Below are positions 1 through 64,000 of a stretch of DNA of 64,000 nucleotides, in pieces. The notes under the pieces were generated by a model. That model was not told the DNA's origin. It worked only from the letters and a program-made list of their open reading frames with translations, and did no database searches. Every line of letters starts with the position of its first letter. The first letter of the stretch is position 1. The stretch is from IMG/VR virus record IMGVR_UViG_3300020349_000003; one strand, written 5' to 3'. The translations under genes were made by a program, and so were the position numbers. This stretch comes from a virus. Lineage: Duplodnaviria; Caudoviricetes.

Positions 1-200
1 TATATTATATTATTATGAATATTAAGATTCTTCCCATCCCATATATCAACATGCCTAGACTTAATAAAATGCTTACCAGTGTATAGGTCAGCAGTTAAGT
101 TAACATCTCTTTTATTTTTCCATGTTGTATGGTTACTTTCAAAAACCATATCAGGGAATGTATCTAATACAGCTCCCTTATATCCATCCCACAAACTCAT
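1..200 (-). CDS. pebS: Phycoerythrobilin synthase (ferredoxin-dependent bilin reductase), 5' part; runs off the window
   Basis: Not in the ORF track. Hand translation from ATG at 200: MSLWDGYKGAVLDTFPDMVFESNHTTWKNKRDVNLTADLYTGKHFIKSRHVDIWDGKNLNIHNNIIY. This matches the phage PebS N-terminal pattern I recall (W..Y..A...TFP, LTA...TG.HF.K.R, I.N.I.YP). ATGA overlap with the upstream stop. Confidence 0.8.
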   Translation of the reverse strand, partial: MSLWDGYKGAVLDTFPDMVFESNHTTWKNKRDVNLTADLYTGKHFIKSRHVDIWDGKNLNIHNNII

Positions 201-2326
201 GCTATTTGCTCCACAAATTTGTTTAAGATAGTTTTGTTGGTCATTTTTGAACCCATATGTTTTTTGAATGCACGAGTTAGTTCTGCTCTAGTTGCTTCTT
301 CACCCTTCTGTTTAACTTCAAGGTCTTGAGTTCCATCACCCATGCCCTGAGAAGGTATGAAGTATGCTTCAGTATAACCTAAAAGTGTAGAAGATGCAAA
401 CTTTTCTTTAGACCATTGCTTCTCCATATTTTCTGCATCACTGAAATCAAGGATACGTGTAGATCTCTTGAGTTCATTTTTGGTACAGATACGAATACCA
501 ACCCAGTTATAATCTGTAATTTCTTTAAAGAAACTAACTATTTCTTTGGATACTAGATATGGACTTGGTTTAAACTCACGAGTATAACCAGTCACACTAT
601 CTCTTAAGATATACTTTTTATTCATACGCATCTGTCTTGAATGAAGACCATTATCATAGTAACCAGAACTATCATCATGGTAGTGCATTTGATTTGCTTC
701 ACCATCAGTCAAACAAACTACATTTATTTTTTGTACCTTTTCAACTTTTCTCATTTGCTCAACAAGTATTCTTGAACACATTACAGCTTCACCAAGAGGA
801 GTACCACCAAGAGTATACTTCTCAACATAAGGTAACCTATGACCGTTCATAGCAAACGCTTGCATATAAACTAACTTCATAGAATTTTCTAAAGACTGCT
901 TATTCTGTTGTGATGAGAAGAACTCTAGAAGTTTAAATCCACTAGTGAATCCAAAAACATTTTTAACTGGTTCTACTGCTGGATGTAAGTTTCCACTTTC
1001 CCATCCATTTTGGAATCCGTAAACCCTAAATGGAATACCTGCTTTCCTACAGAACCATACTAAATTGAAAGTCTGTTTAAGAGTATCCAATAGTATATGG
1101 TTCATAGATCCAGACCAATCAAGGAAGAATACCAATCCGTGATTCTTACCCTCTGGAATTACTGTAACTCTTCTAAAGATATCATCACTCAATCTATACT
1201 TGTATAGAGACTTGGTATCGATAACACCAGTCTTAGATGTTGCTGCTCTCTTATACTCATCAGCAGACTTCTTCATCTCAAACTGCTTTACAAGATAGTT
1301 AACACTACGCTGTGCTTCTTTCTTATATGATTTGAAATGATTCTCAGCATACTCAACGTTATTAAAGTAATAATCGTGGTCACCTTTATCACGACATGCT
1401 CTTCCATAGAATCCTAAATTCAATTCATTCTGAATTGTTTTACAATCTATAAGAACTTTATCAATATCAATCTTAGGTAGATTCAAATAAACATATTCCC
1501 TTTCATCATCACTAACTAAAGTCTCTAATGATTCCTGCAATGCTTTGTCTGTAACACTCTGAGTCTCATCAACACTACCATCAGTTCCACCAGTTATATC
1601 ATCCTCATACATAGCATCTTCTAATTCATCAAGTTGCTGTTCAATTGACTTTTGAGTTTTTGGACTTTCCGATTCTCCTTCACCTTGTCCGTCTTCTTCA
1701 GAATCGATATCAACTTCTTGCTCCATCTCGTTACCAGCAGTAGGATTGTCCCAATCAATATCTATTTGTTCAGGTATCTGTGCTGCTTTCTGGTCTTCTT
1801 TACCTTGTGCCCAATCATATAACTCTCTAGAAAGTTGTAAGACATCATCAAAAGTCTTTGTAGTTGCTACTCTATCAACCCACACTTGCTCATCTTCATT
1901 AAATTCTATTGTATTATTGCCTTTGAAAAATAGATTGATGCGGTCAATAAAAGCAAGGTTATCTATTTCCTCATCACCCACACCGAAGAAATCCTTATGC
2001 CATAGTTCTCTATACCCATCATAGAATGACCGTCTAAGACCTGGATAAGTATGCTTCATCATACGTTCTATACGTGCGTCCTCTACAACGTTCACAAACC
2101 CTTTAGGAGCGTCTATAGGGATGTTAGGAGTGTATAGAGCATGTCCTACTTCATGCCCAACTAGAAGGTCATAAACTGTGTTAGAAGCATCAGTCCATAT
2201 AGGTAAGGTCAAGACACGATTATTAACATCAAACGAGGCTGTCTGTACTTGACGATGCTCAACGGTAAGATCTTCTGTTGCTAGTAGTTTAGCAAGGGTT
2301 CCTTTTACTTCGGTGTTAACTGGCAT
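197..2326 (-). CDS. Zincin-like peptidase + VWA domain protein (CobT-like, conserved in T4-like cyanophages)
   Basis: HEVGH (HEXXH) near the N-terminus, NVVEDARIE, an acidic linker, and VWA MIDAS motifs LDWSGSM, GGTP and LTDG. Confidence 0.8.
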   Translation of the reverse strand: MPVNTEVKGTLAKLLATEDLTVEHRQVQTASFDVNNRVLTLPIWTDASNTVYDLLVGHEVGHALYTPNIPIDAPKGFVNVVEDARIERMMKHTYPGLRRSFYDGYRELWHKDFFGVGDEEIDNLAFIDRINLFFKGNNTIEFNEDEQVWVDRVATTKTFDDVLQLSRELYDWAQGKEDQKAAQIPEQIDIDWDNPTAGNEMEQEVDIDSEEDGQGEGESESPKTQKSIEQQLDELEDAMYEDDITGGTDGSVDETQSVTDKALQESLETLVSDDEREYVYLNLPKIDIDKVLIDCKTIQNELNLGFYGRACRDKGDHDYYFNNVEYAENHFKSYKKEAQRSVNYLVKQFEMKKSADEYKRAATSKTGVIDTKSLYKYRLSDDIFRRVTVIPEGKNHGLVFFLDWSGSMNHILLDTLKQTFNLVWFCRKAGIPFRVYGFQNGWESGNLHPAVEPVKNVFGFTSGFKLLEFFSSQQNKQSLENSMKLVYMQAFAMNGHRLPYVEKYTLGGTPLGEAVMCSRILVEQMRKVEKVQKINVVCLTDGEANQMHYHDDSSGYYDNGLHSRQMRMNKKYILRDSVTGYTREFKPSPYLVSKEIVSFFKEITDYNWVGIRICTKNELKRSTRILDFSDAENMEKQWSKEKFASSTLLGYTEAYFIPSQGMGDGTQDLEVKQKGEEATRAELTRAFKKHMGSKMTNKTILNKFVEQIA

Positions 2327-2564
2327 TGTTTTCCTCTGATGTACCTATCATAGCACCAACAGCAAGAGTGTCAGGTGACAAGGTGACAGTTTGTTGACTG
2401 TCACCCCAGTGTCTTATGACCCCTGCAATAATAAAACAGTTAGTGACGAGATAAGATACGAAAATAATAGAACGTACCAGAACAACGTAGCTGTCGTAGG
2501 GTTCAGTTTTTTCGTCAGAGAAGCTACCCAGTGCATACTTCCATATCCTCCATAGTTTAATCAT
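2316..2564 (-). CDS. Small conserved cyanophage membrane protein
   Basis: WRIWKYALGSFSDEKT followed by a hydrophobic segment ending in VIRHW; ATGA overlap with the purS stop. Confidence 0.65.
   Translation of the reverse strand: MIKLWRIWKYALGSFSDEKTEPYDSYVVLVRSIIFVSYLVTNCFIIAGVIRHWGDSQQTVTLSPDTLAVGAMIGTSEENNAS
2347..2405 (-). promoter_or_regulatory. Early sigma70-type promoter with upstream inverted repeat
   Basis: Minus strand reads GGTGACAGT-caacaa-ACTGTCACC (2382-2405), CTGACA (2369-2374), a 16-nt spacer, TGC-TATGAT (2347-2355), then a GAGGA SD before the peptidase ATG. Confidence 0.65.
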
Positions 2565-2881
2565 TCAAATAAATGATGTTTTGATGTGCCAGCATTATCA
2601 TTTGATATATTTCCAATGCCAGTCTCTTCTGTTTCACAGAGTTCATAACTCCAATCTTCTATTACAGTATTTGATAAAAACAAATCACTAAGAGTATATA
2701 ACTCCTTCTCTGCTGTTTCATAGTCTGGTGCGTCAAACCAAAAATCAATACACTTACCAATTCTCAATAGATGAGGTTCAATAGAAGGAGCAATTCTTTG
2801 CGTATTATTCATTACTGCATTACCAGCAGCATCAGATACAGAACCTCTCAACCTAACATTAACTAGTGCTTTAAATCTCAT
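2561..2881 (-). CDS. purS: Phosphoribosylformylglycinamidine synthase PurS subunit (AMG)
   Basis: V.LR.SV.D..G.AV, RIGK.I and LSNTVIEDW match the PurS signature; purM is also in the window. Confidence 0.85.
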   Translation of the reverse strand: MRFKALVNVRLRGSVSDAAGNAVMNNTQRIAPSIEPHLLRIGKCIDFWFDAPDYETAEKELYTLSDLFLSNTVIEDWSYELCETEETGIGNISNDNAGTSKHHLFE

Positions 2882-4596
2882 TATTCCTCCTCAATTAATT
2901 TAGAAAAATCATTCATCTTTTCAAATCTAAGACAACGCTTAAACTTATCAATAAGTAAATCACCTTTATGTGAGATAACAAATAGATTAGTACCTCCCCC
3001 TAACTTTAAAAGTATAGAAAGTAATTCACCTGTAGCAGAAGCATCAAGAGAACTATCAAATACTTCATCGAGTATAAGGAGATTGGTGGCAGCAGAGTTC
3101 TTCATACGTGCAACCTCTCTCCATGTGAATAGAAGTGCCAGATCTATCTTCTGCTTCTCACCCTCAGAGAATGATGCATAAGAAAACTCATCACGAAAAC
3201 GTGACTTGATTACTTCATTAAACTCCTCATCCAGTGTGAAGTTAACAAAGAAATCCATTGTGTGAAGATACTTGTTGATAAGGTTATTGAATACGGGAAT
3301 GTATTTCTTAATAACCTGCTTCTTAATTCCAGAGTCTTTTAATAAAGATGATACTACTTGGAATTCATCCAACAACTTACTTATACCACTACACTCATCC
3401 TGTACTTTTTCCAAATCATCTGAAAGTTCTTTAAGTATCTTTTTCTCTTCATCAAGCTTAGGACTCTTCTGTTGGTTAAGTTCTTTATCGATACCCAAAT
3501 TTTCCTTTTCCAATCTAACAATATCACGGTCTAAAGATGATATTTCACTACGCAACTCATACAATTCTGCACAAATTCTTTCGAGTTCATCTATAAGTTC
3601 CAGAGTTTTCTTAATATTATCTTCATATTTTTTACCATCATTAGTCAATGCCACTCCACTAGTGGTTAAACATCCCATTCTAGTTTCTTTAAACCCATCA
3701 GATATCTCTTGTGTACATGTAGGACACTCATCATGAGTCTCAAGAAACTTAATTTCTTTAGTTAGTCTTTTTAATTCGGTTTTTGTTTGAGTTTGCTTGT
3801 CTCGCAAGGCTTGTAATTCATCCCTATGTGTTTCTAAACCACTACATGACTTCTCTAAAGACACCTTACACTCTATTTTTAATTGTTTTTGCTTTTCTTT
3901 TTCTTTCACTTTAGTTATATTTTCCTTGTATTTGTCTTTCTTTTCTTGGTTTCTAATTGACTTTAGATCTTTTAAAGAATTAATTAACTTTTCCTGTGAG
4001 AAAACTCTCTCTTCAGCAATGCTTTTTAAATAAATAGTGTCTTTGTTTTTTGAATTTGTACTACGAACTCTCTCTTTAAGGAGAGTATTCATGTTTGAGA
4101 AGACCTTGATGTCCAATAGATCTTCGATAACTTCTCTACGGACAGGGGCGTTGAGTTGCATGAAGGGGACAAATGTGGATGAACCAAGAATGACGACCTG
4201 TGTGAAACTCTTGAAATTAAGTTTGAGGACTGTCTGTTCGAGGTACTTTTGTGTGTCTTTGGTGGCAGCATCTTGATCAATGAATTTGTTATTTTTATAT
4301 ATCTCAAAGAGATTTGGTTTTACTCCTCTGAAGACTCTATACTCATCTTTACCTATAGAGAAACAAACCTCAACTTTTAGTCCTTTCTCATTAATACTAT
4401 TAACAAGTTGACCTCTATTAATTTTACGAAAAGGTTTATTGAATAAAGCAAAGCACAGGGCATCTAACATAGTAGATTTCCCTGCACCATTCGTACCTAC
4501 AATAAGTGTAGATGCACTATCATTCAATTGTATCTCAGTCCATTGGTCACCAGTGGAAAGAAAGTTCTTCCACTTAATGCTCTCAAAGGTAATCAT
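2881..4596 (-). CDS. g46: Recombination endonuclease subunit gp46 (Rad50/SbcC-like)
   Basis: Walker A GTNGAGKS, CPTC zinc hook, FSEGE signature, LILDEVFD; adjacent to g47. Confidence 0.97.
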   Translation of the reverse strand: MITFESIKWKNFLSTGDQWTEIQLNDSASTLIVGTNGAGKSTMLDALCFALFNKPFRKINRGQLVNSINEKGLKVEVCFSIGKDEYRVFRGVKPNLFEIYKNNKFIDQDAATKDTQKYLEQTVLKLNFKSFTQVVILGSSTFVPFMQLNAPVRREVIEDLLDIKVFSNMNTLLKERVRSTNSKNKDTIYLKSIAEERVFSQEKLINSLKDLKSIRNQEKKDKYKENITKVKEKEKQKQLKIECKVSLEKSCSGLETHRDELQALRDKQTQTKTELKRLTKEIKFLETHDECPTCTQEISDGFKETRMGCLTTSGVALTNDGKKYEDNIKKTLELIDELERICAELYELRSEISSLDRDIVRLEKENLGIDKELNQQKSPKLDEEKKILKELSDDLEKVQDECSGISKLLDEFQVVSSLLKDSGIKKQVIKKYIPVFNNLINKYLHTMDFFVNFTLDEEFNEVIKSRFRDEFSYASFSEGEKQKIDLALLFTWREVARMKNSAATNLLILDEVFDSSLDASATGELLSILLKLGGGTNLFVISHKGDLLIDKFKRCLRFEKMNDFSKLIEEE

Positions 4597-4862
4597 TCTT
4601 TAGGTTCGGTAATAATTGGAGGTAAAATTAAATCGTCTCTAGTGACTATAGCATATGCATACCCAAATTTGTCACAATTAACGGCAACAGCATCAACATC
4701 TATTTCCAGTAATTCCAACTTCTTCTTATAGTCTTGTTCATTTAACTGATACAAATATCTTTTAGCATCATCCTCTTCTTCAAACATGTGAACAGTTTTA
4801 ACGTTCTCATTATTTGGAAGAGCATAGACACCACCAGTATCCTTTTCAGTCAGAATAAACAT
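4593..4862 (-). CDS. DUF3110-like conserved protein
   Basis: MFEEEDDAKRY...C...GY motif; conserved position between g47 and g46 in cyanomyoviruses. Confidence 0.7.
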   Translation of the reverse strand: MFILTEKDTGGVYALPNNENVKTVHMFEEEDDAKRYLYQLNEQDYKKKLELLEIDVDAVAVNCDKFGYAYAIVTRDDLILPPIITEPKE

Positions 4863-5893
4863 TAGAGTTCGGATGCTTCCATGTAAAGAGATCTCATAAT
4901 ATTTTTAATATTACTTTTATCAACCTTAAGTTCTATATCATCTATGTAGTTGTCCAATAGAGTAATGGTGTCTTCGGTCTCTACGACCACATCACCACCT
5001 TCTATGTCAACACTAAGATCTTCTACAATCTTAAGGTCAGCAAGTCCGATGTCTTGAAGCTGTCTGACAAAGTAATCAAATTTAGTATAGTCACCCTTAT
5101 CCTCTACTATGAGTTTGACAAAGGTTCCTTTGATTTCTTCTTCATTCGGTAGTACAACTCCATTATTATAATACAACTTATGAAAAGTGTCAAAGGGATT
5201 TCTATAAAAAGTAGTTCGGAGAGTTTCTGTATCAAAGACATGGAACCCTCTTTTTTGTCCGTAGTCATTCCAGTATAGTTGATAGGGGTTACCAAGATAA
5301 TAACAATTATTCTTATTAGATTTAGTATGGTAGTGACCAGAGAATACCTTATTGAACTTACTAAAGATATTCATATCAATACCCTTATCCATTACATGAC
5401 CTGGATGAGCTTCAAAGCCGTTAAGCTCAAGATGGCCCATACAGACAGGTGCAGTACTTTCTGTGATGCTTCGTAAGGTTCTGTCGTAGTTCTCATCACA
5501 TATCCAAGGGAGAAATAGAATATCAGTACCGTCATAATTACGGGTGGTAGGTTCATCGATGACATCTATATCGTATCCTCCGAGCAACTCTTCTGGTGAG
5601 TTAATTCTTAATGTGTTCTTATAATATATGTCGTGATTGCCAATCAAGGCAGTCATCTTACATCCCAATTCTTTAACAGGGTCAAACCACATCTCCTTCG
5701 CTGCTTCCAGAGACATGTAGTTAATAGATCTACGCTTATCAAACGTATCTCCTAAATTTATTATCTCCTTAATACCCGATGCTTTAATAAAAGGTATTAC
5801 GATGTTACTATAGAACTTCCTATAGTGCTCAACGAAATGGAGATTGTCATTACGAACACCAAAGTGTTGATCTGTTATGAGTAAGATCTTCAT
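4862..5893 (-). CDS. g47: Recombination endonuclease subunit gp47 (Mre11-like)
   Basis: Phosphoesterase motifs TDQHFG, LGDTFD, GNHD and SGHYH. Confidence 0.97.
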   Translation of the reverse strand: MKILLITDQHFGVRNDNLHFVEHYRKFYSNIVIPFIKASGIKEIINLGDTFDKRRSINYMSLEAAKEMWFDPVKELGCKMTALIGNHDIYYKNTLRINSPEELLGGYDIDVIDEPTTRNYDGTDILFLPWICDENYDRTLRSITESTAPVCMGHLELNGFEAHPGHVMDKGIDMNIFSKFNKVFSGHYHTKSNKNNCYYLGNPYQLYWNDYGQKRGFHVFDTETLRTTFYRNPFDTFHKLYYNNGVVLPNEEEIKGTFVKLIVEDKGDYTKFDYFVRQLQDIGLADLKIVEDLSVDIEGGDVVVETEDTITLLDNYIDDIELKVDKSNIKNIMRSLYMEASEL

Positions 5894-6360
5894 CTCTTGG
5901 TATTCATTTCTACACGATTTTTTATCTGTGCATAATCTGCATGAGCTTCACCATCAACTGAGAAGACATGTTCATACCCAGACTTCTCAAGTATCTTATC
6001 TTTGATATCCATCTGACGTTTCTCTTTAGCAATACGTCTTAGGAATGCATAGTAAACTATCTGTGTAAAATAAGCAAAGGGGTTCTTACTTTTAGCAGGA
6101 TCAAAATTATCTATGTACTGTATACAATTCTCTATACCATCACAAACCATATCATCCTTATACATGTAGTTGATAAAGTTTGGTCTGTATGATAAGTGTT
6201 GTGCTATTTTTAAGAAGCACCCTCCAATGTAATTACTGACACGAGGTTTGGGAAGACCTTTCTCTTGAGCAATAATAACTTTGTCTTTGTACTTTACGAT
6301 AGCAGCAAGGAACTCAGCATTATTTACATAATGTTCTTTCTTTTTTGCGACTCTCCTCAT
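5890..6360 (-). CDS. g55: Late transcription sigma factor gp55
   Basis: HYVNNAEFL, IAQHLSYRPNFINYMY and NPFAYFTQI. Start moved to ATG 6360 because the longer ORF begins inside the -35 box of its own promoter. Confidence 0.96.
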   Translation of the reverse strand: MRRVAKKKEHYVNNAEFLAAIVKYKDKVIIAQEKGLPKPRVSNYIGGCFLKIAQHLSYRPNFINYMYKDDMVCDGIENCIQYIDNFDPAKSKNPFAYFTQIVYYAFLRRIAKEKRQMDIKDKILEKSGYEHVFSVDGEAHADYAQIKNRVEMNTKR

Positions 6361-6382
6361 ATGCGTATCCTGTATTGAGTAT

Positions 6383-6411
6383 ATTATACTAAGGCTTGAC
6401 AAGTTTGTCAA
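6383..6411 (-). promoter_or_regulatory. Consensus sigma70 promoter for g55-g47-g46
   Basis: TTGACA (6406-6411), 17 nt, TATAAT (6383-6388) on the minus strand. Confidence 0.9.
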
Positions 6412-6424
6412 TCGTGAGTAGGAT
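6396..6424 (+). promoter_or_regulatory. Putative overlapping divergent (antisense) sigma70 promoter
   Basis: TTGACA (6396-6401), 17 nt, TAGGAT (6419-6424) on the plus strand. Confidence 0.5.
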
Positions 6425-6453
6425 AACCATGTTAAGGGTTCAGGGATAAAGTA

Positions 6454-6918
6454 TCAGCTTTTATATAACTTCTCGAATACCTGTCGGGCTTTATTTATTT
6501 TTCCTACAAACCCTTGTGTGTTATCTATATCTGTCTTGCGTCGTGCCGTGCGTTTGTCTTTTATTTCCTGAGTCTCATCATCATCTTTTCTATCAGCATA
6601 TTCATCTATTAAAAATTTCTCGTACATACTTATAATATGTTTACTCATAGAAGCAACACTAAGAATATCTTTTTCACGTACAATAAAAAACTCTTCATCT
6701 GATAACATCATCCACCGATGAAATCCCAATCCTCTCATAATCTTACCCTTACCTAGATCTTGGTTGATGGGTTGTATACAAACTGGGTCTTGTAAAAATG
6801 CTAACGTCTCTTGACAATTTTCTTCATTAGTCAATACTGCTTTAGCTAATACCTCTTCTCCACTAACGAGTTTAAACACTCCGTGGAATTCTTCTTCATG
6901 TTTAGCATAGTTAATCAT
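6454..6918 (-). CDS. Conserved T4-like cyanophage protein (Sm-like N-terminus)
   Basis: FKLVSGEEVLAK motif; conserved uvsW-g55 position. Confidence 0.75.
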   Translation of the reverse strand: MINYAKHEEEFHGVFKLVSGEEVLAKAVLTNEENCQETLAFLQDPVCIQPINQDLGKGKIMRGLGFHRWMMLSDEEFFIVREKDILSVASMSKHIISMYEKFLIDEYADRKDDDETQEIKDKRTARRKTDIDNTQGFVGKINKARQVFEKLYKS

Positions 6919-8380
6919 AAGATTTGAGTTTGATTTCTACAAGTTCATAATTAAAATTTTCTTCTTTGTAAATTTTAAGTCTCTCAAAGAGATGAAGGAG
7001 AGTATAGTTCTTTCCATTATCTCTAGTAATGTCGTCAGCAATATCATATAATGTTGCTACTTCTTTTCCCCTATACTGTCGAAGTACCCTCCCGATAGAT
7101 TGGAGGTTACGGACTCTGGACTTACTTGGGGAGGCGAAGACGAGGTTGTGCAACCGTTTAATGTTAACCCCAGTACTGAAAGTGCCATAACTGGCAACAA
7201 TAATTGCATTCGTTTCATTTTCAACTAGACTCCGTATATGTTCTCGGTCATCGACATCCACTCCACCATAAACTAAATGTACTGGTCTGTCGGTATGACT
7301 ATTTATCATCTCATACAAAGGTAGCCCGTGCTTCTCAACATAGTTGAATAGTACCAATGTGTTTCCCTTAAGGTCACACGCTAAGTTACGGATAAATTTA
7401 TTACGTTGTTCATGTTCTACAAGGTAATCCATTTCATCTTGATACCCATCAAAGATCTGTTCATCATGTTTAAGTACAAGAACTTTTACTTTTAACTTGG
7501 CTACATGTCCCTTCTCCATCAACTCAGATGTCTTAGTAACCTTGGAACATTTACCAAACACACCTTCTAATACTAGTTGATTAGTATCTGAACCATCTAA
7601 CGTACCAGTAAATCCAATACGATATTTACATCCGTGTAACTTAGACATTAATTTAGTAAGTGATTTAGCTTTAAATAGATGAGCCTCATCACCAATTACA
7701 ACATCAAACTTATCAAAAAATTTTCTTGGTTCCTTATATAAGGACTGCCAAGTTGATATAACTACATCATGGTCTGTATATTTTTCTTCTCCAGCGTATA
7801 TTTTATGGCAGTGATACTCAGCGTTCCAACCATACTGTGTAAAATCTTTATACATTTGCTCGACAAGAGACGTAGTTGGTACTATAATAAGTACAGTCCT
7901 CTTAACATTTACATGGAACCGAACTAATGCATAAATCATTAATGATTTCCCGCTTGCAGTTGGCGACAATAGGAGTCTTCTGTTGTATTTTAGGCACTCG
8001 TATATTGCTGCGTATTGGTAATCACGAGCCTTCACAGGAAGCTTCAAAGCTCGAACAAATTGAACTACAGACTGAGGGGTTACCAGAGAGTTCTCTTCCT
8101 TGGGATGTCCAAAGTATTGAGATTCCAAATACTCAACCTGATACCCTCGGTCCTTTGCCCAGTCAGTTAGATAATTTATTAAACCGCAATAAATTTCCCC
8201 AGTAGCAGGAGAATATAATCTTACTTTACCATCCCAACCTTTGTATCTCCTCGTCTTCTGCATGTACTTTGCAGAGGGAATTTCAAAGGTAAAATATTCT
8301 GCTGCCTCTTTGTGGAGATGAGGCTCAGCATGCACTTTTAAATAAACTTCGTTCTTCTTCTGAATAACGAGATCTGCCAT
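6911..8380 (-). CDS. uvsW: UvsW RNA-DNA/DNA-DNA helicase
   Basis: SPTASGKS, GDEAH, TGT and QSIGRVLR SF2 motifs. Confidence 0.97.
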   Translation of the reverse strand: MADLVIQKKNEVYLKVHAEPHLHKEAAEYFTFEIPSAKYMQKTRRYKGWDGKVRLYSPATGEIYCGLINYLTDWAKDRGYQVEYLESQYFGHPKEENSLVTPQSVVQFVRALKLPVKARDYQYAAIYECLKYNRRLLLSPTASGKSLMIYALVRFHVNVKRTVLIIVPTTSLVEQMYKDFTQYGWNAEYHCHKIYAGEEKYTDHDVVISTWQSLYKEPRKFFDKFDVVIGDEAHLFKAKSLTKLMSKLHGCKYRIGFTGTLDGSDTNQLVLEGVFGKCSKVTKTSELMEKGHVAKLKVKVLVLKHDEQIFDGYQDEMDYLVEHEQRNKFIRNLACDLKGNTLVLFNYVEKHGLPLYEMINSHTDRPVHLVYGGVDVDDREHIRSLVENETNAIIVASYGTFSTGVNIKRLHNLVFASPSKSRVRNLQSIGRVLRQYRGKEVATLYDIADDITRDNGKNYTLLHLFERLKIYKEENFNYELVEIKLKSYD

Positions 8381-8383
8381 GAT

Positions 8384-8812
8384 TTACATTCCACTTTGAA
8401 ATCTCTCCCACTCAATAGCATTTTTAATTTGGTAGTTACGGCCATTGATTTGACGCAACACACCATCAAGAAAGAAGATCGTTTGTTCTATATAGTCAAT
8501 CTTCAGTTGTAGCTTTCTGACCTCATCATCAGCAGCAATAAACATTTTAATCTCATCGTTTGTAGTAAGTTTTAAATCAAACGGTGCTGTTTTGTATATG
8601 CTTGTTGATGATTTACCCTTATAATATATCCATTTATCTCTAACCATCATTCTCATTTCAGACTCTCTATCTTTTTTCATTAGAGAGAACGTATTAAAAA
8701 ACTCCATATAACGCATATGGAGTTGAGGTATCCTTACAGATTCTTCACCATACTTATCAGGATCTATTATACTATCTTCCTTCCACATGGTTTGAAGTTG
8801 TTCAAGATTCAT
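8384..8812 (-). CDS. uvsY: UvsY recombination mediator
   Basis: W..DS.ID, IPQLH.RY and R.YQIKNAIEW..F..G; adjacent to uvsW. Confidence 0.93.
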   Translation of the reverse strand: MNLEQLQTMWKEDSIIDPDKYGEESVRIPQLHMRYMEFFNTFSLMKKDRESEMRMMVRDKWIYYKGKSSTSIYKTAPFDLKLTTNDEIKMFIAADDEVRKLQLKIDYIEQTIFFLDGVLRQINGRNYQIKNAIEWERFQSGM

Positions 8813-8991
8813 ATATCTAAACTCAATTGAATGTTAGTAGTAAACCTATCATAGGTTATATCATTAGTATGGCAATACATATTAAACACTTTTTTCATTT
8901 CATCATGAGAGAGACTACAATGTTTTGCTGCTTGAGGTATGTTCCACTTAGCAGCAAATAGCATTTTAATAGCATACGTTTGTTCTTTCAA
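8809..8991 (-). CDS. Small conserved hypothetical protein (possible HTH)
   Basis: LFAAKWNIPQAAKHCSLS; stop/start overlaps with both neighbours. Confidence 0.7.
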   Translation of the reverse strand: MKEQTYAIKMLFAAKWNIPQAAKHCSLSHDEMKKVFNMYCHTNDITYDRFTTNIQLSLDI

Positions 8992-9272
8992 ATACCTTGG
9001 TCTTTAGTCTTAGCAAAGAACTCTTGCATTGAAGAAGATACATCAGGTGGTTCTGGATGTTTATACCCCTTTATCTTCATCCATTCGTTATGCATCGCTT
9101 GCATATGCCATGATTGAGCAAGACTCTTAGGACCATTGTCCAATAATTCTCTTTGAGTTTTGCCAAGTATTTTCATACCTGCATACTCTTGCCTCCAATT
9201 AGAATCATCCCATTCAGTTTTATACGTTCTTTCTGGGACGTGTTCCTTTCCAACTTTTTTTCGCATTGACAC
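8988..9272 (-). CDS. Conserved hypothetical cyanophage protein
   Basis: WDDSNWRQEY...GPKSLAQSW; GGAGGT SD upstream; start is 9272 (GTG) or 9266 (ATG). Confidence 0.75.
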   Translation of the reverse strand: MSMRKKVGKEHVPERTYKTEWDDSNWRQEYAGMKILGKTQRELLDNGPKSLAQSWHMQAMHNEWMKIKGYKHPEPPDVSSSMQEFFAKTKDQGI

Positions 9273-9340
9273 TAAGATACCTCCTATACCACATTATGTA
9301 TAGACTCTAATACCTTAACACAAATTTAAAATTATTGCAA

Positions 9341-9898
9341 CTACCTCTTAACTTGACTTCCCTTATTCCTTATTTCAAATACAGTATAGTTGAAAGTCGC
9401 TGTAGCAGTAAGGAACTCGTTATCAGTTCCTGTAACATCGAAAGCTACAGTAGACAATGATACTGGCCAAAGACTTTGAAATACCACATCAAAGTTTACT
9501 ATATTATTATTGTTTAAAATCTGCAACGTTGCATCAGACCACTTAGCATCATCAGTTTGAGATCTATCATCCATCCTATACTGTTCATTCCATCTCTTCC
9601 TATCAATAAAATCAGACGGTGTTCCTAATGCTCTTATCCAATTATGAATCTCCATATAGTTTCTAAGGTCTTCATCAACAATAAAATCTAGAGTCAATTG
9701 ACCGTACTCAATATTTCCATTCATAGGAATGTCAGCATATCCAGCAGTAGGGATATTAACTTGTCCTAAAGAAATTTCTGGTATTGATGCCCTTTGGCAT
9801 AGGAAAGAAACCTTCTTTGCTTTATCCAATACGAATATGAATCCTATTGGTGATAGAAAGTTCTTATTTGTTAATTGATCTTTATACCAGTTTGCCAT
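9341..9898 (-). CDS. g3: Tail completion / tube terminator gp3
   Basis: NFLSPIGF, F.VDEDLRNY.EIHNW and SDATLQIL; late promoter upstream. Confidence 0.9.
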   Translation of the reverse strand: MANWYKDQLTNKNFLSPIGFIFVLDKAKKVSFLCQRASIPEISLGQVNIPTAGYADIPMNGNIEYGQLTLDFIVDEDLRNYMEIHNWIRALGTPSDFIDRKRWNEQYRMDDRSQTDDAKWSDATLQILNNNNIVNFDVVFQSLWPVSLSTVAFDVTGTDNEFLTATATFNYTVFEIRNKGSQVKR

Positions 9899-9918
9899 TA
9901 TAGCAGTACTATTTTAAT

Positions 9919-9926
9919 TATTTATA
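9919..9926 (-). promoter_or_regulatory. T4-type late promoter TATAAATA (g3)
   Basis: Exact TATAAATA 20 nt upstream of the g3 ATG. Confidence 0.8.
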
Positions 9927-10305
9927 CCCACCGATTAACAACTAATTCAACAGCATTACTTGAATTAACTATCTGACTCTCCACTTCAAATCCTTCAGAC
10001 TTAGCAACACTGGTAAGTAATTGTATACAATACAACTGTGTTATCTTTTCAAGAAATCTTTCTATTGGTATTTGATGAGACCAAGTTTGTCTATCGGTTA
10101 TCAACTCATAGCATTGAGTTTGTTTGTTCCATATAAAACCAATATCATCACCTACTGTAACTTCACACATTACTTTCTCGTGGTTGTGTCCTATAGGATT
10201 TACTAACTCCCTATTAATATCAACTGGCCAATCATCAAACATCAATGCCTGTATTAATGCTGGTTTGTTTGTGATCTTCGTTTTTATTTTGCTGAAGTGT
10301 GACAT
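9922..10305 (-). CDS. ycf35: DUF1257 / Ycf35-like protein
   Basis: MSHFSKIKTKI, DIGFIWN..YELITD..TW and L.V.RW. Confidence 0.8.
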   Translation of the reverse strand: MSHFSKIKTKITNKPALIQALMFDDWPVDINRELVNPIGHNHEKVMCEVTVGDDIGFIWNKQTQCYELITDRQTWSHQIPIERFLEKITQLYCIQLLTSVAKSEGFEVESQIVNSSNAVELVVNRWV

Positions 10306-10471
10306 TGTAGTATTCTGGTTTGTATTCTCTAGAGATAACGTTAACGTTATTTAGAGCCTTCTCAAATGGTAGTGTAACATCTAAACACTGATTTGATTCA
10401 ACTCCCTGTACCTCTTCTATAACTGTCCCATCCTGTTGGATGATAAATTTAATTTTTTGTTGCTTAGGCAT
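10235..10471 (-). CDS. DUF2997 family protein
   Basis: IKFIIQQDGTVIEEVQGV....C..VT..FE.AL...YKPEYY; start set at ATG 10471 after a GGAG SD. Confidence 0.75.
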   Translation of the reverse strand: MPKQQKIKFIIQQDGTVIEEVQGVESNQCLDVTLPFEKALNNVNVISREYKPEYYNVTLQQNKNEDHKQTSINTGIDV

Positions 10472-11450
10472 ATACTTCTCCAATCTCCCAACAGTTGATA
10501 CCATCATCTCTAATTATATCCATAGCATACTCTACACGATTGGCAGGTAACACTACACAATATCCTATACCGAGATTGAATACTCTTTTCATTTCATCCA
10601 TATCTATATTACCTTGACGTTGAATCTCTAAGAAAATATCTGGTACTGTCCAAGAATTCCAATCAATATTTACTTTCAATCCTTTAGGTAAACAACGTGG
10701 TAAGTTTTCTGGAATACCACCTCCTGTGATATGAGACATACCATAAATGTCTATCCCATCTTTTAATAAATTTTTCACAACAGGTGCATATATTGTAGTT
10801 GGTGTAAGTAACTCAGGATGATTACAATAATTTAACTTAAGTCTACGTGCCAAGTAATTGACAATACTATATCCATTACTATGAAGACCACTACTTGCTA
10901 GTCCAATTACTCTATCACTTGGTTTAATACTCTTACCATCTATAATGTCTTTCTGCTCTACTATACCAGTACAGAAACCAGCAAGGTCAATCTTCATCTG
11001 ATACTGAGGATGTTCAGCAGTTTCTCCACCTAAGAGATTCATTTCCGCAATCTCACATCCCTTAAGGATGCCCACCATAATATCAGCAATATTACTATTC
11101 AACTTCTGAGTAGAAATATAATCTAAAAAGTATAATGGTTTAGCACCACATGTAATTATATCATTGACACACATAGCAACAAGATCTATACCTATGGTAG
11201 TATAGTCATTAGCAGCTTGTGCAATATCAATCTTAGTTCCTACACCATCAGTTCCAGAAACCAAAACAGGTTCCTCATATCCTACAGGAACCTTAAACAT
11301 ACCACCAAACCCACCAAGGGCTGGAACTTTTTGTTTTAGATCTTCTACAAATTTATTACCAGCATCTATATCAACACCAGCAGTTTTATAATCTAATACG
11401 ATTCCCTCTTCTTTAAAGTCAAGAGGATCATCCCAATTTTTATCAGTCAT
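10464..11450 (-). CDS. purM: Phosphoribosylaminoimidazole (AIR) synthetase (AMG)
   Basis: YKTAGVDI, GTDGVGTK, AMCVND, GGETAE, SSGLHSNGYS, HITGGG and FNLGIG. Confidence 0.97.
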   Translation of the reverse strand: MTDKNWDDPLDFKEEGIVLDYKTAGVDIDAGNKFVEDLKQKVPALGGFGGMFKVPVGYEEPVLVSGTDGVGTKIDIAQAANDYTTIGIDLVAMCVNDIITCGAKPLYFLDYISTQKLNSNIADIMVGILKGCEIAEMNLLGGETAEHPQYQMKIDLAGFCTGIVEQKDIIDGKSIKPSDRVIGLASSGLHSNGYSIVNYLARRLKLNYCNHPELLTPTTIYAPVVKNLLKDGIDIYGMSHITGGGIPENLPRCLPKGLKVNIDWNSWTVPDIFLEIQRQGNIDMDEMKRVFNLGIGYCVVLPANRVEYAMDIIRDDGINCWEIGEVYA

Positions 11451-11456
11451 AATGAA

Positions 11457-11639
11457 TTAAGAATGTATGCTACACACAACACAATCAGGACATTCGTATT
11501 CCTGTTCATAGTTATGCAACTTATCTATTATTCTATCATACTCTAGTGCTTTTGTCCCAGTCGCATATGATCTATAATATTCACATGCCAATAGAATGCG
11601 GTTTATTTCCTTTTCATTAAATTGCATCAGTCTACTCAT
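11457..11639 (-). CDS. Small hypothetical protein with C-terminal CxxCxxC
   Basis: MSRLMQFNEKE...YECPDCVVCSIHS. Shortened from the track ORF because that ORF crosses g23 and its terminator. Confidence 0.6.
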   Translation of the reverse strand: MSRLMQFNEKEINRILLACEYYRSYATGTKALEYDRIIDKLHNYEQEYECPDCVVCSIHS

Positions 11640-11659
11640 AGCACTAAGTATATATGCAT

Positions 11660-11688
11660 AAAAAAAGAGACCCATATAGGGTCTCTTT
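11660..11688 (-). terminator. Rho-independent terminator after g23
   Basis: Stem AAAGAGACCC/GGGTCTCTTT with a 5-nt loop, running into a U-tract on the minus strand. Confidence 0.9.
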
Positions 11689-11715
11689 GATCCATCTCGA
11701 ACCGAGATATTTATA

Positions 11716-13113
11716 TCACATGAGGTTTGCAACCTGTACACGTCTGTAGTACTTGTTGCTATTTGCTGTAAGAGCACCAGAACCTTGTGTAAGACCTTGT
11801 GAGAATGGGTTTGAAACCATGCCGTAACGAGTCTTAAATCCAATTTTTGGTTGGAAGGTGTTAGGATTTATTGCTCTGACCTGCTGTAGAGGTACATATG
11901 GGCAATAGAATAATCCAGCATCATAAGGAGATGTTCCTTTGTATCCAGCAACGTAGAAGTGCTTATCACTTACGTTAGCAGAATAAGGGTCAACGTAAAC
12001 CTTAATGCGTCCGTTAAGAGTACCAACTAGAGTACTTCCAGTGTCATCAACACCAGTAAGAGCATTGTTACCGTTAAGAGCAGGTGTGTAATCTAGAACA
12101 CCAGCCATTCCAAGAGCAGAAGCCACATCAGCAGAACAGATGAGGATGTTACCCTTCCCACGACGAGTTTGCTGACCGATAGCGTTAGCATCTCTTTCTA
12201 TCTGGAAAAGAAGTCCTTTGAATTTCTCAACTGACCATCTACCATTTGAGTCAACGTCAAGGTCAAATATACCAGCATCAGCAGTATTGTTCTGAGCACC
12301 TTCTACTGCGTTAACGTAGACTGTACGAACAACTTCTCTGTTGATTTCAGCAAGTATCTCTGTTGAGAGAATATTTGATAACTCTTGCTCGGCATCAAGA
12401 CCATGAATCGCTTTCAAGTCTTGAGCAAGCTCGATACTGTACTCAGCTTTTAAAGCACGAGACTTCGCAGTCACCGTAACTTTCTCTATGCTGAATCCCA
12501 TCTCTCTGAAAGCAGTAGCAGCAGATGCGTCATCTAATGCTTCAGCAGTCGTTGTTGCCATTCCTTGAGCATCACCTGTTAACTCGTAAGTTCCTGGTGA
12601 AGAATCGTTTAGAACGGATGGGTTGTTACCTTGAGCGTCGTTAGTTGCATCAGAAGCACTAGGATCATAGTCAGCAAGACGATTACCTGGGCCACCTGAG
12701 AAACCAGCGTTGGGCTCATTGAAGAATGCTTCTCTGTATGCTGCATCCGTAGCATCTCTTTCTGTACCGTAGTTGGTTCTCATCGCAAAGATAAGTCCTG
12801 TTGGACCTGTCATTGGTTGAACACCAGCAATGTCATAAGCAATTAGCTTAGGCATTGAACGACGGATAAGGCTGATTAGAACGGGGTCGAAACCAGCAAC
12901 TGGACCTGTGGCGGTACTACTAGCACCATATCCACCTGTACCTACAGTTTGAAGAGTTTCGTTAAGAACGTTTCCTTCTTCAATCTGTGCTTTTTCTTGG
13001 TTCTCAAGAAGTTGGGCTACAACGCCTTTCTTATATGCATCCTCGATCTCTGGAAGAGCATCGTGATTAAGAACAGGGGCCCACTTTTCTTGGAGTTGTT
13101 TAATGTTAGACAT
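11716..13113 (-). CDS. g23: Major capsid protein gp23
   Basis: LQEKWAPVL, GVQPMTGPTGLIFAMR, QDLKAIHGLDAE and FQPKIGFKTRYG; start set at ATG 13113. Confidence 0.99.
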   Translation of the reverse strand: MSNIKQLQEKWAPVLNHDALPEIEDAYKKGVVAQLLENQEKAQIEEGNVLNETLQTVGTGGYGASSTATGPVAGFDPVLISLIRRSMPKLIAYDIAGVQPMTGPTGLIFAMRTNYGTERDATDAAYREAFFNEPNAGFSGGPGNRLADYDPSASDATNDAQGNNPSVLNDSSPGTYELTGDAQGMATTTAEALDDASAATAFREMGFSIEKVTVTAKSRALKAEYSIELAQDLKAIHGLDAEQELSNILSTEILAEINREVVRTVYVNAVEGAQNNTADAGIFDLDVDSNGRWSVEKFKGLLFQIERDANAIGQQTRRGKGNILICSADVASALGMAGVLDYTPALNGNNALTGVDDTGSTLVGTLNGRIKVYVDPYSANVSDKHFYVAGYKGTSPYDAGLFYCPYVPLQQVRAINPNTFQPKIGFKTRYGMVSNPFSQGLTQGSGALTANSNKYYRRVQVANLM

Positions 13114-13141
13114 TAGTTTGTGTTTTCCTTTAAGTGTATAA

Positions 13142-14227
13142 TTATTTTGACCAACGAGAAATTGCATCGACGTATTTACCCATCGTGCCAGTTTCGTTGT
13201 TTTCTACCAAAGGTGCAGATGCTTCTTCGGTGGGTTCAGTTGTTTCAGTAACAACCTCAGCCTTCCTAGTGAAGTATGATTCCTTGATAGTTTCGACTTT
13301 CTTACGGAAGTCTTCTTCAGTTTCAAACTCAACCCCTTCAGCCAATGAAACAAGCTTTTCCTTTTGGGTTTCAGCAAGTCCAGTAGCACATTCGGTCACA
13401 ATTTCCATCTTAACAAAATCTCCAATCCTCTTATTCAATGAGACATTAGAGTCGATCTGTTCGTTGAGCTTTTTCTCCATATCATTTAGCTCTTCAGCCA
13501 TGCCGTCAAGCAGGTTGAATTTTTCTTCGGGTACAGTAAAGTTCTGTTCCACGAATAACTTTTTGAGCCCATTGAAGAATGATTCTGCCATCTCCGTCTT
13601 GATACCATGCTCAACAGCGAGGGAATTTTCCTCGAGCCACTGTTTTGCAGCATAAGAGATGTAGTCATCAACCTTCTCGGCCAATTCTGTTTTAACCTTT
13701 TCGACTTCTTCAGTCAGCGTAGATTCAAACGCTTCTTGCAACGCTTTAACTTCCTCGTTAACCTTTTGTGTTACAACTGCTTCAAAGAGTGTCTTCGCTT
13801 TTTCTTGGAACTCTTCGCTTAGTTCTTCACCAGCGACAAGAGCGTTAACATCTTCAGTAAAGTCGTACTTGGTTTCAGGGGTTTCTTCTTGGATGGTTTC
13901 TTCGCCATCTTTTACCTCCACGTCATCAAAGATCTTACCAGATAATGCGGCACCTACGTTACCAGTACCTGCGTCAGAAGATTTAGTCTTAATTGACTTG
14001 TCTCCTTCTTTTGCTGTAGAACCAGCGGCTGAAGCACCAAGGTTCTTAGTACCTTTAGCACCTTCTTCTGATTTACTATCGGTTCCCCCAATAGCATTAA
14101 AATTTCCACCAGATGTATCTATCTTTTCACCAGGCTTTGCACCTTGTTTGATAGCGGCAGAACCAGTAGCTGCGTCTTCGCTCACTTGCTCCATATTATC
14201 TAGCTCTTTAGTAGAGGTCTCAGACAT
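13142..14227 (-). CDS. g22: Prohead core scaffold gp22
   Basis: Acidic coiled coil, LSEEF..KA.TLFEA and W..EN.LAVE.G; lies between g21 and g23. Confidence 0.95.
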   Translation of the reverse strand: MSETSTKELDNMEQVSEDAATGSAAIKQGAKPGEKIDTSGGNFNAIGGTDSKSEEGAKGTKNLGASAAGSTAKEGDKSIKTKSSDAGTGNVGAALSGKIFDDVEVKDGEETIQEETPETKYDFTEDVNALVAGEELSEEFQEKAKTLFEAVVTQKVNEEVKALQEAFESTLTEEVEKVKTELAEKVDDYISYAAKQWLEENSLAVEHGIKTEMAESFFNGLKKLFVEQNFTVPEEKFNLLDGMAEELNDMEKKLNEQIDSNVSLNKRIGDFVKMEIVTECATGLAETQKEKLVSLAEGVEFETEEDFRKKVETIKESYFTRKAEVVTETTEPTEEASAPLVENNETGTMGKYVDAISRWSK

Positions 14228-14265
14228 TTGTTTAAACTCCGATTAGATCTTGCGTTGTCTTTATT

Positions 14266-14273
14266 TATTTATA
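14266..14273 (-). promoter_or_regulatory. Late promoter TATAAATA (g22-g23)
   Basis: Exact motif in the g21-g22 gap. Confidence 0.85.
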
Positions 14274-14275
14274 AA

Positions 14276-14920
14276 TCACAAACTCTTTAGAAACTTACTG
14301 AATGCGGAAACCTTCCGTTCTTGTATGTTTATAAGTGTTGCTTGATCAATTTCTTGCTTTATTTGAACAATAGCAGACTCTTTAAGTAATCCATTATCCC
14401 AAACCCATTCTTTTCCTTCCATAATTCCATCAACAAAAGCATCTGGTGCTGATGGATCTGCTACTATATCAGCAGCAGTAGCAAGCATGAAATCATCTTG
14501 CACTACGTTACATCCCTCCTCTTGTCGAAGAGAACCCATACCACGACTGGAAACACCGAGACTCACACCTTCATCAAGGAGTGACTTTGCAATGTTACCC
14601 ATAGGGGTATCTAGAATCTTTGCACGTCCAATAAAATTATTACCTTCTGCTCTAAGAGATTCTATCTTATGAGAAACTTTATCCAAATTGATGGAAGGTC
14701 CATCTGGATGTCCTAACTCACCAAGAGCACGACCCTTACGGATGTGTCCCTCATCATATTTAGCAACTTCACGTTCAAGTGTTTTAAATGGATACTTACG
14801 TCCATTCTTATTTGCTATCTCAGCCTGAAGAAAGACACCCTCAATAAAGTGTGACTTCTTCCCATTCTTTTCTTCGGATAGAAAGTTAACTTCGGTTATT
14901 TCTTCAGCTATCAGTCTCAT
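14276..14920 (-). CDS. g21: Prohead protease gp21
   Basis: IEGVFLQA, ALGELGHP, GVSSRGMGS and DIVADPSAPDAFV. Confidence 0.97.
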   Translation of the reverse strand: MRLIAEEITEVNFLSEEKNGKKSHFIEGVFLQAEIANKNGRKYPFKTLEREVAKYDEGHIRKGRALGELGHPDGPSINLDKVSHKIESLRAEGNNFIGRAKILDTPMGNIAKSLLDEGVSLGVSSRGMGSLRQEEGCNVVQDDFMLATAADIVADPSAPDAFVDGIMEGKEWVWDNGLLKESAIVQIKQEIDQATLINIQERKVSAFSKFLKSL

Positions 14921-15233
14921 TTTTAGGTTCCTCTACAGGTTGTTCTTCGGTGGTTTCTGCACTTGCCTCTACTTCTTGTTGAGCTATCTCACCAGCAGTA
15001 GGTGCAAGTTCTGGTGGTTCTTGACCATCAAAAGTTTTATCGGCAATTTCATCAGCAGATGCTTGTCCAGTTTCATCTGGATTAAACCCCCACTCTTTTG
15101 CAAACTCTTTCTTCTTTACTTCAATTGCATCATACGCTGCTGCACTTAAAGCATCGTTAGTTGCATCAATAGCTTTCGATTTCTCGTCGCTAAAGATGTG
15201 ATTTACTATTGTGTTTGCGATTTCACTAGGCAT
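14904..15233 (-). CDS. Acidic prohead core protein (gp67/gp68-like position)
   Basis: Acidic ~109-aa protein between g20 and g21, with AATAAATA upstream at 15254-15261. Confidence 0.7.
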   Translation of the reverse strand: MPSEIANTIVNHIFSDEKSKAIDATNDALSAAAYDAIEVKKKEFAKEWGFNPDETGQASADEIADKTFDGQEPPELAPTAGEIAQQEVEASAETTEEQPVEEPKNETDS

Positions 15234-15259
15234 AATAATTCCCACGTTATTGTTATTTA

Positions 15260-16894
15260 TTAAAATTCAGCTCTCTTCGAGTCACCCGAAGAAATACTAG
15301 ACTTTGGGTCCGCTGTCGAACCTCCATTTGCACCATTTTCAGGAGGTAATGCGGTACCATCTGTCATAGGATCTTCTCCTATACCCATCTCAATTGCTTG
15401 CATGGCCATAGGATCCATAATAGTTCCTTCTTCAATCTCCTTCTTAATCTGTTTGTCAATCTCAATGATTTCTGTATCAGTTTGTTTAAGAACTTGACGA
15501 CGTATATACTCAGCAGAGAAGTACTTACCAACATAAGGATCCATTTGAGCAACTTCGTTGAGTCTCTCATTACGGATTTCAATTTCCTTAAGCTCAGTGA
15601 AGTAGTTGTCAGCGATATAATCAAACTGAACATGCTCCTTCATGTCTTCCCAATCTTCAAGAGTAACAATACCCTTAAGGACTAGTTGAGTTTTCAAAAG
15701 ATCTGTGAACAATTCAGAGAATCTCTTACGCAATCTTGCGACAAACTTCTGGAACTTAACCTCATCTCTTGTGATTTCAGCAGCACGACCTATGTTAAAG
15801 GTAGTCTCTGTTTCCAATCTTGAGTTAGGAACGTTGAGAGATTTGTATAATTTCTTTTGGAAGTACTTAACGTCTTCTAGTTCTCCAAGGTTCTGACCAC
15901 CAGGTAATGTAGTAATCTCAGTTCCTCTTCCACCTTCTCTTCTAGGTAACCAGAAGTCTTCCAACATGGACATGAACTTCTTGTCATCCTTTATCTCACC
16001 AGTGTTTGCATCGTATACAAGTTTGTTTCTGTAACGACCCATTACTTCACGTAAGTATTGTTCCGCTTTATTCTTAGGAAGGTTACCTACATCAATATAA
16101 AAAATTCTTCTTTCTGGTGCTCTTGATAATCTGTAGATAACAAGAGAGTCTTCAATCATTCTAAGTTGATTGACTGCTTTAATCGCCTTATGCAGGTGAC
16201 TAAGAGTCATGTTCTTATTCAAGTCTTGAATACCAGAGTGACAATATGTCACAGAATCAGGAGCAATCTTCATACCCTGATTGGTACTATTCTTTAATCC
16301 TTTTGGATTGTATAAGAAATATGATGCAGCCCTCTGTGTTAATTGGGCATTAAGATCCATACCTCTTAATTCACCTGGTTTCTTTTCCTCATACTCAGTT
16401 ACTTTACGAATCTTACGAGGGTCAATGTATCTAAGGTCTATCAATCCACCTTTAGGATTTTTAGTATCAATTACCTTATGATAAAAAAGTCTCCCATCAA
16501 CATACCATCGACGGAAGATCTCGTATGACCTGTTTTCAAAATCAAGAAGACGGAGAATTTCATCAAACTCTTCACGTATTAACTTCTTAATTTTTTCAGA
16601 TACTTTTAAATTTGATAATTCTACGGTAACTGGAACATCATCAAAGTTACCACATATAGTCTCATTAACTACATCATCTACTGCACTATCACATTCTGGT
16701 TGTAAAACCATCTCTCTATAACGAGTGATGAGCTCATAATCATTACGAACAGTGCCGTCAATATCAATAGAATAGCCAAAGTATCCACCACCCGAAACAG
16801 GTTGTGAACCATCTAAACTATCCTTCTGAACAAAAGAAGGCCCCTTTGGAACCTTCTTTGCTCTCTCTAAACTAAATCCAAAGAGCTGCGACAT
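15260..16894 (-). CDS. g20: Portal protein gp20
   Basis: FRRWYVDGR, RAPERRIFYIDVGNLP and EDFWLPRREGGRGTEI. Confidence 0.99.
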   Translation of the reverse strand: MSQLFGFSLERAKKVPKGPSFVQKDSLDGSQPVSGGGYFGYSIDIDGTVRNDYELITRYREMVLQPECDSAVDDVVNETICGNFDDVPVTVELSNLKVSEKIKKLIREEFDEILRLLDFENRSYEIFRRWYVDGRLFYHKVIDTKNPKGGLIDLRYIDPRKIRKVTEYEEKKPGELRGMDLNAQLTQRAASYFLYNPKGLKNSTNQGMKIAPDSVTYCHSGIQDLNKNMTLSHLHKAIKAVNQLRMIEDSLVIYRLSRAPERRIFYIDVGNLPKNKAEQYLREVMGRYRNKLVYDANTGEIKDDKKFMSMLEDFWLPRREGGRGTEITTLPGGQNLGELEDVKYFQKKLYKSLNVPNSRLETETTFNIGRAAEITRDEVKFQKFVARLRKRFSELFTDLLKTQLVLKGIVTLEDWEDMKEHVQFDYIADNYFTELKEIEIRNERLNEVAQMDPYVGKYFSAEYIRRQVLKQTDTEIIEIDKQIKKEIEEGTIMDPMAMQAIEMGIGEDPMTDGTALPPENGANGGSTADPKSSISSGDSKRAEF

Positions 16895-16919
16895 TACTAA
16901 AAACTTATTGTTCCTACCT

Positions 16920-16926
16920 TATTTAG
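16920..16926 (-). promoter_or_regulatory. Late promoter variant CTAAATA (g20)
   Basis: Motif in the g19-g20 gap, inside a CTACCT/AGGTAG inverted repeat. Confidence 0.6.
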
Positions 16927-16938
16927 GTAGTTTGTGAA

Positions 16939-17535
16939 CTAGGAGTTTTTAACAATTGGAGTCCAGTACTGAGTCTGGAGTTCAACTGTAAACTCTTCAA
17001 CCGCATCATTGTTACCGAAGTCTAGGTCTATTGCAGCAATAGAACTTGGGAATACGTTGTAGAACTTATAAGATTTAAGAATGTTTGGATTGTCATCAGT
17101 CTTGATATCACGTGATAACTGGTGAACTTCCATGTCAGCGAAGTATCCAACTGCATCATCAGTATCATTAAGAGCATTACCTGACTCAGTGGTCGAAGTA
17201 TAGTTCTCGTTATATGCTTGTATTGCTGCTGCCCATGTTTCAAATGCTGTTCTTAGTAAGAACTTACTATCATTCTGAATAGTAATTGTCCAAGGTTCAA
17301 AGGTTCTGTCTCCAGCGATCTTTAGAACACGTCCTCTAAAAGGTACTTCAATAACACCGATTTGTGATGCTGGTAGGTTTGCTGCACGAATTGTAAAAGC
17401 TCCTAGCTTTGCTAGTTCTGCTGAACCTGTTATTATCCCTGTCGGGAATGCCAAGTCAACTTGGAATAGATTAGGTCTTGCGAAATCCGATGTAACAGCC
17501 GCCTTAAAACTGTCAAGTGATCCTCTGCTTGCCAT
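16939..17535 (-). CDS. g19: Tail tube protein gp19
   Basis: ARPNLFQV, PFRGRVLKIAGDRTFEPWTIT and EEFTVEL; CTAAATA upstream at 17577-17583. Confidence 0.97.
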   Translation of the reverse strand: MASRGSLDSFKAAVTSDFARPNLFQVDLAFPTGIITGSAELAKLGAFTIRAANLPASQIGVIEVPFRGRVLKIAGDRTFEPWTITIQNDSKFLLRTAFETWAAAIQAYNENYTSTTESGNALNDTDDAVGYFADMEVHQLSRDIKTDDNPNILKSYKFYNVFPSSIAAIDLDFGNNDAVEEFTVELQTQYWTPIVKNS

Positions 17536-17605
17536 GATAGTAAAATTCCTTGGTGGTTATTAAATCCTGTCCCTTATATTTAGTATAATGAATATTTTTA
17601 GACAT

Positions 17606-17633
17606 AAAAATAGCGGAGATAACTCCGCTATTT
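17606..17633 (-). terminator. Rho-independent terminator after g18
   Basis: Stem AAATAGCGGAG/CTCCGCTATTT with a 4-nt loop and a U-tract on the minus strand. Confidence 0.85.
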
Positions 17634-17653
17634 AAAATATATTTAACTGTTAT

Positions 17654-19906
17654 TTACTGAGCAACTTCAGAGAATGCAACACCAGTACGTGTAGCAACGA
17701 AGGTTAGAGTAATGTAGTTAATTGTACGTGTAGGTTTCACGAAGACTTCTGCGTAGAACTCTCCACGATCTATAGCTTCTGGTGGGTTGTTGTCACCATC
17801 ACACTTAACTAAGAAATCAGTTACACCACGACGACCTTGTACGTCACGTAGATATGGTTCGATGATGTTCAAGAACAATGCTCTTTGTGACTCATCGTTT
17901 TGCTCAAAGAGTTGTGCCTTAGCAGCACCACTTACTACACGTTCGATTGTAAGGAATAAACGACGAACGTTTATTCTATCGAATGCGGAAGCATATGATA
18001 GAGCAGTCTTATCACCATAAAGAACTACACCCTGACCTGGGAAGGCAACTATTGGGTTAATTCTATTTGCGTATAATGTATCACGCTGAGTCTTATTAGG
18101 TGTATATGCAAGTTTAATTGCATTTCTTAGAACACCACGTTGGAATCCAGCAGGTGAGAACCAAGGTTCTGCAGTCTCAGTTGTTTGTAAACATAGACCA
18201 GCAACGTCACCATTACAAGGAATGTAACGATAAAGATCATTATACTTGTCATAGATGTACTTGTATCCAGCATCAAATACACAGTAAGAAGAACTTGGAA
18301 GAAGTTTAAAGAATGCCTCTACGTTCTCTGTCTGTGTGGAAGCAGAACTTACACCAACAAGATTTGCTCTACGAGGAGAAACAAATACTAGGCAGTCACG
18401 ACGTTCTTCAACAATGGATACTAGAGCAGTAATCTTAGCTTTAGCAGTTCCATCATCAACACCTGAAGGACCAGTAAGAATGTAATCAATTGTCTGTTAC
18501 TCTGGGTCAGCAATTAACTGATATGCACTCTCAACATCTGTACTTGATACACTGTACTCACCACTAGCAACAGTGTAGTTAACACCATCTGCTATACGAT
18601 AGTAGAATGTTGCGTTGTTCTTAGAACCAATTGTGAAAGCACCACCTGGGAAATCAGTTGTACCAGCACTAGAGCGTAGTAAGTTAAACTGACGTGAAGC
18701 ACCAGACAATCCCCAGTTACCATCAGATGCAGTACCTGTTGCAGAGAACAGTCCAGTCTCATGATTACCCCAATAAACAAATTCTGAACGTTGCTTAATT
18801 ACTGTCTTATAGTAGTTGGTTTCACCAACAGAAGTCTTAGCATCAGATGCTTTAGACATTCCAACGAAACGCTCAAGAACAGCACCAGCAGTTCCAGTTA
18901 GACCACCGTCAACATCAACTACAACAACATGTAGTTCGTCACGGAATCCACCTTGACCAGCAACTGATTGTGAAGTTCCAGGACGTGCAGCAACGTTAAT
19001 CCACTTAACACCAGGAAGATACTCACGCTCGTTATACTCAACACGAACTGAAGTAACAGTTACGTTAGTAGAGTTTGTGTCAGCAACAACATCAGAAGCA
19101 GCAAAATCAACGCTGTCCTTATTGAGTGCTATGTATAGTTGACGCTCAATACCACCTGTTCCAATAACAGCAGTATTTGTTCCTGCAGTAACTGTCTGAC
19201 CATCAGCGATGATACCAGTAACTCCACCACCAGGAAGACCTATTTCTAATTTCTTATTGTTTGAATCCCAAGCAAGAACTGTAACAGTTTCTTGTGAACC
19301 ACCAATATTAATTGTAGTAGTAGCACCAGGAGTAAATGAACCAACAACACTTCCAACTGTTAGAAGTATGCTGTACTTAAATACTTTACCACTAGCACCT
19401 GACGTTGCACTTAAAGCAGCATCAGCAACAAACTCATGCTCGTTACCTGAACCAGGAGCTGGGAGAACAGCAATCTGATCTGCACCAGAGTCTGTTACAA
19501 ATATACCAATCGAGTTACCTTTATGTCCAGGAGTTCTAGCTGACCAATTCCAGTTGTTGTTTGAATCTTCATAACTTGCTTCATAACCATCTAGGTTCTT
19601 GATTAAAGGAGCAGTACCACCATTAACACCGTTCTTTAATGCTGTTGAACCAACTCTAATAGCTTTTAATATACCACCATAAGATAGGAACTGCGAAGCA
19701 GTATACCAATACTCATAGTTAGCATCATTTGGTTTACCGAACTTCTCTACAAGATCTCTCTCAGAAGTTACTGTTACGACTTCCTCAACAGGTCCGAGTT
19801 CAAACGGTGCAGCTATGACACCCAAGTTCGCTGTCGATAAGCTGGTTATAGTGGTCAGGTCTCTCTCCTGAACTACTACACCTGGCGATAATTGATTTGC
19901 TGCCAT
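17654..19906 (-). CDS. g18: Tail sheath protein gp18 (750 codons), interrupted by one in-frame TAA at 18497-18499
   Basis: N-terminal SPGVVVQERDLT. After ADPE* the same frame continues QTIDYILTG...RRDCLVFVSP...PWFSPAG.QRG...GDKT...FDRINVRRLF...FVATRTGVAFSEV to the stop at 17654. Confidence 0.95.
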
Positions 19907-19949
19907 GTTTATAAACTCCTAGAATATCCCGTGGACGGTTAACTAAGAT

Positions 19950-19957
19950 TATTTATA
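19950..19957 (-). promoter_or_regulatory. Late promoter TATAAATA (g18)
   Basis: Exact motif in the g17-g18 gap. Confidence 0.85.
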
Positions 19958-19968
19958 TTTTTGAATAC

Positions 19969-21621
19969 TCACCTGAAGTCTAGCATGTGTTGTACATCTC
20001 CATATTCCGCAACTTCCCATCGCTCACCTTGAGCATCAAGAAAGCTATCTTCTTCTTGTCCATCAGACATAAATCCAAACGGTGCCATGTCCTGTTCTAT
20101 AGAATCTCTCTGGTCTTCGTATATTCTTGCTCTTACATCATTGTCATGCATCTCTTTAAAATATTCTTGCATAGCCATCCACCCAAATATCACTAAACAC
20201 ATAGCAAGGTCATCGTGACATCCATCTTCTGCTTGAAAACTATTTCCTTTTTGAATGAATGTAGTTAGTTCCGCAATAGTATCATAATCATTAATGAGTA
20301 ATTTATCATCTTCAATCAATGCTTTGAGATTAGAACAACCAACTGATTTAACAGCAGTACTCATCTTCACACCAAGTTGTGTCTTCTTACCTGAGAACCC
20401 TTGTCCTAATTGTTGACCTGCCCTACCCCTCATAGCAGCCATTAATAAATTTTCATATTCTAAATCGAATTGAATAATGTCTGCTACCTGTCCACCAATA
20501 TCATTTACCTCACAAAGGATGTATGCATTATTATATTTCTTAGCTACATCAACTATAATATTAGGTAAGATGATGGGTTTAATTTCATTATTCTTATACC
20601 GTGCTATCATCTTATATGGTAATGTAGTTGAATCAATGACACAAAACGCAGAGTAATCCCCACCAATACCACGTGATACATCAACAGTGATAATATAATT
20701 ATGTTCTTCAATTGGTTGCTCATAGATTGATAAACCTCTATTCGATAATATAGGGTCTTCATATGGCATAACCCTCAATTTACTTGCTGAGATTAAAGTG
20801 TCTACAGATCCTAAGAACTCACATTCAAACTCAACTTTAAACTGTGCTTCTGAAGTATTCTTAATAGTTTGTTCTTTCCATACATCATCTCTACCAGGTA
20901 CTTGAGACCAATGCACTTCAGTAGGAATATATTCATTTGCTTTACGTTCAGCATCATGCCATAACTTATAAAACATATTCATACCATGTGGTGTAGATAT
21001 GATTATGACCTTCGTTTTCTTACCAGAAGATATAGTAGGATATACGGAACTAAAGAATTGCTCTGCGATATGGTTTGGGACAAAGGCGAATTCGTCGAGA
21101 AATATAATGTTAAACGACATACCTCTAACAGCACTTGCTGATGTAGAAGCAGCCAAAATCTTTGATCCATTCTCTAACTCCAGACTACCTTTGTTCCATC
21201 CCAGTATACCTTGTTGTAACCATTTGGGTAAGTTCTCATATGATAATTGTAGCCTACCTAACATCTCACGAGCAGTTGCTGCTTTGTTAGCAAGTATTGC
21301 TACGTTAGTATTATCATTAAACAATACATACCACAATAGATATGCAGTAACAATAGTAGACTTACCAGACTGACGAGGAAGTTTTGCTATATTGAATCTA
21401 TGATCATGGAAACTTTGTACCATTGTTTCCTGAAAATCATACATGGTAAAAGGTATAACACCTTCATCAAGTGATACAATTTTAATATACTCTCTTATAA
21501 AGTGTACTGGATCTTTAGCACACTTTAAATATTCAGCAATTTCTTTTTTAGAAAACTCCTGTGCTACATTTGCTTTCTTAAGATTAGGATTACCTAGATA
21601 AATTTCTTGCTGACTACTCAT
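19969..21621 (-). CDS. g17: Terminase large subunit gp17
   Basis: YLGNPNLKKA, RQSGKS, LDEFAF, ISTPHG and HDDLAM; start set at ATG 21621. Confidence 0.98.
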   Translation of the reverse strand: MSSQQEIYLGNPNLKKANVAQEFSKKEIAEYLKCAKDPVHFIREYIKIVSLDEGVIPFTMYDFQETMVQSFHDHRFNIAKLPRQSGKSTIVTAYLLWYVLFNDNTNVAILANKAATAREMLGRLQLSYENLPKWLQQGILGWNKGSLELENGSKILAASTSASAVRGMSFNIIFLDEFAFVPNHIAEQFFSSVYPTISSGKKTKVIIISTPHGMNMFYKLWHDAERKANEYIPTEVHWSQVPGRDDVWKEQTIKNTSEAQFKVEFECEFLGSVDTLISASKLRVMPYEDPILSNRGLSIYEQPIEEHNYIITVDVSRGIGGDYSAFCVIDSTTLPYKMIARYKNNEIKPIILPNIIVDVAKKYNNAYILCEVNDIGGQVADIIQFDLEYENLLMAAMRGRAGQQLGQGFSGKKTQLGVKMSTAVKSVGCSNLKALIEDDKLLINDYDTIAELTTFIQKGNSFQAEDGCHDDLAMCLVIFGWMAMQEYFKEMHDNDVRARIYEDQRDSIEQDMAPFGFMSDGQEEDSFLDAQGERWEVAEYGDVQHMLDFR

Positions 21622-21701
21622 TCTCGTATTCCTCTCTTGGTATAGTCCACTCAGCATATAATCGTCTGGTAGTCACACCCTGTATGTTAAGTGTTACTTG
21701 A

Positions 21702-22169
21702 TCAAGACTCGACCAGAGTCCCAAAGTGTCTCCTAATTTCACGTAGAGTCTCAAAATTTTTCTGTTTAGTGCCGCCATCGTATTCCCAAGCATAACCTTC
21801 CTCAATCATAAGTTCATTTAGTGAAATGGTAGCATCGCCAATGTAGAGCCAACCAAGAAGCCTACCGTACTTCCCAACGCCACCCTTAAGTTCAGTTCTA
21901 ATAAGGAGCTCTTCATCACCTTTAATAGTTTCAGTAAGTTTTTCTTTTAACCAATTAGTAGCATCTATTCCCAATGCCTTCTCTTCAAGATCTCTTGTTC
22001 TTTTTTCTGGCGTATCAACTCCTGCAATTCTAACTCTTTCTTTCTTGTATAAATCAAAGCCGAGATCGATAGTAACGTCAATAGTGTCACCATCAAGAAC
22101 CTTGTCTATCTTCGTCACTCGGAAGTTGTAACAACTCTTCCGACTTGGGGGTGTCATCCTGCCCATCAT
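21702..22169 (-). CDS. Thermonuclease (SNase-like) family nuclease
   Basis: VLDGDTIDV, RIAGVDTPE, KYGRLLG and NELMIEEGYA. Confidence 0.9.
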   Translation of the reverse strand: MMGRMTPPSRKSCYNFRVTKIDKVLDGDTIDVTIDLGFDLYKKERVRIAGVDTPEKRTRDLEEKALGIDATNWLKEKLTETIKGDEELLIRTELKGGVGKYGRLLGWLYIGDATISLNELMIEEGYAWEYDGGTKQKNFETLREIRRHFGTLVES

Positions 22170-22272
22170 TCATCTCCGCATATGCCATACGAAGTATATA
22201 GTAAATATACCAAGTGACTGTTGCCAGAAGTATTATCAATAGTATATTGACTGACCATACTACTTGACCCAT
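22093..22272 (-). CDS. Small single-pass membrane protein (59 aa)
   Basis: Hand translation, below the ORF-track cutoff: MGQVVWSVNILLIILLATVTWYIYYILRMAYAEMNDGQDD...; fills the gap between the methyltransferase and the nuclease. Confidence 0.6.
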   Translation of the reverse strand: MGQVVWSVNILLIILLATVTWYIYYILRMAYAEMNDGQDDTPKSEELLQLPSDEDRQGS

Positions 22273-22943
22273 ACAAATGTCTCATCGTATGCTGACATTA
22301 AATTATCAATATTATTTTTTTCTCTAAACTCAGCGACTGCTTCTCTAACCATTGGAGAGAAATAATCATGTCCAGCAAATAGTCCACCCTTTTTAACTTT
22401 TGGATACCATACTTCTAGATCTTGTACTGCCTGTTCCTTTGTTAGGTAAGCATCTAAAAATATAAAATCCAATTCACCATCTTCAACCTTTTCGGCTGCA
22501 GCATTACTATCCATTTCCAAGAACCTAATCTTATCTTTAAGTTCTGGGTTAATATGATTCAAACGATGAAAACAATATAGTTTAACAAACTCTATATCCT
22601 TTTCATCAAATTGCATAGTAGGCAAATCTTTATTTGTAGTAGATGCATTCATATAATCATCAAATGGTTTATATGCATCTACACCATATAGCGTTTTAAT
22701 ATTTGGGCAATTAAAAAGCATGGTTAGAAAAGAGTCTCCTCGTAAAACACCGAGTTCGAGACCAACTAAATCTTTACCATGCAAATTAATTACAGGAACC
22801 ATAGACCTTATGTCGGCTCCTAATGCACCTGTATAATCATAATAAGGATTTACTTGTTTTCCATCTTCTCTTAAATGAACTGGAAACCCAATTGGATATG
22901 TATCCGCAATATCCGTAGCTGCTGCTACATCAACCCAAGCCAT
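22260..22943 (-). CDS. Class I SAM-dependent methyltransferase (Methyltransf_24-like)
   Basis: LELGVLRGDS, YGVD, LDFIFLDA and WYPKVKKGGLFAGHDY; ATAAATA upstream at 22966-22972. Confidence 0.85.
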   Translation of the reverse strand: MAWVDVAAATDIADTYPIGFPVHLREDGKQVNPYYDYTGALGADIRSMVPVINLHGKDLVGLELGVLRGDSFLTMLFNCPNIKTLYGVDAYKPFDDYMNASTTNKDLPTMQFDEKDIEFVKLYCFHRLNHINPELKDKIRFLEMDSNAAAEKVEDGELDFIFLDAYLTKEQAVQDLEVWYPKVKKGGLFAGHDYFSPMVREAVAEFREKNNIDNLMSAYDETFVWVK

Positions 22944-22968
22944 AATTTAATAGTTTAATTAATGTTAT

Positions 22969-23064
22969 TTATGGTGGTGTCACGACGTTGTTTGTACCAT
23001 AATCTTGACCTATTCTCTTGATAGTAACAGGTCTTCTAAACATCCTTTTTAATAACTTAAGCAT
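22969..23064 (-). CDS. Very small basic hypothetical protein (31 aa)
   Basis: Hand translation MLKLLKRMFRRPVTIKRIGQDYGTNNVVTPP; overlaps the upstream stop. Confidence 0.4.
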   Translation of the reverse strand: MLKLLKRMFRRPVTIKRIGQDYGTNNVVTPP

Positions 23065-23155
23065 ATGCTTGGGCAGCAAGAGTTGCTGCTAATCCCAAAG
23101 ATGTTCCCATGATGGTGAGTCTACTCATCCACCACATAATTTCATGTTTGTTCAT
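23057..23155 (-). CDS. Very small hydrophobic protein (32 aa)
   Basis: Hand translation MNKHEIMWWMSRLTIMGTSLGLAATLAAQAYA; ATGA overlap with the upstream gene. Confidence 0.55.
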   Translation of the reverse strand: MNKHEIMWWMSRLTIMGTSLGLAATLAAQAYA

Positions 23156-23358
23156 CGGCCCATTGGGACTATGCCCATTAAGTAATCTAAACCTGATTCG
23201 TTTGTGCAAGAATCCACAAAAGAAGGATGCTCCTGTAGAAAGGGAACATCCTCTTGTGCATCTTTAATAGCTTCGTACGAGTTTTTTGCATACTCGCAAA
23301 TATAATGACGATGCTGTTCTGCATCGTGATACCCTACGGTATAGTGTGACAGGGGCAT
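23152..23358 (-). CDS. Conserved cyanophage/picocyanobacterial hypothetical protein
   Basis: SHYTVGYHD...ICEYA..SYEAI..A.EDVP.L.EHP; has its own promoter upstream. Confidence 0.7.
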   Translation of the reverse strand: MPLSHYTVGYHDAEQHRHYICEYAKNSYEAIKDAQEDVPFLQEHPSFVDSCTNESGLDYLMGIVPMGR

Positions 23359-23383
23359 GATTTTTCAATCCCTAATGTGATAC

Positions 23384-23416
23384 TATTTAGTATAGCATGT
23401 AAGTAAAAATACGCAA
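23384..23416 (-). promoter_or_regulatory. Composite sigma70 + late promoter
   Basis: TTGCGT, a 16-nt spacer ending in TGC, then TATACT, which overlaps CTAAATA. Confidence 0.6.
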
Positions 23417-23425
23417 CGTGAGGAA

Positions 23426-24094
23426 TCACTTATAATGATACGATGCCTTATTAGACTTACCTAATTTACCACTCCTTACCTTAGTACCTGAAGTTTCACC
23501 ATCCCCTTTAGGGTGTTTACCTGCAGCAGACTTACCTATGTTAATTGACTTTCCAGGTTTCTTAGATTGAGTATCATGCAACCTTGCTGGTTTCTTTTTG
23601 TCTTTTGTGATGACTGATTCTTGACCATGCTTTCTGCCAAGACGACGCATTGTTTTACCAAACCTACGTTTTGACATCTTATCAGGTTTAGAAGTTTGGT
23701 AAGATACTTCTCTACCAGTACCTTCCTTTCCATCATCACTCTTGTACTTGTATTCACCAACACCTTTCTTATATCCTATACCTTTCTTCTTAAGATCTTT
23801 CTCAAGACCCTTTCTCTTTTCACGATTCTTACCTTCGCTACTTCCACGGTCAGCAGAAATATTACCAGTAACCTTAGTCTTAGACTTAGTTAACATTCTG
23901 GTTGTTGGGTTGCCCTCAACTATATTGATAAAATCTTTGTAGTACATAACCTTTAAGTTTTCTTTTTGAGCTAACTTGTTTGCCGTTGCATACATGACCT
24001 CCTTGTCACGATTACCATAAAGTCTTTTAAAATCAGAGGAACGACGCTTCATCCCCCTAATAATCTTTTCAGCTTTTTGATTAACGGCTGGCAT
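23426..24094 (-). CDS. Very basic protein, candidate internal head protein
   Basis: Strongly K/R-rich; internal YKDFINIVE|G resembles T4 capsid-targeting/gp21 cleavage sequences. Confidence 0.65.
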   Translation of the reverse strand: MPAVNQKAEKIIRGMKRRSSDFKRLYGNRDKEVMYATANKLAQKENLKVMYYKDFINIVEGNPTTRMLTKSKTKVTGNISADRGSSEGKNREKRKGLEKDLKKKGIGYKKGVGEYKYKSDDGKEGTGREVSYQTSKPDKMSKRRFGKTMRRLGRKHGQESVITKDKKKPARLHDTQSKKPGKSINIGKSAAGKHPKGDGETSGTKVRSGKLGKSNKASYHYK

Positions 24095-24628
24095 TTAACC
24101 TCCGACCACTTGTACTTCTTCTACGATAACTGCACTTGTTGCAGCAGTAATCTTAACAGCACGTTTAATCAATGCCTTTCTACCTGATGCCCATGTGTAA
24201 GTACTAGTAGCAGATGAATCAATATCTGTACTTAACATACCTAAACCGTTATCAGCAGTTATCTTTTTACCAACAGTGCCAGCAGATAAGAAAGCAGCAT
24301 TAATAGCAGTGTCTGTGCCATCATCAACTACAGCAATGTAATCTCCTACAGAGAATGGATGATTGCTAGATGTATCTTGAACATGCTCACCAACATAATA
24401 ATCTGTAGTTGCGTCAGCAGTACCTTTTACAATCTTTGCTGTACCTGGCTTACCACCTTTGATAAGAATGAATTCGTTTTGTACTAGAGTTATTGCAGCA
24501 CCACCATTGAATGAAACTGTGGCAGCACCTGCTGTAGAACCAACTCTATAATATCCTGTTTGTACTGTTTGGTATTCAGAAGAACCAGCGGCTACGCTGT
24601 TACTACTTAATACATTGAGAACTGTCAT
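24095..24628 (-). CDS. Putative virion structural protein
   Basis: A/G/T/S-rich beta-type sequence; TATAAATA directly upstream. Confidence 0.7.
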   Translation of the reverse strand: MTVLNVLSSNSVAAGSSEYQTVQTGYYRVGSTAGAATVSFNGGAAITLVQNEFILIKGGKPGTAKIVKGTADATTDYYVGEHVQDTSSNHPFSVGDYIAVVDDGTDTAINAAFLSAGTVGKKITADNGLGMLSTDIDSSATSTYTWASGRKALIKRAVKITAATSAVIVEEVQVVGG

Positions 24629-24636
24629 TGTCGTGT

Positions 24637-25047
24637 CTATGTAGATTCATCTTTATTTATATTCTTTAACATCTTTTGAAGGTCTGCAGTACTGCCAACA
24701 AACATAGCATTGGTGACATTAGTCGGACCTTTCCTTTCTTCTTTATCCAATTCTTTCATTTTCCCTTGGAGATCTATCAACTTATCTGTTACATCTCCGA
24801 CTGCTTTAATTGTCGTTGCAGCAACTTCATAAGCACGAGGATGATCTGACGCTCGTGCCACATCAAGTATACCATCCACTGCCTCCTGACCTTTCATTAC
24901 TAGCATATGTAGTTGAGCACGAGACATTTCATAATCCTGTTGTATATCAGGAGTTTCACTTTTCTTAAGTGCTTTGGTTTCTTCTACATGCTGTTTAAGT
25001 TCTGATGGTTCTTCACCAAAAGCTTTTTTAAGTCCATCAAAACTCAT
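24637..25047 (-). CDS. g16: Terminase small subunit gp16
   Basis: DYE.SR..L, SDHPRAYEV and NAMFVGSTADLQKML. Confidence 0.95.
   Translation of the reverse strand: MSFDGLKKAFGEEPSELKQHVEETKALKKSETPDIQQDYEMSRAQLHMLVMKGQEAVDGILDVARASDHPRAYEVAATTIKAVGDVTDKLIDLQGKMKELDKEERKGPTNVTNAMFVGSTADLQKMLKNINKDEST
24654..24661 (-). promoter_or_regulatory. Late promoter TATAAATA inside the 3' end of g16
   Basis: Exact motif 25 nt upstream of the ATG at 24628. Confidence 0.75.
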
Positions 25048-25049
25048 AA

Positions 25050-26081
25050 TCAAATTGCCTCATCATTACCACTAATAGGATTGCGTTTCTTCTGATCTGT
25101 GTATTCAGAGTATATCTCACCAAATCCAAAGTCATCACTTGAATCTAGTAGTGCTGCATCATCTTCATCTATCTTCAGAATACCTGCACCATTTGCATGT
25201 CCAACAATAGATGAACCATTCCATCCTCTACCAACATGTAATGTACTACCAACGATTCTATTGATATGCATAACCTCAGTACCAATCTGAATATCATCTC
25301 CTTGTACAAAGGATGATACACTAGCAACAGATATAATTCCATCGTTAACATCCATTGCAGCAGTAAGAGTAGTAACTCCTACTCCATCCTGATCTGTCAA
25401 TGCAGTAGGAGTAACAGTGTATCTCTTCTCTCTTGGTGCTGATGTTGTATTGGTGGTACTGTAAGTATCTGTAATAGCCTTCTTGATAACCTTGGAATCT
25501 GTAATAGGTCCGTATAGGTATGTCTTTGCAGTAAATGTTAGAGTGTATATAATTGCTCTACGATTTGCAAAATCTCCTTCGTAATCATCCTCATAATCTA
25601 TGTTCTGTAAAACTATAGGAACATCTTTAGTTTCTCCTATTGTGGTTTGAAGTTTAACTGAGAGATTATAATGAGGTTGAAAGTACGGAAGAATCTGTTC
25701 AATGATTTGTAATCCGTCATCTTGGTTCTTTGATATAATTGCCAATTCAAATCCAATATTATAAGGCACAGGCATAAAAGCATTTTTGTTTTCATCTGTG
25801 TCTTTTTTAAATTTAATTTTTTGTGTAGGTGATACCTTTCTGGTAGCATCGTAACCTATACTATTAATCTCAAAAGATAATCTAGGAAGTGTTATTTGCA
25901 CCCTCTTATTAGTAGGGTCTGGATTTTGATCTAACCTTGCTAAAAATTTCTGTTTCGGACCATATGCCAAAGGCACTTTCATCACTTCATCAGAACGACG
26001 AATTTCAATATTGTTAAACAATGTTCCGAAAGCCACGATAGTCTTACGAAAGATTTCATTGTATGAATAAGTTCCTAACAT
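25050..26081 (-). CDS. g15: Tail sheath stabiliser / completion protein gp15
   Basis: AFGTLFNNI, VPLAYGPKQKF, LPRLSFE, QIIEQILPYFQP and YLYGP; extra C-terminal module. Confidence 0.95.
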   Translation of the reverse strand: MLGTYSYNEIFRKTIVAFGTLFNNIEIRRSDEVMKVPLAYGPKQKFLARLDQNPDPTNKRVQITLPRLSFEINSIGYDATRKVSPTQKIKFKKDTDENKNAFMPVPYNIGFELAIISKNQDDGLQIIEQILPYFQPHYNLSVKLQTTIGETKDVPIVLQNIDYEDDYEGDFANRRAIIYTLTFTAKTYLYGPITDSKVIKKAITDTYSTTNTTSAPREKRYTVTPTALTDQDGVGVTTLTAAMDVNDGIISVASVSSFVQGDDIQIGTEVMHINRIVGSTLHVGRGWNGSSIVGHANGAGILKIDEDDAALLDSSDDFGFGEIYSEYTDQKKRNPISGNDEAI

Positions 26082-27007
26082 TAGATTGATACATCAGTTG
26101 AGCTTCCGACTGTTCCGAATGGATTTGATTCGGAGAAGTCTATAATATCATTATCAGCAGTCTCAAACTCATTATTTTGATCGTACTCGATATTTTTATT
26201 ATCTATTGTATTATATGTAGCCGTTGTCCAAGAAGCACCCGATGAACCACCTGTAATTGTTTCTGGAACAGTAAACGTCCCAGATCTATTAATAACAATA
26301 AGTGTTCTAGTACCAGAATCCCAAGACTTAACTTCAGCAGTTACATTAGAACTACCTCCAGTTACAGTTTCACCAACTGTAAAGTCTCCTGTACCACCAG
26401 CAACTAAACCAACTGTAATGGCATTAGCAAAGGCAGTCTCTACAGCATCTAGTTCTGCAAGACCAGTATCAATCTCCTCATCGCTGTACTCGAAGAGTTC
26501 GCACTGACATTCCCAAACATATCCTTTACCTAACTGATAGAAAGGACGTTCGACTTCTACAAACTTAATTTCAAATAGATGTCTAGTTATAGGGAACCAA
26601 ATTAAATCCCCTTCGTTGGGTCTTCCTTCGACATTGAGTACAGTCGAGTCATCAACCTTTTCTTTAAATTTTTCACGGGAGAATATAAACGTTGTCTTAT
26701 CCTCGATGCGGATTCCAAACTTCGTAAGAAGCTCGCCTTGTCCTTCCCATCCTTCAACATTATTGACATAGGCTCGAATCGCTTTGGCACTTTCAAATTT
26801 GCCATCAGAGTCCTCTCCGAAGACGTTATCACGGTTGACAATAGTTCTCGGCACGTAGTAAATATCTTGCCCGTAAATTTCAATGCTCTCTACAACTAGG
26901 TTTTCCATGAACTTCTGCTCTTGAGCAGAACCGTTAATCTTTAATCTTCCAGCATTACTATAGTCCGACTGAACGTAATCTTGTGCTGGTGTATTGGAAT
27001 ATGTCAT
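26081..27007 (-). CDS. g14: Neck protein gp14
   Basis: ESIEIYGQD.YY.PR, RPNEGDLIWFP, PFYQLGK and DFSESNPFG. Confidence 0.95.
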   Translation of the reverse strand: MTYSNTPAQDYVQSDYSNAGRLKINGSAQEQKFMENLVVESIEIYGQDIYYVPRTIVNRDNVFGEDSDGKFESAKAIRAYVNNVEGWEGQGELLTKFGIRIEDKTTFIFSREKFKEKVDDSTVLNVEGRPNEGDLIWFPITRHLFEIKFVEVERPFYQLGKGYVWECQCELFEYSDEEIDTGLAELDAVETAFANAITVGLVAGGTGDFTVGETVTGGSSNVTAEVKSWDSGTRTLIVINRSGTFTVPETITGGSSGASWTTATYNTIDNKNIEYDQNNEFETADNDIIDFSESNPFGTVGSSTDVSI

Positions 27008-27008
27008 A

Positions 27009-27815
27009 TCAACCGACTAAATCCATAGGTGGTAATTCATAACGATCACGCAGTTCTTTTTCAAGATCTGTTTTAAAAGTAGATGCATCCTCAAGTATCT
27101 GACGACCATTGAGTGTAACACCACCTAGCATTTGAATGCCATCATACTTACTTAAATTGCGACCCCACTGTTGTTGGAATAATGATTCCACATAATCCTT
27201 CAACCAGTTATCATTATACATGGAAGTATAAGTTTCTGGGTCTTGACGCATATTACAATCAACCATAATATAATCACCTACTGCCATATCTTTCCAATCA
27301 AAGTCCATATAAAGTCTACCTTGCAATTCATTCCATTTCACTCTACGATTTGCTTGAGAATTGGTTATCCAATCTAAAGTTTCAAGATATTGTGAAGTCA
27401 TAAAATAATGTAAGATACGACCATGTGTCATATTATGAATATCATTCAAGAAGAGTTGATATTTAATATTGAATATATTACCACTAGACATTTTCGACAT
27501 ACCAATATTAGTATACACATGATTAATGTTTAACATACCTGGAGGTGTGTCAATATAATTATCTGCACCATACCAAGGACCAGAACCTTCCTGAGTAAAT
27601 CCCCGTCCTGCATCCAACATAGCCTGTGTAACTTCAACTCTCATGAACGTCTTATAACTTCCGTTATAATGATATTCCTGATAGTAATCAATTGCTTCTT
27701 CAATTAGATCATCCAATTGTTCAGTAGCAACGTTGATGTCTATCGTAGGATATCCTAACCTACGTAGAGCATAATTTTTTATCTCAGTTTTAGTGGCTGG
27801 TCTTGTAGCTGACAT
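27009..27815 (-). CDS. g13: Neck protein gp13
   Basis: YALRRLGYPTIDINV, WLKDY, QWGRNLSKY and GGVTLNG. Confidence 0.95.
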   Translation of the reverse strand: MSATRPATKTEIKNYALRRLGYPTIDINVATEQLDDLIEEAIDYYQEYHYNGSYKTFMRVEVTQAMLDAGRGFTQEGSGPWYGADNYIDTPPGMLNINHVYTNIGMSKMSSGNIFNIKYQLFLNDIHNMTHGRILHYFMTSQYLETLDWITNSQANRRVKWNELQGRLYMDFDWKDMAVGDYIMVDCNMRQDPETYTSMYNDNWLKDYVESLFQQQWGRNLSKYDGIQMLGGVTLNGRQILEDASTFKTDLEKELRDRYELPPMDLVG

Positions 27816-27821
27816 TTATCT

Positions 27822-30800
27822 TTAAGCGAATGATTGGATAGTCAAGTTAGTAACATCATTAGCACCAACGGTTTCTCCCTTCTTGAAGAATCCATCAACA
27901 TTATCAACGGTAACTGAAGTAGCACCTAGAGCAGTGATAACTCCTGTTGAACCTGAAGTACCACCTGTAACGGTTGCACCCACTTCCATCGTTGCGATGT
28001 CAGATAGTGTGAAGGTTGCATTAACAAATACTGCAGCAGTGTTCAATGAAGAACCATTACCGTGGATGGCTGATACTGGAATTGTGCAACTGTTACCATG
28101 TATAGCAGATACAGAAGTCTGTGCATCACCATTACCACCTACAATAGTTATAACTTCGGAGTTTGCATAACCAGAACCATCAGTGTTAACTGCAACAGCA
28201 GTAACATTTCCACTTGCATCAGCAGTGATGTTAAGTGTCAATCCTGTACCAGAACCAGATGAGGTTGTAGCAACGTTGTTGAATGTACCCTCAGTATATC
28301 CAGTACCAGCAGCACTGATAGAACCAAGAGTATTAACTCCAGTTGCATTTGCATTAACAATAGTAACTGTATCAGAAGCAGCATAACCAGTACCATCATC
28401 ATTAACTGTTACTCCAGTTACAGCACCGTTACCATCAACTGTGATATCCACTGTTGCAGATGTATTAGAACCTGCTGTTGCAATTCCACTTCCAGCAGAA
28501 TAACCTGTACCAGCAGTAGCAATAGAACCAAGAGTCTTAATACCAGTTGCGTTAGCATTAGTAATGGTTAATGTCTCACCAATAGCATATCCAGAACCAG
28601 CATTATTAACAGAGACGTTAATGATTGCCCCACCAGATGCTGTGATGTTAAGTGTAGCACCTGTTCCTGAACCAGATGATGATGTAGCAACACCAGTTGC
28701 TGTAGTGTATCCAGTACCACCAGCCAATGTACCCAAGTTAAGAGCAGAAACACCACCTAGATTTGGGTTGGTTATTGTTAGTGTGTCAGAAATTAAGTAG
28801 TCACTACCAGCAGCATTAAGTGCAAGACCTGTAATAGCACCGTTTCCATCAACAGTAGTATTAACAGTTAATCCAGAACCAGTACCACCAGAGGTTGCTA
28901 CTCCAGTTGCATTAGAGAATCCTCCAAGACCACTAGCAGTAATAGAACCAATAGTTGTAACAGAACCTGGTGTTGGGTCTCCAGATAGATTCAGTACTAA
29001 TGTAGTTGAAGTTGCAAGGTTGTTAAGCATTGCACTAAGTTGTTCAAAAGCATTATCAAGTTTTGCCTGTACTCTTGCCTCTGTGTAGTAAAGGTTTGTA
29101 CCTTCTGCAAGAGCAGCAGTATTATGATTATTAAGGTTAGTTGCCTGTGTTGCAGAAGCAGCATTACCTGAAGTATCTTGGTTACCTCCTGTATTAACAC
29201 CTGGAAGACTGATTGATGCAGTACCATCAAATGCAACTCCACCAATGTTGACTGAAGCAGCCAAGGCAGTAGCAGTAGCAGCATTACCAGATGTATTCTG
29301 AGTACCAGCAATGTTAACACCAGCAAGATCTATATTTGCCGAACCATCGAATGCAACACCACCGATTGTCTTAGATGAATAGAATTTTGTTGCTGTATCA
29401 GCATTACCAATAAATGCACCACCAAAACTAGGTGCAGTAACTCTTCCGTTATCAGCATTAAAGGTGAGAGTAGATCTACTCTTAACTCCTAGATTACCAG
29501 TTGCAGATGTTGCAAACAGTATGTTGCAAGTTGTATCTGTCTGCTCATCAGCAACTGTAACTGTTGTTGCTATGTCTGCTGTACCTGTAAGGTCTCCAGT
29601 AATAGCAGTTATGTTTGCAGCATCTGCATATATTCCTTGCCATCTAACTGAAGTAGTACCTAAATCGTATGTACTATCAGCAGCAGGATTTAAATCTTTA
29701 GTAGTAGAAGTTGTAGCAACTAAGTTACCTGTAACATCTCCTGTGAGTGATGCTGTAATTACATTAGCAGCAAAGTCACCTGAACCGTCACGTAGGACAA
29801 GGTTGTTTGATGCGTTAGTGGACGCTGAAGCGACGTTAATCGTTGTATCACCTGATACACCATCAGCATTGGTAAGAGTGATTCCAGACGATGCTGTCGC
29901 CTGTAGGGTACGTTGAGCATATGTACCAGTACCTGTTCTTACAACATAACCTGTTCCAGACTGTGCAGCAAGAGCAGTGATATCACTATCAACGAATGTT
30001 GTTGTAATACTTACATCAGCAGAACCGTCAAACGATACTGTACCAGAAACAACACCAGCAACTGCTACGTTACGTGCAGTTTTAAATGCATCAGCAGAAG
30101 TTGCGTTACCTAAGAATCCAGCACCAGCACCAGCAGCACTAGCAGCAGTAATTTGATTAGCAGCAAAGTCTCCAGATCCATCACGATTAACAACTGTAGA
30201 TGCTGTATTAGCACTTGCAGTTGTCATATTATCTAAACGGTCAACGTTTAGGTTATTGACTTTTGTTGTAGATGTAATAACAAATGGAGCAGTACCATCA
30301 GCAACTTGGAAAGTACCTTGACCATCTACTGTTAGAGTACCGTCAATGTTTACATTGTTATCTACATCAAGGGCAGTACCAGCACCAGTAAGATTTAAAG
30401 AACCAGCTCTAAGAGCACCGTCTGTACCAGCGTGTACTTCAGAATTATTTGTTGCGTCTGTTAAGAATGCGAACTGGTTTGATGAGTTATCAAATCCAAA
30501 GAAACCAATCTTAGCAGAACTATCATAATAGCGGAACTCAACACCACGATCTTTAGCATCATCACTTGAAGGTGCAGTGTCTCCACCAAGAGTTATGATA
30601 GGGTCATCTAGAGTTGTTACTGTAGAATTGACAGTAGTAGTTGAACCATTAACTATTAGGTTACCACCAACAGTAAGGTCATTATGGAATACTCCATCAC
30701 CACTACTATTAGTTACCTTAAATGCATTTCTTCCATTACCTGAATCGTAAACTGTAAAGTCTCCACCAATCCAAGTCTTCTTCTGAACAGTTAAACCACC

Positions 30801-33800
30801 TTGAGATTTGAGAGCACAAGATGAAGAATTTAATGCAGCAGCATCCTGAGTACTACTAATATTTGTTATACCAGCAATATCAGCATCACCATTAAAATCA
30901 CAATTCTGAGTTACTATAAGATCTGTATAACATCTTACATCACCACCAAAAGCAGTTTGCTTAGTAACACCAAGACCACCATCAAGTCTTACAGCACCAT
31001 CCATGCTGAAGGAACCTGATATGTCTTGTTGTGTAGTGTTATCAAAGTTTGATACTGGGTCAACAGTAAATGAAGTACCGACTCCAAGTCCACCACTACA
31101 AGATGTATTTCCTGTTAACGTTGCATTCTTGTCATTCATATTGACATAGAATGCCATATTTCCACTTGTATCATTAACTTGGAAATAGTCGTTAGTTAGA
31201 TTACCACCAATTAATACACGACCTATAAACTCTGTAGTAGTTCTATGACCTACAGAACCTACAGTCAAGTCTCTCATTATGGTAGTGTCACCATAATCAT
31301 AATCAACAGTAAAGCAATCTGAACCAAAACCATTCTTGATTTTGAATATCTTATTGTTATCTTGGAACGTTACATCATCACCAAAGGTTGCTGCACCATC
31401 AACATTAAGTGTAGTATCGAAGTCAGCAGCCAACTTAGTATTAAGTGTACCTTCAATAACTGTGTTACCACTAGTAGAAGCAACAGTAAACTTATCAGTA
31501 GTACCAGTACGAACAGCAAAGTCTGCATCAACATCAAGAGTACCATTAATTTCTGTATTACCAGCAACGTCAAGTGTACCTTGAATATCTGTATTACCTG
31601 TAGCACCTAAAACACTAAACTTAACTGTGTCTCCAGATGCTTTCTTACCAACGAATAGACCTTCACCAGATCCAGTACCACCAACATGTAGTGTTGTATT
31701 AACACCAGCACCACCATAGACTCTTAAGTTAGAAGTGTTATGGTTTGAGTAACTTGGAGTATATGCACCAACAGAACCAGTACGAAGTTTGTATCTGACA
31801 GATAGGTAGTTCCTTAAACCGTAGTTCTCAGTTGCGTCTTCTTGCTGGTTAAAGTCACCGTTAAGATATAAGTCACCATTAAAGAGAACATCCTTATCAA
31901 AGTATCCACCACCATCTACTCTCAATGCACCATAATCAGCAGACCCAATTGTATGTGGAGCACCAGATACGATATTAGGATTGTCTGTAGATTCAAGATG
32001 AACTAGGTCAGCAACATTTAATTTACCTTCACTGTTAGTATCACCATTATCTGTATCAACTGTAAACTTATCTACTCCAGCAGCAGTTTGAATCTTGAAG
32101 AACTTACCATCTGCTTTAATAGTAGTAGCATCAGATACATCTAAAGTACCAGCAATAGCAGTGTTACCAGATGCTGCTACAACATTAAACTTGTTAGAAT
32201 TAATATTAAGGTTGTTAGTTATATCAACAACACCATAGAATGATGCATTACCAGTTGTTGATTGTAGTTCTACTCTAGTAGTTCCACTACCATTGTTTAA
32301 TTGAAGTGTCTTAGATGCACCTTGAATAGTAAGACTGTCATTAAAACGACCTGTACCATGAGTAACAAAGTTTGTATCTATATCTACCGAACCACCGATA
32401 TTAACATCATCACCTATACCAGCACCACCTGCTACTACTAAGTCTCCAGTAGTATTTGAGGTTGAGTTAGTATTAGTTGTTAGACTTAAGTTACCAGCGA
32501 TGATCCCTGCATCTGTTCCAGCGAATACTTCGGAGGTATTTGTGGCATCGTAGAGGAATGTAAACGCTCCTGAATGTCCTCCAAGATCGTTGGCTGAATC
32601 GTCGTAACCAAAGAATCCAACCTTTGCCGAAGCGTCGTAATATCTGAATTCAACTCCCCTATCTTTACTGTCATCTGACGCTGGAGCAGTATCACCACCA
32701 AGAGTGATAATAGGATCATCCAACGTAGTAACTGTTGAATTAACTGTTGTAGTCGTTCCATCTACTTGTAAGTTTCCTCGTATAGTTACCAGTCCAGTAA
32801 TATCTCTATCATCATTAGGGTCAATTAATATATCACCAGTACCACCCAAATAATTAGCTTGGAACCTTAAGTCCTCTACATGAACTTTACCATTAGCATC
32901 ATTAGCAGAAATAGTAACTTTATCTTCTGCACCAATGATTACATGACTTTCACCAGAACCTAAGTTAGTTGCAAAAATACTTACTGTTCTATTAGATGCA
33001 GAACTTTGTGTGGACTGTATAGTTAAATTACCATCACCAGTCTTGTCTATAGTTTGTGCAACCGTCCCATCAAGGGTAATGTCAGGATCTGAAATGTAAG
33101 TTCTTACATTGATATCAACCTCTCCAGCACTACTGTCACCAGTATTATTAGCACCGAATAAAAGATTCCCTGAAGTATCGTTAACTTTAACATAGTTTAA
33201 ATAATTGAAACCTCTATAACCAGTTGTTGCTGTGAGTTCTTGATCTAAATCAAAGTTCTCTACTGCATTTCCATCAGCAAAACCGATACGTTTATTTTGT
33301 AATTGACTATTGTCAACAGAATTGGCAGCAATAGTAACATGACCTGTTGCTGCAACATCAAAATCTTCTTGTGCAAATGATGCGAGTCCTTTCTGCTTTG
33401 TATTAACAGCAGCTAAGTATCTCCAAGATCCAGCATCAGTAGCATCAGTGTGTGTAGGTGCTGCTTCTCCAGCAGCAATTCCTAATATTGCTTGATAGAG
33501 ATTACCACCATTAGTAATTTTATCATCACGAACATAGACAGTAGCAGCATTATATGCTAGTGCTTCAGTTCCTTCTACTGCTGTAGCAATAGGAGCATCA
33601 GCAGATGCTGTTAATCTACCATAATCATCAACCGTATAAGTGGTTGTGTTAACTGTTTGTGAACCAGCTACTGAGGTAAGTGATGCTGTATTATAATCAG
33701 CAGGAGTTACGGCAGTAGTTATTAAATCAATTGTTGGGTTTCCACTTATACCACTACCATCTGTAATAGCGATTCTTGAAGTACTACCCTGAAGAGTTCT

Positions 33801-34412
33801 AGTTGCCATCACATTGGCAGAAGTTCTAGCAATCAATCCAGTTGTAGTAATTCCAGCAACTGCAGCAAGATCACCATCATAAGGCATAGCAGAAGAACCT
33901 TCTACTGTACCATCTAGACCATATGCAGCAAGAGTTGTTGGTGTTGAAGCATTTGAAACTCTACCTTTAGCATCTACAGTTACCTTAGTATAAGTTCCTG
34001 TAGATGTTGATGTACCGTCATAATGAGGTAGAGTTGTAACTAATTCTAATGATGTTACTAAGTTTAAGTTAGAAGAACCATCAAAGACACCAGATCCTTG
34101 AACATCATCTGAAAGTTGAATTTGACGAGTTGAAGCAAGTCTTGTAGCAGTTGAAGCATTACCAATTAGAGTTGATGTAATTGTTGCTGCAGCGAAATTT
34201 CCGTCTGCGTCTCTTTGTACTAACGTATTTGCGGTATTGGATGTTGATTCAACTGGTCTCTCATATCTCAAAGAGTTCCATGCTGAAACACCATCACCAA
34301 TTTTAAATCGGCCAGTGTCTAATTCTATCCCTAATTCACCTTGTGCCAATGTAGGGTTTGAGTTTGCCCATTCCTGAGCACCACCTCGTCTTAACTGTAT
34401 TCTATTTGCCAT
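27822..34412 (-). CDS. Long tail fibre protein (2,196 aa)
   Basis: Mtd-N-like start RIQLRRG...W...NP.LA.GE.G.E.DT..FKIGDG...W..L.Y, trimeric beta-type repeats, an internal duplication and G-rich C-terminal modules. Confidence 0.88.
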   Translation of the reverse strand: MANRIQLRRGGAQEWANSNPTLAQGELGIELDTGRFKIGDGVSAWNSLRYERPVESTSNTANTLVQRDADGNFAAATITSTLIGNASTATRLASTRQIQLSDDVQGSGVFDGSSNLNLVTSLELVTTLPHYDGTSTSTGTYTKVTVDAKGRVSNASTPTTLAAYGLDGTVEGSSAMPYDGDLAAVAGITTTGLIARTSANVMATRTLQGSTSRIAITDGSGISGNPTIDLITTAVTPADYNTASLTSVAGSQTVNTTTYTVDDYGRLTASADAPIATAVEGTEALAYNAATVYVRDDKITNGGNLYQAILGIAAGEAAPTHTDATDAGSWRYLAAVNTKQKGLASFAQEDFDVAATGHVTIAANSVDNSQLQNKRIGFADGNAVENFDLDQELTATTGYRGFNYLNYVKVNDTSGNLLFGANNTGDSSAGEVDINVRTYISDPDITLDGTVAQTIDKTGDGNLTIQSTQSSASNRTVSIFATNLGSGESHVIIGAEDKVTISANDANGKVHVEDLRFQANYLGGTGDILIDPNDDRDITGLVTIRGNLQVDGTTTTVNSTVTTLDDPIITLGGDTAPASDDSKDRGVEFRYYDASAKVGFFGYDDSANDLGGHSGAFTFLYDATNTSEVFAGTDAGIIAGNLSLTTNTNSTSNTTGDLVVAGGAGIGDDVNIGGSVDIDTNFVTHGTGRFNDSLTIQGASKTLQLNNGSGTTRVELQSTTGNASFYGVVDITNNLNINSNKFNVVAASGNTAIAGTLDVSDATTIKADGKFFKIQTAAGVDKFTVDTDNGDTNSEGKLNVADLVHLESTDNPNIVSGAPHTIGSADYGALRVDGGGYFDKDVLFNGDLYLNGDFNQQEDATENYGLRNYLSVRYKLRTGSVGAYTPSYSNHNTSNLRVYGGAGVNTTLHVGGTGSGEGLFVGKKASGDTVKFSVLGATGNTDIQGTLDVAGNTEINGTLDVDADFAVRTGTTDKFTVASTSGNTVIEGTLNTKLAADFDTTLNVDGAATFGDDVTFQDNNKIFKIKNGFGSDCFTVDYDYGDTTIMRDLTVGSVGHRTTTEFIGRVLIGGNLTNDYFQVNDTSGNMAFYVNMNDKNATLTGNTSCSGGLGVGTSFTVDPVSNFDNTTQQDISGSFSMDGAVRLDGGLGVTKQTAFGGDVRCYTDLIVTQNCDFNGDADIAGITNISSTQDAAALNSSSCALKSQGGLTVQKKTWIGGDFTVYDSGNGRNAFKVTNSSGDGVFHNDLTVGGNLIVNGSTTTVNSTVTTLDDPIITLGGDTAPSSDDAKDRGVEFRYYDSSAKIGFFGFDNSSNQFAFLTDATNNSEVHAGTDGALRAGSLNLTGAGTALDVDNNVNIDGTLTVDGQGTFQVADGTAPFVITSTTKVNNLNVDRLDNMTTASANTASTVVNRDGSGDFAANQITAASAAGAGAGFLGNATSADAFKTARNVAVAGVVSGTVSFDGSADVSITTTFVDSDITALAAQSGTGYVVRTGTGTYAQRTLQATASSGITLTNADGVSGDTTINVASASTNASNNLVLRDGSGDFAANVITASLTGDVTGNLVATTSTTKDLNPAADSTYDLGTTSVRWQGIYADAANITAITGDLTGTADIATTVTVADEQTDTTCNILFATSATGNLGVKSRSTLTFNADNGRVTAPSFGGAFIGNADTATKFYSSKTIGGVAFDGSANIDLAGVNIAGTQNTSGNAATATALAASVNIGGVAFDGTASISLPGVNTGGNQDTSGNAASATQATNLNNHNTAALAEGTNLYYTEARVQAKLDNAFEQLSAMLNNLATSTTLVLNLSGDPTPGSVTTIGSITASGLGGFSNATGVATSGGTGSGLTVNTTVDGNGAITGLALNAAGSDYLISDTLTITNPNLGGVSALNLGTLAGGTGYTTATGVATSSSGSGTGATLNITASGGAIINVSVNNAGSGYAIGETLTITNANATGIKTLGSIATAGTGYSAGSGIATAGSNTSATVDITVDGNGAVTGVTVNDDGTGYAASDTVTIVNANATGVNTLGSISAAGTGYTEGTFNNVATTSSGSGTGLTLNITADASGNVTAVAVNTDGSGYANSEVITIVGGNGDAQTSVSAIHGNSCTIPVSAIHGNGSSLNTAAVFVNATFTLSDIATMEVGATVTGGTSGSTGVITALGATSVTVDNVDGFFKKGETVGANDVTNLTIQSFA
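27990..28967 (-). repeat. Four ~70-aa GTGY/GSGY beta modules, nested
   Basis: Four G.GY...AT..GSG.T...G.GY...TIT units followed by four short closing strands. Confidence 0.7.
30390..32775 (-). repeat. Duplicated ~90-aa fibre module (copies at ~32490-32775 and ~30390-30663)
   Basis: TTTVNSTVTTLDDPIITLGGDTAP.SDD.KDRGVEFRYYD.SAK.GFFG occurs twice. Confidence 0.9.
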
Positions 34413-34448
34413 TTTATTGGAACAACTCTATAAAACATGCTTCCAAGT

Positions 34449-34455
34449 TATTTAT
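34449..34455 (-). promoter_or_regulatory. Late promoter ATAAATA (tail fibre)
   Basis: Motif just downstream of a terminator and upstream of the fibre ATG. Confidence 0.7.
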
Positions 34456-34461
34456 GTCATT

Positions 34462-34487
34462 AAAAAGGGGGAACTTAATCCCCCTTT
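34462..34487 (-). terminator. Rho-independent terminator
   Basis: Stem AAAGGGGGA/TCCCCCTTT with a 6-nt loop and a U-tract on the minus strand. Confidence 0.85.
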
Positions 34488-34489
34488 CA

Positions 34490-34723
34490 TTATTCTTCAG
34501 TTGTTAGGTTATCTACCGTTGTTTCTTCCTCTGGAGGAGATTCTTGATAGTACTGAAGTGCTTCTATAGCACCTTGAAGCTTAAGTGCTATGATTTCATT
34601 TTCTTTAATCTTTTTTGCTAATTCTTCGTTCTCTTTAACAGTTTTATTAAACCGTTCTTGGAACTGTGCCAGCATCGCTTCTTGGGACACCTTTTCTACA
34701 GGTGCTGTTGCATCATCTGTCAT
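34490..34723 (-). CDS. Small acidic coiled-coil protein
   Basis: Heptad pattern, KLQGAIEAL; ATGA overlap with the upstream gene. Confidence 0.7.
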   Translation of the reverse strand: MTDDATAPVEKVSQEAMLAQFQERFNKTVKENEELAKKIKENEIIALKLQGAIEALQYYQESPPEEETTVDNLTTEE

Positions 34724-34947
34724 TTTTTGTCTTGGACTAACGTTAGTAAAAGTGTTTTTATTTCACTCATTTCTGATTTTAACTCAGAAACCTCATTTTG
34801 TAAAGCTATCTGCTCACCCTTTTCCCTCTGATCAGCATAATAAGTTTTCATATACTTATCATAAGCATGCTTATCAGTAGACTCAATACATCCAGAGGTG
34901 GTGTCTTTCCACCACCCATCTTTATCTTTAATAGGTAAGTACCCCAT
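34720..34947 (-). CDS. Small conserved protein downstream of vrlC
   Basis: KD..SG.I...D...Y..Y and a C-terminal coiled coil LKSEMSEIKTLL. Confidence 0.75.
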   Translation of the reverse strand: MGYLPIKDKDGWWKDTTSGCIESTDKHAYDKYMKTYYADQREKGEQIALQNEVSELKSEMSEIKTLLLTLVQDKK

Positions 34948-37900
34948 TATACAGCAAGAGCGATTGCTCTTAGATCCATTATCTTAGGTATGCTAGCTTG
35001 GTTTTGAGATACAAACAATATCTTAATTTGATACTGTGTAAAGTCTAATCCACTCATTTCATAAGCGTAATCCCTATAAACTTCCTCATCGGTAGTTGCT
35101 GGAATTACTGAATCACCACCAGTAGGGAAGAATTCCCATCCTAGAGTCTCTATGTTATCAGTTGAACCTGCAGGTAGCACTCTATATAGAGGCTTGATAT
35201 GTGTATCAGGTGGTCGGGTAGCACTAAACATTAGTTTAATAGCACCAGAAGGATTTGAAAGAGTAGCAATTCTAGTAATATAAACCGCTTCATGTTCGTC
35301 ACCAACTGGTAACAAAGCAGAATTTATATTAGATGGACTGTTAATTCTATTAGATGTTAGAATTACAGACATCCTATCTGTATCAATTATAGGTGATACA
35401 TTTTCTTTCTCACTCTTAAGTGTTAGATCTAGTCGGAATGACTTAGAACCTGATAACTCAGCAGATTCATTAATCTGTGAACAAATCAATTGTGGAGCTA
35501 AGAACTCATTATAGTCATTCAATACTACATCAAAGAACTCACCTGTATTCGAGAATGAATTCTGTGCTAATGAAACACCATCGTTAATAGATGTTCCACT
35601 AATAGTATTAACCGTACCATCTATTGAAGTCTTAGGTAGTATTAGTTTTTGAACTTGTGGTGTCAAAACTTCATACTGAATATTCTGAGATGCCTCAATA
35701 GAATTACCACCAGACTTAATACCCAACTTAGCAATTGAAGTTGTTGTCAATTCATAAGAATCTAATGATGGTGCCATAATAGCAACATGAGTTTTATTCA
35801 ATTCTGTCAATGGTATACCATCTAGATTATAACACTCTACTACACTATCATCAGTATGAGTAACAGCAGTAGTTCCATCTACACCTCTTTCATAAGCAGT
35901 AATAGTTTTACCATCACCACTAACAGCAGAGTATGATATAATCTCATCGTCTATCTTAACATAACCAACGTTTGCTGTTCCAACAGTACCACCATTAATG
36001 GTTGTGTGGAATGCAGTACCATCATTAACCTGAATACTTGTATCAGCAGCAGATATAGATGATGTTAAGTATGTTGTAGATACTTCAGAAGTAATACCAG
36101 TAAGAGTTACATTGTTATCATTGTCATGCATTCCATGATTTGAATGGAATACTTTAATTCTTCTTTGTGAACTTGTATATGTTGGAGATGTTGAAGGATA
36201 TGCATCACTAACAGCACCTGTCTCAATTACGTCACCACTATAAGTTATGGCATTAACTGTTGCAGTTACAGATGATGTACCACCTGTGATAGTTTCAGTA
36301 GATGCTGTATAGTCAGTAGAAACATATTTTAAAGTTAGTGTGTTACTTCCTGGAGTCCAAGTAACAACTTCAGCAGTAGGAGTTGTTGCAGAGTTACCAG
36401 TAATTGTTTCACCAACAGTAAAGTCACCAGATGCACCTGTTACCGTCATAGTAGCAAGTGTCTTAGATGAAACTAATCTATTAGAAATAACACCACCAGT
36501 GTTAGACCCAGAAGACCATGATCCTGAGATATCATTAATTGTTAAAAGTACACCTCCAGCACTAGAAGCAACTGTCTTAATAGTACCTTCTGCTAATGTT
36601 GTCTTTTGATAAACACGAGCACCAGCACTAAATGGTAATGTAGTTGAGTTCATCACCAACTGCAATTCAGGTTGGAATGTTTGAATTCCATCAGGTTGTA
36701 ATATAATCTTACCTCTATTACCTCTATCCAATGGAGCATTATTTAAAGTAACTCTAGAAGCAACAGATGTATCAAATACTGCTCTGTTAACAATGAACTT
36801 CATATCTTCGTATTGGTCAGCAGTCCACGTTGTTGCGTTCTGTGACTTGAATAGAACACCAGCATAAGGCTGTTCAGATATAGTTCTGTCTCCAGTAATA
36901 TCCAATTCACCCATTCTAGAAATCCAAACTTTATATGTATTAGAATCTGAGAATAGAACAAAACAATGTTCTTGAGATTGAGGAATATAAACTGGAGCTC
37001 TAAATGTAAATCTAGTTGCAACAGCACCTGTCTCAGAGATCTGTACTTGTTCTGGAGTTAGTGTTGTATCAGAGAAAGGAAGAATCGTAGTTGTGGGATA
37101 TCCATTCTCCATAGTTCTAACTTGCATAGAGATAGGAATATTAACATCCTTAGTAGCAAAGTAGATATCAACTGAAGTGATAAATGTACCACCTTCTTCA
37201 TCAACCAAGAATGATTGTGCTAGTGGATCCCACCAACCAACCTGACGAGTCTCATCCCTAATAGTTGTAGTAATACTCTGACTTTGAGTTTGAGTATCTT
37301 GAGTAACCTCTGCATTTCTAATAGAGAGAATAACTTCTTGAACTGTATTCAAAGAACCAGTTGCCCTGTATTCTACTTGTGCGGCAGAATCTACAGTTCC
37401 TGGAAGTCTAGAATCATTTTCATTAGTGGTAAATCTTAATAGCCTTGTACCAGTAGACCAACGAGGGTTGGTATTAATACCAGCATCAGGTATAAACAAT
37501 GACGCTCTATACTGCCCTCTTCTATCAGAAATACATCTACGGTCTTTAACAACTGCTCTAGCACCTGAAGCACCTTGTAGCACTTCTCCAACTTGAACGT
37601 TACCAAAGTATTCACCTACAGCTTGAGCAGCAAGAGAAGTGGTATTGATGTTAATAAAGTTAGTTGTTGAAGCATATGATGATGGAAGTTCCGTATCATC
37701 ATAAGGATTATATGTGAAGTAATCATTAGGTGCAGCAACTTGTAACTTACATCCACTAGTTAAACCAGTTACAGTTTCACCTTCAACAAATGGTGTAGAG
37801 TTTGTTCTAGAGTCGGTAGTAGAATCCTTAATAACCTCAATAATCTTAGGTGTTAAATAAGCATCAACCCTCTGTCCATCAAAGAATGCGAAGAATGATG

Positions 37901-40900
37901 TTCTAGGCTTCATACGAACAACATTACAATCAATGTTCCTAGAACGAATCCAAGGAATAGATGTAGATGAAAGAACTGAATCACCAGCACTAACTCTATC
38001 AATTCTTGGAACAACTCTTGTTCTGATACCAGATCTAGTTTGATTAGTTACAGATTCGACACGTATGCCTTCCATAACAGCACGACCCCAACCACCTGGC
38101 ATTCTGTTAGGTTGTCCTGAATTCCAACGTCCTGTTCTTGTTGTCTGTTCTCCAGTCCAAGTAGTCTGCCAACTACCCCATTGTGTTGGAGCAAAACCAT
38201 TTTGGTCAACGTTAAAGCTAGCAGCAGTGGCCTCAAAATCACCTTCTAAGTTCTGTATATTTTGTGGAACTCTGTTTGTTTCAACCCAATCATCAGATGC
38301 TGGAGTTAAATCAACACGTCCAATATAAGCAAAGACGTTAAATGGGTTTACATTCTCAACTCTTGAAGCATATGGTTGTATAATTAATGCTTCCTCTTCA
38401 TAAGGTAATGTTATGATAGGACCAGTCTTCCTATAGTTCTGAGATAATGAGTCATTAACAATCAAAGAAACGTTTGTTGTATAGTGAGAAGGACGGCAAA
38501 GACCATATGTAAAGTCTAAAGAAGCAGCCCAGTCTTGTGACTTAGTAAGAGACTTAGAATGATCTGTAAAGTCATCTACAATGAATCCATTCTTTAAACG
38601 GTTCTTACCAGAGGCATCAGTTATCTCAACGTTGAATGTATCAGTCTCTAACATATTAAGAGAAGTATAATACTCAACACTACCAAGGCGTTTTTCTATA
38701 GCCCCAATATCTCTCATAGTAAATCTCTTATTATCAGACTTGATAATAGTTACATCATCAGCAGGTTCAAATCCATAAGGCTTGTGTCTTAAGACTGCTA
38801 ATTGCATACCATCTTGTAAACCTTCTGGCTCAAGAGGAATCTCTGCAGACTTACCTTTAATTATCTGGAATTCGCCATTAGGTAGTATATAAATTTTATC
38901 AATCCTTCTTAGATACCAATCAATATCACACTTAAAGTTACTATTAATTTTCGGTATATCAAATAAGGTAGCAGATGGTGTACCCGAAGTTGGGAATACT
39001 CTTGACTTAAAGTCAAATGTAGAACAGTTTACGAATGCTGGAGAAGAAACTGTTCCTGTTCCTGTATAAAGATTCTTACATCCTGGACGGAAGTCTAAGT
39101 AATCTGCTAAGAACTTATCTCCATATATTGTTACATCCTTATAATCTGTATTCAAATAAGACTGTCCACCAAAGTAATCTCCAGTAGCAGAATGACTATA
39201 ATAATCTAATACAATTTTTAATTTTCTAATTGGAACTGCAAAACCCTTTCTTCTTACTAACTTAGAAGGTCCATAGAAGAAATCAGTTTGACCATTCTCT
39301 AACACATAACGGTCTGTAATTACCTTTGAACCTTCAATGATAGATCCAACAGCATCGTTAATAATACCACTAATAGCAAGATTGTTGCTATCAATACCTT
39401 CAACTGTTTCACCAGATACAAAATTACCATCAAGATATATGATAGTTAATTTTAAAGTACTTGTATTAAAGTCAACAACCATTGCTCTTGCTTTGGATGT
39501 CTTACCTGTAACTACAGTACCAGTAGCAAAGAAAGTTGGTTCAACTAATGTAATAGATGGAACTATAGGATCATTCTCATCTAAAGATTCGTATATTGCA
39601 TGAATCTTATATCCATCCATTAACCCAAGAGAAAGTTCTCTATCTTCAATTCTTGTACCATAAAGGTTTGAATATGTTAATCCATAATTCAACTTATCTT
39701 TGTTAGAGATAGTCTTATTGACTTTCATAACAAACATCTGTTGTGCTGCTTTTGTCTTTCTAGCAGTCACGTTCTTAGAAACAGTTGCTGTTACTTTAAT
39801 AGATGTAATGTTTGTTAGGTTATCAATCTGGATAGTTGTTTTATCAGCAGAAGTAAATGATGTATATCCTAAAGCACCAGAGTTTGCTGTATCAATTGGA
39901 AGTTGATCACCAATAGGATGAGTACCATTAGTACCACCCATTACTGTTAATGTATAATTCTCATTAGTAATTGCTTCAAACTGTTCATTCTCTGGAAGAG
40001 TAATTGATACTGAATCAGACGCAACAGTCTGAGCATCAAATGTTCTTCTACAAACCATTGATTCATCAGAGATACTCTTAATGTATGGCTTAGGCATTTG
40101 ACTCAATAGAGATGAATCTAGAGTCTCATTCAGTTTAGATCTATAACGAATTAGAGTTGTATATGTACCTGCACTAGGATAGTTAGAACCTGGAGGTGTT
40201 ACATTAACTGTTTGTGCTGAGTAATCAAAAATAGTTAATGTATTACCAGAACCTAAAGCTGCTGGTGTAATGAAATCAACAGTAACATATTGTGTTGCAG
40301 AGAAGTATATTCTATCTCCTGGTCTTAGGTCAGCAGCAAAGTTTGATTGTAAACCTGTAATCTTTTCAGAACCACCAGTAGCATCATAAGTGAATGTTGC
40401 ACCCTGAACAATCTTAACATCTTCTAATCTTAGATCTGTTGTAAATTCTATTGCTTGAGTATTCTCATCTCTAGAAACTAATTGTCTTGAATCAGAGTAT
40501 TGATATACATGTGTATTACTAATTGTATCTAACAATTCACCATCAAGAAGTAATGATTCTCCTTTTTGGAAAGTACCTTCTACTTGATACAATTGTAAAT
40601 GAGCACTAGTAGTAGAAGCAATAATGTACCCTTTAGCACCTGTAGTTAAACCAGTAACTATAGAACCTTGAGGAACAGTTTTAGATGAACCTATTTGAAC
40701 TACAGTGATCATCTGTATATCAAATAGATTTAACTTATATCTATCGTCAGCATCACCAAATGTACTATTAGGATCGGTTACAAATTCACATGAAGAAATT
40801 CTAGCATAACCAATTATATTACCTTGAGCATCACCAGGAGTTGCTGTAAATTCGTCATGCAATTCTACAGTTTGGTATGCATTACTAATAGTAGAACCAG

Positions 40901-42125
40901 AAACATTAGGGAATCCATAAAGATTACTAATGTGTGAATAGTTACCTAATGTAAATCCTATATTAGTATTCTGTTGTGAATTTGTATCTCTAGGCTTCTC
41001 CAAATCAATATAAGTTGGAGCCATAGTTTTAATTCTATAACCCCTAACATATGCAGTTCCTGGACCTATCTCAATAGAATATAAATTCTCGGATGCAGTA
41101 AATCCACTACTGGTTGTTTCTCCAGCAGTATACACACCATTATTAAACCCATCATTTAGGTTATCTCTCATAGAGATCTGGAAGTCTTGTACAACATAGT
41201 CTCCAGATTCTTCATATGTTCTTAATGCTAATGATTTTTCTAACTCACCAAAAGCAGTACGGTCAACAAGTTTTTCAATCTTATCACCGTTAATACGAAG
41301 TAATTCGATGAAGTCTTTATCAGCATCATCTGTAAGTAATTTCTTAATTAAGTTGGTTGTTATTCTGAACCTGTGAGAACCAGGAGCAGCATAATTAGAT
41401 GTTCCTGCAGCGTTATCATTGAGGCTAAGGTCATCTTCTGGGGTAACAATTGACTCAAGTATTTCGAGTCCGATTCTATATTTTGGAGAGGTTCCATATT
41501 GATCAAGAAGTATATACTGATAGGGTACGTCAACAAAGAATCCTCTGATGAAATAAACACCAGGTTGCACATAAGCAACAGAACCCTTTAAAATTGAAGC
41601 AGTAGGTAGAAGTTGTGCGAATGGAGAACCAACCTCAATCAAAGTACTACCAAAGGTAATGTCAGATTCAGTGACTAATTGTTCGTTATTTGAGAAAGTA
41701 GTTTGGTTATTTGCTGTACCACCAGATTCAATATACTTTAGATATATTGTAATATAACCTTTCTCAGACTCTGTTGCAGATATACTATAAAGTACTTGTG
41801 CTTTAACACCAGAGGTTAAACCTGTAATTATTTTACCATCAAGTTGACTACGGTATGATTCTACGTCAGCACCTAAGAAACTTTCTTGGAGTAATATACA
41901 ATCAACTGATTTGTCATAACCAATCTGGCCAGGTATGACCATCGCACCATCTTTAAAATTGTACGACCCCATATTCTCAATCTGATTTTGCATAATCGAT
42001 TGAGAAGTCGTAAGTTCTCTTGCCTGTATAGGGAATCCAGGTCGGAACAGCACTCGATAAAAGTTCTTACTTTTATCAAAGTCGTCGTAATACGGTGTTA
42101 CGTTTAAATTAGTATTTTGTGCCAT
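34947..42125 (-). CDS. vrlC: VrlC-like virion structural protein (DUF4815)
   Basis: NLNV.PYYDDFD, LFRPG.P.QARELT, RTYEESGDY, RFTMRDIG, KNGFIVDDF and DPLAQSF. Confidence 0.9.
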   Translation of the reverse strand: MAQNTNLNVTPYYDDFDKSKNFYRVLFRPGFPIQARELTTSQSIMQNQIENMGSYNFKDGAMVIPGQIGYDKSVDCILLQESFLGADVESYRSQLDGKIITGLTSGVKAQVLYSISATESEKGYITIYLKYIESGGTANNQTTFSNNEQLVTESDITFGSTLIEVGSPFAQLLPTASILKGSVAYVQPGVYFIRGFFVDVPYQYILLDQYGTSPKYRIGLEILESIVTPEDDLSLNDNAAGTSNYAAPGSHRFRITTNLIKKLLTDDADKDFIELLRINGDKIEKLVDRTAFGELEKSLALRTYEESGDYVVQDFQISMRDNLNDGFNNGVYTAGETTSSGFTASENLYSIEIGPGTAYVRGYRIKTMAPTYIDLEKPRDTNSQQNTNIGFTLGNYSHISNLYGFPNVSGSTISNAYQTVELHDEFTATPGDAQGNIIGYARISSCEFVTDPNSTFGDADDRYKLNLFDIQMITVVQIGSSKTVPQGSIVTGLTTGAKGYIIASTTSAHLQLYQVEGTFQKGESLLLDGELLDTISNTHVYQYSDSRQLVSRDENTQAIEFTTDLRLEDVKIVQGATFTYDATGGSEKITGLQSNFAADLRPGDRIYFSATQYVTVDFITPAALGSGNTLTIFDYSAQTVNVTPPGSNYPSAGTYTTLIRYRSKLNETLDSSLLSQMPKPYIKSISDESMVCRRTFDAQTVASDSVSITLPENEQFEAITNENYTLTVMGGTNGTHPIGDQLPIDTANSGALGYTSFTSADKTTIQIDNLTNITSIKVTATVSKNVTARKTKAAQQMFVMKVNKTISNKDKLNYGLTYSNLYGTRIEDRELSLGLMDGYKIHAIYESLDENDPIVPSITLVEPTFFATGTVVTGKTSKARAMVVDFNTSTLKLTIIYLDGNFVSGETVEGIDSNNLAISGIINDAVGSIIEGSKVITDRYVLENGQTDFFYGPSKLVRRKGFAVPIRKLKIVLDYYSHSATGDYFGGQSYLNTDYKDVTIYGDKFLADYLDFRPGCKNLYTGTGTVSSPAFVNCSTFDFKSRVFPTSGTPSATLFDIPKINSNFKCDIDWYLRRIDKIYILPNGEFQIIKGKSAEIPLEPEGLQDGMQLAVLRHKPYGFEPADDVTIIKSDNKRFTMRDIGAIEKRLGSVEYYTSLNMLETDTFNVEITDASGKNRLKNGFIVDDFTDHSKSLTKSQDWAASLDFTYGLCRPSHYTTNVSLIVNDSLSQNYRKTGPIITLPYEEEALIIQPYASRVENVNPFNVFAYIGRVDLTPASDDWVETNRVPQNIQNLEGDFEATAASFNVDQNGFAPTQWGSWQTTWTGEQTTRTGRWNSGQPNRMPGGWGRAVMEGIRVESVTNQTRSGIRTRVVPRIDRVSAGDSVLSSTSIPWIRSRNIDCNVVRMKPRTSFFAFFDGQRVDAYLTPKIIEVIKDSTTDSRTNSTPFVEGETVTGLTSGCKLQVAAPNDYFTYNPYDDTELPSSYASTTNFININTTSLAAQAVGEYFGNVQVGEVLQGASGARAVVKDRRCISDRRGQYRASLFIPDAGINTNPRWSTGTRLLRFTTNENDSRLPGTVDSAAQVEYRATGSLNTVQEVILSIRNAEVTQDTQTQSQSITTTIRDETRQVGWWDPLAQSFLVDEEGGTFITSVDIYFATKDVNIPISMQVRTMENGYPTTTILPFSDTTLTPEQVQISETGAVATRFTFRAPVYIPQSQEHCFVLFSDSNTYKVWISRMGELDITGDRTISEQPYAGVLFKSQNATTWTADQYEDMKFIVNRAVFDTSVASRVTLNNAPLDRGNRGKIILQPDGIQTFQPELQLVMNSTTLPFSAGARVYQKTTLAEGTIKTVASSAGGVLLTINDISGSWSSGSNTGGVISNRLVSSKTLATMTVTGASGDFTVGETITGNSATTPTAEVVTWTPGSNTLTLKYVSTDYTASTETITGGTSSVTATVNAITYSGDVIETGAVSDAYPSTSPTYTSSQRRIKVFHSNHGMHDNDNNVTLTGITSEVSTTYLTSSISAADTSIQVNDGTAFHTTINGGTVGTANVGYVKIDDEIISYSAVSGDGKTITAYERGVDGTTAVTHTDDSVVECYNLDGIPLTELNKTHVAIMAPSLDSYELTTTSIAKLGIKSGGNSIEASQNIQYEVLTPQVQKLILPKTSIDGTVNTISGTSINDGVSLAQNSFSNTGEFFDVVLNDYNEFLAPQLICSQINESAELSGSKSFRLDLTLKSEKENVSPIIDTDRMSVILTSNRINSPSNINSALLPVGDEHEAVYITRIATLSNPSGAIKLMFSATRPPDTHIKPLYRVLPAGSTDNIETLGWEFFPTGGDSVIPATTDEEVYRDYAYEMSGLDFTQYQIKILFVSQNQASIPKIMDLRAIALAV

Positions 42126-42129
42126 TCGT

Positions 42130-43662
42130 TTAGAACTCGATTACGATTTTAATGTCTTCTACTTGGTCGTTTGCACGACTGATTGCTCTCCTATTATCTA
42201 TGTAAACAACCTGACCGCTATTTGACTTAATCTCTGGTTTAGCATATCCAGAATTAAATCTCATACCTAAATCGTATTCAGTGTTGTTAATAGTTCTAGA
42301 AGAAGAGTTTGGAACAGCAGGGAAGTTTACATCTGGTTGCCCAGCTGCACCTGAAGTTGCACCACTTATAACGTTAGATCCATCAAACTCATTCTGTGTA
42401 CCAGTAACTTCTGGGAAGATACCATCAATTTCATTTTGATAATATTTCAAGACTTTCGTTGTGGCATTCCAGGATATAACCCTTCCACGTGCAGTAACGT
42501 TTGTACCACCAACAACTCTAGTTTGAGTGATAATTTCGTCAGGGACATAGTTACCTTGGAATGTTGGAGAAAATATAACTGCTTTAGTAGCAGAAACTGT
42601 AAGGTCTGATATCAACTCAGTTGTACCAAACTTAAGAGGATTGGATATTAATCCAATACGACGATAGTCGTTATCAACTGGGAAGTCACCAGCACCCTCA
42701 TCGTATGAGAGTTTAGCGTTAATCATAACTCGGAATGCACCAAGTTCGATAACAGTGTCAGAACCATGACCACCTGGAGGTGGAATGATTACATCGACTT
42801 GACCACCTTGACCAGTACCAATACCAGTAATATTGTCAACAGAAATTTTACCAAAGGTATATCCAGTACCACCACTAGTAACAGTAGCAGAAATAATTTT
42901 ACCTCCATCGACAACAATAGAGACCCTACCGCCAGTACCGTCACCGTTAATAGAAACATTATCGTAAGTACCGTTGTTGTAACCTGTACCTGCAGCATTA
43001 ATAACTACAGTATCAACTTCACCTTCAACAGCATTTGTCTTCACTGCATCATTGGTGAACACAGGCATATAGTCGTTCGAGAAGAACTTAAGGACGGAAG
43101 CAACAGGGATAGTATACATATACTTCCATCTGTAACCATCACCAGTCGTAACAATAGAGGTAGAAGTACCAGTAGGTTCAACAGTAGAAGGTTTTCCGTT
43201 AGGATCGCTAGGAGAAGTACCGTTATAGATGCACTTATAAACTTGATACTGAGAGTTTACAACGTAAAAGTCAGAGTCATATAGTTTAGTAGCACCAGAA
43301 GCAGCAGTTTTACTTGGAGAATAGTCATGTCTATACATGTCATAGGTGAAACCTAGACCACCAGTAGTTTGTTCTGGAGAAACCCAGTCAATTCTACGAG
43401 AGACTTGAACAGTATCAGAAGCGAGGACTCTCTTCAACGATATCATGTCATCGTAAGAACCCGAAAATTCGGAGAATGAATCGACTGCCTGTGGAGGCGA
43501 GTTTTCATTATCCCACGTTTGCGGTCTACCTATAAAAAGATAAACACGATCTCGTGTTGCACCTGCAGCTGTATCGCTTTGGGTTGCGTCTGGACCTTCG
43601 AGAGCCTTAATAAATTTTAATGCCGAAAAAATCCTAAATTGATCAGTTAATAGAGCTGCCAT
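42130..43662 (-). CDS. g8: Baseplate wedge subunit gp8
   Basis: YLFIGRPQ.W, VYKCI.NG, DGYRWKYMYTI and YIDNRR.I.RA.DQ.EDIKIVIEF. Confidence 0.93.
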   Translation of the reverse strand: MAALLTDQFRIFSALKFIKALEGPDATQSDTAAGATRDRVYLFIGRPQTWDNENSPPQAVDSFSEFSGSYDDMISLKRVLASDTVQVSRRIDWVSPEQTTGGLGFTYDMYRHDYSPSKTAASGATKLYDSDFYVVNSQYQVYKCIYNGTSPSDPNGKPSTVEPTGTSTSIVTTGDGYRWKYMYTIPVASVLKFFSNDYMPVFTNDAVKTNAVEGEVDTVVINAAGTGYNNGTYDNVSINGDGTGGRVSIVVDGGKIISATVTSGGTGYTFGKISVDNITGIGTGQGGQVDVIIPPPGGHGSDTVIELGAFRVMINAKLSYDEGAGDFPVDNDYRRIGLISNPLKFGTTELISDLTVSATKAVIFSPTFQGNYVPDEIITQTRVVGGTNVTARGRVISWNATTKVLKYYQNEIDGIFPEVTGTQNEFDGSNVISGATSGAAGQPDVNFPAVPNSSSRTINNTEYDLGMRFNSGYAKPEIKSNSGQVVYIDNRRAISRANDQVEDIKIVIEF

Positions 43663-43688
43663 TTCCTAGTGACTATTGTCCTCTTGTT

Positions 43689-43695
43689 TATTTAT
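43689..43695 (-). promoter_or_regulatory. Late promoter ATAAATA (g8)
   Basis: Motif in the intergenic gap upstream of g8. Confidence 0.7.
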
Positions 43696-43697
43696 GT

Positions 43698-46600
43698 CTA
43701 TTTGGAACGAACTGTTGTTGAATACTCGATTCGTTTGATTCTATAATTTGCTCCACTATTACCAGATGCATTTTCACCACCCAATATTGCTTGTGCAGAT
43801 GCACCAGCTCCAGTAGTATCTCCTGCAGCATTAGTAAACTGTACTGTTGGATGAAGGGCATAGAACCCATCAACACTTTGTACTATTCCAAATCCACCAC
43901 TAGTGAGAGTAATATCCTTTACTTGGTCACCAGCAGTTGTCATATTAACAATACCAGTTGCTGTTATATCTCCGATGTCTTCAACAACTAGTGTTGGTGC
44001 AGCAGTATAGTTAGTTCCTGGATTCTGCATAACAAAATCTATTACAGTTGTATTGTATGAAAATTCATATAAGTAACCGTTCACGCCTTTATTAACATCA
44101 CCCGTATTATACGGAACAATATCTTTAAGTTGTAAAATAGAATCTACTGGATTCCAAGAAACAACTGTTCCTCTAACGCCAGAAACAGAACCAGTAACAA
44201 TCTCATTAACACCAAATGATAGACCATTACCCACTGATGGATCTAGGTATAGATTAACAAGTGCCTCATGTTCTACACCATCAGTCAATGTTCCTGCTGC
44301 ACTAATAGTTGCGTATTTAAACGGAATAGCAGCATCTTTAATCTGGTCACCAACTTGGAATAAGGTTGTGTTTTGACCACCAAGTGTTTCTTCAATACCA
44401 TATAACGAACTGTAAATACCACCATCAAGATTAATTTGATTTTCAAATGTTGTACTAGTATTAACCAAATCAATAATACCATCTCCAGCACCATCTAATT
44501 CATCATTATCTTCAAACTTCTTATCTATCATAAGACCGATAGGAACCGTCAAGGTAACAATACCTGGTCCTCCAAGATCATCTAATAGAACGTGGGGATT
44601 AAATCCACCAGTAGCACTATTGGCAACACCTGCATCAAATTGAACGATTGCATCTTCAGTAGATGGTCTACCACCATCAATAAATGCCAATTCATCAACT
44701 TCAAATGTAACTAAAAGTTCTCTTGTAAATTTATTAAAGTCATAAACTTTAGCAATTTTATTACTAGCATTCTCAACCTTTCTAATAACTCTATCACCGA
44801 CATTAAATTCATATGCTGATGAACCATCAGGATTGTTCTGTCCGATATCAAGAATAACTCTTTGGTCATAATTAAAGTTTACACCTCTAGTTAATCCAGA
44901 AAATTTACCTGCAGCCTTATTGGTATAAGCTATAGTTTCCTTATTAAGAATGATTGTACCAGAACCAGGATACGCATCTGTAGAATCAACATATATTGTT
45001 GTATCTGCAGGAGCAACATCTTTAACAAGACCTGTAAGGTAATTAGCACCTGAATTATATGCCTGTCTTGCTCTAGTTTTACGCTTAAGATTAACAAGTT
45101 TGGTGAATATAACTGATGGTGGATTAACATATCCACTACCAGGGTCTGTAACTATTATTTCACTAATAGAACCTTGAGCGATTCTTGCTTCTGCTTTTGC
45201 CCCTATACCTCCACCACCAGTAATTAGAATATAAGGAGGTTCTTCATAATATTCACCAGAATCAACTATAGAAATATTTTTAACTTGTCCTAATGTATCA
45301 ACCGAAGCAGCACCTTCAGCACCTTGTCCACCACCACCTTCAAATATAAGAGTTGGTGGAGTTGAATATTCTCTACCACCATTCATTAAAGAAAGACCAG
45401 TAATTGTTTGTACTATAGGGCTACCAGTAGCACCACTACCTTCTCCACCTAAAATTCTTGCTGTAGCAGCACCAAAATAGTTATCACCCATTTTAGTCAT
45501 CTTAACATAATCAATCTGGCCAGGATTTGCAGCACTTAAAACAATTTCACCTTCTGCTCCACCTGGGAAAATAGATTCTTGTATTGGAAGTGTATCTCCT
45601 TCAAATGTAGGAGAACCATAAAAGCTATTTCCAATTATATAAGGATAAGTGGGATTCCCAGATCCATCCTCAGTCATGAAATATGCATATGTACCGTTAG
45701 GATACTCTGGAGTTACGGCAAATCTACCGTTGTATTCATCAAGAGTTCCTTGATTATCCCAAATATTATCTTCTACTAAATCTCCAAGAACATATCCATC
45801 TTGAACAGTTCTTGTTCCTATTGCAGCAGATGTATAAGCAAAGAAATATAATGCTAATGGTGCATCCACAGGAACGATGAATTTTATCTCTCTGGAAGAA
45901 GCTGTATTGAATCCAGCATTATATGAAGCATACGTTACTTCAGATCCTTCTAACCAATAACTAATACCAACTCCATTATACAAATATGAAGAATCTTGAG
46001 GAGTAGATGATACATGCCACCCATCTTCTGTTGCAGATAATAACATCTGATTGTTATACATCGATGCATCATTCTGTTGGAAAATATATGTATTACCTCT
46101 TAAAAGATTTAAGAATGAAATCTGACTACCATCATAATTGTAAGTACCATTAGCAAGAGTTACTGCATAAGTTACAGTTGCTGGTGTGGTAATTTGTGGT
46201 CTTGCACCTGCTATTTCAGCACCTGTTTTTAATCTATATCCAGTCGATTCCCTTGCAGATACACCACTAGAATTATATCCATAAGGACCATAAATTGGAT
46301 AACCATCATAAGACATACCCAAGATCTTAGAGTGTCCATCAGCATGTCTACTGTAATCTGGTGAAGCACCACCATCATAATAATCAGTAATGTAATAATC
46401 GTTATCTGGTGTATGTGCTTCGACAGTAGGGTCTAAGATCATATAACCTTCATGACCTTCATGACCAGACATATATCTATGATTCTTACAGTAATAGTAA
46501 ATGCGATTAGTCTCATCCTCATTCATTATGAACAGAGGTTGTAACTCAGTCTCATAATCTGTAGATGGTGCTGCACTTGCACCTGTACTATTATAATAAA

Positions 46601-48182
46601 GTGACCCACCATTTAATAAACCATCCTGTGTAGTACTGAACTGCATAGGATGTCCAGCTACATGATGTTCTCCAGGAGAATTAGTAGCATCAGATTGATT
46701 CCATATAATTAAATAATTTCTTTGAACTTTAATATTTTCAGGAGAAAGATAATACTGTCCTGGAACAAATGGACCAAACTCTGCAGCATCAGTTCCAAAA
46801 TCAATATAGAAAATACCATTAGGGAATGTTGTTACTGGTTCTGCAATTCTAAAACTAAAACCAGTAGAACCTAAAAGTACATCATCTTCAGTAAATGCAT
46901 TTTTAAGATCTCTTAGATATACATGTGTAATTACTCCTAGATTATTCTTTACAACCTTTGCAATTTCTCCTCTAGCATTGCCACCAATCTCATCTACTGT
47001 TCTACCAACTTCAACAGTTCCTAATGTTTCATCAACATTTTCAACTTGCAACATTACATTATCAAATTCTACTTTAATATTCCAAACAAATTGTTGTTGC
47101 TTACCCCATTCAAAGACACCATTTTTAGAAGCAAATTCATTAACAGTTTTACTCGATTGATATAAATATTGATTTCCATCAATTACTGCATCATAGGCAT
47201 TGCTATTTTTAATATGAGTATGTTTTACAGCATCTATTGTAAATCCTGGAGGTGGACTTCCATCTGGACCCCATTCTGGTGTATGAACTAATCCACCGTT
47301 TGCCAATATGCCAGTAACTTTATCTAATTGTTCTTCTCTAGTATCAGGATCTGGTACATCTTTACCTCCCCTATAAATAAATTCTTGATTAAAAGTACGA
47401 TCTATTAATGCTTCGCCAATGGTAACTGCACCAGAGGTTGCAGATTTAAATGTATGAACAGTTGTATTAGATGATGGTGCTGTTGATAATACTTGTACTG
47501 TAATTGTTGTGGAAGTAGTAGAAAGTATTGGTATAGCAGTGTTACATACTGGATCACCTGTACGAGGATATGTGTGATCTGTTGCGTGATTATCTTCAGC
47601 ACAAGTAAATGTTAATGAATTAGTTGCTATTCTAATACGTTCACCTACAATATGAGTATGACTACCAATGGTCATTTCCATCAAACCACTAGTAGGATTA
47701 TAATTAATTAGACCAGGTGTATATTGTTTAAAATCAGCACCAACTCCACCTCCAGGTGCTCGTTCATCTATAAGTGGTGTTGGTTTTGGATGATTATCAG
47801 AAGTGATAGTTATCCTATCTGAGTTAGTAGTAAACGTTCCTGCAGTTGGGGAATTTGGATGAGTCTGCCATATCTTGTTAATATCAAATGAAGTAACAAC
47901 ATTAGGAGTATCCTGAGATGGAATTATCTGTAACCTTAAAGGATCGTATCCTTTACCTCTTTCTAAAACTCTAACGTGTATTATCTTACCAGAATCATCA
48001 TCAATAATTGGATACAATAATGCTGCCTGATCAGGAGTACCACAACCAGTAATAGTTAAACGTGGAGGATCTGCTTGAGAGTATGAATCTCCTCCGTCAA
48101 CTACTCTTACTGCACGAACACCAAATATCTTATCGAAAATAGGTTCAATTACAGCACCACTACCAGGAACAGTTCTTGCCAT
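43698..48182 (-). CDS. Large virion structural protein with split YHYH domain, cupredoxin-like inserts and G-rich modules
   Basis: GHSKILG.SYDGYPIYGPYGY and LDEYNGRF.VTPEYPNGTYAYF (YHYH-type); HP...YYYCKNHRYM; G.GY repeats. Confidence 0.8.
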   Translation of the reverse strand: MARTVPGSGAVIEPIFDKIFGVRAVRVVDGGDSYSQADPPRLTITGCGTPDQAALLYPIIDDDSGKIIHVRVLERGKGYDPLRLQIIPSQDTPNVVTSFDINKIWQTHPNSPTAGTFTTNSDRITITSDNHPKPTPLIDERAPGGGVGADFKQYTPGLINYNPTSGLMEMTIGSHTHIVGERIRIATNSLTFTCAEDNHATDHTYPRTGDPVCNTAIPILSTTSTTITVQVLSTAPSSNTTVHTFKSATSGAVTIGEALIDRTFNQEFIYRGGKDVPDPDTREEQLDKVTGILANGGLVHTPEWGPDGSPPPGFTIDAVKHTHIKNSNAYDAVIDGNQYLYQSSKTVNEFASKNGVFEWGKQQQFVWNIKVEFDNVMLQVENVDETLGTVEVGRTVDEIGGNARGEIAKVVKNNLGVITHVYLRDLKNAFTEDDVLLGSTGFSFRIAEPVTTFPNGIFYIDFGTDAAEFGPFVPGQYYLSPENIKVQRNYLIIWNQSDATNSPGEHHVAGHPMQFSTTQDGLLNGGSLYYNSTGASAAPSTDYETELQPLFIMNEDETNRIYYYCKNHRYMSGHEGHEGYMILDPTVEAHTPDNDYYITDYYDGGASPDYSRHADGHSKILGMSYDGYPIYGPYGYNSSGVSARESTGYRLKTGAEIAGARPQITTPATVTYAVTLANGTYNYDGSQISFLNLLRGNTYIFQQNDASMYNNQMLLSATEDGWHVSSTPQDSSYLYNGVGISYWLEGSEVTYASYNAGFNTASSREIKFIVPVDAPLALYFFAYTSAAIGTRTVQDGYVLGDLVEDNIWDNQGTLDEYNGRFAVTPEYPNGTYAYFMTEDGSGNPTYPYIIGNSFYGSPTFEGDTLPIQESIFPGGAEGEIVLSAANPGQIDYVKMTKMGDNYFGAATARILGGEGSGATGSPIVQTITGLSLMNGGREYSTPPTLIFEGGGGQGAEGAASVDTLGQVKNISIVDSGEYYEEPPYILITGGGGIGAKAEARIAQGSISEIIVTDPGSGYVNPPSVIFTKLVNLKRKTRARQAYNSGANYLTGLVKDVAPADTTIYVDSTDAYPGSGTIILNKETIAYTNKAAGKFSGLTRGVNFNYDQRVILDIGQNNPDGSSAYEFNVGDRVIRKVENASNKIAKVYDFNKFTRELLVTFEVDELAFIDGGRPSTEDAIVQFDAGVANSATGGFNPHVLLDDLGGPGIVTLTVPIGLMIDKKFEDNDELDGAGDGIIDLVNTSTTFENQINLDGGIYSSLYGIEETLGGQNTTLFQVGDQIKDAAIPFKYATISAAGTLTDGVEHEALVNLYLDPSVGNGLSFGVNEIVTGSVSGVRGTVVSWNPVDSILQLKDIVPYNTGDVNKGVNGYLYEFSYNTTVIDFVMQNPGTNYTAAPTLVVEDIGDITATGIVNMTTAGDQVKDITLTSGGFGIVQSVDGFYALHPTVQFTNAAGDTTGAGASAQAILGGENASGNSGANYRIKRIEYSTTVRSK

Positions 48183-48188
48183 ATCTTA

Positions 48189-49415
48189 TTAACCGATTAC
48201 GTTTATAGTACCATTCATAGCAGCGTGTAATGTACACTGATAATAAAGAATAGATGGTGCGTCCATTGGAACTGTCCAATAAAGAACAGCAGTGCCACTA
48301 CCAGTCTGACCAGTAGTATATGGGTTACCACTTAGACCTTGACTACTCTGTATTCTAAATGGGTGTGCAGATGATTGAACAGTATTATCAAAAGCGTACG
48401 TCATACCTTTCATAACAGAAAGAGTTGCATCAGCAGTTGCAGATGAAAATCCAGGTCCAGCAAATGTATAATCGGATGAACCAGAAGCATTTACTTCCCA
48501 CCAAGTAATAGGACTACGAGTAACAACCCAGTTACTACCATTATAAAATAACGAATCTCCTTGCACTAAACCACCAACATCAGTGTCAGTTAGAGAAGAA
48601 AATGTAGTTGTTAAACTACCACTAAAATCCAATGTTATAGTATCACCAACTACAGTCGTAGTAATGTTTGTTCCACCAGCAATAGTTAACGTATCAGTCT
48701 GACTATTGGCAGTTGTAGAACCAGTATCACCAGCAACAGTGGCAAATAAGTTTACGGAACTAACTCCAGCAGCATCATCGCCTGGCTTCCATTTAGAAGC
48801 AGTTGAATCCCATTTTAAAACTTGATTATTTGTAGGAGCAACAGTTGTTGTATCAATGTCTGAAAACAAATCAACACTAGAATACTCTGTTGCTATTTTT
48901 GCTCTTACATCACCAACACCACCTGTAGTGATATTAATGTTAACATATGGATTATCATCACCATCTACAGTAAAGAAGAATCCACCATAAGATGCAGCAG
49001 AAGGTGCATTACCTAATGCTGGAAATTCATTTTTATACCCTACTCTCGTGGGGAAGTCAATATCTCCAGTTGCACCATCAAAAGTAGCAGTAACACTGCC
49101 AGCAGAGATAGTGACATCGCCTGTCCCATTGGGAGCGAGAGCAATGTTTCCATTAGTTGAGGATACGATAGAATTTCCATTTACATCTAATGCAGCTGTT
49201 AATGTCGTAAGATCCATCGGAATGAAATTACTGCCATTATAGCGTAATACTTGTCCAACAGCAGGGTTTGTGACACTAAGTTGGATGTTAGTACCATTAC
49301 CGATTGCCGAATATATCTCATTAAAATTATCGTTAACCTTGTCGCCTCCACCACGGAGGGTATCCCCCGTGTTGTCATTCGCTACCGTACCAAGATTTAG
49401 TGATTGCTTAGCCAT
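48189..49415 (-). CDS. gp9-like baseplate wedge/tail fibre connector with a C-terminal cupredoxin-like domain
   Basis: N-terminal KQ.LN.G..AND.TGD.LR.GG.K.N.NF.EIY (gp9/gp10 motif); C-terminal HPF...YYQCTLHAAM.G.I.V. Confidence 0.75.
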   Translation of the reverse strand: MAKQSLNLGTVANDNTGDTLRGGGDKVNDNFNEIYSAIGNGTNIQLSVTNPAVGQVLRYNGSNFIPMDLTTLTAALDVNGNSIVSSTNGNIALAPNGTGDVTISAGSVTATFDGATGDIDFPTRVGYKNEFPALGNAPSAASYGGFFFTVDGDDNPYVNINITTGGVGDVRAKIATEYSSVDLFSDIDTTTVAPTNNQVLKWDSTASKWKPGDDAAGVSSVNLFATVAGDTGSTTANSQTDTLTIAGGTNITTTVVGDTITLDFSGSLTTTFSSLTDTDVGGLVQGDSLFYNGSNWVVTRSPITWWEVNASGSSDYTFAGPGFSSATADATLSVMKGMTYAFDNTVQSSAHPFRIQSSQGLSGNPYTTGQTGSGTAVLYWTVPMDAPSILYYQCTLHAAMNGTINVIG

Positions 49416-49435
49416 TATCTGCTACAATTTTTAGT

Positions 49436-49442
49436 TATTTAT
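49436..49442 (-). promoter_or_regulatory. Late promoter ATAAATA
   Basis: Overlaps the stop of the giant gene, 20 nt upstream of the next ATG. Confidence 0.7.
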
Positions 49443-52400
49443 GTTAATACTTCAGGGTCTACTAACTCTTCACCATATAGTGAAAGGTCAGGAGCAGTCC
49501 AATCATCAGGAACTGATGTCTCAACATCAATGTTAGGAGTGTTGTATCCAGTTCCAGCATTATTAATGACCACTCCACCAACACCAACTAGTGCATTAAT
49601 ATCTCCTTCAAAACCAGATATAGAGTCAACTCTAACATTTGGTCTACTTGTGTATCCAGATCCACCTGAAGTGACCTGTACGCTATCGATAAACCCTGAT
49701 GTTAGATTTGCTTGTCCTTGTGCATTCTGTCCGAATACGGAACCAAGATAATCAAATGTGATTAAAGAGTTTGAAGATTCAATAACAGCAACTTCTCTAT
49801 CTGATGTCTCACCTTGGATGTCAATAAAGTCACCAGGTTCGATAGGTGGAATAACTTCAGCAGCATCAACGTCTGCCTCAGAACCAACGTAGGAGAATCC
49901 AACGAATGTAGAACCTACACGAGGAATCTCAGAGAAGATGATACGTGAACCAACCAATTCAAAACCAACGCCTGGTTCCTGAATAACACCGTTAAGTGAA
50001 ACGATGATATTATTCTCAGGTCTAATAGTTGTAGACTGAACACCATCTGTAAGCGTTAGTGAGTAGAATACATCATTACGCTTGAGGTTGAATGACTGAC
50101 GTAAGGAGTCAAACTCGAATGAGATATCATCCAATTGTCTCAACTTACCTACGTAGAATCCTGTGAAGGATGCACCTAGTTCTGGTGGTTCTGTAAACTC
50201 TATAGAGTCAGAGAACGCTGTATATGCGTTAGCTGCACCTGGAGGTTGTAGAATACCATTAACGAATACGAGGAGATGTCCAGCTGGATCTGGTAGGTAC
50301 TGAGTACCATTACCTGTGGTAAGTTTGAACGTAGTTTGAACACCATCAAATCCTTTGAATGCTCGTTTAACACGTGCGAGAAGTGCAACTTTATTTACTA
50401 CGATTGCCTTATAATTATCAGCACTGATAATAGCGTCCTTAGTAACAAACGTTCCTTTAATATCACTTAGATAAACTCTCTTAAGAATACCACTATCACG
50501 TATATCCTGAATTAGAGCAGAACCAACACCAGGTGTCACAACCCTTGTAGTTACGGATGCGTAACCAACTGGGAAGTTATTTCCAACTCCATAATGACCT
50601 ACGAGATCACCATTTGTAAGAGGAGTTCCTTGGAAGTCGGCAATGTACAAGAAGTTATTATCTAAATCAACTTCAGAAATTATTGCGTAATTATCAAAGT
50701 CCTGTATACCACCAACAACTTTGTAAAGTCTGTTACCAACAGTGAATTCATTCAATCCACTGATGATTGCGATACCCAAGCGTGTATATCCAGCAGATGC
50801 GATCCTATCACCAACTGATATATCAAAACCATCAAACTTACTAACTTCAATATATTGTCTGGAAACTTCTGGATAAACAACAGAAGTTGTTTCAAATGAT
50901 CCTTGTAAAGTTTCAGTATCAACTGTCAGAGTACCACCTGTATTATCAAGTACAGCAGCTTCTGTGCGTATGAATGAAGTTGGAGTAGCAGTAGCACCAC
51001 TGGTGTATGCCTTGAATGGAACTGACGCACTGAATGTACCCTTAAGGTCTATAATTTGAATACGATCTGTAATTACACTAATTTGTCCTGTTGGTGGTAA
51101 TTGTGCTCTATCAGACTCAACTACATCAAGAGCTGCAAATGTACCAGCATTAACTATCACATCCACGTATCTATAGTTCTCATCTTCCCATATACTATGA
51201 ACAGTACCTGTTACAGCATTATCAGATACCTTTCTGATAGTCTCACCTACCCAGAATGGTCCATCTGTTATCACAGCATCAAATCTAAATCTCTTATAAA
51301 TCTGAACAATCTGACCTTCATTGACAGTCATGTTTTCTAATTCCGCATATGCACCACTGTTAAGTCCATATAAGTAATCAGAATCATTTAATCCACCACC
51401 CAAACCAACTGGTAGATTTCTAGTTCCATATGTGTAAGTAGGTACAGTAATACCATTATTAATAGTGATATTAGTGTAGAATGTATCTAAACCTAGTTGT
51501 CCTTTTAGGATATCTAAGTTACTTCTGATACATCTAGTTACTGTTTTATTTGAATAGTTTGATGCCGATGCAGAATCAAAGTACTTAATATAACTTGCAG
51601 CAGGTGAAGGTGATGTAAGTGTATCACTTATTGCCTCACTTGTATAAGTTTCTAAAGCACTTAACGCATAGGTCTTAACATTATACTCAGTGTCTGCATA
51701 GAATACTTCACCAAGTTGAGATGTGTATGGGTCAATAGTACCAATAGATAATTTAGCACCCCACATATACATACCACTTGCACCATCACCCAAGTATGAT
51801 AAAGAATTAGTAGCATCATACATTAAGAATTGAGCACGTAATTCACTAAATCCGAATGATATTGTTGTTGTGATATATGCTCTATACCATCCATTACCAT
51901 AAGGTACTGAACCATAAGCATCACCACTTATACCACCTTGAGGTTGGAATAGTGTTCCAGCAGTTCCTGAAGCAAGATCTAAATCAAAGAATACATCTTG
52001 CTGACCAACTGTACCAGCATCCATAACAAGACCAAATCTAACTTTATTAAACTCATCTCCCTTAAAGAATACTGAGAATGTGTACTGTTGATTATCGTCA
52101 TCGGTAGCTGCTCCACCTTCGTCAAACGTATTGTTGGTATCGTCAAACTTGATAGTTCCATCATCCCATGTATCATAAGATGTTAAACTATAGTTTCTGC
52201 TAGTATAGTGGTAACCACTACTTTGGTAAGCAATTAATTTTTCTGCAGTTTGTGTACCATCTGGTGCTTGTGCAAAATCATCACTAATAACAATGTAACC
52301 AGGCATCCAATCACTTCTAATTGCTTCTGGATTTGTGAATAAGTTAGGTGCGGATACTTGACCTTGAATATTAGATTGTATATTCTTAGCAAACGCAATT

Positions 52401-55400
52401 GTTCTAACATTTGCTGGTTTGTTGATCCAAGTATATGGATAACCAACTCCACCTACCTGAACATTTGCTACAACACCAGAGCGTGTTCCTTCTATTTTAT
52501 CATTTGCTTCCCAAGGAGTACCATACCAATTTCCAACAACTAAGAAACTACCTTCACTCTTATATTCAAGAACTACAGCAGAACCACCAGCAGCTCTCTC
52601 ACTAAATATCATCTCACCAACTTGGAAGGCACCCGTAACATTTTCAATTTTAATGTTATGTCCGATGGTTGTATCGCTAATATCAGTTGTAATTAAATCG
52701 TGTACTAAGTTAGTAACAATTGTATTGAGCCAATCATCGTATGCCCAAACACTAGCACCAAACTGCTGTGTTACAAGAGTTGTAATCTCTTCTTTATAGT
52801 AACTCTGGTTATAAAGTAAGTTCTTAGCAGCACCTCTCATTGCCAACTTACCAGGAGCAAGCATATTGAGTGCAAGATCTACTAATTCCCTGAACCTAGT
52901 AACAACTGGACTCATATCAATTGGTAATAATGAATCTCTATATGCAGCTATAGTAGTGTAGTTGAAGTTATATGCTGGAGGAGACTCATTAGAATCTTTA
53001 GTGTATAATCTATTAAGAATTGCATGCTCACCCAACCACTTCATCTGCTCAATAGCATATGTTGTTGCTAATAACTCATCTTCGACGAAGTTAATTTGCA
53101 TTGCAGTGGATAGATAATTTTCCATTGCTGCAATAGTACTATTATTTCCACCTGTTTGTAAGTCAGAAATAACACCCAACATAATAAGACCTATGTCACG
53201 AGCACATGTTGAAACACCGCCTGGTTCTGGATATAAGAATGCGTTGTAAAGAGGACCACCTTCTGCTAATTGGAATTGGAATTCATTAGTTACTAGTGTT
53301 GTTATTTCATCACCAATTGACTTTCTGTTGAAGTACAATCTATCAGCAGAGATTGCATAATCGCTATTTGTAGGAGCAATAATATCGTTAGCAATTTCTA
53401 CTAAACTATCAATTGATTCTTGAACATCAATACAATCACCAGGAGCTATTATTCCATTAGCAGTTGCACTGACAAACGTATGAGCAGCAGTGTTAGTAAT
53501 AGGATAATCTGGTTCCTTATTAACGTTAACAGTTACTGTAGTTGCTGTTACTGCAAGGATCTTAAGGTTTCTACCACTTGCATAATCTTTACCATCAGGA
53601 GTACCAGCAACACCAGAAGGACGTGGATATGTACCATTTGCAGTACCAGTTCCAGGGTCACAAGAGAATGTTAATGAATTATTTTCTATCTGAATATATC
53701 TTCCAACAATAAGTGAATGAGAACCAATTGTGATTTCTAAACTACCTGAAGTTGGACTATATACTGCTCCAGTTGCAGTAAATGGCATTGGAGTTGATTG
53801 TGTAATACCCCAATCACCAACTATAATTTTATCAGTATTCTCATAAGTTAAGTTACCAGTTACCGCTTGCTTCATGTAATGTGCAAGACGTAAATGAGCG
53901 TATGCAGATTGGAATAACTGTAAGCGAATGTGTAAGATAACATCATTAGCACCAAGATATCTCTTAGCAACGTTAACTGTATTAAAGTTACCACCTTGTC
54001 TAAGGTCTTTAATAAACTCACTAAGAATTAATGCTAAGTCAGTCTTACACTGTAAAGTACCATTACCACTACCATCAGCGTTTCTAGGCATATCCAAAAG
54101 AAGATCTGGATATAAAGTTAACATATCATGTGATGCTTTATCTACAATAGGACCAGCATTTGCTTCAACTAGATCTGCAGCATCTTGGAATCTATACTTA
54201 TTATCACCACCAATTTGAGTTGCGTAGATAATATCATCTGTTGCATTGTGTAGTGAAATTGGGAATGTTTCTTCCAAGAATGCATATACACGACCTCCAA
54301 GGAATTCATTTTCTGGATCTGAAGTTAATTTTGATATTAAACCAAGATGGTCTGTAGGTGATGTTGCATTAGCAGATTCTAAAGTATCAGTAACTATATC
54401 AATTAAGTTTTCTACAGTTGCTTGTACATCTACACAATCCGCTACACTGTAATCCATAACAGTAACACAATCAGTTACTGCAGAAACAAATGAATGCTTT
54501 GTTAAGACCTTCTTAATTGCACCAGGGTCTGCACTTGAGAATGTATGAGTACTTGAAGGACTGTATATAACGTTATTGCTAGAAGCATTACCAGTATATG
54601 TGTGAACATAATCACCACCAGTTACAACTGCTGCTCTCTTAATACAGTTAGTTGCATATGTTTTACCAGTTACGAATGTATGTGTAGTAACGTTGGTAGA
54701 AGGTGTTATATCTAAAACTTGAACTTGGAAGGTATATGATGTCAATCCTGTAGATAGAACTTTCAACCACTTACCAGAAACAGGGTCAGTAGCACGTGGA
54801 TATCTATGCTCAGTTGCATTACCATCCTTAGTACATGTGAAGGTTAATGAGTTATCATCAAACTTAACATACTCACCTGCATCCATATTATGAACAACAT
54901 TAGTTGTAACAGTCATTATTCCTGTCCAACCACTATATGTTATTCCAGTTGGTGTATACTTATCATATACTGTATAGAAAGCATGTTCTGTAGTATTGCT
55001 AATAGCACCATTAGATACGTCAATAGTAACAGAGGTTGAAGTTGTAGCAGTAATAGGATGGGACTTATTATATCCCCAGTCAGATGTACGAGGATAATAG
55101 TGAATAGTACTACCACCATCTTGAGCACAAATGAATCCAAATGCCTGTTTAGCAATCTTAATACCATCACCTATACTAAGTTCATGAGCACCAATATCAA
55201 TGGTTAATGCTCCAGTGTTAGGATTGTATGCTGTTGTTGAACCAGCTGCTAATGAAGGATTGTATCCTTTAATAGGAGACTTACCAACATTAACTTTAAT
55301 CATACCATTCTGTGCTCTAACACCATTAGTTGTAGAACTTAAGAAAGCATGAGTAGAAGTGTCTGAAGATATTCCTACATTAACTTCAAATGTATCATTG

Positions 55401-58400
55401 GTCTTATTTGAAATAGCTAACCATCTTCCACTTGCAGGGTCAGTTGCTCTTGGATACTTATGGTCTGTTGTATATCCATCTAAGTTACATCTAAAGGTTA
55501 ATGACTCATCAACAAGTTGGATGTAATCTCCATTACTAAGTCCATGACCAGTCAGTGTAATTGTCATTACACCTGTTGAAGGAACAAATGCAGCGTTACT
55601 AGCAGTACCTGAACTGTAATATACATCAGTTACAGGAATTGATTTCTCAGCACCGTAAGGATCTGTTGCACGTGGATATGTCTTAGTAGCAGTATTGCCA
55701 TCCATATCACAAGTAAATTGTAAAGTATTATTCTGTATAACAATACTAGAACCTTTACGCATTCCGTGTTGACCAATTGTTAAGGTCATATCACCTGTTG
55801 ATGCATCGTAAGTAGCAGCAGATGGTGTAAATGTCTGGTTAGTTCCAGCCGTTCCTACATTAACTGTTATTGAGGTAGCGTCTGTGGCAGTAACTGCCAT
55901 TTCTTTACCAGCAGTACGAACATCATGTCCAGGTCTAGGATAAGACTTGATGGATTGGTTATTATCCATCGTACATGTAAATCTAAGAGACTCATTATCA
56001 ATGGTTACAAAATCATCAGTTGTAATATCATGAGCAAGAAGATTTATTTGCATCAAGCCAGTACTTGGATCGTATGTTGCACTATCTGGATTATATGGTT
56101 TATAGTTTTTATTGAATGAAGTAGGACCAACGTTAACAGTAAATGAGTTTGTATCAAACTTAGTAATTGGTAATACTTGCTTAGATGAAGGATCTGTTGT
56201 ACGTGGATACTTATGATTTGAACCCCTATCATCATATTCACATGTCATGGTCAATCCATGATCATCAATAGATATTGCTTTACCTTTCTTTGTAAAGCAT
56301 CCACCCTTAGCACCTGTAAGAGTATGTGTATAAGCACCACCAGTTCTAATTACAGCACGAGTTAATCCATTTGCTACCGCAGATTGGAATTGGTGAGTAG
56401 TAGTATTAGAAGAAGTACCGACATTAACAACAAAGGTATCTTTAGTAACACTAGATACTAGCAAATATGTACCGCTAGATGGGTCAGTAGAACGTGGATA
56501 TGTATGATCAGTCTGATAGTTATCTTGTAAACAACGGAATGTTATTGAACCATCGTCAAATTTAACCATATCCCCATTTTCAAATCCATGATTAGGAACT
56601 GTTACAGTCATTGAACCAGTACCAGGAGTAAATGCAGCAGCAGTTATAGTGAACTTCTCACCACCAGGAACGAATTCGTGTGTATAATCACCACCAAGAG
56701 TAAATGCTTTATCTACTGTTAGTCCACCTTTCCAAACGTGAGTGTATTGTCCACCACACTTAATAGCATCTGCAGAAGCAGACTGGAATGCATGAGTTGA
56801 AGTATTTGAAGATATACCAACATCAACTGTAATTACACCAGTTGGTCTCTTCATACTATTTGCAACAAATGATACAAATGTATGAGTTGATGTATCGCTA
56901 GACTTACCAATAAAGACATCAAACGTATCTGTCTGAACGTTATCTAATGGTAACCATTCAAAGTAAGATGGGTCTGTACGTCTTGGATATGCATGGTTAG
57001 TAGCATCACCATCTTTAGCACAAGTAAATGTTACTGCATTTTCATCCAATCTAACTTTATCATTTGCCTTAATTAATCCGTTAGCGGTTGCTGCTACCCA
57101 TACATGAGTTGTATTGTTAGAAATAGGTTGATCACCAAATGCACTTCCAACAGTCAAATTGAAACTGTTTGCACTTGTGCGAAGAATTGGGAAGAATCTT
57201 CCACTAGCAAAGTCACTAGGTCTTGGATATGAATGGTTAGTAGCATTACCATCTTCAGCACAAGTAAAGACTAAAGAATTATCAGCAATCTTAACCATGT
57301 CACCAGTTACAAATCCATGAGCAGTAGATGTTATTTGCAATTCACCTGTTGCTGGATTAAATGCTGTACCAGTTTCTGCAGTCTTTGTAGTTGGAGCAGT
57401 TAATCCATGACTAGCCATAGTTATGGTCATCATACCTGTGGTTGGATTATATCCTGCTAATGTTGGAGTATGTGAAGTAGTTACAACATTTTGAACAGCA
57501 GTTGCAGTGTTGTATGCATAGTCAGCACCACCAGGAGCATTAGAACCAGATGCACGAGGATATGTCTTATCTGTTGTTTGACCATCAAGATCACAACGGA
57601 ATGTTAATGAATCTTGCTCAATGTATACAGAATCACCAGCTCTTGTAATTGCATTTTGAACACAACTTACAAATGTGTGAGTGTAATCACCACCAGTAAT
57701 TACAGCACCTGTTAGAGATGAATGATAGTTATGAGTACCAGAATGACTAATTGCCGTTCCTGGTGACTGGTTAACGTTTACAGTAATGGTTGTTGCATCC
57801 TTAGCAGTAATATTAAGTGCAGTATTATATGCATAGTCTTCATTATCAGTTGTATTAGCACCATATGATCTTGGATATGACTTCTGAGTACTGTATCCAT
57901 CTCCACCATAATCACAAACAAATGTGATTGAATTATCTTTTAATCTTATGCTAGTTCCAACTTCTAAACTATGTGTACCAATTGTAATTACTAAGTTTCC
58001 AGATACAGCATCGTAAGTTGCATTAGAAACATTGAAATCTAATTGTGGTGAAGTTCCTACGTTAACATCAAATGTATTATCAGTAACGTTAGAAATTAAC
58101 ATCCACTTTCCAGACTGAGGGTCGGTAGATCTTGGATAGGTATGATTGCTACTGTGTTGGTCTAATGAACATGTTAAAGATAATGCATTATCAGCAACCT
58201 TAATCTTATCTCCAATTACAAATCCATGATTAGGAATAGTAACTGTCATTACACCAGTTGTTGCAATATAATTTACATCAGTTGCTGTATGATTCGTAGC
58301 ATCTTTAATCCAATGATTACCAACAGTCAAGTCCATGATACCCGTAGCAGGATCATAGGTAGCAGCAGAAGGAGTATATCCGTGGAACTTACTCGGACCA

Positions 58401-61400
58401 ACATTAACAGTAAAGGCATTATTATGAACCTTAACACCGTTAGTTACTCCAGAAACAAATGTATGTGTATAAGCACCAAATACAGTTCTACCAACAAATA
58501 CATCAAATGTAGTACTAGTAGAAGCTTCTACAACACTCCATCCTCTTCTAAACACTGGGTCAGTCTTACGAGGATATGCATGGTTTGTAGCATTACCATC
58601 TTTAGTACAACTAAAGGTAATAGCACCTTCTTCAAATCTAACCATCTCACCACTAACTTTCATACAAGGGTTAGAAGTTACACCAACACATGTATGCTCA
58701 CTAAGGTCTTGGGACTTACCAATAAACAAATCAAATGTATTTGCAGTTCTATTCTGTGCAGGTAACCATTGGTCTCTTGCAGGGTCACCTGAACGTGGGT
58801 AGTAGTGGTCTGTTGTCTCATCATCCAATCCACAACGGAATATGAATGCTCCATCATTAAGTTGAACAAGGTTACCATTGTATACCTGATGAGCAGATGA
58901 TGTAATGGTTAACATTCCAGTAGCAGGGTCATAAGCAGCACCAGTACAATTTCTAGTACTTGGAGCATTTAACTGTGAACCGATAGTAACGGTCATCATA
59001 CCTGTTAATGGGTTATATGATGCATCAGATGCAGTCTTATCAACTTCAGAAATATCAATAACGTCAACAGCAGTACCACGAGCAGGGTCAGTTAATCTTG
59101 GATATGCGTGGTCAGTTGATTGACCGTCCATATTACATGAAAAGAGGAATGCTCCATCTCTAAGTCTAATGCTATCACCAACCATTAAATTAGGATGTCC
59201 ACCAAATCCAGGAGAACCAGGAGCAGAAGAAGTAATTACTAATGAACCAGTTACAGGAGTATAGTTTGCACTAGAAACATCATATGCAATATTATGTGTC
59301 TTACCAACATCTAAAGTAATTGTATTATCCTTATGAATAATACCATTAGGATCTGCAGACTTAAATGTATGTAATGAAAGGTCAGGAGATACACCAACAT
59401 TTACATCAAATGTATTAGTAGTTACATTAACAATCTTATGTAATCTACCGCTAGATGGGTCTGTTGAACGTGGATATCTATGTTGAGTTATATTGTTATC
59501 TAACAAGCACTCAAATGTAATTGATTCATCAACAATACGAACCTTATCACCATAGGCAAACCCATGATTAAAGACGGTAATTGTTAATAGACCTGAGTCA
59601 GGTGTATATGATGCAGCATTTGCTGTATGAGAAGTTCCTTCATATAGAATAGGTACACTATCCTGATAGATGAAATCATTTTCTCTTGGATATGTCTTAA
59701 CATCTTGTAGTCCATCCATAGTACATCTGAATGGAAGACTACCTGTAGCAACCTTAATATTTGTACCAGCTCTCAATCTATGCTCACCAATAGTCATCTT
59801 AAGAAGACCTGTTGAACCACTATATGTTGCAGCAGTTGGGTTAAAAATTACATCTGGTGTTTTACCAACATCAAGTGAGAATGTTGTTGAGTCAACAACA
59901 GTAACATCTAACCAACCTTGACTTGCATGGTCAGAAGATCTTGGATACTTATGCTCTGACCTGTTTTGGTCCATAGAACATGTAAATGTTAGAGCTTCGT
60001 CTTCAATCTGAAGTTTAGAAGTTGATGTAAGATTATGAGCACCACTAGTTGTACATGTAAGGATACCAGTAACAGGGTTATATCCACCACCTGAGATTGA
60101 TAATGATGTATTACTAAACAAACCATGTGATCCTTTTAATATCTTCAATTCACCAGTTGAAGCATTATATTCTGCTCCTGTAGGTGTAAACTTAGTTGCA
60201 GCACTACCACTAGATTCTGTAATACTGGTATCAAATTTCTGTTTATGTCCATGATGACCTTGTACATCCCAAGCATCATTGGTTATGATATATCTTAAAA
60301 TTTGATTTAATTTACCGTATGTCCAAACAGTTTCTACAATTTCTTGTTCAACGTTAAGTAGTTTAACATTGTTTACATCGACTCTATCAACATAGTATGA
60401 TGCAGCATCCCAAATCTTAGAATTACTACCATTACGTAAATCGTATGCAACAGACTTACAAATATCTTTAACATCATCCTGACAATTTGCACTACCATTA
60501 ATGACAGTGAAATCTGGGAATTTTTGTTCTAGTAAATATACTGCCTCATGAGCAATAAATTCTAGGTTAGATTCAATCAATGTAGCAGCATTATAATACC
60601 TATTTGTATTTCCAACAAATCCTTTTTGAACTGCTCTACCAACGTTAACTGTAATCGTTGTACCAGTTACTGAAGTAATTGCTATAGCAGTGTTATGTAC
60701 TGGATCTGAAGTTCTAGGATATCTGTGCTCAGTTGCATTATTATCCTTATCGCAAGTAAATGGTAATTTATTAGCACCAATCGTTACAGTATTAGATGTT
60801 GTGAAACTATGAGATCCAATAGTCATGACTAAGATACCAGTCTCACCATCATAAGTTGCAGCAGTAACATCCTTTATAGTGCCATCATTGAATGTAAGAG
60901 CAGCATTTGAAGTGCCAGGTACAAATGTGTGATCTCCAACATAACGAACAGTAGAAATTATAGCATCATTATTAAAGTATTCTCCCTTTGTAAATGACTC
61001 ACTACCAGACCAATCCTGTACCCATTGCTCACCATCTTTACCATCAAAGTGAAGTAACATCTTAGTATTAGTATCACCTTGGAATATACCAGCTAAAGGT
61101 GAGAATGCAGTAGAATATCTAATATTATCAGAAATTCTTACTTCATCAATATGACCAATATATCCAGTTGAGAAAGCATAACCAACACCAATAAAGAGTG
61201 GTTTAGCAACATATGTTGTATTATCAGTTCCTGTACCAACTTCAACACCATCAATATACATCTTACCAGTTGTACCTGTTCTAGTATAAGCAACGTGTGC
61301 CCATGTATCAGCAGATAAAGTTGTTCCAACAGAAGTTACAAGATCTGCATTATTAACATTCCAACGAACTTGTCCACTTTCACAATATACTCTAAATGCA

Positions 61401-64000
61401 ACTTCATTAGCACTTGATACTCTTGTGTCAAAAATATCAATAGTTCCACTTAATGAAGAAGAATCAGGACGTATATAAAATTCAAAAGTAAAGTCACCAG
61501 TACCAAAAGCAATCTCATTAGTTGTTTGGCAGAAAATATAATCTGTTGTTCCAGCAGTTAATTGTAATGAAGCATTACCATACTTCTTCTGTGTAGTATC
61601 AATCTGAGCACTACCAGCAAAATCGAAATCAAAATAGTCTTCACCATTAGACTTAGTTCTACCAATCTTACCAAGATATACTGTATTACGTGCTTGGTTA
61701 AATCCAATAACTTCTGCTTTAGTATCTCTAGATCTTATAATTTGACCAGAACTAAAGAATCCAGTTCCTTCTCTATCATAGAAAGACATCTTTCTAACTT
61801 TACCATCTTCACCAGTTACAAACTCATTAGTGTTATTACCATAATCAATCTTATAATTACGGATTTCTTCATTAAGTTGTAATGTTCCAGTTAGATTATT
61901 GAATGGAATAATGTAATTATTAATCTGTTCATTAGATGGGAAGTTACCATTATATCCAGTTGTATTATCAGTAAAGTCAACTATACTTACTGCAGATGAT
62001 GCAATATCATCTAGAACAACGTTTGGATAAGTCTGAGATGTAATCCTATTGAATAGTAACCCAAAGAATGAAGAACCAGGAGAGATATCAACTTGCCCAA
62101 TAAACTCCTGAGTTACAGGATCTTGATAAGCAGATGTTGCAGTAATCTGTGCAATAACCCCAGACTGTGCTCCATAGATAACATCATTTAACTGAATATC
62201 AAATAATCCAGGAGAGGATGTATATGTACCTGCAGTCTTACTTAAAGTTAGTTGATCAGTAACCTCAATCTTAGTACTATAAAGTGGAGTATTGTCTTGC
62301 TGATTCTGAGCAGTTGTACCAAGAACATTTCTTACAACTGTAAGTGATGTTGATTCTGCATTATCTACAGTGCTTATAAGAGTAAAGATTTCAGATCCTA
62401 CCTGATAGTTAATATTTGGTGTAAAAGTACCTGTAGGTACTGGTTGGTTAGTTGATGCAGTTGGATCAATAACTTCAAATACAGTTGTTGAAGGACCGAT
62501 AGAATATCTCAACTTAGCAATAGGCATCTCTTGCCCAGTTTCTAAGTTAACTGATTCAATTTTTGCAGTATTACCTTCTAAGTTTGTTATATTTTCACCG
62601 AAAGTAAACAATCCAATACTTCCTACTGGAGTTATAGATGCTAAGTTTCCAGCAAATCCTGTTGCTACAACGTTACATAATTCACCAAGTACAAAACTAC
62701 CATCAGTTATAAAACCAGTAACTACTGTACCAACTACTTTCAATACTGTAAATCTAGCATCAGATGAACTACCTTTAATTACATTATTAAGACCAGGATA
62801 AATTCCACTAGCATTATTAAATACCATCTCATATCCTTGGATAGGTGCTATGGTAACAGAAGCATATTTAACACTTGCTGGTGGTTTTGGAGGCTCACTG
62901 AATACAATAGAGTCTTGTTGAATTGTAAATGCAGTCTCTGGGTTCTGTACAACACCGTTTAAAACAACCATTAACTGATTGGCATTAGCAACTACAGTAC
63001 CACCATTAACTGTTAATGGGAACGAAGTCTTAATACCATCAAACTGTTCTGATATATCATCAACTCTTTGTACAACAGAAGTTAGAATATTCTCGGAAGA
63101 TGTTAATCTCTTCTGTCTGAATAGTACTTCTGTATTATTAAACTCAGTATAAATTGGTTCAACTAGAGCAAAATTCTGAATATTTGGAACGATTGCTTCT
63201 TGTGCAAGTTCTACAGACTTAGTGAGTTCAAAGAATGTATCCTTATTAGGAATTTGTCCATACTCATTCAAGTTCAACTCACCAAACACCTTAAATGATG
63301 CAGGGTGAACGTTTCTAATTAGAATCTCTTTCCACTCACTAATAGAAACAGCAGACTTAACAGCATAAGAGAAGTCCTGATAGTAGTAAGAGTCTTGAAT
63401 CTTTTGAATAATTTCGGATGGTTTACCAACATCATCAATAAACTGACCTGTTGTCTTAGTGATAGAACCAATATCTAGAACACCACGAGCAAACTTAAGG
63501 TCGCTAATAGTACCAGAAGACTTGGATATAACACCAGTTATTTTTTGAAGTTCTGCAAATTCACCAGTATAGTCAACAATCTTAAGAATTCTAGGTCCAA
63601 TCTGCCAACCAAAGTTAATTGAAACATATCCTTGTGCTGTTGCTGTTTCTAAAGAGTCACCTTGATATACAAGTTCACCTTCAAGGAAAGTAGAAGTGAC
63701 AACGTTTGCAGTAGCAGCACCACCAAATGATTCAGTCAAGATACTTTGACGACCATCACCAGCGTTAACAAATGATAATGCATCACCCAATTCTGCGTTC
63801 TGTGGAGTAATAGCAATCTTTAATTGGTCATCTTCTAAAGAATTTGCTGCACCAGAAATAGCATAGTATGTGGTATTTGGATTAAGACGACCTGTTGCAC
63901 CAGCAGCTAGAGGATAGTCTGCACCATCTCCAGTATCAGTTACAGCAACACTAATTTCAGAACCACTAACAATACCATGTGGATAAGCAAACTGTAATAA
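49439..64000 (-). CDS. g7: Giant gp7-like baseplate wedge initiator / virion protein, 5'-truncated (>4,850 aa)
   Basis: The frame stays open from 64000 (LLQFAYPHG...) through 63790. It carries the gp7-type motif IQDSYYYQDFSY.VKS....W......VHPA.FKVFGE, a LamG-like domain (~61040-61630), helical repeats, 20 YPR domains and a jelly-roll-like domain (~51740-52345). Confidence 0.85.
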   Translation of the reverse strand, partial: LLQFAYPHGIVSGSEISVAVTDTGDGADYPLAAGATGRLNPNTTYYAISGAANSLEDDQLKIAITPQNAELGDALSFVNAGDGRQSILTESFGGAATANVVTSTFLEGELVYQGDSLETATAQGYVSINFGWQIGPRILKIVDYTGEFAELQKITGVISKSSGTISDLKFARGVLDIGSITKTTGQFIDDVGKPSEIIQKIQDSYYYQDFSYAVKSAVSISEWKEILIRNVHPASFKVFGELNLNEYGQIPNKDTFFELTKSVELAQEAIVPNIQNFALVEPIYTEFNNTEVLFRQKRLTSSENILTSVVQRVDDISEQFDGIKTSFPLTVNGGTVVANANQLMVVLNGVVQNPETAFTIQQDSIVFSEPPKPPASVKYASVTIAPIQGYEMVFNNASGIYPGLNNVIKGSSSDARFTVLKVVGTVVTGFITDGSFVLGELCNVVATGFAGNLASITPVGSIGLFTFGENITNLEGNTAKIESVNLETGQEMPIAKLRYSIGPSTTVFEVIDPTASTNQPVPTGTFTPNINYQVGSEIFTLISTVDNAESTSLTVVRNVLGTTAQNQQDNTPLYSTKIEVTDQLTLSKTAGTYTSSPGLFDIQLNDVIYGAQSGVIAQITATSAYQDPVTQEFIGQVDISPGSSFFGLLFNRITSQTYPNVVLDDIASSAVSIVDFTDNTTGYNGNFPSNEQINNYIIPFNNLTGTLQLNEEIRNYKIDYGNNTNEFVTGEDGKVRKMSFYDREGTGFFSSGQIIRSRDTKAEVIGFNQARNTVYLGKIGRTKSNGEDYFDFDFAGSAQIDTTQKKYGNASLQLTAGTTDYIFCQTTNEIAFGTGDFTFEFYIRPDSSSLSGTIDIFDTRVSSANEVAFRVYCESGQVRWNVNNADLVTSVGTTLSADTWAHVAYTRTGTTGKMYIDGVEVGTGTDNTTYVAKPLFIGVGYAFSTGYIGHIDEVRISDNIRYSTAFSPLAGIFQGDTNTKMLLHFDGKDGEQWVQDWSGSESFTKGEYFNNDAIISTVRYVGDHTFVPGTSNAALTFNDGTIKDVTAATYDGETGILVMTIGSHSFTTSNTVTIGANKLPFTCDKDNNATEHRYPRTSDPVHNTAIAITSVTGTTITVNVGRAVQKGFVGNTNRYYNAATLIESNLEFIAHEAVYLLEQKFPDFTVINGSANCQDDVKDICKSVAYDLRNGSNSKIWDAASYYVDRVDVNNVKLLNVEQEIVETVWTYGKLNQILRYIITNDAWDVQGHHGHKQKFDTSITESSGSAATKFTPTGAEYNASTGELKILKGSHGLFSNTSLSISGGGYNPVTGILTCTTSGAHNLTSTSKLQIEDEALTFTCSMDQNRSEHKYPRSSDHASQGWLDVTVVDSTTFSLDVGKTPDVIFNPTAATYSGSTGLLKMTIGEHRLRAGTNIKVATGSLPFRCTMDGLQDVKTYPRENDFIYQDSVPILYEGTSHTANAASYTPDSGLLTITVFNHGFAYGDKVRIVDESITFECLLDNNITQHRYPRSTDPSSGRLHKIVNVTTNTFDVNVGVSPDLSLHTFKSADPNGIIHKDNTITLDVGKTHNIAYDVSSANYTPVTGSLVITSSAPGSPGFGGHPNLMVGDSIRLRDGAFLFSCNMDGQSTDHAYPRLTDPARGTAVDVIDISEVDKTASDASYNPLTGMMTVTIGSQLNAPSTRNCTGAAYDPATGMLTITSSAHQVYNGNLVQLNDGAFIFRCGLDDETTDHYYPRSGDPARDQWLPAQNRTANTFDLFIGKSQDLSEHTCVGVTSNPCMKVSGEMVRFEEGAITFSCTKDGNATNHAYPRKTDPVFRRGWSVVEASTSTTFDVFVGRTVFGAYTHTFVSGVTNGVKVHNNAFTVNVGPSKFHGYTPSAATYDPATGIMDLTVGNHWIKDATNHTATDVNYIATTGVMTVTIPNHGFVIGDKIKVADNALSLTCSLDQHSSNHTYPRSTDPQSGKWMLISNVTDNTFDVNVGTSPQLDFNVSNATYDAVSGNLVITIGTHSLEVGTSIRLKDNSITFVCDYGGDGYSTQKSYPRSYGANTTDNEDYAYNTALNITAKDATTITVNVNQSPGTAISHSGTHNYHSSLTGAVITGGDYTHTFVSCVQNAITRAGDSVYIEQDSLTFRCDLDGQTTDKTYPRASGSNAPGGADYAYNTATAVQNVVTTSHTPTLAGYNPTTGMMTITMASHGLTAPTTKTAETGTAFNPATGELQITSTAHGFVTGDMVKIADNSLVFTCAEDGNATNHSYPRPSDFASGRFFPILRTSANSFNLTVGSAFGDQPISNNTTHVWVAATANGLIKANDKVRLDENAVTFTCAKDGDATNHAYPRRTDPSYFEWLPLDNVQTDTFDVFIGKSSDTSTHTFVSFVANSMKRPTGVITVDVGISSNTSTHAFQSASADAIKCGGQYTHVWKGGLTVDKAFTLGGDYTHEFVPGGEKFTITAAAFTPGTGSMTVTVPNHGFENGDMVKFDDGSITFRCLQDNYQTDHTYPRSTDPSSGTYLLVSSVTKDTFVVNVGTSSNTTTHQFQSAVANGLTRAVIRTGGAYTHTLTGAKGGCFTKKGKAISIDDHGLTMTCEYDDRGSNHKYPRTTDPSSKQVLPITKFDTNSFTVNVGPTSFNKNYKPYNPDSATYDPSTGLMQINLLAHDITTDDFVTIDNESLRFTCTMDNNQSIKSYPRPGHDVRTAGKEMAVTATDATSITVNVGTAGTNQTFTPSAATYDASTGDMTLTIGQHGMRKGSSIVIQNNTLQFTCDMDGNTATKTYPRATDPYGAEKSIPVTDVYYSSGTASNAAFVPSTGVMTITLTGHGLSNGDYIQLVDESLTFRCNLDGYTTDHKYPRATDPASGRWLAISNKTNDTFEVNVGISSDTSTHAFLSSTTNGVRAQNGMIKVNVGKSPIKGYNPSLAAGSTTAYNPNTGALTIDIGAHELSIGDGIKIAKQAFGFICAQDGGSTIHYYPRTSDWGYNKSHPITATTSTSVTIDVSNGAISNTTEHAFYTVYDKYTPTGITYSGWTGIMTVTTNVVHNMDAGEYVKFDDNSLTFTCTKDGNATEHRYPRATDPVSGKWLKVLSTGLTSYTFQVQVLDITPSTNVTTHTFVTGKTYATNCIKRAAVVTGGDYVHTYTGNASSNNVIYSPSSTHTFSSADPGAIKKVLTKHSFVSAVTDCVTVMDYSVADCVDVQATVENLIDIVTDTLESANATSPTDHLGLISKLTSDPENEFLGGRVYAFLEETFPISLHNATDDIIYATQIGGDNKYRFQDAADLVEANAGPIVDKASHDMLTLYPDLLLDMPRNADGSGNGTLQCKTDLALILSEFIKDLRQGGNFNTVNVAKRYLGANDVILHIRLQLFQSAYAHLRLAHYMKQAVTGNLTYENTDKIIVGDWGITQSTPMPFTATGAVYSPTSGSLEITIGSHSLIVGRYIQIENNSLTFSCDPGTGTANGTYPRPSGVAGTPDGKDYASGRNLKILAVTATTVTVNVNKEPDYPITNTAAHTFVSATANGIIAPGDCIDVQESIDSLVEIANDIIAPTNSDYAISADRLYFNRKSIGDEITTLVTNEFQFQLAEGGPLYNAFLYPEPGGVSTCARDIGLIMLGVISDLQTGGNNSTIAAMENYLSTAMQINFVEDELLATTYAIEQMKWLGEHAILNRLYTKDSNESPPAYNFNYTTIAAYRDSLLPIDMSPVVTRFRELVDLALNMLAPGKLAMRGAAKNLLYNQSYYKEEITTLVTQQFGASVWAYDDWLNTIVTNLVHDLITTDISDTTIGHNIKIENVTGAFQVGEMIFSERAAGGSAVVLEYKSEGSFLVVGNWYGTPWEANDKIEGTRSGVVANVQVGGVGYPYTWINKPANVRTIAFAKNIQSNIQGQVSAPNLFTNPEAIRSDWMPGYIVISDDFAQAPDGTQTAEKLIAYQSSGYHYTSRNYSLTSYDTWDDGTIKFDDTNNTFDEGGAATDDDNQQYTFSVFFKGDEFNKVRFGLVMDAGTVGQQDVFFDLDLASGTAGTLFQPQGGISGDAYGSVPYGNGWYRAYITTTISFGFSELRAQFLMYDATNSLSYLGDGASGMYMWGAKLSIGTIDPYTSQLGEVFYADTEYNVKTYALSALETYTSEAISDTLTSPSPAASYIKYFDSASASNYSNKTVTRCIRSNLDILKGQLGLDTFYTNITINNGITVPTYTYGTRNLPVGLGGGLNDSDYLYGLNSGAYAELENMTVNEGQIVQIYKRFRFDAVITDGPFWVGETIRKVSDNAVTGTVHSIWEDENYRYVDVIVNAGTFAALDVVESDRAQLPPTGQISVITDRIQIIDLKGTFSASVPFKAYTSGATATPTSFIRTEAAVLDNTGGTLTVDTETLQGSFETTSVVYPEVSRQYIEVSKFDGFDISVGDRIASAGYTRLGIAIISGLNEFTVGNRLYKVVGGIQDFDNYAIISEVDLDNNFLYIADFQGTPLTNGDLVGHYGVGNNFPVGYASVTTRVVTPGVGSALIQDIRDSGILKRVYLSDIKGTFVTKDAIISADNYKAIVVNKVALLARVKRAFKGFDGVQTTFKLTTGNGTQYLPDPAGHLLVFVNGILQPPGAANAYTAFSDSIEFTEPPELGASFTGFYVGKLRQLDDISFEFDSLRQSFNLKRNDVFYSLTLTDGVQSTTIRPENNIIVSLNGVIQEPGVGFELVGSRIIFSEIPRVGSTFVGFSYVGSEADVDAAEVIPPIEPGDFIDIQGETSDREVAVIESSNSLITFDYLGSVFGQNAQGQANLTSGFIDSVQVTSGGSGYTSRPNVRVDSISGFEGDINALVGVGGVVINNAGTGYNTPNIDVETSVPDDWTAPDLSLYGEELVDPEVLT
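54458..60195 (-). repeat. 18 recursively nested ~100-aa Cys/His/YPR domains
   Basis: Hand count of 18 opening segments (Y.P.TG.L/M.T...H), 18 core segments (F.C..D......YPR) and 18 closing segments (H.F.S), in balanced nested order. Confidence 0.85.

Follow-up and report, generated by a model that had tools for sequence, protein, structure and literature searches.

Our analysis indicates that the last 380 residues of a cyanophage fibre protein are likely to form a hairpin-shaped rod of four nested six-stranded beta-barrels, with the strands that complete them closing in reverse order. Sequence comparison shows the repeat anatomy, the equal numbers of modules and closing strands, indels shaped like brackets and a correspondence of tip type with first-strand type, and the barrels are predicted by a fold model. 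The fibre gene is a single ORF of 2196 aa on the minus strand (27822-34412, translation by coordinates) of the window, that is, the whole stretch of 64,000 nucleotides of viral DNA that was analyzed. The protein matches PHROG 697 (E = 0, 2677 bits) and falls in T4-like gene cluster 402, with homologs annotated in S-TIM4, S-SSM5 and P-SSM7, and blastn of the gene returns P-RSM4 together with these three phages. The neck genes gp13 and gp14 lie directly downstream, an order also found in S-TIM4, S-SSM5 and P-SSM7, and the full-length homology together with this conserved place upstream of gp13/gp14 establishes membership of PHROG 697/cluster 402. The phage carrying the gene is a marine T4-like cyanomyovirus.

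The databases name this family “YadA domain-containing structural protein” (e.g., S-TIM4 ORF108). The sole Pfam match in the fibre protein at E ≤ 1 is Mtd_N (PF18454), at residues 5-43, and no YadA head, stalk or anchor model was matched in the same scan, so that the “YadA” label lacks Pfam backing in this protein. T4 has wac and gene 12 at the corresponding gene position, and because the fibre gene occupies that position, we leave the identity of the fibre within the particle undecided. Mass spectrometry detected the S-TIM4 ortholog, ORF108, in virions, and it carried mutations in every population that underwent experimental adaptation to hosts (PMC6224464), which makes a role of the protein in host recognition plausible, with nothing linking this possible role to the nested block itself. 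Intragenic recombination between repeated segments has been described for the same ortholog (Enav et al. 2018). The fibre gene studied here contains a 36-bp unit in 1.9 copies at 85% identity (window 31529-31598), and a link between that repeat and the recombination is not established.

The C-terminal block, read from the translation, starts after a predicted helix, EARVQAKLDNAFEQLSAMLNNLAT (29010-29081; this and all following features of the fibre gene are on the minus strand), which is probably the last coiled-coil segment ahead of the block (AlphaFold2 (AF2) DSSP helix at model residues 7-30, mean pairwise identity among homologs 0.93). A conserved entry segment, LVLNLSGDPTP (28968-29000), at the putative base of the rod, is followed by four Gly-rich modules of about 70 aa (28128-28967), four strands of 10-12 aa (27990-28127) and a 55-aa end domain. 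Module 1, in our model the body of the outermost barrel, has 69 aa and ends in LTITNPN (28761-28967; HMM i-E 2e-29); module 2 has 70 aa and ends in LTITNAN (28551-28760; 3.9e-24); module 3 has 68 aa and ends in VTIVNAN (28347-28550; 3.4e-28); and module 4, putatively the innermost and of the type that we call tip A, has 73 aa and ends in ITIVGGNG, the predicted far-end hairpin turn (28128-28346; 7.5e-27). The closing strands follow without interruption: strand 1, DAQTSVSAIHGN (28092-28127), strand 2, SCTIPVSAIHGN (28056-28091), strand 3, GSSLNTAAVFVN (28020-28055), and strand 4, ATFTLSDIAT (27990-28019), which has the residue pattern of the other closing strands. The end domain, of the MEVGATVTGGTSG... 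type, begins at MEVGATVTGG and runs to the stop codon (27825-27989; mean pairwise identity 0.89). The original prediction, which had listed four G-rich modules with the ends TITNPN, TITNAN, TIVNAN and ITIVGGNG and then four short strands, held in every item when translated by coordinates.

The four modules are mutually homologous, as an HMM built from nine modules matches each of them with i-E values from 4e-24 to 2e-29. Tandem Repeats Finder detected no DNA-level repeat at the four-module block; the module copies are thus old and diverged beyond the reach of this program. Mean pairwise identity among homologs falls from 0.89-0.93 at the base to 0.72 in module 1 and 0.64 in module 4, and such a conserved base with a variable tip fits a constant socket carrying a variable business end.

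Related sequences occur in neighboring proteins. The end-domain type “VGxTVTGxTSG...GxFxxGE” is also present at the C terminus of the neck protein gp14 (window 26081-27007, minus strand) and several times in a 2392-aa neighbor belonging to PHROG 358 (34947-42125, minus strand), for instance at residues 483-525 and 856-918. The G-rich module is also found, once, in a 510-aa homolog of the T4 baseplate wedge protein gp8 (42130-43662, minus strand; PDB 1N7Z, E 4e-8 over residues 33-206), where it occupies roughly residues 215-300 (VINAAGTGY...GGTGYTFGKISVDNITG...QVDVIIPP). The use of this copy as an un-nested control was dropped, because it aligns only weakly to the HMM (E 4e-4) and the alignment stops short of a closing strand.

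We then compared the numbers of modules and strands across homologs. Scanning IMG/VR with the last 425 residues of the fibre gave 80 loci, 78 of which carry both anchors and represent 58 distinct sequences. Modules were counted by HMM, and strands were counted independently by a regular expression applied in the reverse direction, starting at the end domain; this expression was relaxed to include two strand variants, as a narrower form left 24 and 12 residues over, after which mismatches were zero. The results show that module number equals strand number in 78/78 loci, the 58 unique sequences being distributed over the classes 3:3 (1 sequence), 4:4 (27), 5:5 (16), 6:6 (12) and 7:7 (2). The isolated phages S-SSM5, P-SSM7 and S-TIM4 have 2:2, 3:3 and 4:4, respectively, and five additional unique metagenomic loci have 2:2. 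Altogether, the counts are equal in all 66 of 66 distinct homologous C-termini, from n = 2 to n = 7, without exception, and the co-variation anticipated by the original prediction therefore held. Block lengths are stepwise (161-168, 250-252, 326-335, 402-419, 488-501 and 578-579 aa for two to seven levels), with a step of about one module plus one strand. The layout is thus beyond chance, as its matched numbers recur in every homolog examined. DNA-pattern scans of IMG/VR found no form with zero or one module between LSGDPTPG and MEVG; they gave only chance ATGGA matches in two-module homologs and one unrelated high-GC contig.

Natural length differences between homologs are bracket-shaped, of the form M1[M2[ ]s]s, unlike beads added to a string. 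In an alignment of the three isolated phages, P-SSM7 differs from S-SSM5 by one contiguous insert, made of a divergent module of a second type, tip B, and its own strand LTFDATAIHGN, which lies between the body of module 2 and GxTVNIATVATN, the strand that directly follows module 2 in S-SSM5. S-TIM4 differs from P-SSM7 by a two-part insert, of which about 70 aa precede the tip unit and 12 aa follow it; a nest, to which a module and its strand are added apart, would explain such split length differences. Where alignment margins are clear among the closest pairs of n and n + 1 levels, the positions of the added module (i) and the added strand (j) obey i + j = n + 1. These clear cases are few and derive from about two independent events. 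Exceptions to the rule are confined to pairs with margins near zero, a result of the near-identity of several strands.

A rival reading takes the modules as ordinary tandem repeats and the four short strands as a small beta domain of their own, without any pairing of strands with modules. Repeat arrays are read in this way by default, and neither Tandem Repeats Finder nor Pfam shows anything unusual in the block. However, it cannot explain the matched counts in 66/66 C-termini with n = 2 to 7, the bracket-shaped indels or the nested ranges of the fold model described below, and we consider it to be practically ruled out.

The innermost module exists in two types, and its type matches that of the first strand in 58/58 sequences with n = 3 to 7. 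Tip type A reads ...GTGYTEGT...ITI.GG.G and is paired with DA.I/TPVSAIHGN, and tip type B is a divergent 80-aa form, ...GN.GAADA.RT.GTY...DAQLGGGGGA, paired with LTFDVTAIHGN. The homologs L038 and L041 differ mainly by the contiguous tip unit, which, together with the agreement of tip and strand types, leads us to infer that this unit behaves as an exchangeable cassette. Both tip types are present in fibres of differing depth, as though swapped as cassettes; examples of such units are the innermost modules of L067, L029, L041, L045, L056, L059 and others, as well as those of P-SSM7 and S-TIM4.

We next consider the fold, which was predicted with AF2 using the last 425 residues and 27 four-module homologs as input (model numbering runs from this fragment). 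The best model has a mean pLDDT of 72, with values of 80-94 over residues 130-360 and of 88-94 in module 4. Only this one of the five models is confident, the other four having mean pLDDT values of 36-54. The prediction for a five-module homolog (L047, 16-sequence alignment) had a mean pLDDT of 39.5 and was unusable as a replicate, so that the structural support rests on one model. In the confident model, DSSP assigns five strands to each module and one strand of 8-9 residues to each closing segment (model residues 326-333, 337-345 and 350-357 for strands 1, 2 and 3, respectively). VIA-align matched the model to single barrels of about 75 residues, namely T4 gp18 domain I and EF-Tu-type domains (Z 3.4-4.7), over ranges that span 253..332-334 (e.g., 253..334), corresponding to module 4 plus strand 1; 184..344-348 (e.g., 184..347), corresponding to module 3 plus strand 2; and 115..355-357 (e.g., 115..357, with 355/357 as the ends listed for module 2), corresponding to module 2 plus strand 3. 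The range 184-347 comprises 164 residues, and subtracting the 85-residue inner unit leaves 79, the aligned lengths in VIA-align being 72-79.

Because these ranges and the residue arithmetic fit, strands 1, 2 and 3 are predicted to be the sixth strands of barrels 4, 3 and 2, completing the modules in reverse order in the model. It should be noted that this assignment was made from the first and last aligned residues and the aligned lengths, not from coordinates. Barrel 1 with strand 4 (pLDDT about 48 for the strand) and the end domain (pLDDT < 50) are of low confidence, and ATFTLSDIAT is given to barrel 1 by count and sequence pattern only. The proposal of an out-and-back telescoped stalk, which had been made together with the statement that it would fail if the four short strands folded as a separate domain or if their number did not track that of the modules, is thus supported by the counts, the indels and the fold model: a separate domain is not seen in the confident model, neither outcome was met, and in that model the expected completion in reverse order held for modules 4, 3 and 2, with module 1 and strand 4 at low confidence.

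The fold family of the barrel cannot be named, because all Z-scores are below 5. Domain I of gp18 aligns with module 4 plus strand 1 over 72 residues at an rmsd of 3.0 and 15-18% identity (3fo8_D, Z 4.6; 3foa_A, Z 4.5), matches that tie with EF-Tu-type barrels and lie below the level that VIA calls informative (weak, Z < 5). Foldseek against the PDB returned nothing at E ≤ 0.001, and against BFVD its hits were homologous pieces of cyanophage fibres, with poor global TM-scores and without contact information. A PDB sequence search found no solved relative.

An alternative that would also bring the C terminus back is a length-matched return spine, in which the modules are complete beads and the 12-aa strands only run back along the rod, one per module for reasons of geometry, bringing the C-terminal domain to the base; in a variant of this idea, the strands might make a central three-chain beta structure in a trimer. 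The return spine likewise predicts equal counts and two-part indels, and a fixed position in the strands that holds His, Phe or Trp would be in keeping with a buried axis. Moreover, a trimeric fibre is probable, and a model of a single chain, as used here, cannot reveal strand swapping between chains. Against it, each strand belongs to a barrel in the confident model, as aligned against complete solved barrels, the modules have only five strands of their own, and strand type tracks module type, both at the tip (58/58) and in the Ser/Thr-His rule given below. We therefore regard the return spine as unlikely.

To compare registers of pairing, we used covariation between modules and strands. Within groups of equal n, the module-by-strand mutual information is saturated by shared ancestry and assigns no partners. 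Pooled over all units, it is highest for mirror pairing (0.95 vs. 0.67 for parallel pairing). By this pooled measure, the mirror register is ahead of the parallel and +1 registers, whereas its lead over the -1 register is not clear, the latter scoring as high as the mirror when only interior units are considered. In addition, a Ser or Thr at module residue 2 pairs with a strand His in 78/78 cases under the mirror order, and the concordance of this rule is 92% under the mirror order vs. 26-61% under other registers. As the rule is post hoc, having been picked from mirror-order data, it is only supporting evidence.

These data bear on a third alternative, a shifted register in which ATFTLSDIAT is part of the C-terminal domain, the tip module is self-contained and strand k closes module n-k rather than n+1-k. 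In its favor, PSITLVEPTF in an uninterrupted copy of the end domain, from the 2392-aa neighbor, aligns with ATFTLSDIAT (a weak alternative alignment), pooled covariation does not separate the mirror from the -1 register, and strand 4 has a low pLDDT. In contrast, module 4 goes with strand 1 and module 3 with strand 2 in the VIA ranges, ATFTLSDIAT shares the residue pattern of the other closing strands, and a near-identical module 2 would have to be self-contained in S-SSM5 yet strand-dependent in P-SSM7. A shifted register thus appears highly improbable, and we retain the mirror register, with reverse-order completion of barrels 4, 3 and 2 as predicted by the model.

A related question is whether the whole block is itself inserted in a VGATVTGG-type module, as the original prediction had it. 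The flanks, LVLNLSGDPTP and MEVGATVTGG, were confirmed, and the insertion is without structural evidence, the region having a pLDDT < 50. By inference, LVLNLSGDPT may supply the end domain with its first strand, in which case the block as a whole would add a further level of insertion; in the uninterrupted end-domain copy of the 2392-aa neighbor, the preceding strand aligns with ATFTLSDIAT and not with LVLNLSGDPT. The further claim that recursive insertion is a general design rule for the virion proteins of this phage is a generalization from two cases in the phage and is weaker than the claim of a telescoped stalk.

Based on the nested-barrel model, we propose that the outbound chain would leave the last coiled-coil segment and lay down five strands each of barrels 1, 2, 3 and 4, all of them open, before turning at GGNGD. 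The returning chain would then complete barrel 4 with a sixth strand, followed by barrels 3, 2 and 1 in turn, each barrel being inserted in the last loop of the preceding one, which can be written M1[M2[M3[M4 s1]s2]s3]s4. The chain would end in the conserved 55-aa domain back at the base of the rod, together with LVLNLSGDPTP and adjoining the coiled coil. Every barrel-barrel joint would be crossed by two chain segments, and the rod should therefore be stiffer than a row of beads joined by single linkers. In space, the far tip would be the innermost unit in sequence and the most variable part, rod length would change in whole steps as a module and its strand are gained or lost, and folding would have to finish from inside out, the inner barrel first. 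The tip unit, a module with its own strand that is contiguous in sequence, may act as an exchangeable cassette, a property that would fit a host-recognition role of the fibre, receptor binding being inferred.

By analogy, the closest known counterparts of this nest are the Si3 arm of cyanobacterial RNA polymerase and the T4 sheath protein gp18. Si3 is an insertion in the trigger loop of the beta' subunit (RpoC2) in which SBHM-2 to -5 are discontinuous (PMC10895346), and it was described as a six-level recursive insertion in a 2026 survey (PMC13114784). Both Si3 and the fibre as modelled have copies of one small beta domain inserted in each other, domains built from distant chain segments and an elongated arm. 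Two hallmarks of Si3 can be examined in the fibre: homology of the nested units is shown, as one HMM matches all four modules, and discontinuous outer domains completed in mirror order are supported by the VIA ranges, the indels and the 66/66 counts, at the level of one confident model and without an experimental structure. Si3 differs in being made of the sandwich-barrel hybrid motif (SBHM), in forming a branched nest and in lying within an enzyme, whereas the fibre has a strictly linear nest in a virion fibre, with the insertion always in the last loop, a single 12-aa closing strand and a depth that varies from 2 to 7 among close relatives. No homology of the fibre modules to SBHM was detected with Pfam or VIA-align, in that there was no Pfam match and no SBHM entry in the 50 listed VIA rows (all Z < 5), which does not exclude an unlisted family.

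In gp18 (PDB 3FO8, 3FOA), domain I lies in domain II, which lies in III, which lies in IV, these domains having different folds and a fixed number (PMC3004832). Like the fibre as modelled, gp18 is a phage structural protein with a Russian-doll topology, and its domain I ranks with the best structural matches of module 4 plus strand 1; homology between the two is not shown, given the 15-18% identity and Z < 5. In contrast to gp18, with its four unlike folds in fixed number, the fibre nests one domain in copies of itself, and their number is variable. In the phage analyzed here, the ORF list shows separate ORFs (18497-19906 and downstream) in window 16939-19906 on the minus strand, a region annotated as tail sheath gp18, and this split is consistent with an in-frame stop noted there.

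The tip of the T4 long tail fibre protein gp37 (PDB 2XGF; Bartual et al. 2010) is reported to be an intertwined trimeric needle with iron ions on HxH motifs. It resembles our model in the out-and-back topology of a receptor-binding fibre, in which receptor binding falls to a middle part of the sequence, the spatial tip being formed elsewhere than at the chain end. However, it is an iron-held, intertwined needle without a series of discrete barrels, and a PDB sequence search found no sequence similarity to gp37. No description of a nested-barrel fibre was found in the literature searched. One-level insertion of a domain in another domain is common; to our knowledge, deep insertion of a domain into its own copies is not known beyond the Si3 arm.

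If the nested-barrel model is correct, the same principle would shape the terminal part of a fibre on the virions of abundant ocean viruses, and it would do so by a clean rule, with one insertion site and one closing strand per level. The fibre would then have to be read anew, with the spatial tip, a possible site of receptor contact, in the middle of the sequence and the C terminus back at the base. From the model follow testable predictions on host-range variation, on the order of folding, in which the inner barrel would come first, and on rod stiffness. A bolder reading, against which we lean slightly on present evidence, is that of a length-adjustable, evolvable receptor-binding rod, in which levels would be gained solely as whole “module + strand” cassettes inserted at the innermost hairpin, and tips A and B would be exchanged, likewise as cassettes, among fibres of unequal depth. 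Were this reading true, it would amount to a way of evolving fibres that has not been reported in any phage, the rod would offer a natural template for designing stiff protein rods to a desired length, and cyanophages would tune both their reach and their host specificity by a balanced-bracket grammar within a single gene.

What the first reader, a model, noticed from the sequence alone, without database searches (positions are those of the whole stretch)
54458..60195. Recursively nested ('matryoshka') domain tree in the giant gp7-like protein: 18 domains, 7 levels deep
Seen: an intact reference copy of the domain (47416-47726, in another gene) has four ordered parts: A = Y.P.TG.M.MT...H, B = G..I.I...SLTF.C..D....H.YPR..DP, C = I....T.T.TV.V, D = HTF.SA...AV. 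In the giant protein the parts do not run ABCD-ABCD. My hand parse reads A1[A2 B2 C2[A3 B3 C3a[4]C3b[A5 B5 C5a[A6[7]B6 C6 D6]C5b[A8[A9 B9 C9[10]D9]B8 C8a[A11[12]B11 C11 D11]C8b D8]D5]D3a[13]D3b]D2]B1 C1[A14 B14 C14[A15 B15 C15a[16]C15b[A17 B17 C17 D17a[18]D17b]D15]D14]D1. All 18 A, 18 B and 18 D segments pair like balanced parentheses. Back-to-back openers (e.g. ...GSQLNAP-STRNCTGAAYDPATG) and stacked closers (STHAF..GGQYTHVW..GGDYTHEF at ~56660-56800; four closers at ~54458-54700) are directly visible. Only four insertion loops are used: A|B, mid-C, C|D and mid-D. A1 and B1 are ~1,280 aa apart. The deepest path is 1>2>3>5>8>11>12. Inference: one polypeptide folds into a branched, dendrimer-like multivalent structure on the baseplate instead of a linear fibre. 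It must have grown by repeated domain-into-domain insertion, not tandem duplication. I know of no description of this, but I cannot search the literature.
Basis: partly seen in the sequence, partly recalled or inferred. Interest (0 to 1): 0.95.

Follow-up and report, generated by a model that had tools for sequence, protein, structure and literature searches.

The report
Russian-doll barrel domains in cyanophage gp7
A giant baseplate protein of a T4-like marine cyanophage holds 18 copies of one small beta-barrel domain inserted into each other's loops, seven levels deep, which is deeper than the six-level record reported for any protein; it shows that a virus particle protein can grow by repeated domain-in-domain insertion.

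Summary
The giant ORF (window 49439-64000, minus strand, cut off by the window's end) carries 18 copies of a ~100-residue beta-barrel at residues 1270-3183 (nt 54452-60193). There are 7 whole copies and 11 in two or three pieces. The pieces tile the stretch without gap or overlap and obey a bracket grammar 7 levels deep (1>2>3>5>8>11>12).

I cut out whole profile matches, rejoined the flanks and searched again. This rebuilt every split copy as a full-length match (74-129 bits). The same routine collapses the P-SSM3 orthologue completely (11 copies) and 41 of 119 metagenomic homologues, with up to 29 copies and 10 levels. Shuffled piece orders never collapse.

At this exact site Syn9 has no barrel and S-IOM18 has one. 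AlphaFold2 folds a single copy (pLDDT 97) and a nested pair (pLDDT 95, pTM 0.86) with confidence.

The fold resembles the E1 FCCH barrel and the phage endosialidase barrel (Z about 8). No Pfam family passes its threshold.

The principle is already known from the Si3 insertion of cyanobacterial RNA polymerase (6 levels). I found no paper describing it for phage particles. This scan reported the same build earlier in other cyanophage genomes. The function, probably multivalent surface adhesion, is inferred only.

The parts
49439..64000 (-). Giant gp7-like baseplate protein. 4853 aa lie in the window and the N-terminus lies beyond the window's end. A 90%-identical metagenomic protein (P0004) has 3262 further residues upstream.
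   Evidence: synteny with gp6 / gp7-like / gp9-like / gp8 in S-IOM18 and Syn9
54452..60193 (-). The whole 18-barrel tree, which is also the span of domain 1 (level 1). Pieces: aa 1270-1303 (nt 60092-60193), aa 2566-2633 (nt 56102-56305), aa 3166-3183 (nt 54452-54505). It hosts domain 2 in the A|B loop and domain 14 in the C|D loop.
   Evidence: (90.2 bits, profile 1-101); the tree is one insertion relative to Syn9
56306..60091 (-). Domain 2 (level 2). Pieces nt 59846-60091 and 56306-56362. It hosts domain 3, and perhaps domain 13.
   Evidence: round 6, 86.8 bits
56657..59845 (-). Domain 3 (level 3). Pieces nt 59630-59845, 59285-59338 and 56657-56722. It hosts domain 4 (mid-C) and domain 5 (C|D).
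   Evidence: round 5, 74.6 bits
59339..59629 (-). Domain 4, whole copy.
   Evidence: 116.9 bits
56723..59284 (-). Domain 5 (level 4). Pieces nt 59036-59284, 58379-58432 and 56723-56761. It hosts domain 6 (mid-C) and domain 8 (C|D).
   Evidence: round 4, 86.4 bits
58433..59035 (-). Domain 6. Pieces nt 58952-59035 and 58433-58663. It hosts domain 7 in the A|B loop.
   Evidence: 107 bits
58664..58951 (-). Domain 7, whole copy.
56762..58378 (-). Domain 8 (level 5). Pieces nt 58292-58378, 57473-57646 and 56762-56851. It hosts domain 9 (A|B) and domain 11 (mid-C).
   Evidence: round 3, 95.1 bits
57647..58291 (-). Domain 9. Pieces nt 58037-58291 and 57647-57700. It hosts domain 10 in the C|D loop.
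   Evidence: 125.4 bits
57701..58036 (-). Domain 10, whole copy.
56852..57472 (-). Domain 11 (level 6). Pieces nt 57380-57472 and 56852-57073. It hosts domain 12 in the A|B loop.
   Evidence: 119.5 bits; AlphaFold2 model of 11[12] with pLDDT 94.6 and pTM 0.86
57074..57379 (-). Domain 12 (level 7), whole copy.
56363..56656 (-). Domain 13, whole copy. Its host is domain 3 (last hairpin) or domain 2 (C|D loop).
   Evidence: AlphaFold2 single-domain model with pLDDT 97.2
54506..56101 (-). Domain 14 (level 2). Pieces nt 55835-56101 and 54506-54562. It hosts domain 15.
   Evidence: 90.6 bits, profile 2-101
54563..55834 (-). Domain 15 (level 3). Pieces nt 55613-55834, 55265-55312 and 54563-54619. It hosts domain 16 (mid-C) and domain 17 (C|D).
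   Evidence: 97.0 bits, profile 2-97
55313..55612 (-). Domain 16, whole copy.
54620..55264 (-). Domain 17. Pieces nt 54968-55264 and 54620-54634. It perhaps hosts domain 18 in its last hairpin.
   Evidence: 94.8 bits
54635..54967 (-). Domain 18, whole copy.
60212..60622 (-). Helical stretch H1 (aa 1127-1263), directly before the tree.
   Evidence: 46% identical to Syn9 4384-4519; weak Phycobilisome match, E 0.06
53801..54451 (-). Helical stretch H2 (aa 3184-3400), directly after the tree. It starts with a conserved D-C-x-D-V motif.
   Evidence: 53% identical to Syn9 4527-4741, which follows Syn9 4519 after 7 residues
53441..53788 (-). Domain 19, a single whole barrel at the matching site of the next helical repeat. 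It is absent in Syn9.
60635..60931 (-). Domain 0, a circularly permuted copy (order D-A-B-C) between the LamG domain and H1.
47421..47726 (-). Whole barrel copy in the neighbouring baseplate wedge gene (P0002, aa 153-254).
   Evidence: 138.5 bits

Best explanation
Residues 1270-3183 of the gp7-like baseplate protein are one tree of 18 homologous beta-barrel domains of about 100 residues. The domains are built by recursive domain-in-domain insertion. Each barrel is a self-contained unit that can be spliced into one of four surface loops of another barrel: after strand 3, before strand 7, between strands 7 and 8, and in the last hairpin. An interrupted barrel is completed only when the chain returns, so opening segments pile up and closing segments come back in reverse order. 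The whole tree is itself a single insert in a helical host domain.

Inferred: inner copies can fold first and outer ones last, so domain 1 can close only after about 1900 further residues have been made. The result is a branched cluster, not a linear fibre.

The tree most likely grew by copying a whole barrel, or a nested sub-tree, into loop-coding DNA. This is inferred from the comparison with orthologues.

Function is inferred at about 0.3. If gp7 is present in six copies per baseplate as in T4, the six trees would display about a hundred weak sugar- or surface-binding barrels at the baseplate rim for first, reversible attachment to the picocyanobacterial cell surface.
For: Grammar. There are 18 A and 18 B segments. 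15 D segments are found by profile and 3 more by the closer motif. The 18 domains tile 1270-3183 exactly. All 18 rebuilt domains align over the whole profile and keep the invariant Cys, Y-P-R and D-segment His. The invariant columns were set on 110 whole copies.

Peeling. Six automatic rounds and four hand-bounded domains rebuild every split copy at 74-129 bits. The profile was built from this phage alone. It collapses 1240 residues of the P-SSM3 orthologue to 90 residues of flank in five rounds, and the outermost halves there lie 1045 residues apart and score 110 bits. All 121 proteins peeled, 119 of them metagenomic homologues, have at least one split barrel. 41 of the 119 homologues leave no partial match, and the largest has 29 barrels on 10 levels.

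Control. The native piece order leaves 0 residues. All 30 shuffled orders leave 286-1392 residues.

Natural excision series. Syn9 joins H1 to H2 directly, S-IOM18 has one barrel at exactly that junction, and this phage has 18.

Clean presence/absence of one whole barrel, 95-101 residues, occurs between relatives whose flanks are 65-82% identical.

Structure. A single copy gives pLDDT 97.2 and pTM 0.88, all beta. The nested pair 11[12] gives pLDDT 94.6 and pTM 0.86. The isolated 30-residue opener has pLDDT 95-97 and the same three strands as in a whole copy. Two single-barrel chains align to that model from residue 1 to residue 213 with 64-69 aligned residues at 2.4-3.0 A. So opener and closer lie in one barrel in the model (rows 36 and 44).

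Partner test. Couplings learned on whole copies rank the nested partner above other partners of the same class in the same protein. The mean rank is 0.39 against 0.5 by chance, and 65 proteins fall below 0.5 against 15 above.

Function lead. The best fold matches are the E1 FCCH barrel (Z 8.6), the phi92 endosialidase barrel (Z 7.9) and several phage tail and neck decoration domains. Pfam gives sub-threshold hits to End_beta_barrel, E1_FCCH and a carbohydrate-binding family. The same barrel occurs in cyanophage tail fibre and baseplate proteins.
Against: No coordinates or contact map were available, so the contact between far-apart segments is shown only indirectly. Any opener joined to any closer of this family gives a full-length profile match, so rebuilding alone does not prove which segment pairs with which. 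That rests on the non-crossing grammar and on a modest coupling signal (0.39, against 0.10-0.21 for whole copies cut in silico). Exchange of strands between parent and child, as reported for some Si3 domains (PMC11515920), is not excluded. The closers of the outer domains are divergent, and three of them are seen only by motif. Domains 1, 14, 15 and 17 needed hand-set boundaries. The hosts of copies 13 and 18 are ambiguous. No polymorphism was found inside a barrel tree; the three found lie in helical host regions. The fold matches (Z about 8) lie in the range the tool says is common for unrelated barrels. The function has no direct support.
Confidence: 0.88

Rival explanations
1. A chain of tandem or circularly permuted repeats. 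In this reading each segment pairs with its neighbours in sequence (strand-swapped or daisy-chained barrels), so the bracket order is only apparent.
For: The barrel tolerates circular permutation. Domain 0 and an insert in P0052 read D-A-B-C. Some Si3 domains exchange strands (PMC11515920).
Against: The order seen is A A B C D B C D, not A B C D A B C D. An opener followed directly by a complete copy has no neighbour to pair with. The AlphaFold2 model of such a unit is confident and places opener and closer in one barrel. The piece order closes completely, which shuffled orders never do.
Confidence: 0.05
2. The A, B, C and D segments are independent short beta modules of a fibrous, possibly trimeric, fold. 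They can follow each other in any order, as in irregular phage fibre repeats.
For: Records call the Syn9 orthologue a putative fibre. Phage fibres do hold irregular short repeats (my own knowledge).
Against: The counts are exactly balanced and the order is fully nested, here and in 41 homologues with no leftover. Contiguous A-B-C-D copies fold as one compact barrel at pLDDT 97. The invariant residues are spread over the A, B and D segments.
Confidence: 0.03
3. An assembly artefact: repeated DNA was misjoined and produced a scrambled order.
For: Repeat-rich genes are prone to misassembly (general knowledge).
Against: An independent database protein is 99.7% identical over 3171 residues. Another is 90% identical and colinear over 2625 residues without any indel. 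The copies are only 40-56% identical in protein, too far apart to misassemble. The cultured phage P-SSM3 shows the same build.
Confidence: 0.01

Closest known systems
Si3 insertion of cyanobacterial and plastid RNA polymerase beta' (RpoC2): recursively inserted sandwich-barrel hybrid motif (HABAS) domains
   Same: One small beta domain family is inserted into loops of its own copies. Some copies are continuous and others are built from distant chain segments. Hosts can carry more than one insert. The whole array is itself an insert in another domain (PMC10895346, PMC11515920, PMC13114784).
   Different: Si3 has 8-9 domains in about 640 residues on 6 levels. This tree has 18 domains in 1914 residues on 7 levels, and homologues reach 29 domains on 10 levels. 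No RNA polymerase chain appeared among the fold or profile matches, so shared ancestry is not shown. The context is a virion baseplate protein, not an enzyme's trigger loop.
Beta-barrel domain of phage endosialidases (Pfam PF12195; PDB 4hiz) and the FCCH domain of ubiquitin-activating enzyme E1 (PF16190; PDB 4p22, 2v31)
   Same: These are the best fold matches over the whole barrel. FCCH gives Z 8.6 with 78 residues at 2.5 A, and the endosialidase barrel gives Z 7.9 with 79 residues at 2.4 A. A few copies give weak Pfam hits to both families. One ESM Atlas cluster of the same shape carries PF16190 in 28% of its members. Both known barrels are themselves inserts in larger domains (my own knowledge).
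   Different: All Pfam scores are far below the curated cut-offs (17 bits against 35). Foldseek E-values are only about 0.04. The invariant Y-P-R, Cys and two His are a signature of the phage family. Neither known barrel is nested in itself.
T4 gp7 baseplate wedge protein and its giant cyanophage counterparts (Syn9 gp101, S-IOM18 SWYG_00065, P-SSM3 PRAG_00216)
   Same: Gene order is gp6 / giant gene / gp9-10-like / gp8. The regions outside the tree are 50-69% identical. PHROG families annotated as baseplate wedge subunit and virion structural protein match.
   Different: Syn9 and S-IOM18 lack the tree, with 0 and 1 barrel at the site. Direct homology to T4 gp7 itself was not tested here.

Membership tests
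Recursive self-insertion architecture (Si3 type) | Copies of one homologous domain family act both as host and as insert | tested here: met
   All 18 rebuilt domains match one profile full length at 74-129 bits
Recursive self-insertion architecture (Si3 type) | Host domains are interrupted and completed after the insert, over more than one level, with non-crossing order | tested here: met
   7 levels, exact tiling and full closure. Shuffled orders do not close.
Recursive self-insertion architecture (Si3 type) | Distant segments form one folded domain in three dimensions | tested here: inconclusive
   The AlphaFold2 model of 11[12] is confident, and single barrels align across residues 1-213. 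No contact map or solved structure exists.
SBHM / HABAS domain family (CATH 2.40.50.100) | Fold or sequence similarity to the RNA polymerase Si3 domains | tested here: inconclusive
   No RNA polymerase chain appears among the 50 listed fold matches or in the profile search of PDB sequences. Absence from a list does not exclude the family.
Pfam PF12195 End_beta_barrel / PF16190 E1_FCCH | Score above the curated gathering threshold | tested here: not met
   The best hit is 17.1 bits against a cut-off of 35. 7 and 6 of 110 copies hit at E of 0.005 or more. The whole protein gave no such hit.
Pfam PF12195 End_beta_barrel / PF16190 E1_FCCH | Same barrel fold | tested here: inconclusive
   Z 7.9-8.6 over 78-79 residues at 2.4-2.5 A. 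The tool warns that Z under 8 is common for unrelated models.
gp7-like baseplate wedge protein of T4-like cyanophages | Homology and gene order shared with annotated gp7-like genes | tested here: met
   50-69% identity outside the tree with the S-IOM18, Syn9 and P-SSM3 genes annotated 'similar to gp7', in the same neighbourhood; PHROG hits
gp7-like baseplate wedge protein of T4-like cyanophages | Presence in the virion baseplate | not testable with these tools
   Rests only on record annotations ('structural protein')
Phycobilisome protein fold (PF00502) for the helical host of the tree | Score above the gathering threshold | tested here: inconclusive
   The uninterrupted Syn9 counterpart scores 30.5 bits against a cut-off of 22.2. 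This phage's H1 alone scores 13.7 bits and H2 gives no hit.

The most novel reading that the evidence does not exclude
Cyanophage gp7 trees are the deepest and largest recursively self-inserted domain arrays known in any protein. There are 7 levels here and up to 10 levels with 29 barrels in relatives, against 6 levels in the published record holder. They form a branched, lectin-like bush on the baseplate. Its size varies between phages from 0 to 29 barrels because the barrel behaves as a copy-and-paste module at the DNA level, which tunes host attachment.
Probability: 0.35. Interest if true: 0.85.

Novelty: new variant of a known kind. Interest (0 to 1): 0.78.

Why it matters
Recursive insertion of a domain into copies of itself was known from essentially one system, the Si3 insertion of cyanobacterial RNA polymerase. 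A 2026 survey of 2.7 million domains names its six levels as its most complex case. The cyanophage trees show the same principle in an unrelated setting, with a barrel for which no link to Si3 was found. They are far larger, with 18 domains and 7 levels here and 29 domains and 10 levels in relatives, and they branch.

The trees come with a natural series of 0, 1, 11 and 18 barrels at one site. That makes the growth process directly studiable. They pose a sharp folding problem, because the outermost barrel can close only after about 1900 residues have been made.

These are among the largest genes of some of the ocean's most abundant viruses. If the barrels bind the host surface, tree size may be a dial for host range. 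Domain annotation tools that expect contiguous domains will miss most of these copies.

Tried and rejected
Complex prediction. I sent the three pieces of domain 1 as separate chains. The result was no verdict: score 0.16 against a mark of 0.34, fragments folded without alignment. It counts neither for nor against.

Sequence searches of the Protein Data Bank. The single copy, the whole tree and the 110-copy profile gave only chance-level hits (a TRIM71 NHL repeat through a G-x-Y-P-R-like word, and iota-carbonic anhydrase at E 0.001).

Pfam on the whole protein found only a LamG domain.

Megablast of the tree DNA against phage records found no match. tblastn with the repeat region only found repeats in non-orthologous places.

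Nearest-neighbour test by segment. I asked whether the A, B, C and D parts of a domain share the same closest paralogue. The segments are too short, so the test is uninformative. Hints that sub-trees 2-3-4 and 14-15-16 are duplicates (3~15, 4~16) are weak.

First version of the coupling test. With any domain as decoy it was biased against the divergent closers of outer domains (rank 0.57). It was replaced by same-class decoys.

The single barrel of S-IOM18 is not specially similar to domain 1. Orthology of the outermost barrel is therefore not claimed.

P0004, at 90% identity, shows no gain or loss of barrels relative to this phage.

No whole genome is held for the window.

Four literature searches for a description in phages found none.

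Full report
WHAT IS THERE. The finding lies in one giant open reading frame on the minus strand, window 49439-64000, with 4853 codons. The frame runs off the window's end. PHROG profiles annotated as virion structural protein, tail fibre and baseplate wedge match it. Its non-repetitive parts are 50-69% identical to the genes annotated 'similar to gp7' in the T4-like cyanophages S-IOM18, Syn9 and P-SSM3. Those genes lie in the same gp6 / giant gene / gp9-10-like / gp8 order. A database protein 90% identical and colinear over 2625 residues carries 3262 more residues upstream, so the full protein is probably about 8100 residues. Pfam sees only a LamG domain, at residues 825-959.

CHECKING THE OBSERVATION. 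I built a profile from eight uninterrupted copies of the repeat. Within residues 1270-3183 the part profiles find 18 A and 18 B segments. They find 15 D segments, and the three missing D segments are visible as the closer motif G-G-x-Y-[TV]-H. The reversed sequence gives nothing above 0.3 bits.

To test the nesting without hand parsing I wrote a peeling routine. It finds full-length profile matches, cuts them out, rejoins the flanks and searches again. Eight copies come out in round 1. Split copies then reappear as full-length matches round after round: domains 6, 9 and 11, then 8, then 5, then 3, then 2. Domains 15, 14, 1 and 17 stalled only because a few linker residues were left behind. With hand-set boundaries they match the profile over positions 2-97, 2-101, 1-101 and 5-96 at 90-97 bits. 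The 18 domains tile 1270-3183 (nt 54452-60193) with no gap or overlap. All keep the invariant Cys, the Y-P-R motif and the D-segment His. Domain 1 consists of residues 1270-1303, 2566-2633 and 3166-3183. The only open detail is whether copies 13 and 18 sit in the last hairpin of domains 3 and 17 or are second inserts in the loops of domains 2 and 15.

IS IT MORE THAN A PARSING GAME? Five lines of evidence say yes.

(a) The profile was built from this phage only. It collapses the tree of the cultured phage P-SSM3 completely. Eleven barrels come out in five rounds, and 1240 residues shrink to 90 residues of flank. The outermost barrel there is made of halves 1045 residues apart and scores 110 bits.

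(b) All 121 proteins peeled have split barrels, 119 of them metagenomic homologues. 41 of the 119 homologues leave no partial match, and 20 reach seven or more levels. The largest (P0006) has 29 barrels on 10 levels spanning 3073 residues.

(c) When the pieces of two fully parsed trees are shuffled, none of 30 orders closes. 286-1392 residues are left, against 0 for the native order.

(d) Nature has done the excision experiment. In Syn9 the helical stretches that flank the tree here (1127-1263 and 3184-3400) are joined with 7 residues between them. S-IOM18 has exactly one barrel at that junction. This phage has eighteen. The tree therefore behaves as one insert whose two ends meet. That is what the model predicts, because both ends belong to domain 1.

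(e) Among the metagenomic relatives there are three clean presence/absence differences of one barrel (95-101 residues), with flanks 65-82% identical.

STRUCTURE. With 110 uninterrupted copies as alignment, AlphaFold2 folds the domain as an all-beta unit of nine strands, with pLDDT 97.2 and pTM 0.88. The natural nested pair 11[12] (213 residues, 40 aligned homologous pairs) gives pLDDT 94.6 and pTM 0.86. Its 30-residue opener has pLDDT 95-97 and the same three strands as in a whole copy. The tool returns no coordinates. However, two solved single barrels (lambda gpJ 491-563 and 7ylr) align to that model from residue 1 to residue 213, with 64-69 residues at 2.4-3.0 A. So the opener and the closing part lie in one barrel in the model. 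The insertion points fall in loops of the model. Over 1085 junctions they cluster at four places.

A coupling model trained on uninterrupted copies ranks the nested partner better than other same-class partners from the same protein. The mean rank is 0.39 against 0.5 by chance, and 65 proteins are below 0.5 against 15 above. The signal is real but modest. Strand exchange between parent and child, as described for some Si3 domains, cannot be excluded.

WHAT THE BARREL IS. No Pfam family passes its threshold. A few copies give weak hits to the endosialidase barrel (PF12195), to E1_FCCH (PF16190) and to a carbohydrate-binding family. The best fold matches are the FCCH barrel of ubiquitin E1 (Z 8.6), the barrel of phage phi92 endosialidase (Z 7.9) and decoration domains of phage necks, tubes and tail tips. 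Foldseek reaches only E of about 0.04. In predicted viral structures the same barrel (TM 0.9 and above) occurs in cyanophage proteins named tail fibre, tail protein and baseplate wedge initiator. I treat it as a cyanophage virion-surface barrel distantly like the endosialidase/FCCH barrels. Membership in those families is not shown.

HOW IT MOST LIKELY WORKS. Shown: the chain topology is a branched tree. Inferred: inner barrels can fold as soon as they are made, and outer ones only when their closers appear. Folding therefore runs inside-out, and the tree hangs from a single stalk on a helical host domain. With six gp7 copies per baseplate, as in T4 (my own knowledge), this would place about a hundred barrels at the rim. 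The barrel's relatives are sugar-binding or decoration modules. So my preferred function is multivalent, weak, reversible adhesion to the cyanobacterial surface, at a probability of about 0.3. Structural bulk or protection are alternatives. Growth is best explained by copying a barrel or a sub-tree into loop-coding DNA. Tandem duplication cannot give the order A A B C D B C D.

COMPARISON WITH WHAT IS KNOWN. Cyanobacterial Si3 has eight sandwich-barrel hybrid motifs, four of them built from distant chain segments (PMC10895346). It is described as recursively inserted HABAS domains (PMC11515920). A 2026 survey of 2.7 million domains calls its six-level nest its most complex case (PMC13114784). 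The principle is therefore known. The phage case is a new variant. No link between this barrel and the Si3 domains was found. It sits in a virion protein, has more than twice the domains, is deeper and is strongly branched. Four literature searches found no description for phage particles. The same build was reported earlier by this scan in other cyanophage genomes, so it is a family trait and not a peculiarity of this window.

VERDICT. The finding is real and striking. It is a new variant of a known kind rather than a new principle. The function is untested.

Noticed in passing
window 60635-60931 (aa 1024-1122): There is a circularly permuted barrel copy with segment order D-A-B-C. Here it lies between the end of the LamG domain and helix stretch H1. 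In S-IOM18 and Syn9 the same permuted copy lies inside the LamG domain, after its first strand. A similar permuted insert is present in P0052 and absent in P0069.
   Followed up: partly
window 53441-54451 and 60212-60622: The tree and the single barrel 19 occupy matching sites of two successive helical repeats. Each site lies just before a conserved D-C-x-D-V helix start. Both sites are empty in Syn9. The uninterrupted Syn9 region passes Pfam's threshold for Phycobilisome protein (30.5 bits), so the host of the tree may be a phycobiliprotein-like fold.
   Followed up: partly
barrel copies throughout 54452-60193: The invariant residues are spread over the separated segments: a His at the end of A, a Cys in B, Y-P-R and Asp after B, and a His in D. 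This could be a metal site that clamps the pieces together. Domain 6 alone lacks the A-segment His.
   Followed up: no
window 47421-47726, in the gene 43698-48182 (-): The neighbouring 1494-aa baseplate wedge protein carries one uninterrupted barrel copy, a YHYH domain (PF14240) and a match to a PHROG family named 'head closure Hc2'.
   Followed up: partly
window 64000 (5' end of the giant ORF): The gene is cut by the window. The 90%-identical protein P0004 has 3262 residues before the first residue seen here, so the protein is probably about 8100 residues long.
   Followed up: partly
proteins P0057/P0084 and P0075/P0110 (metagenomic homologues): One whole barrel of 101 residues is present or absent at the same point of a helical region, between G-x-H-V-A-G and E-T-N-I-V-F. 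The flanks are 71-82% identical.
   Followed up: partly
window 27990-28967: A first-reader note in the scan's index reports a separate four-deep nest of a different module at a tail-fibre C-terminus in this window. I did not look at it.
   Followed up: no
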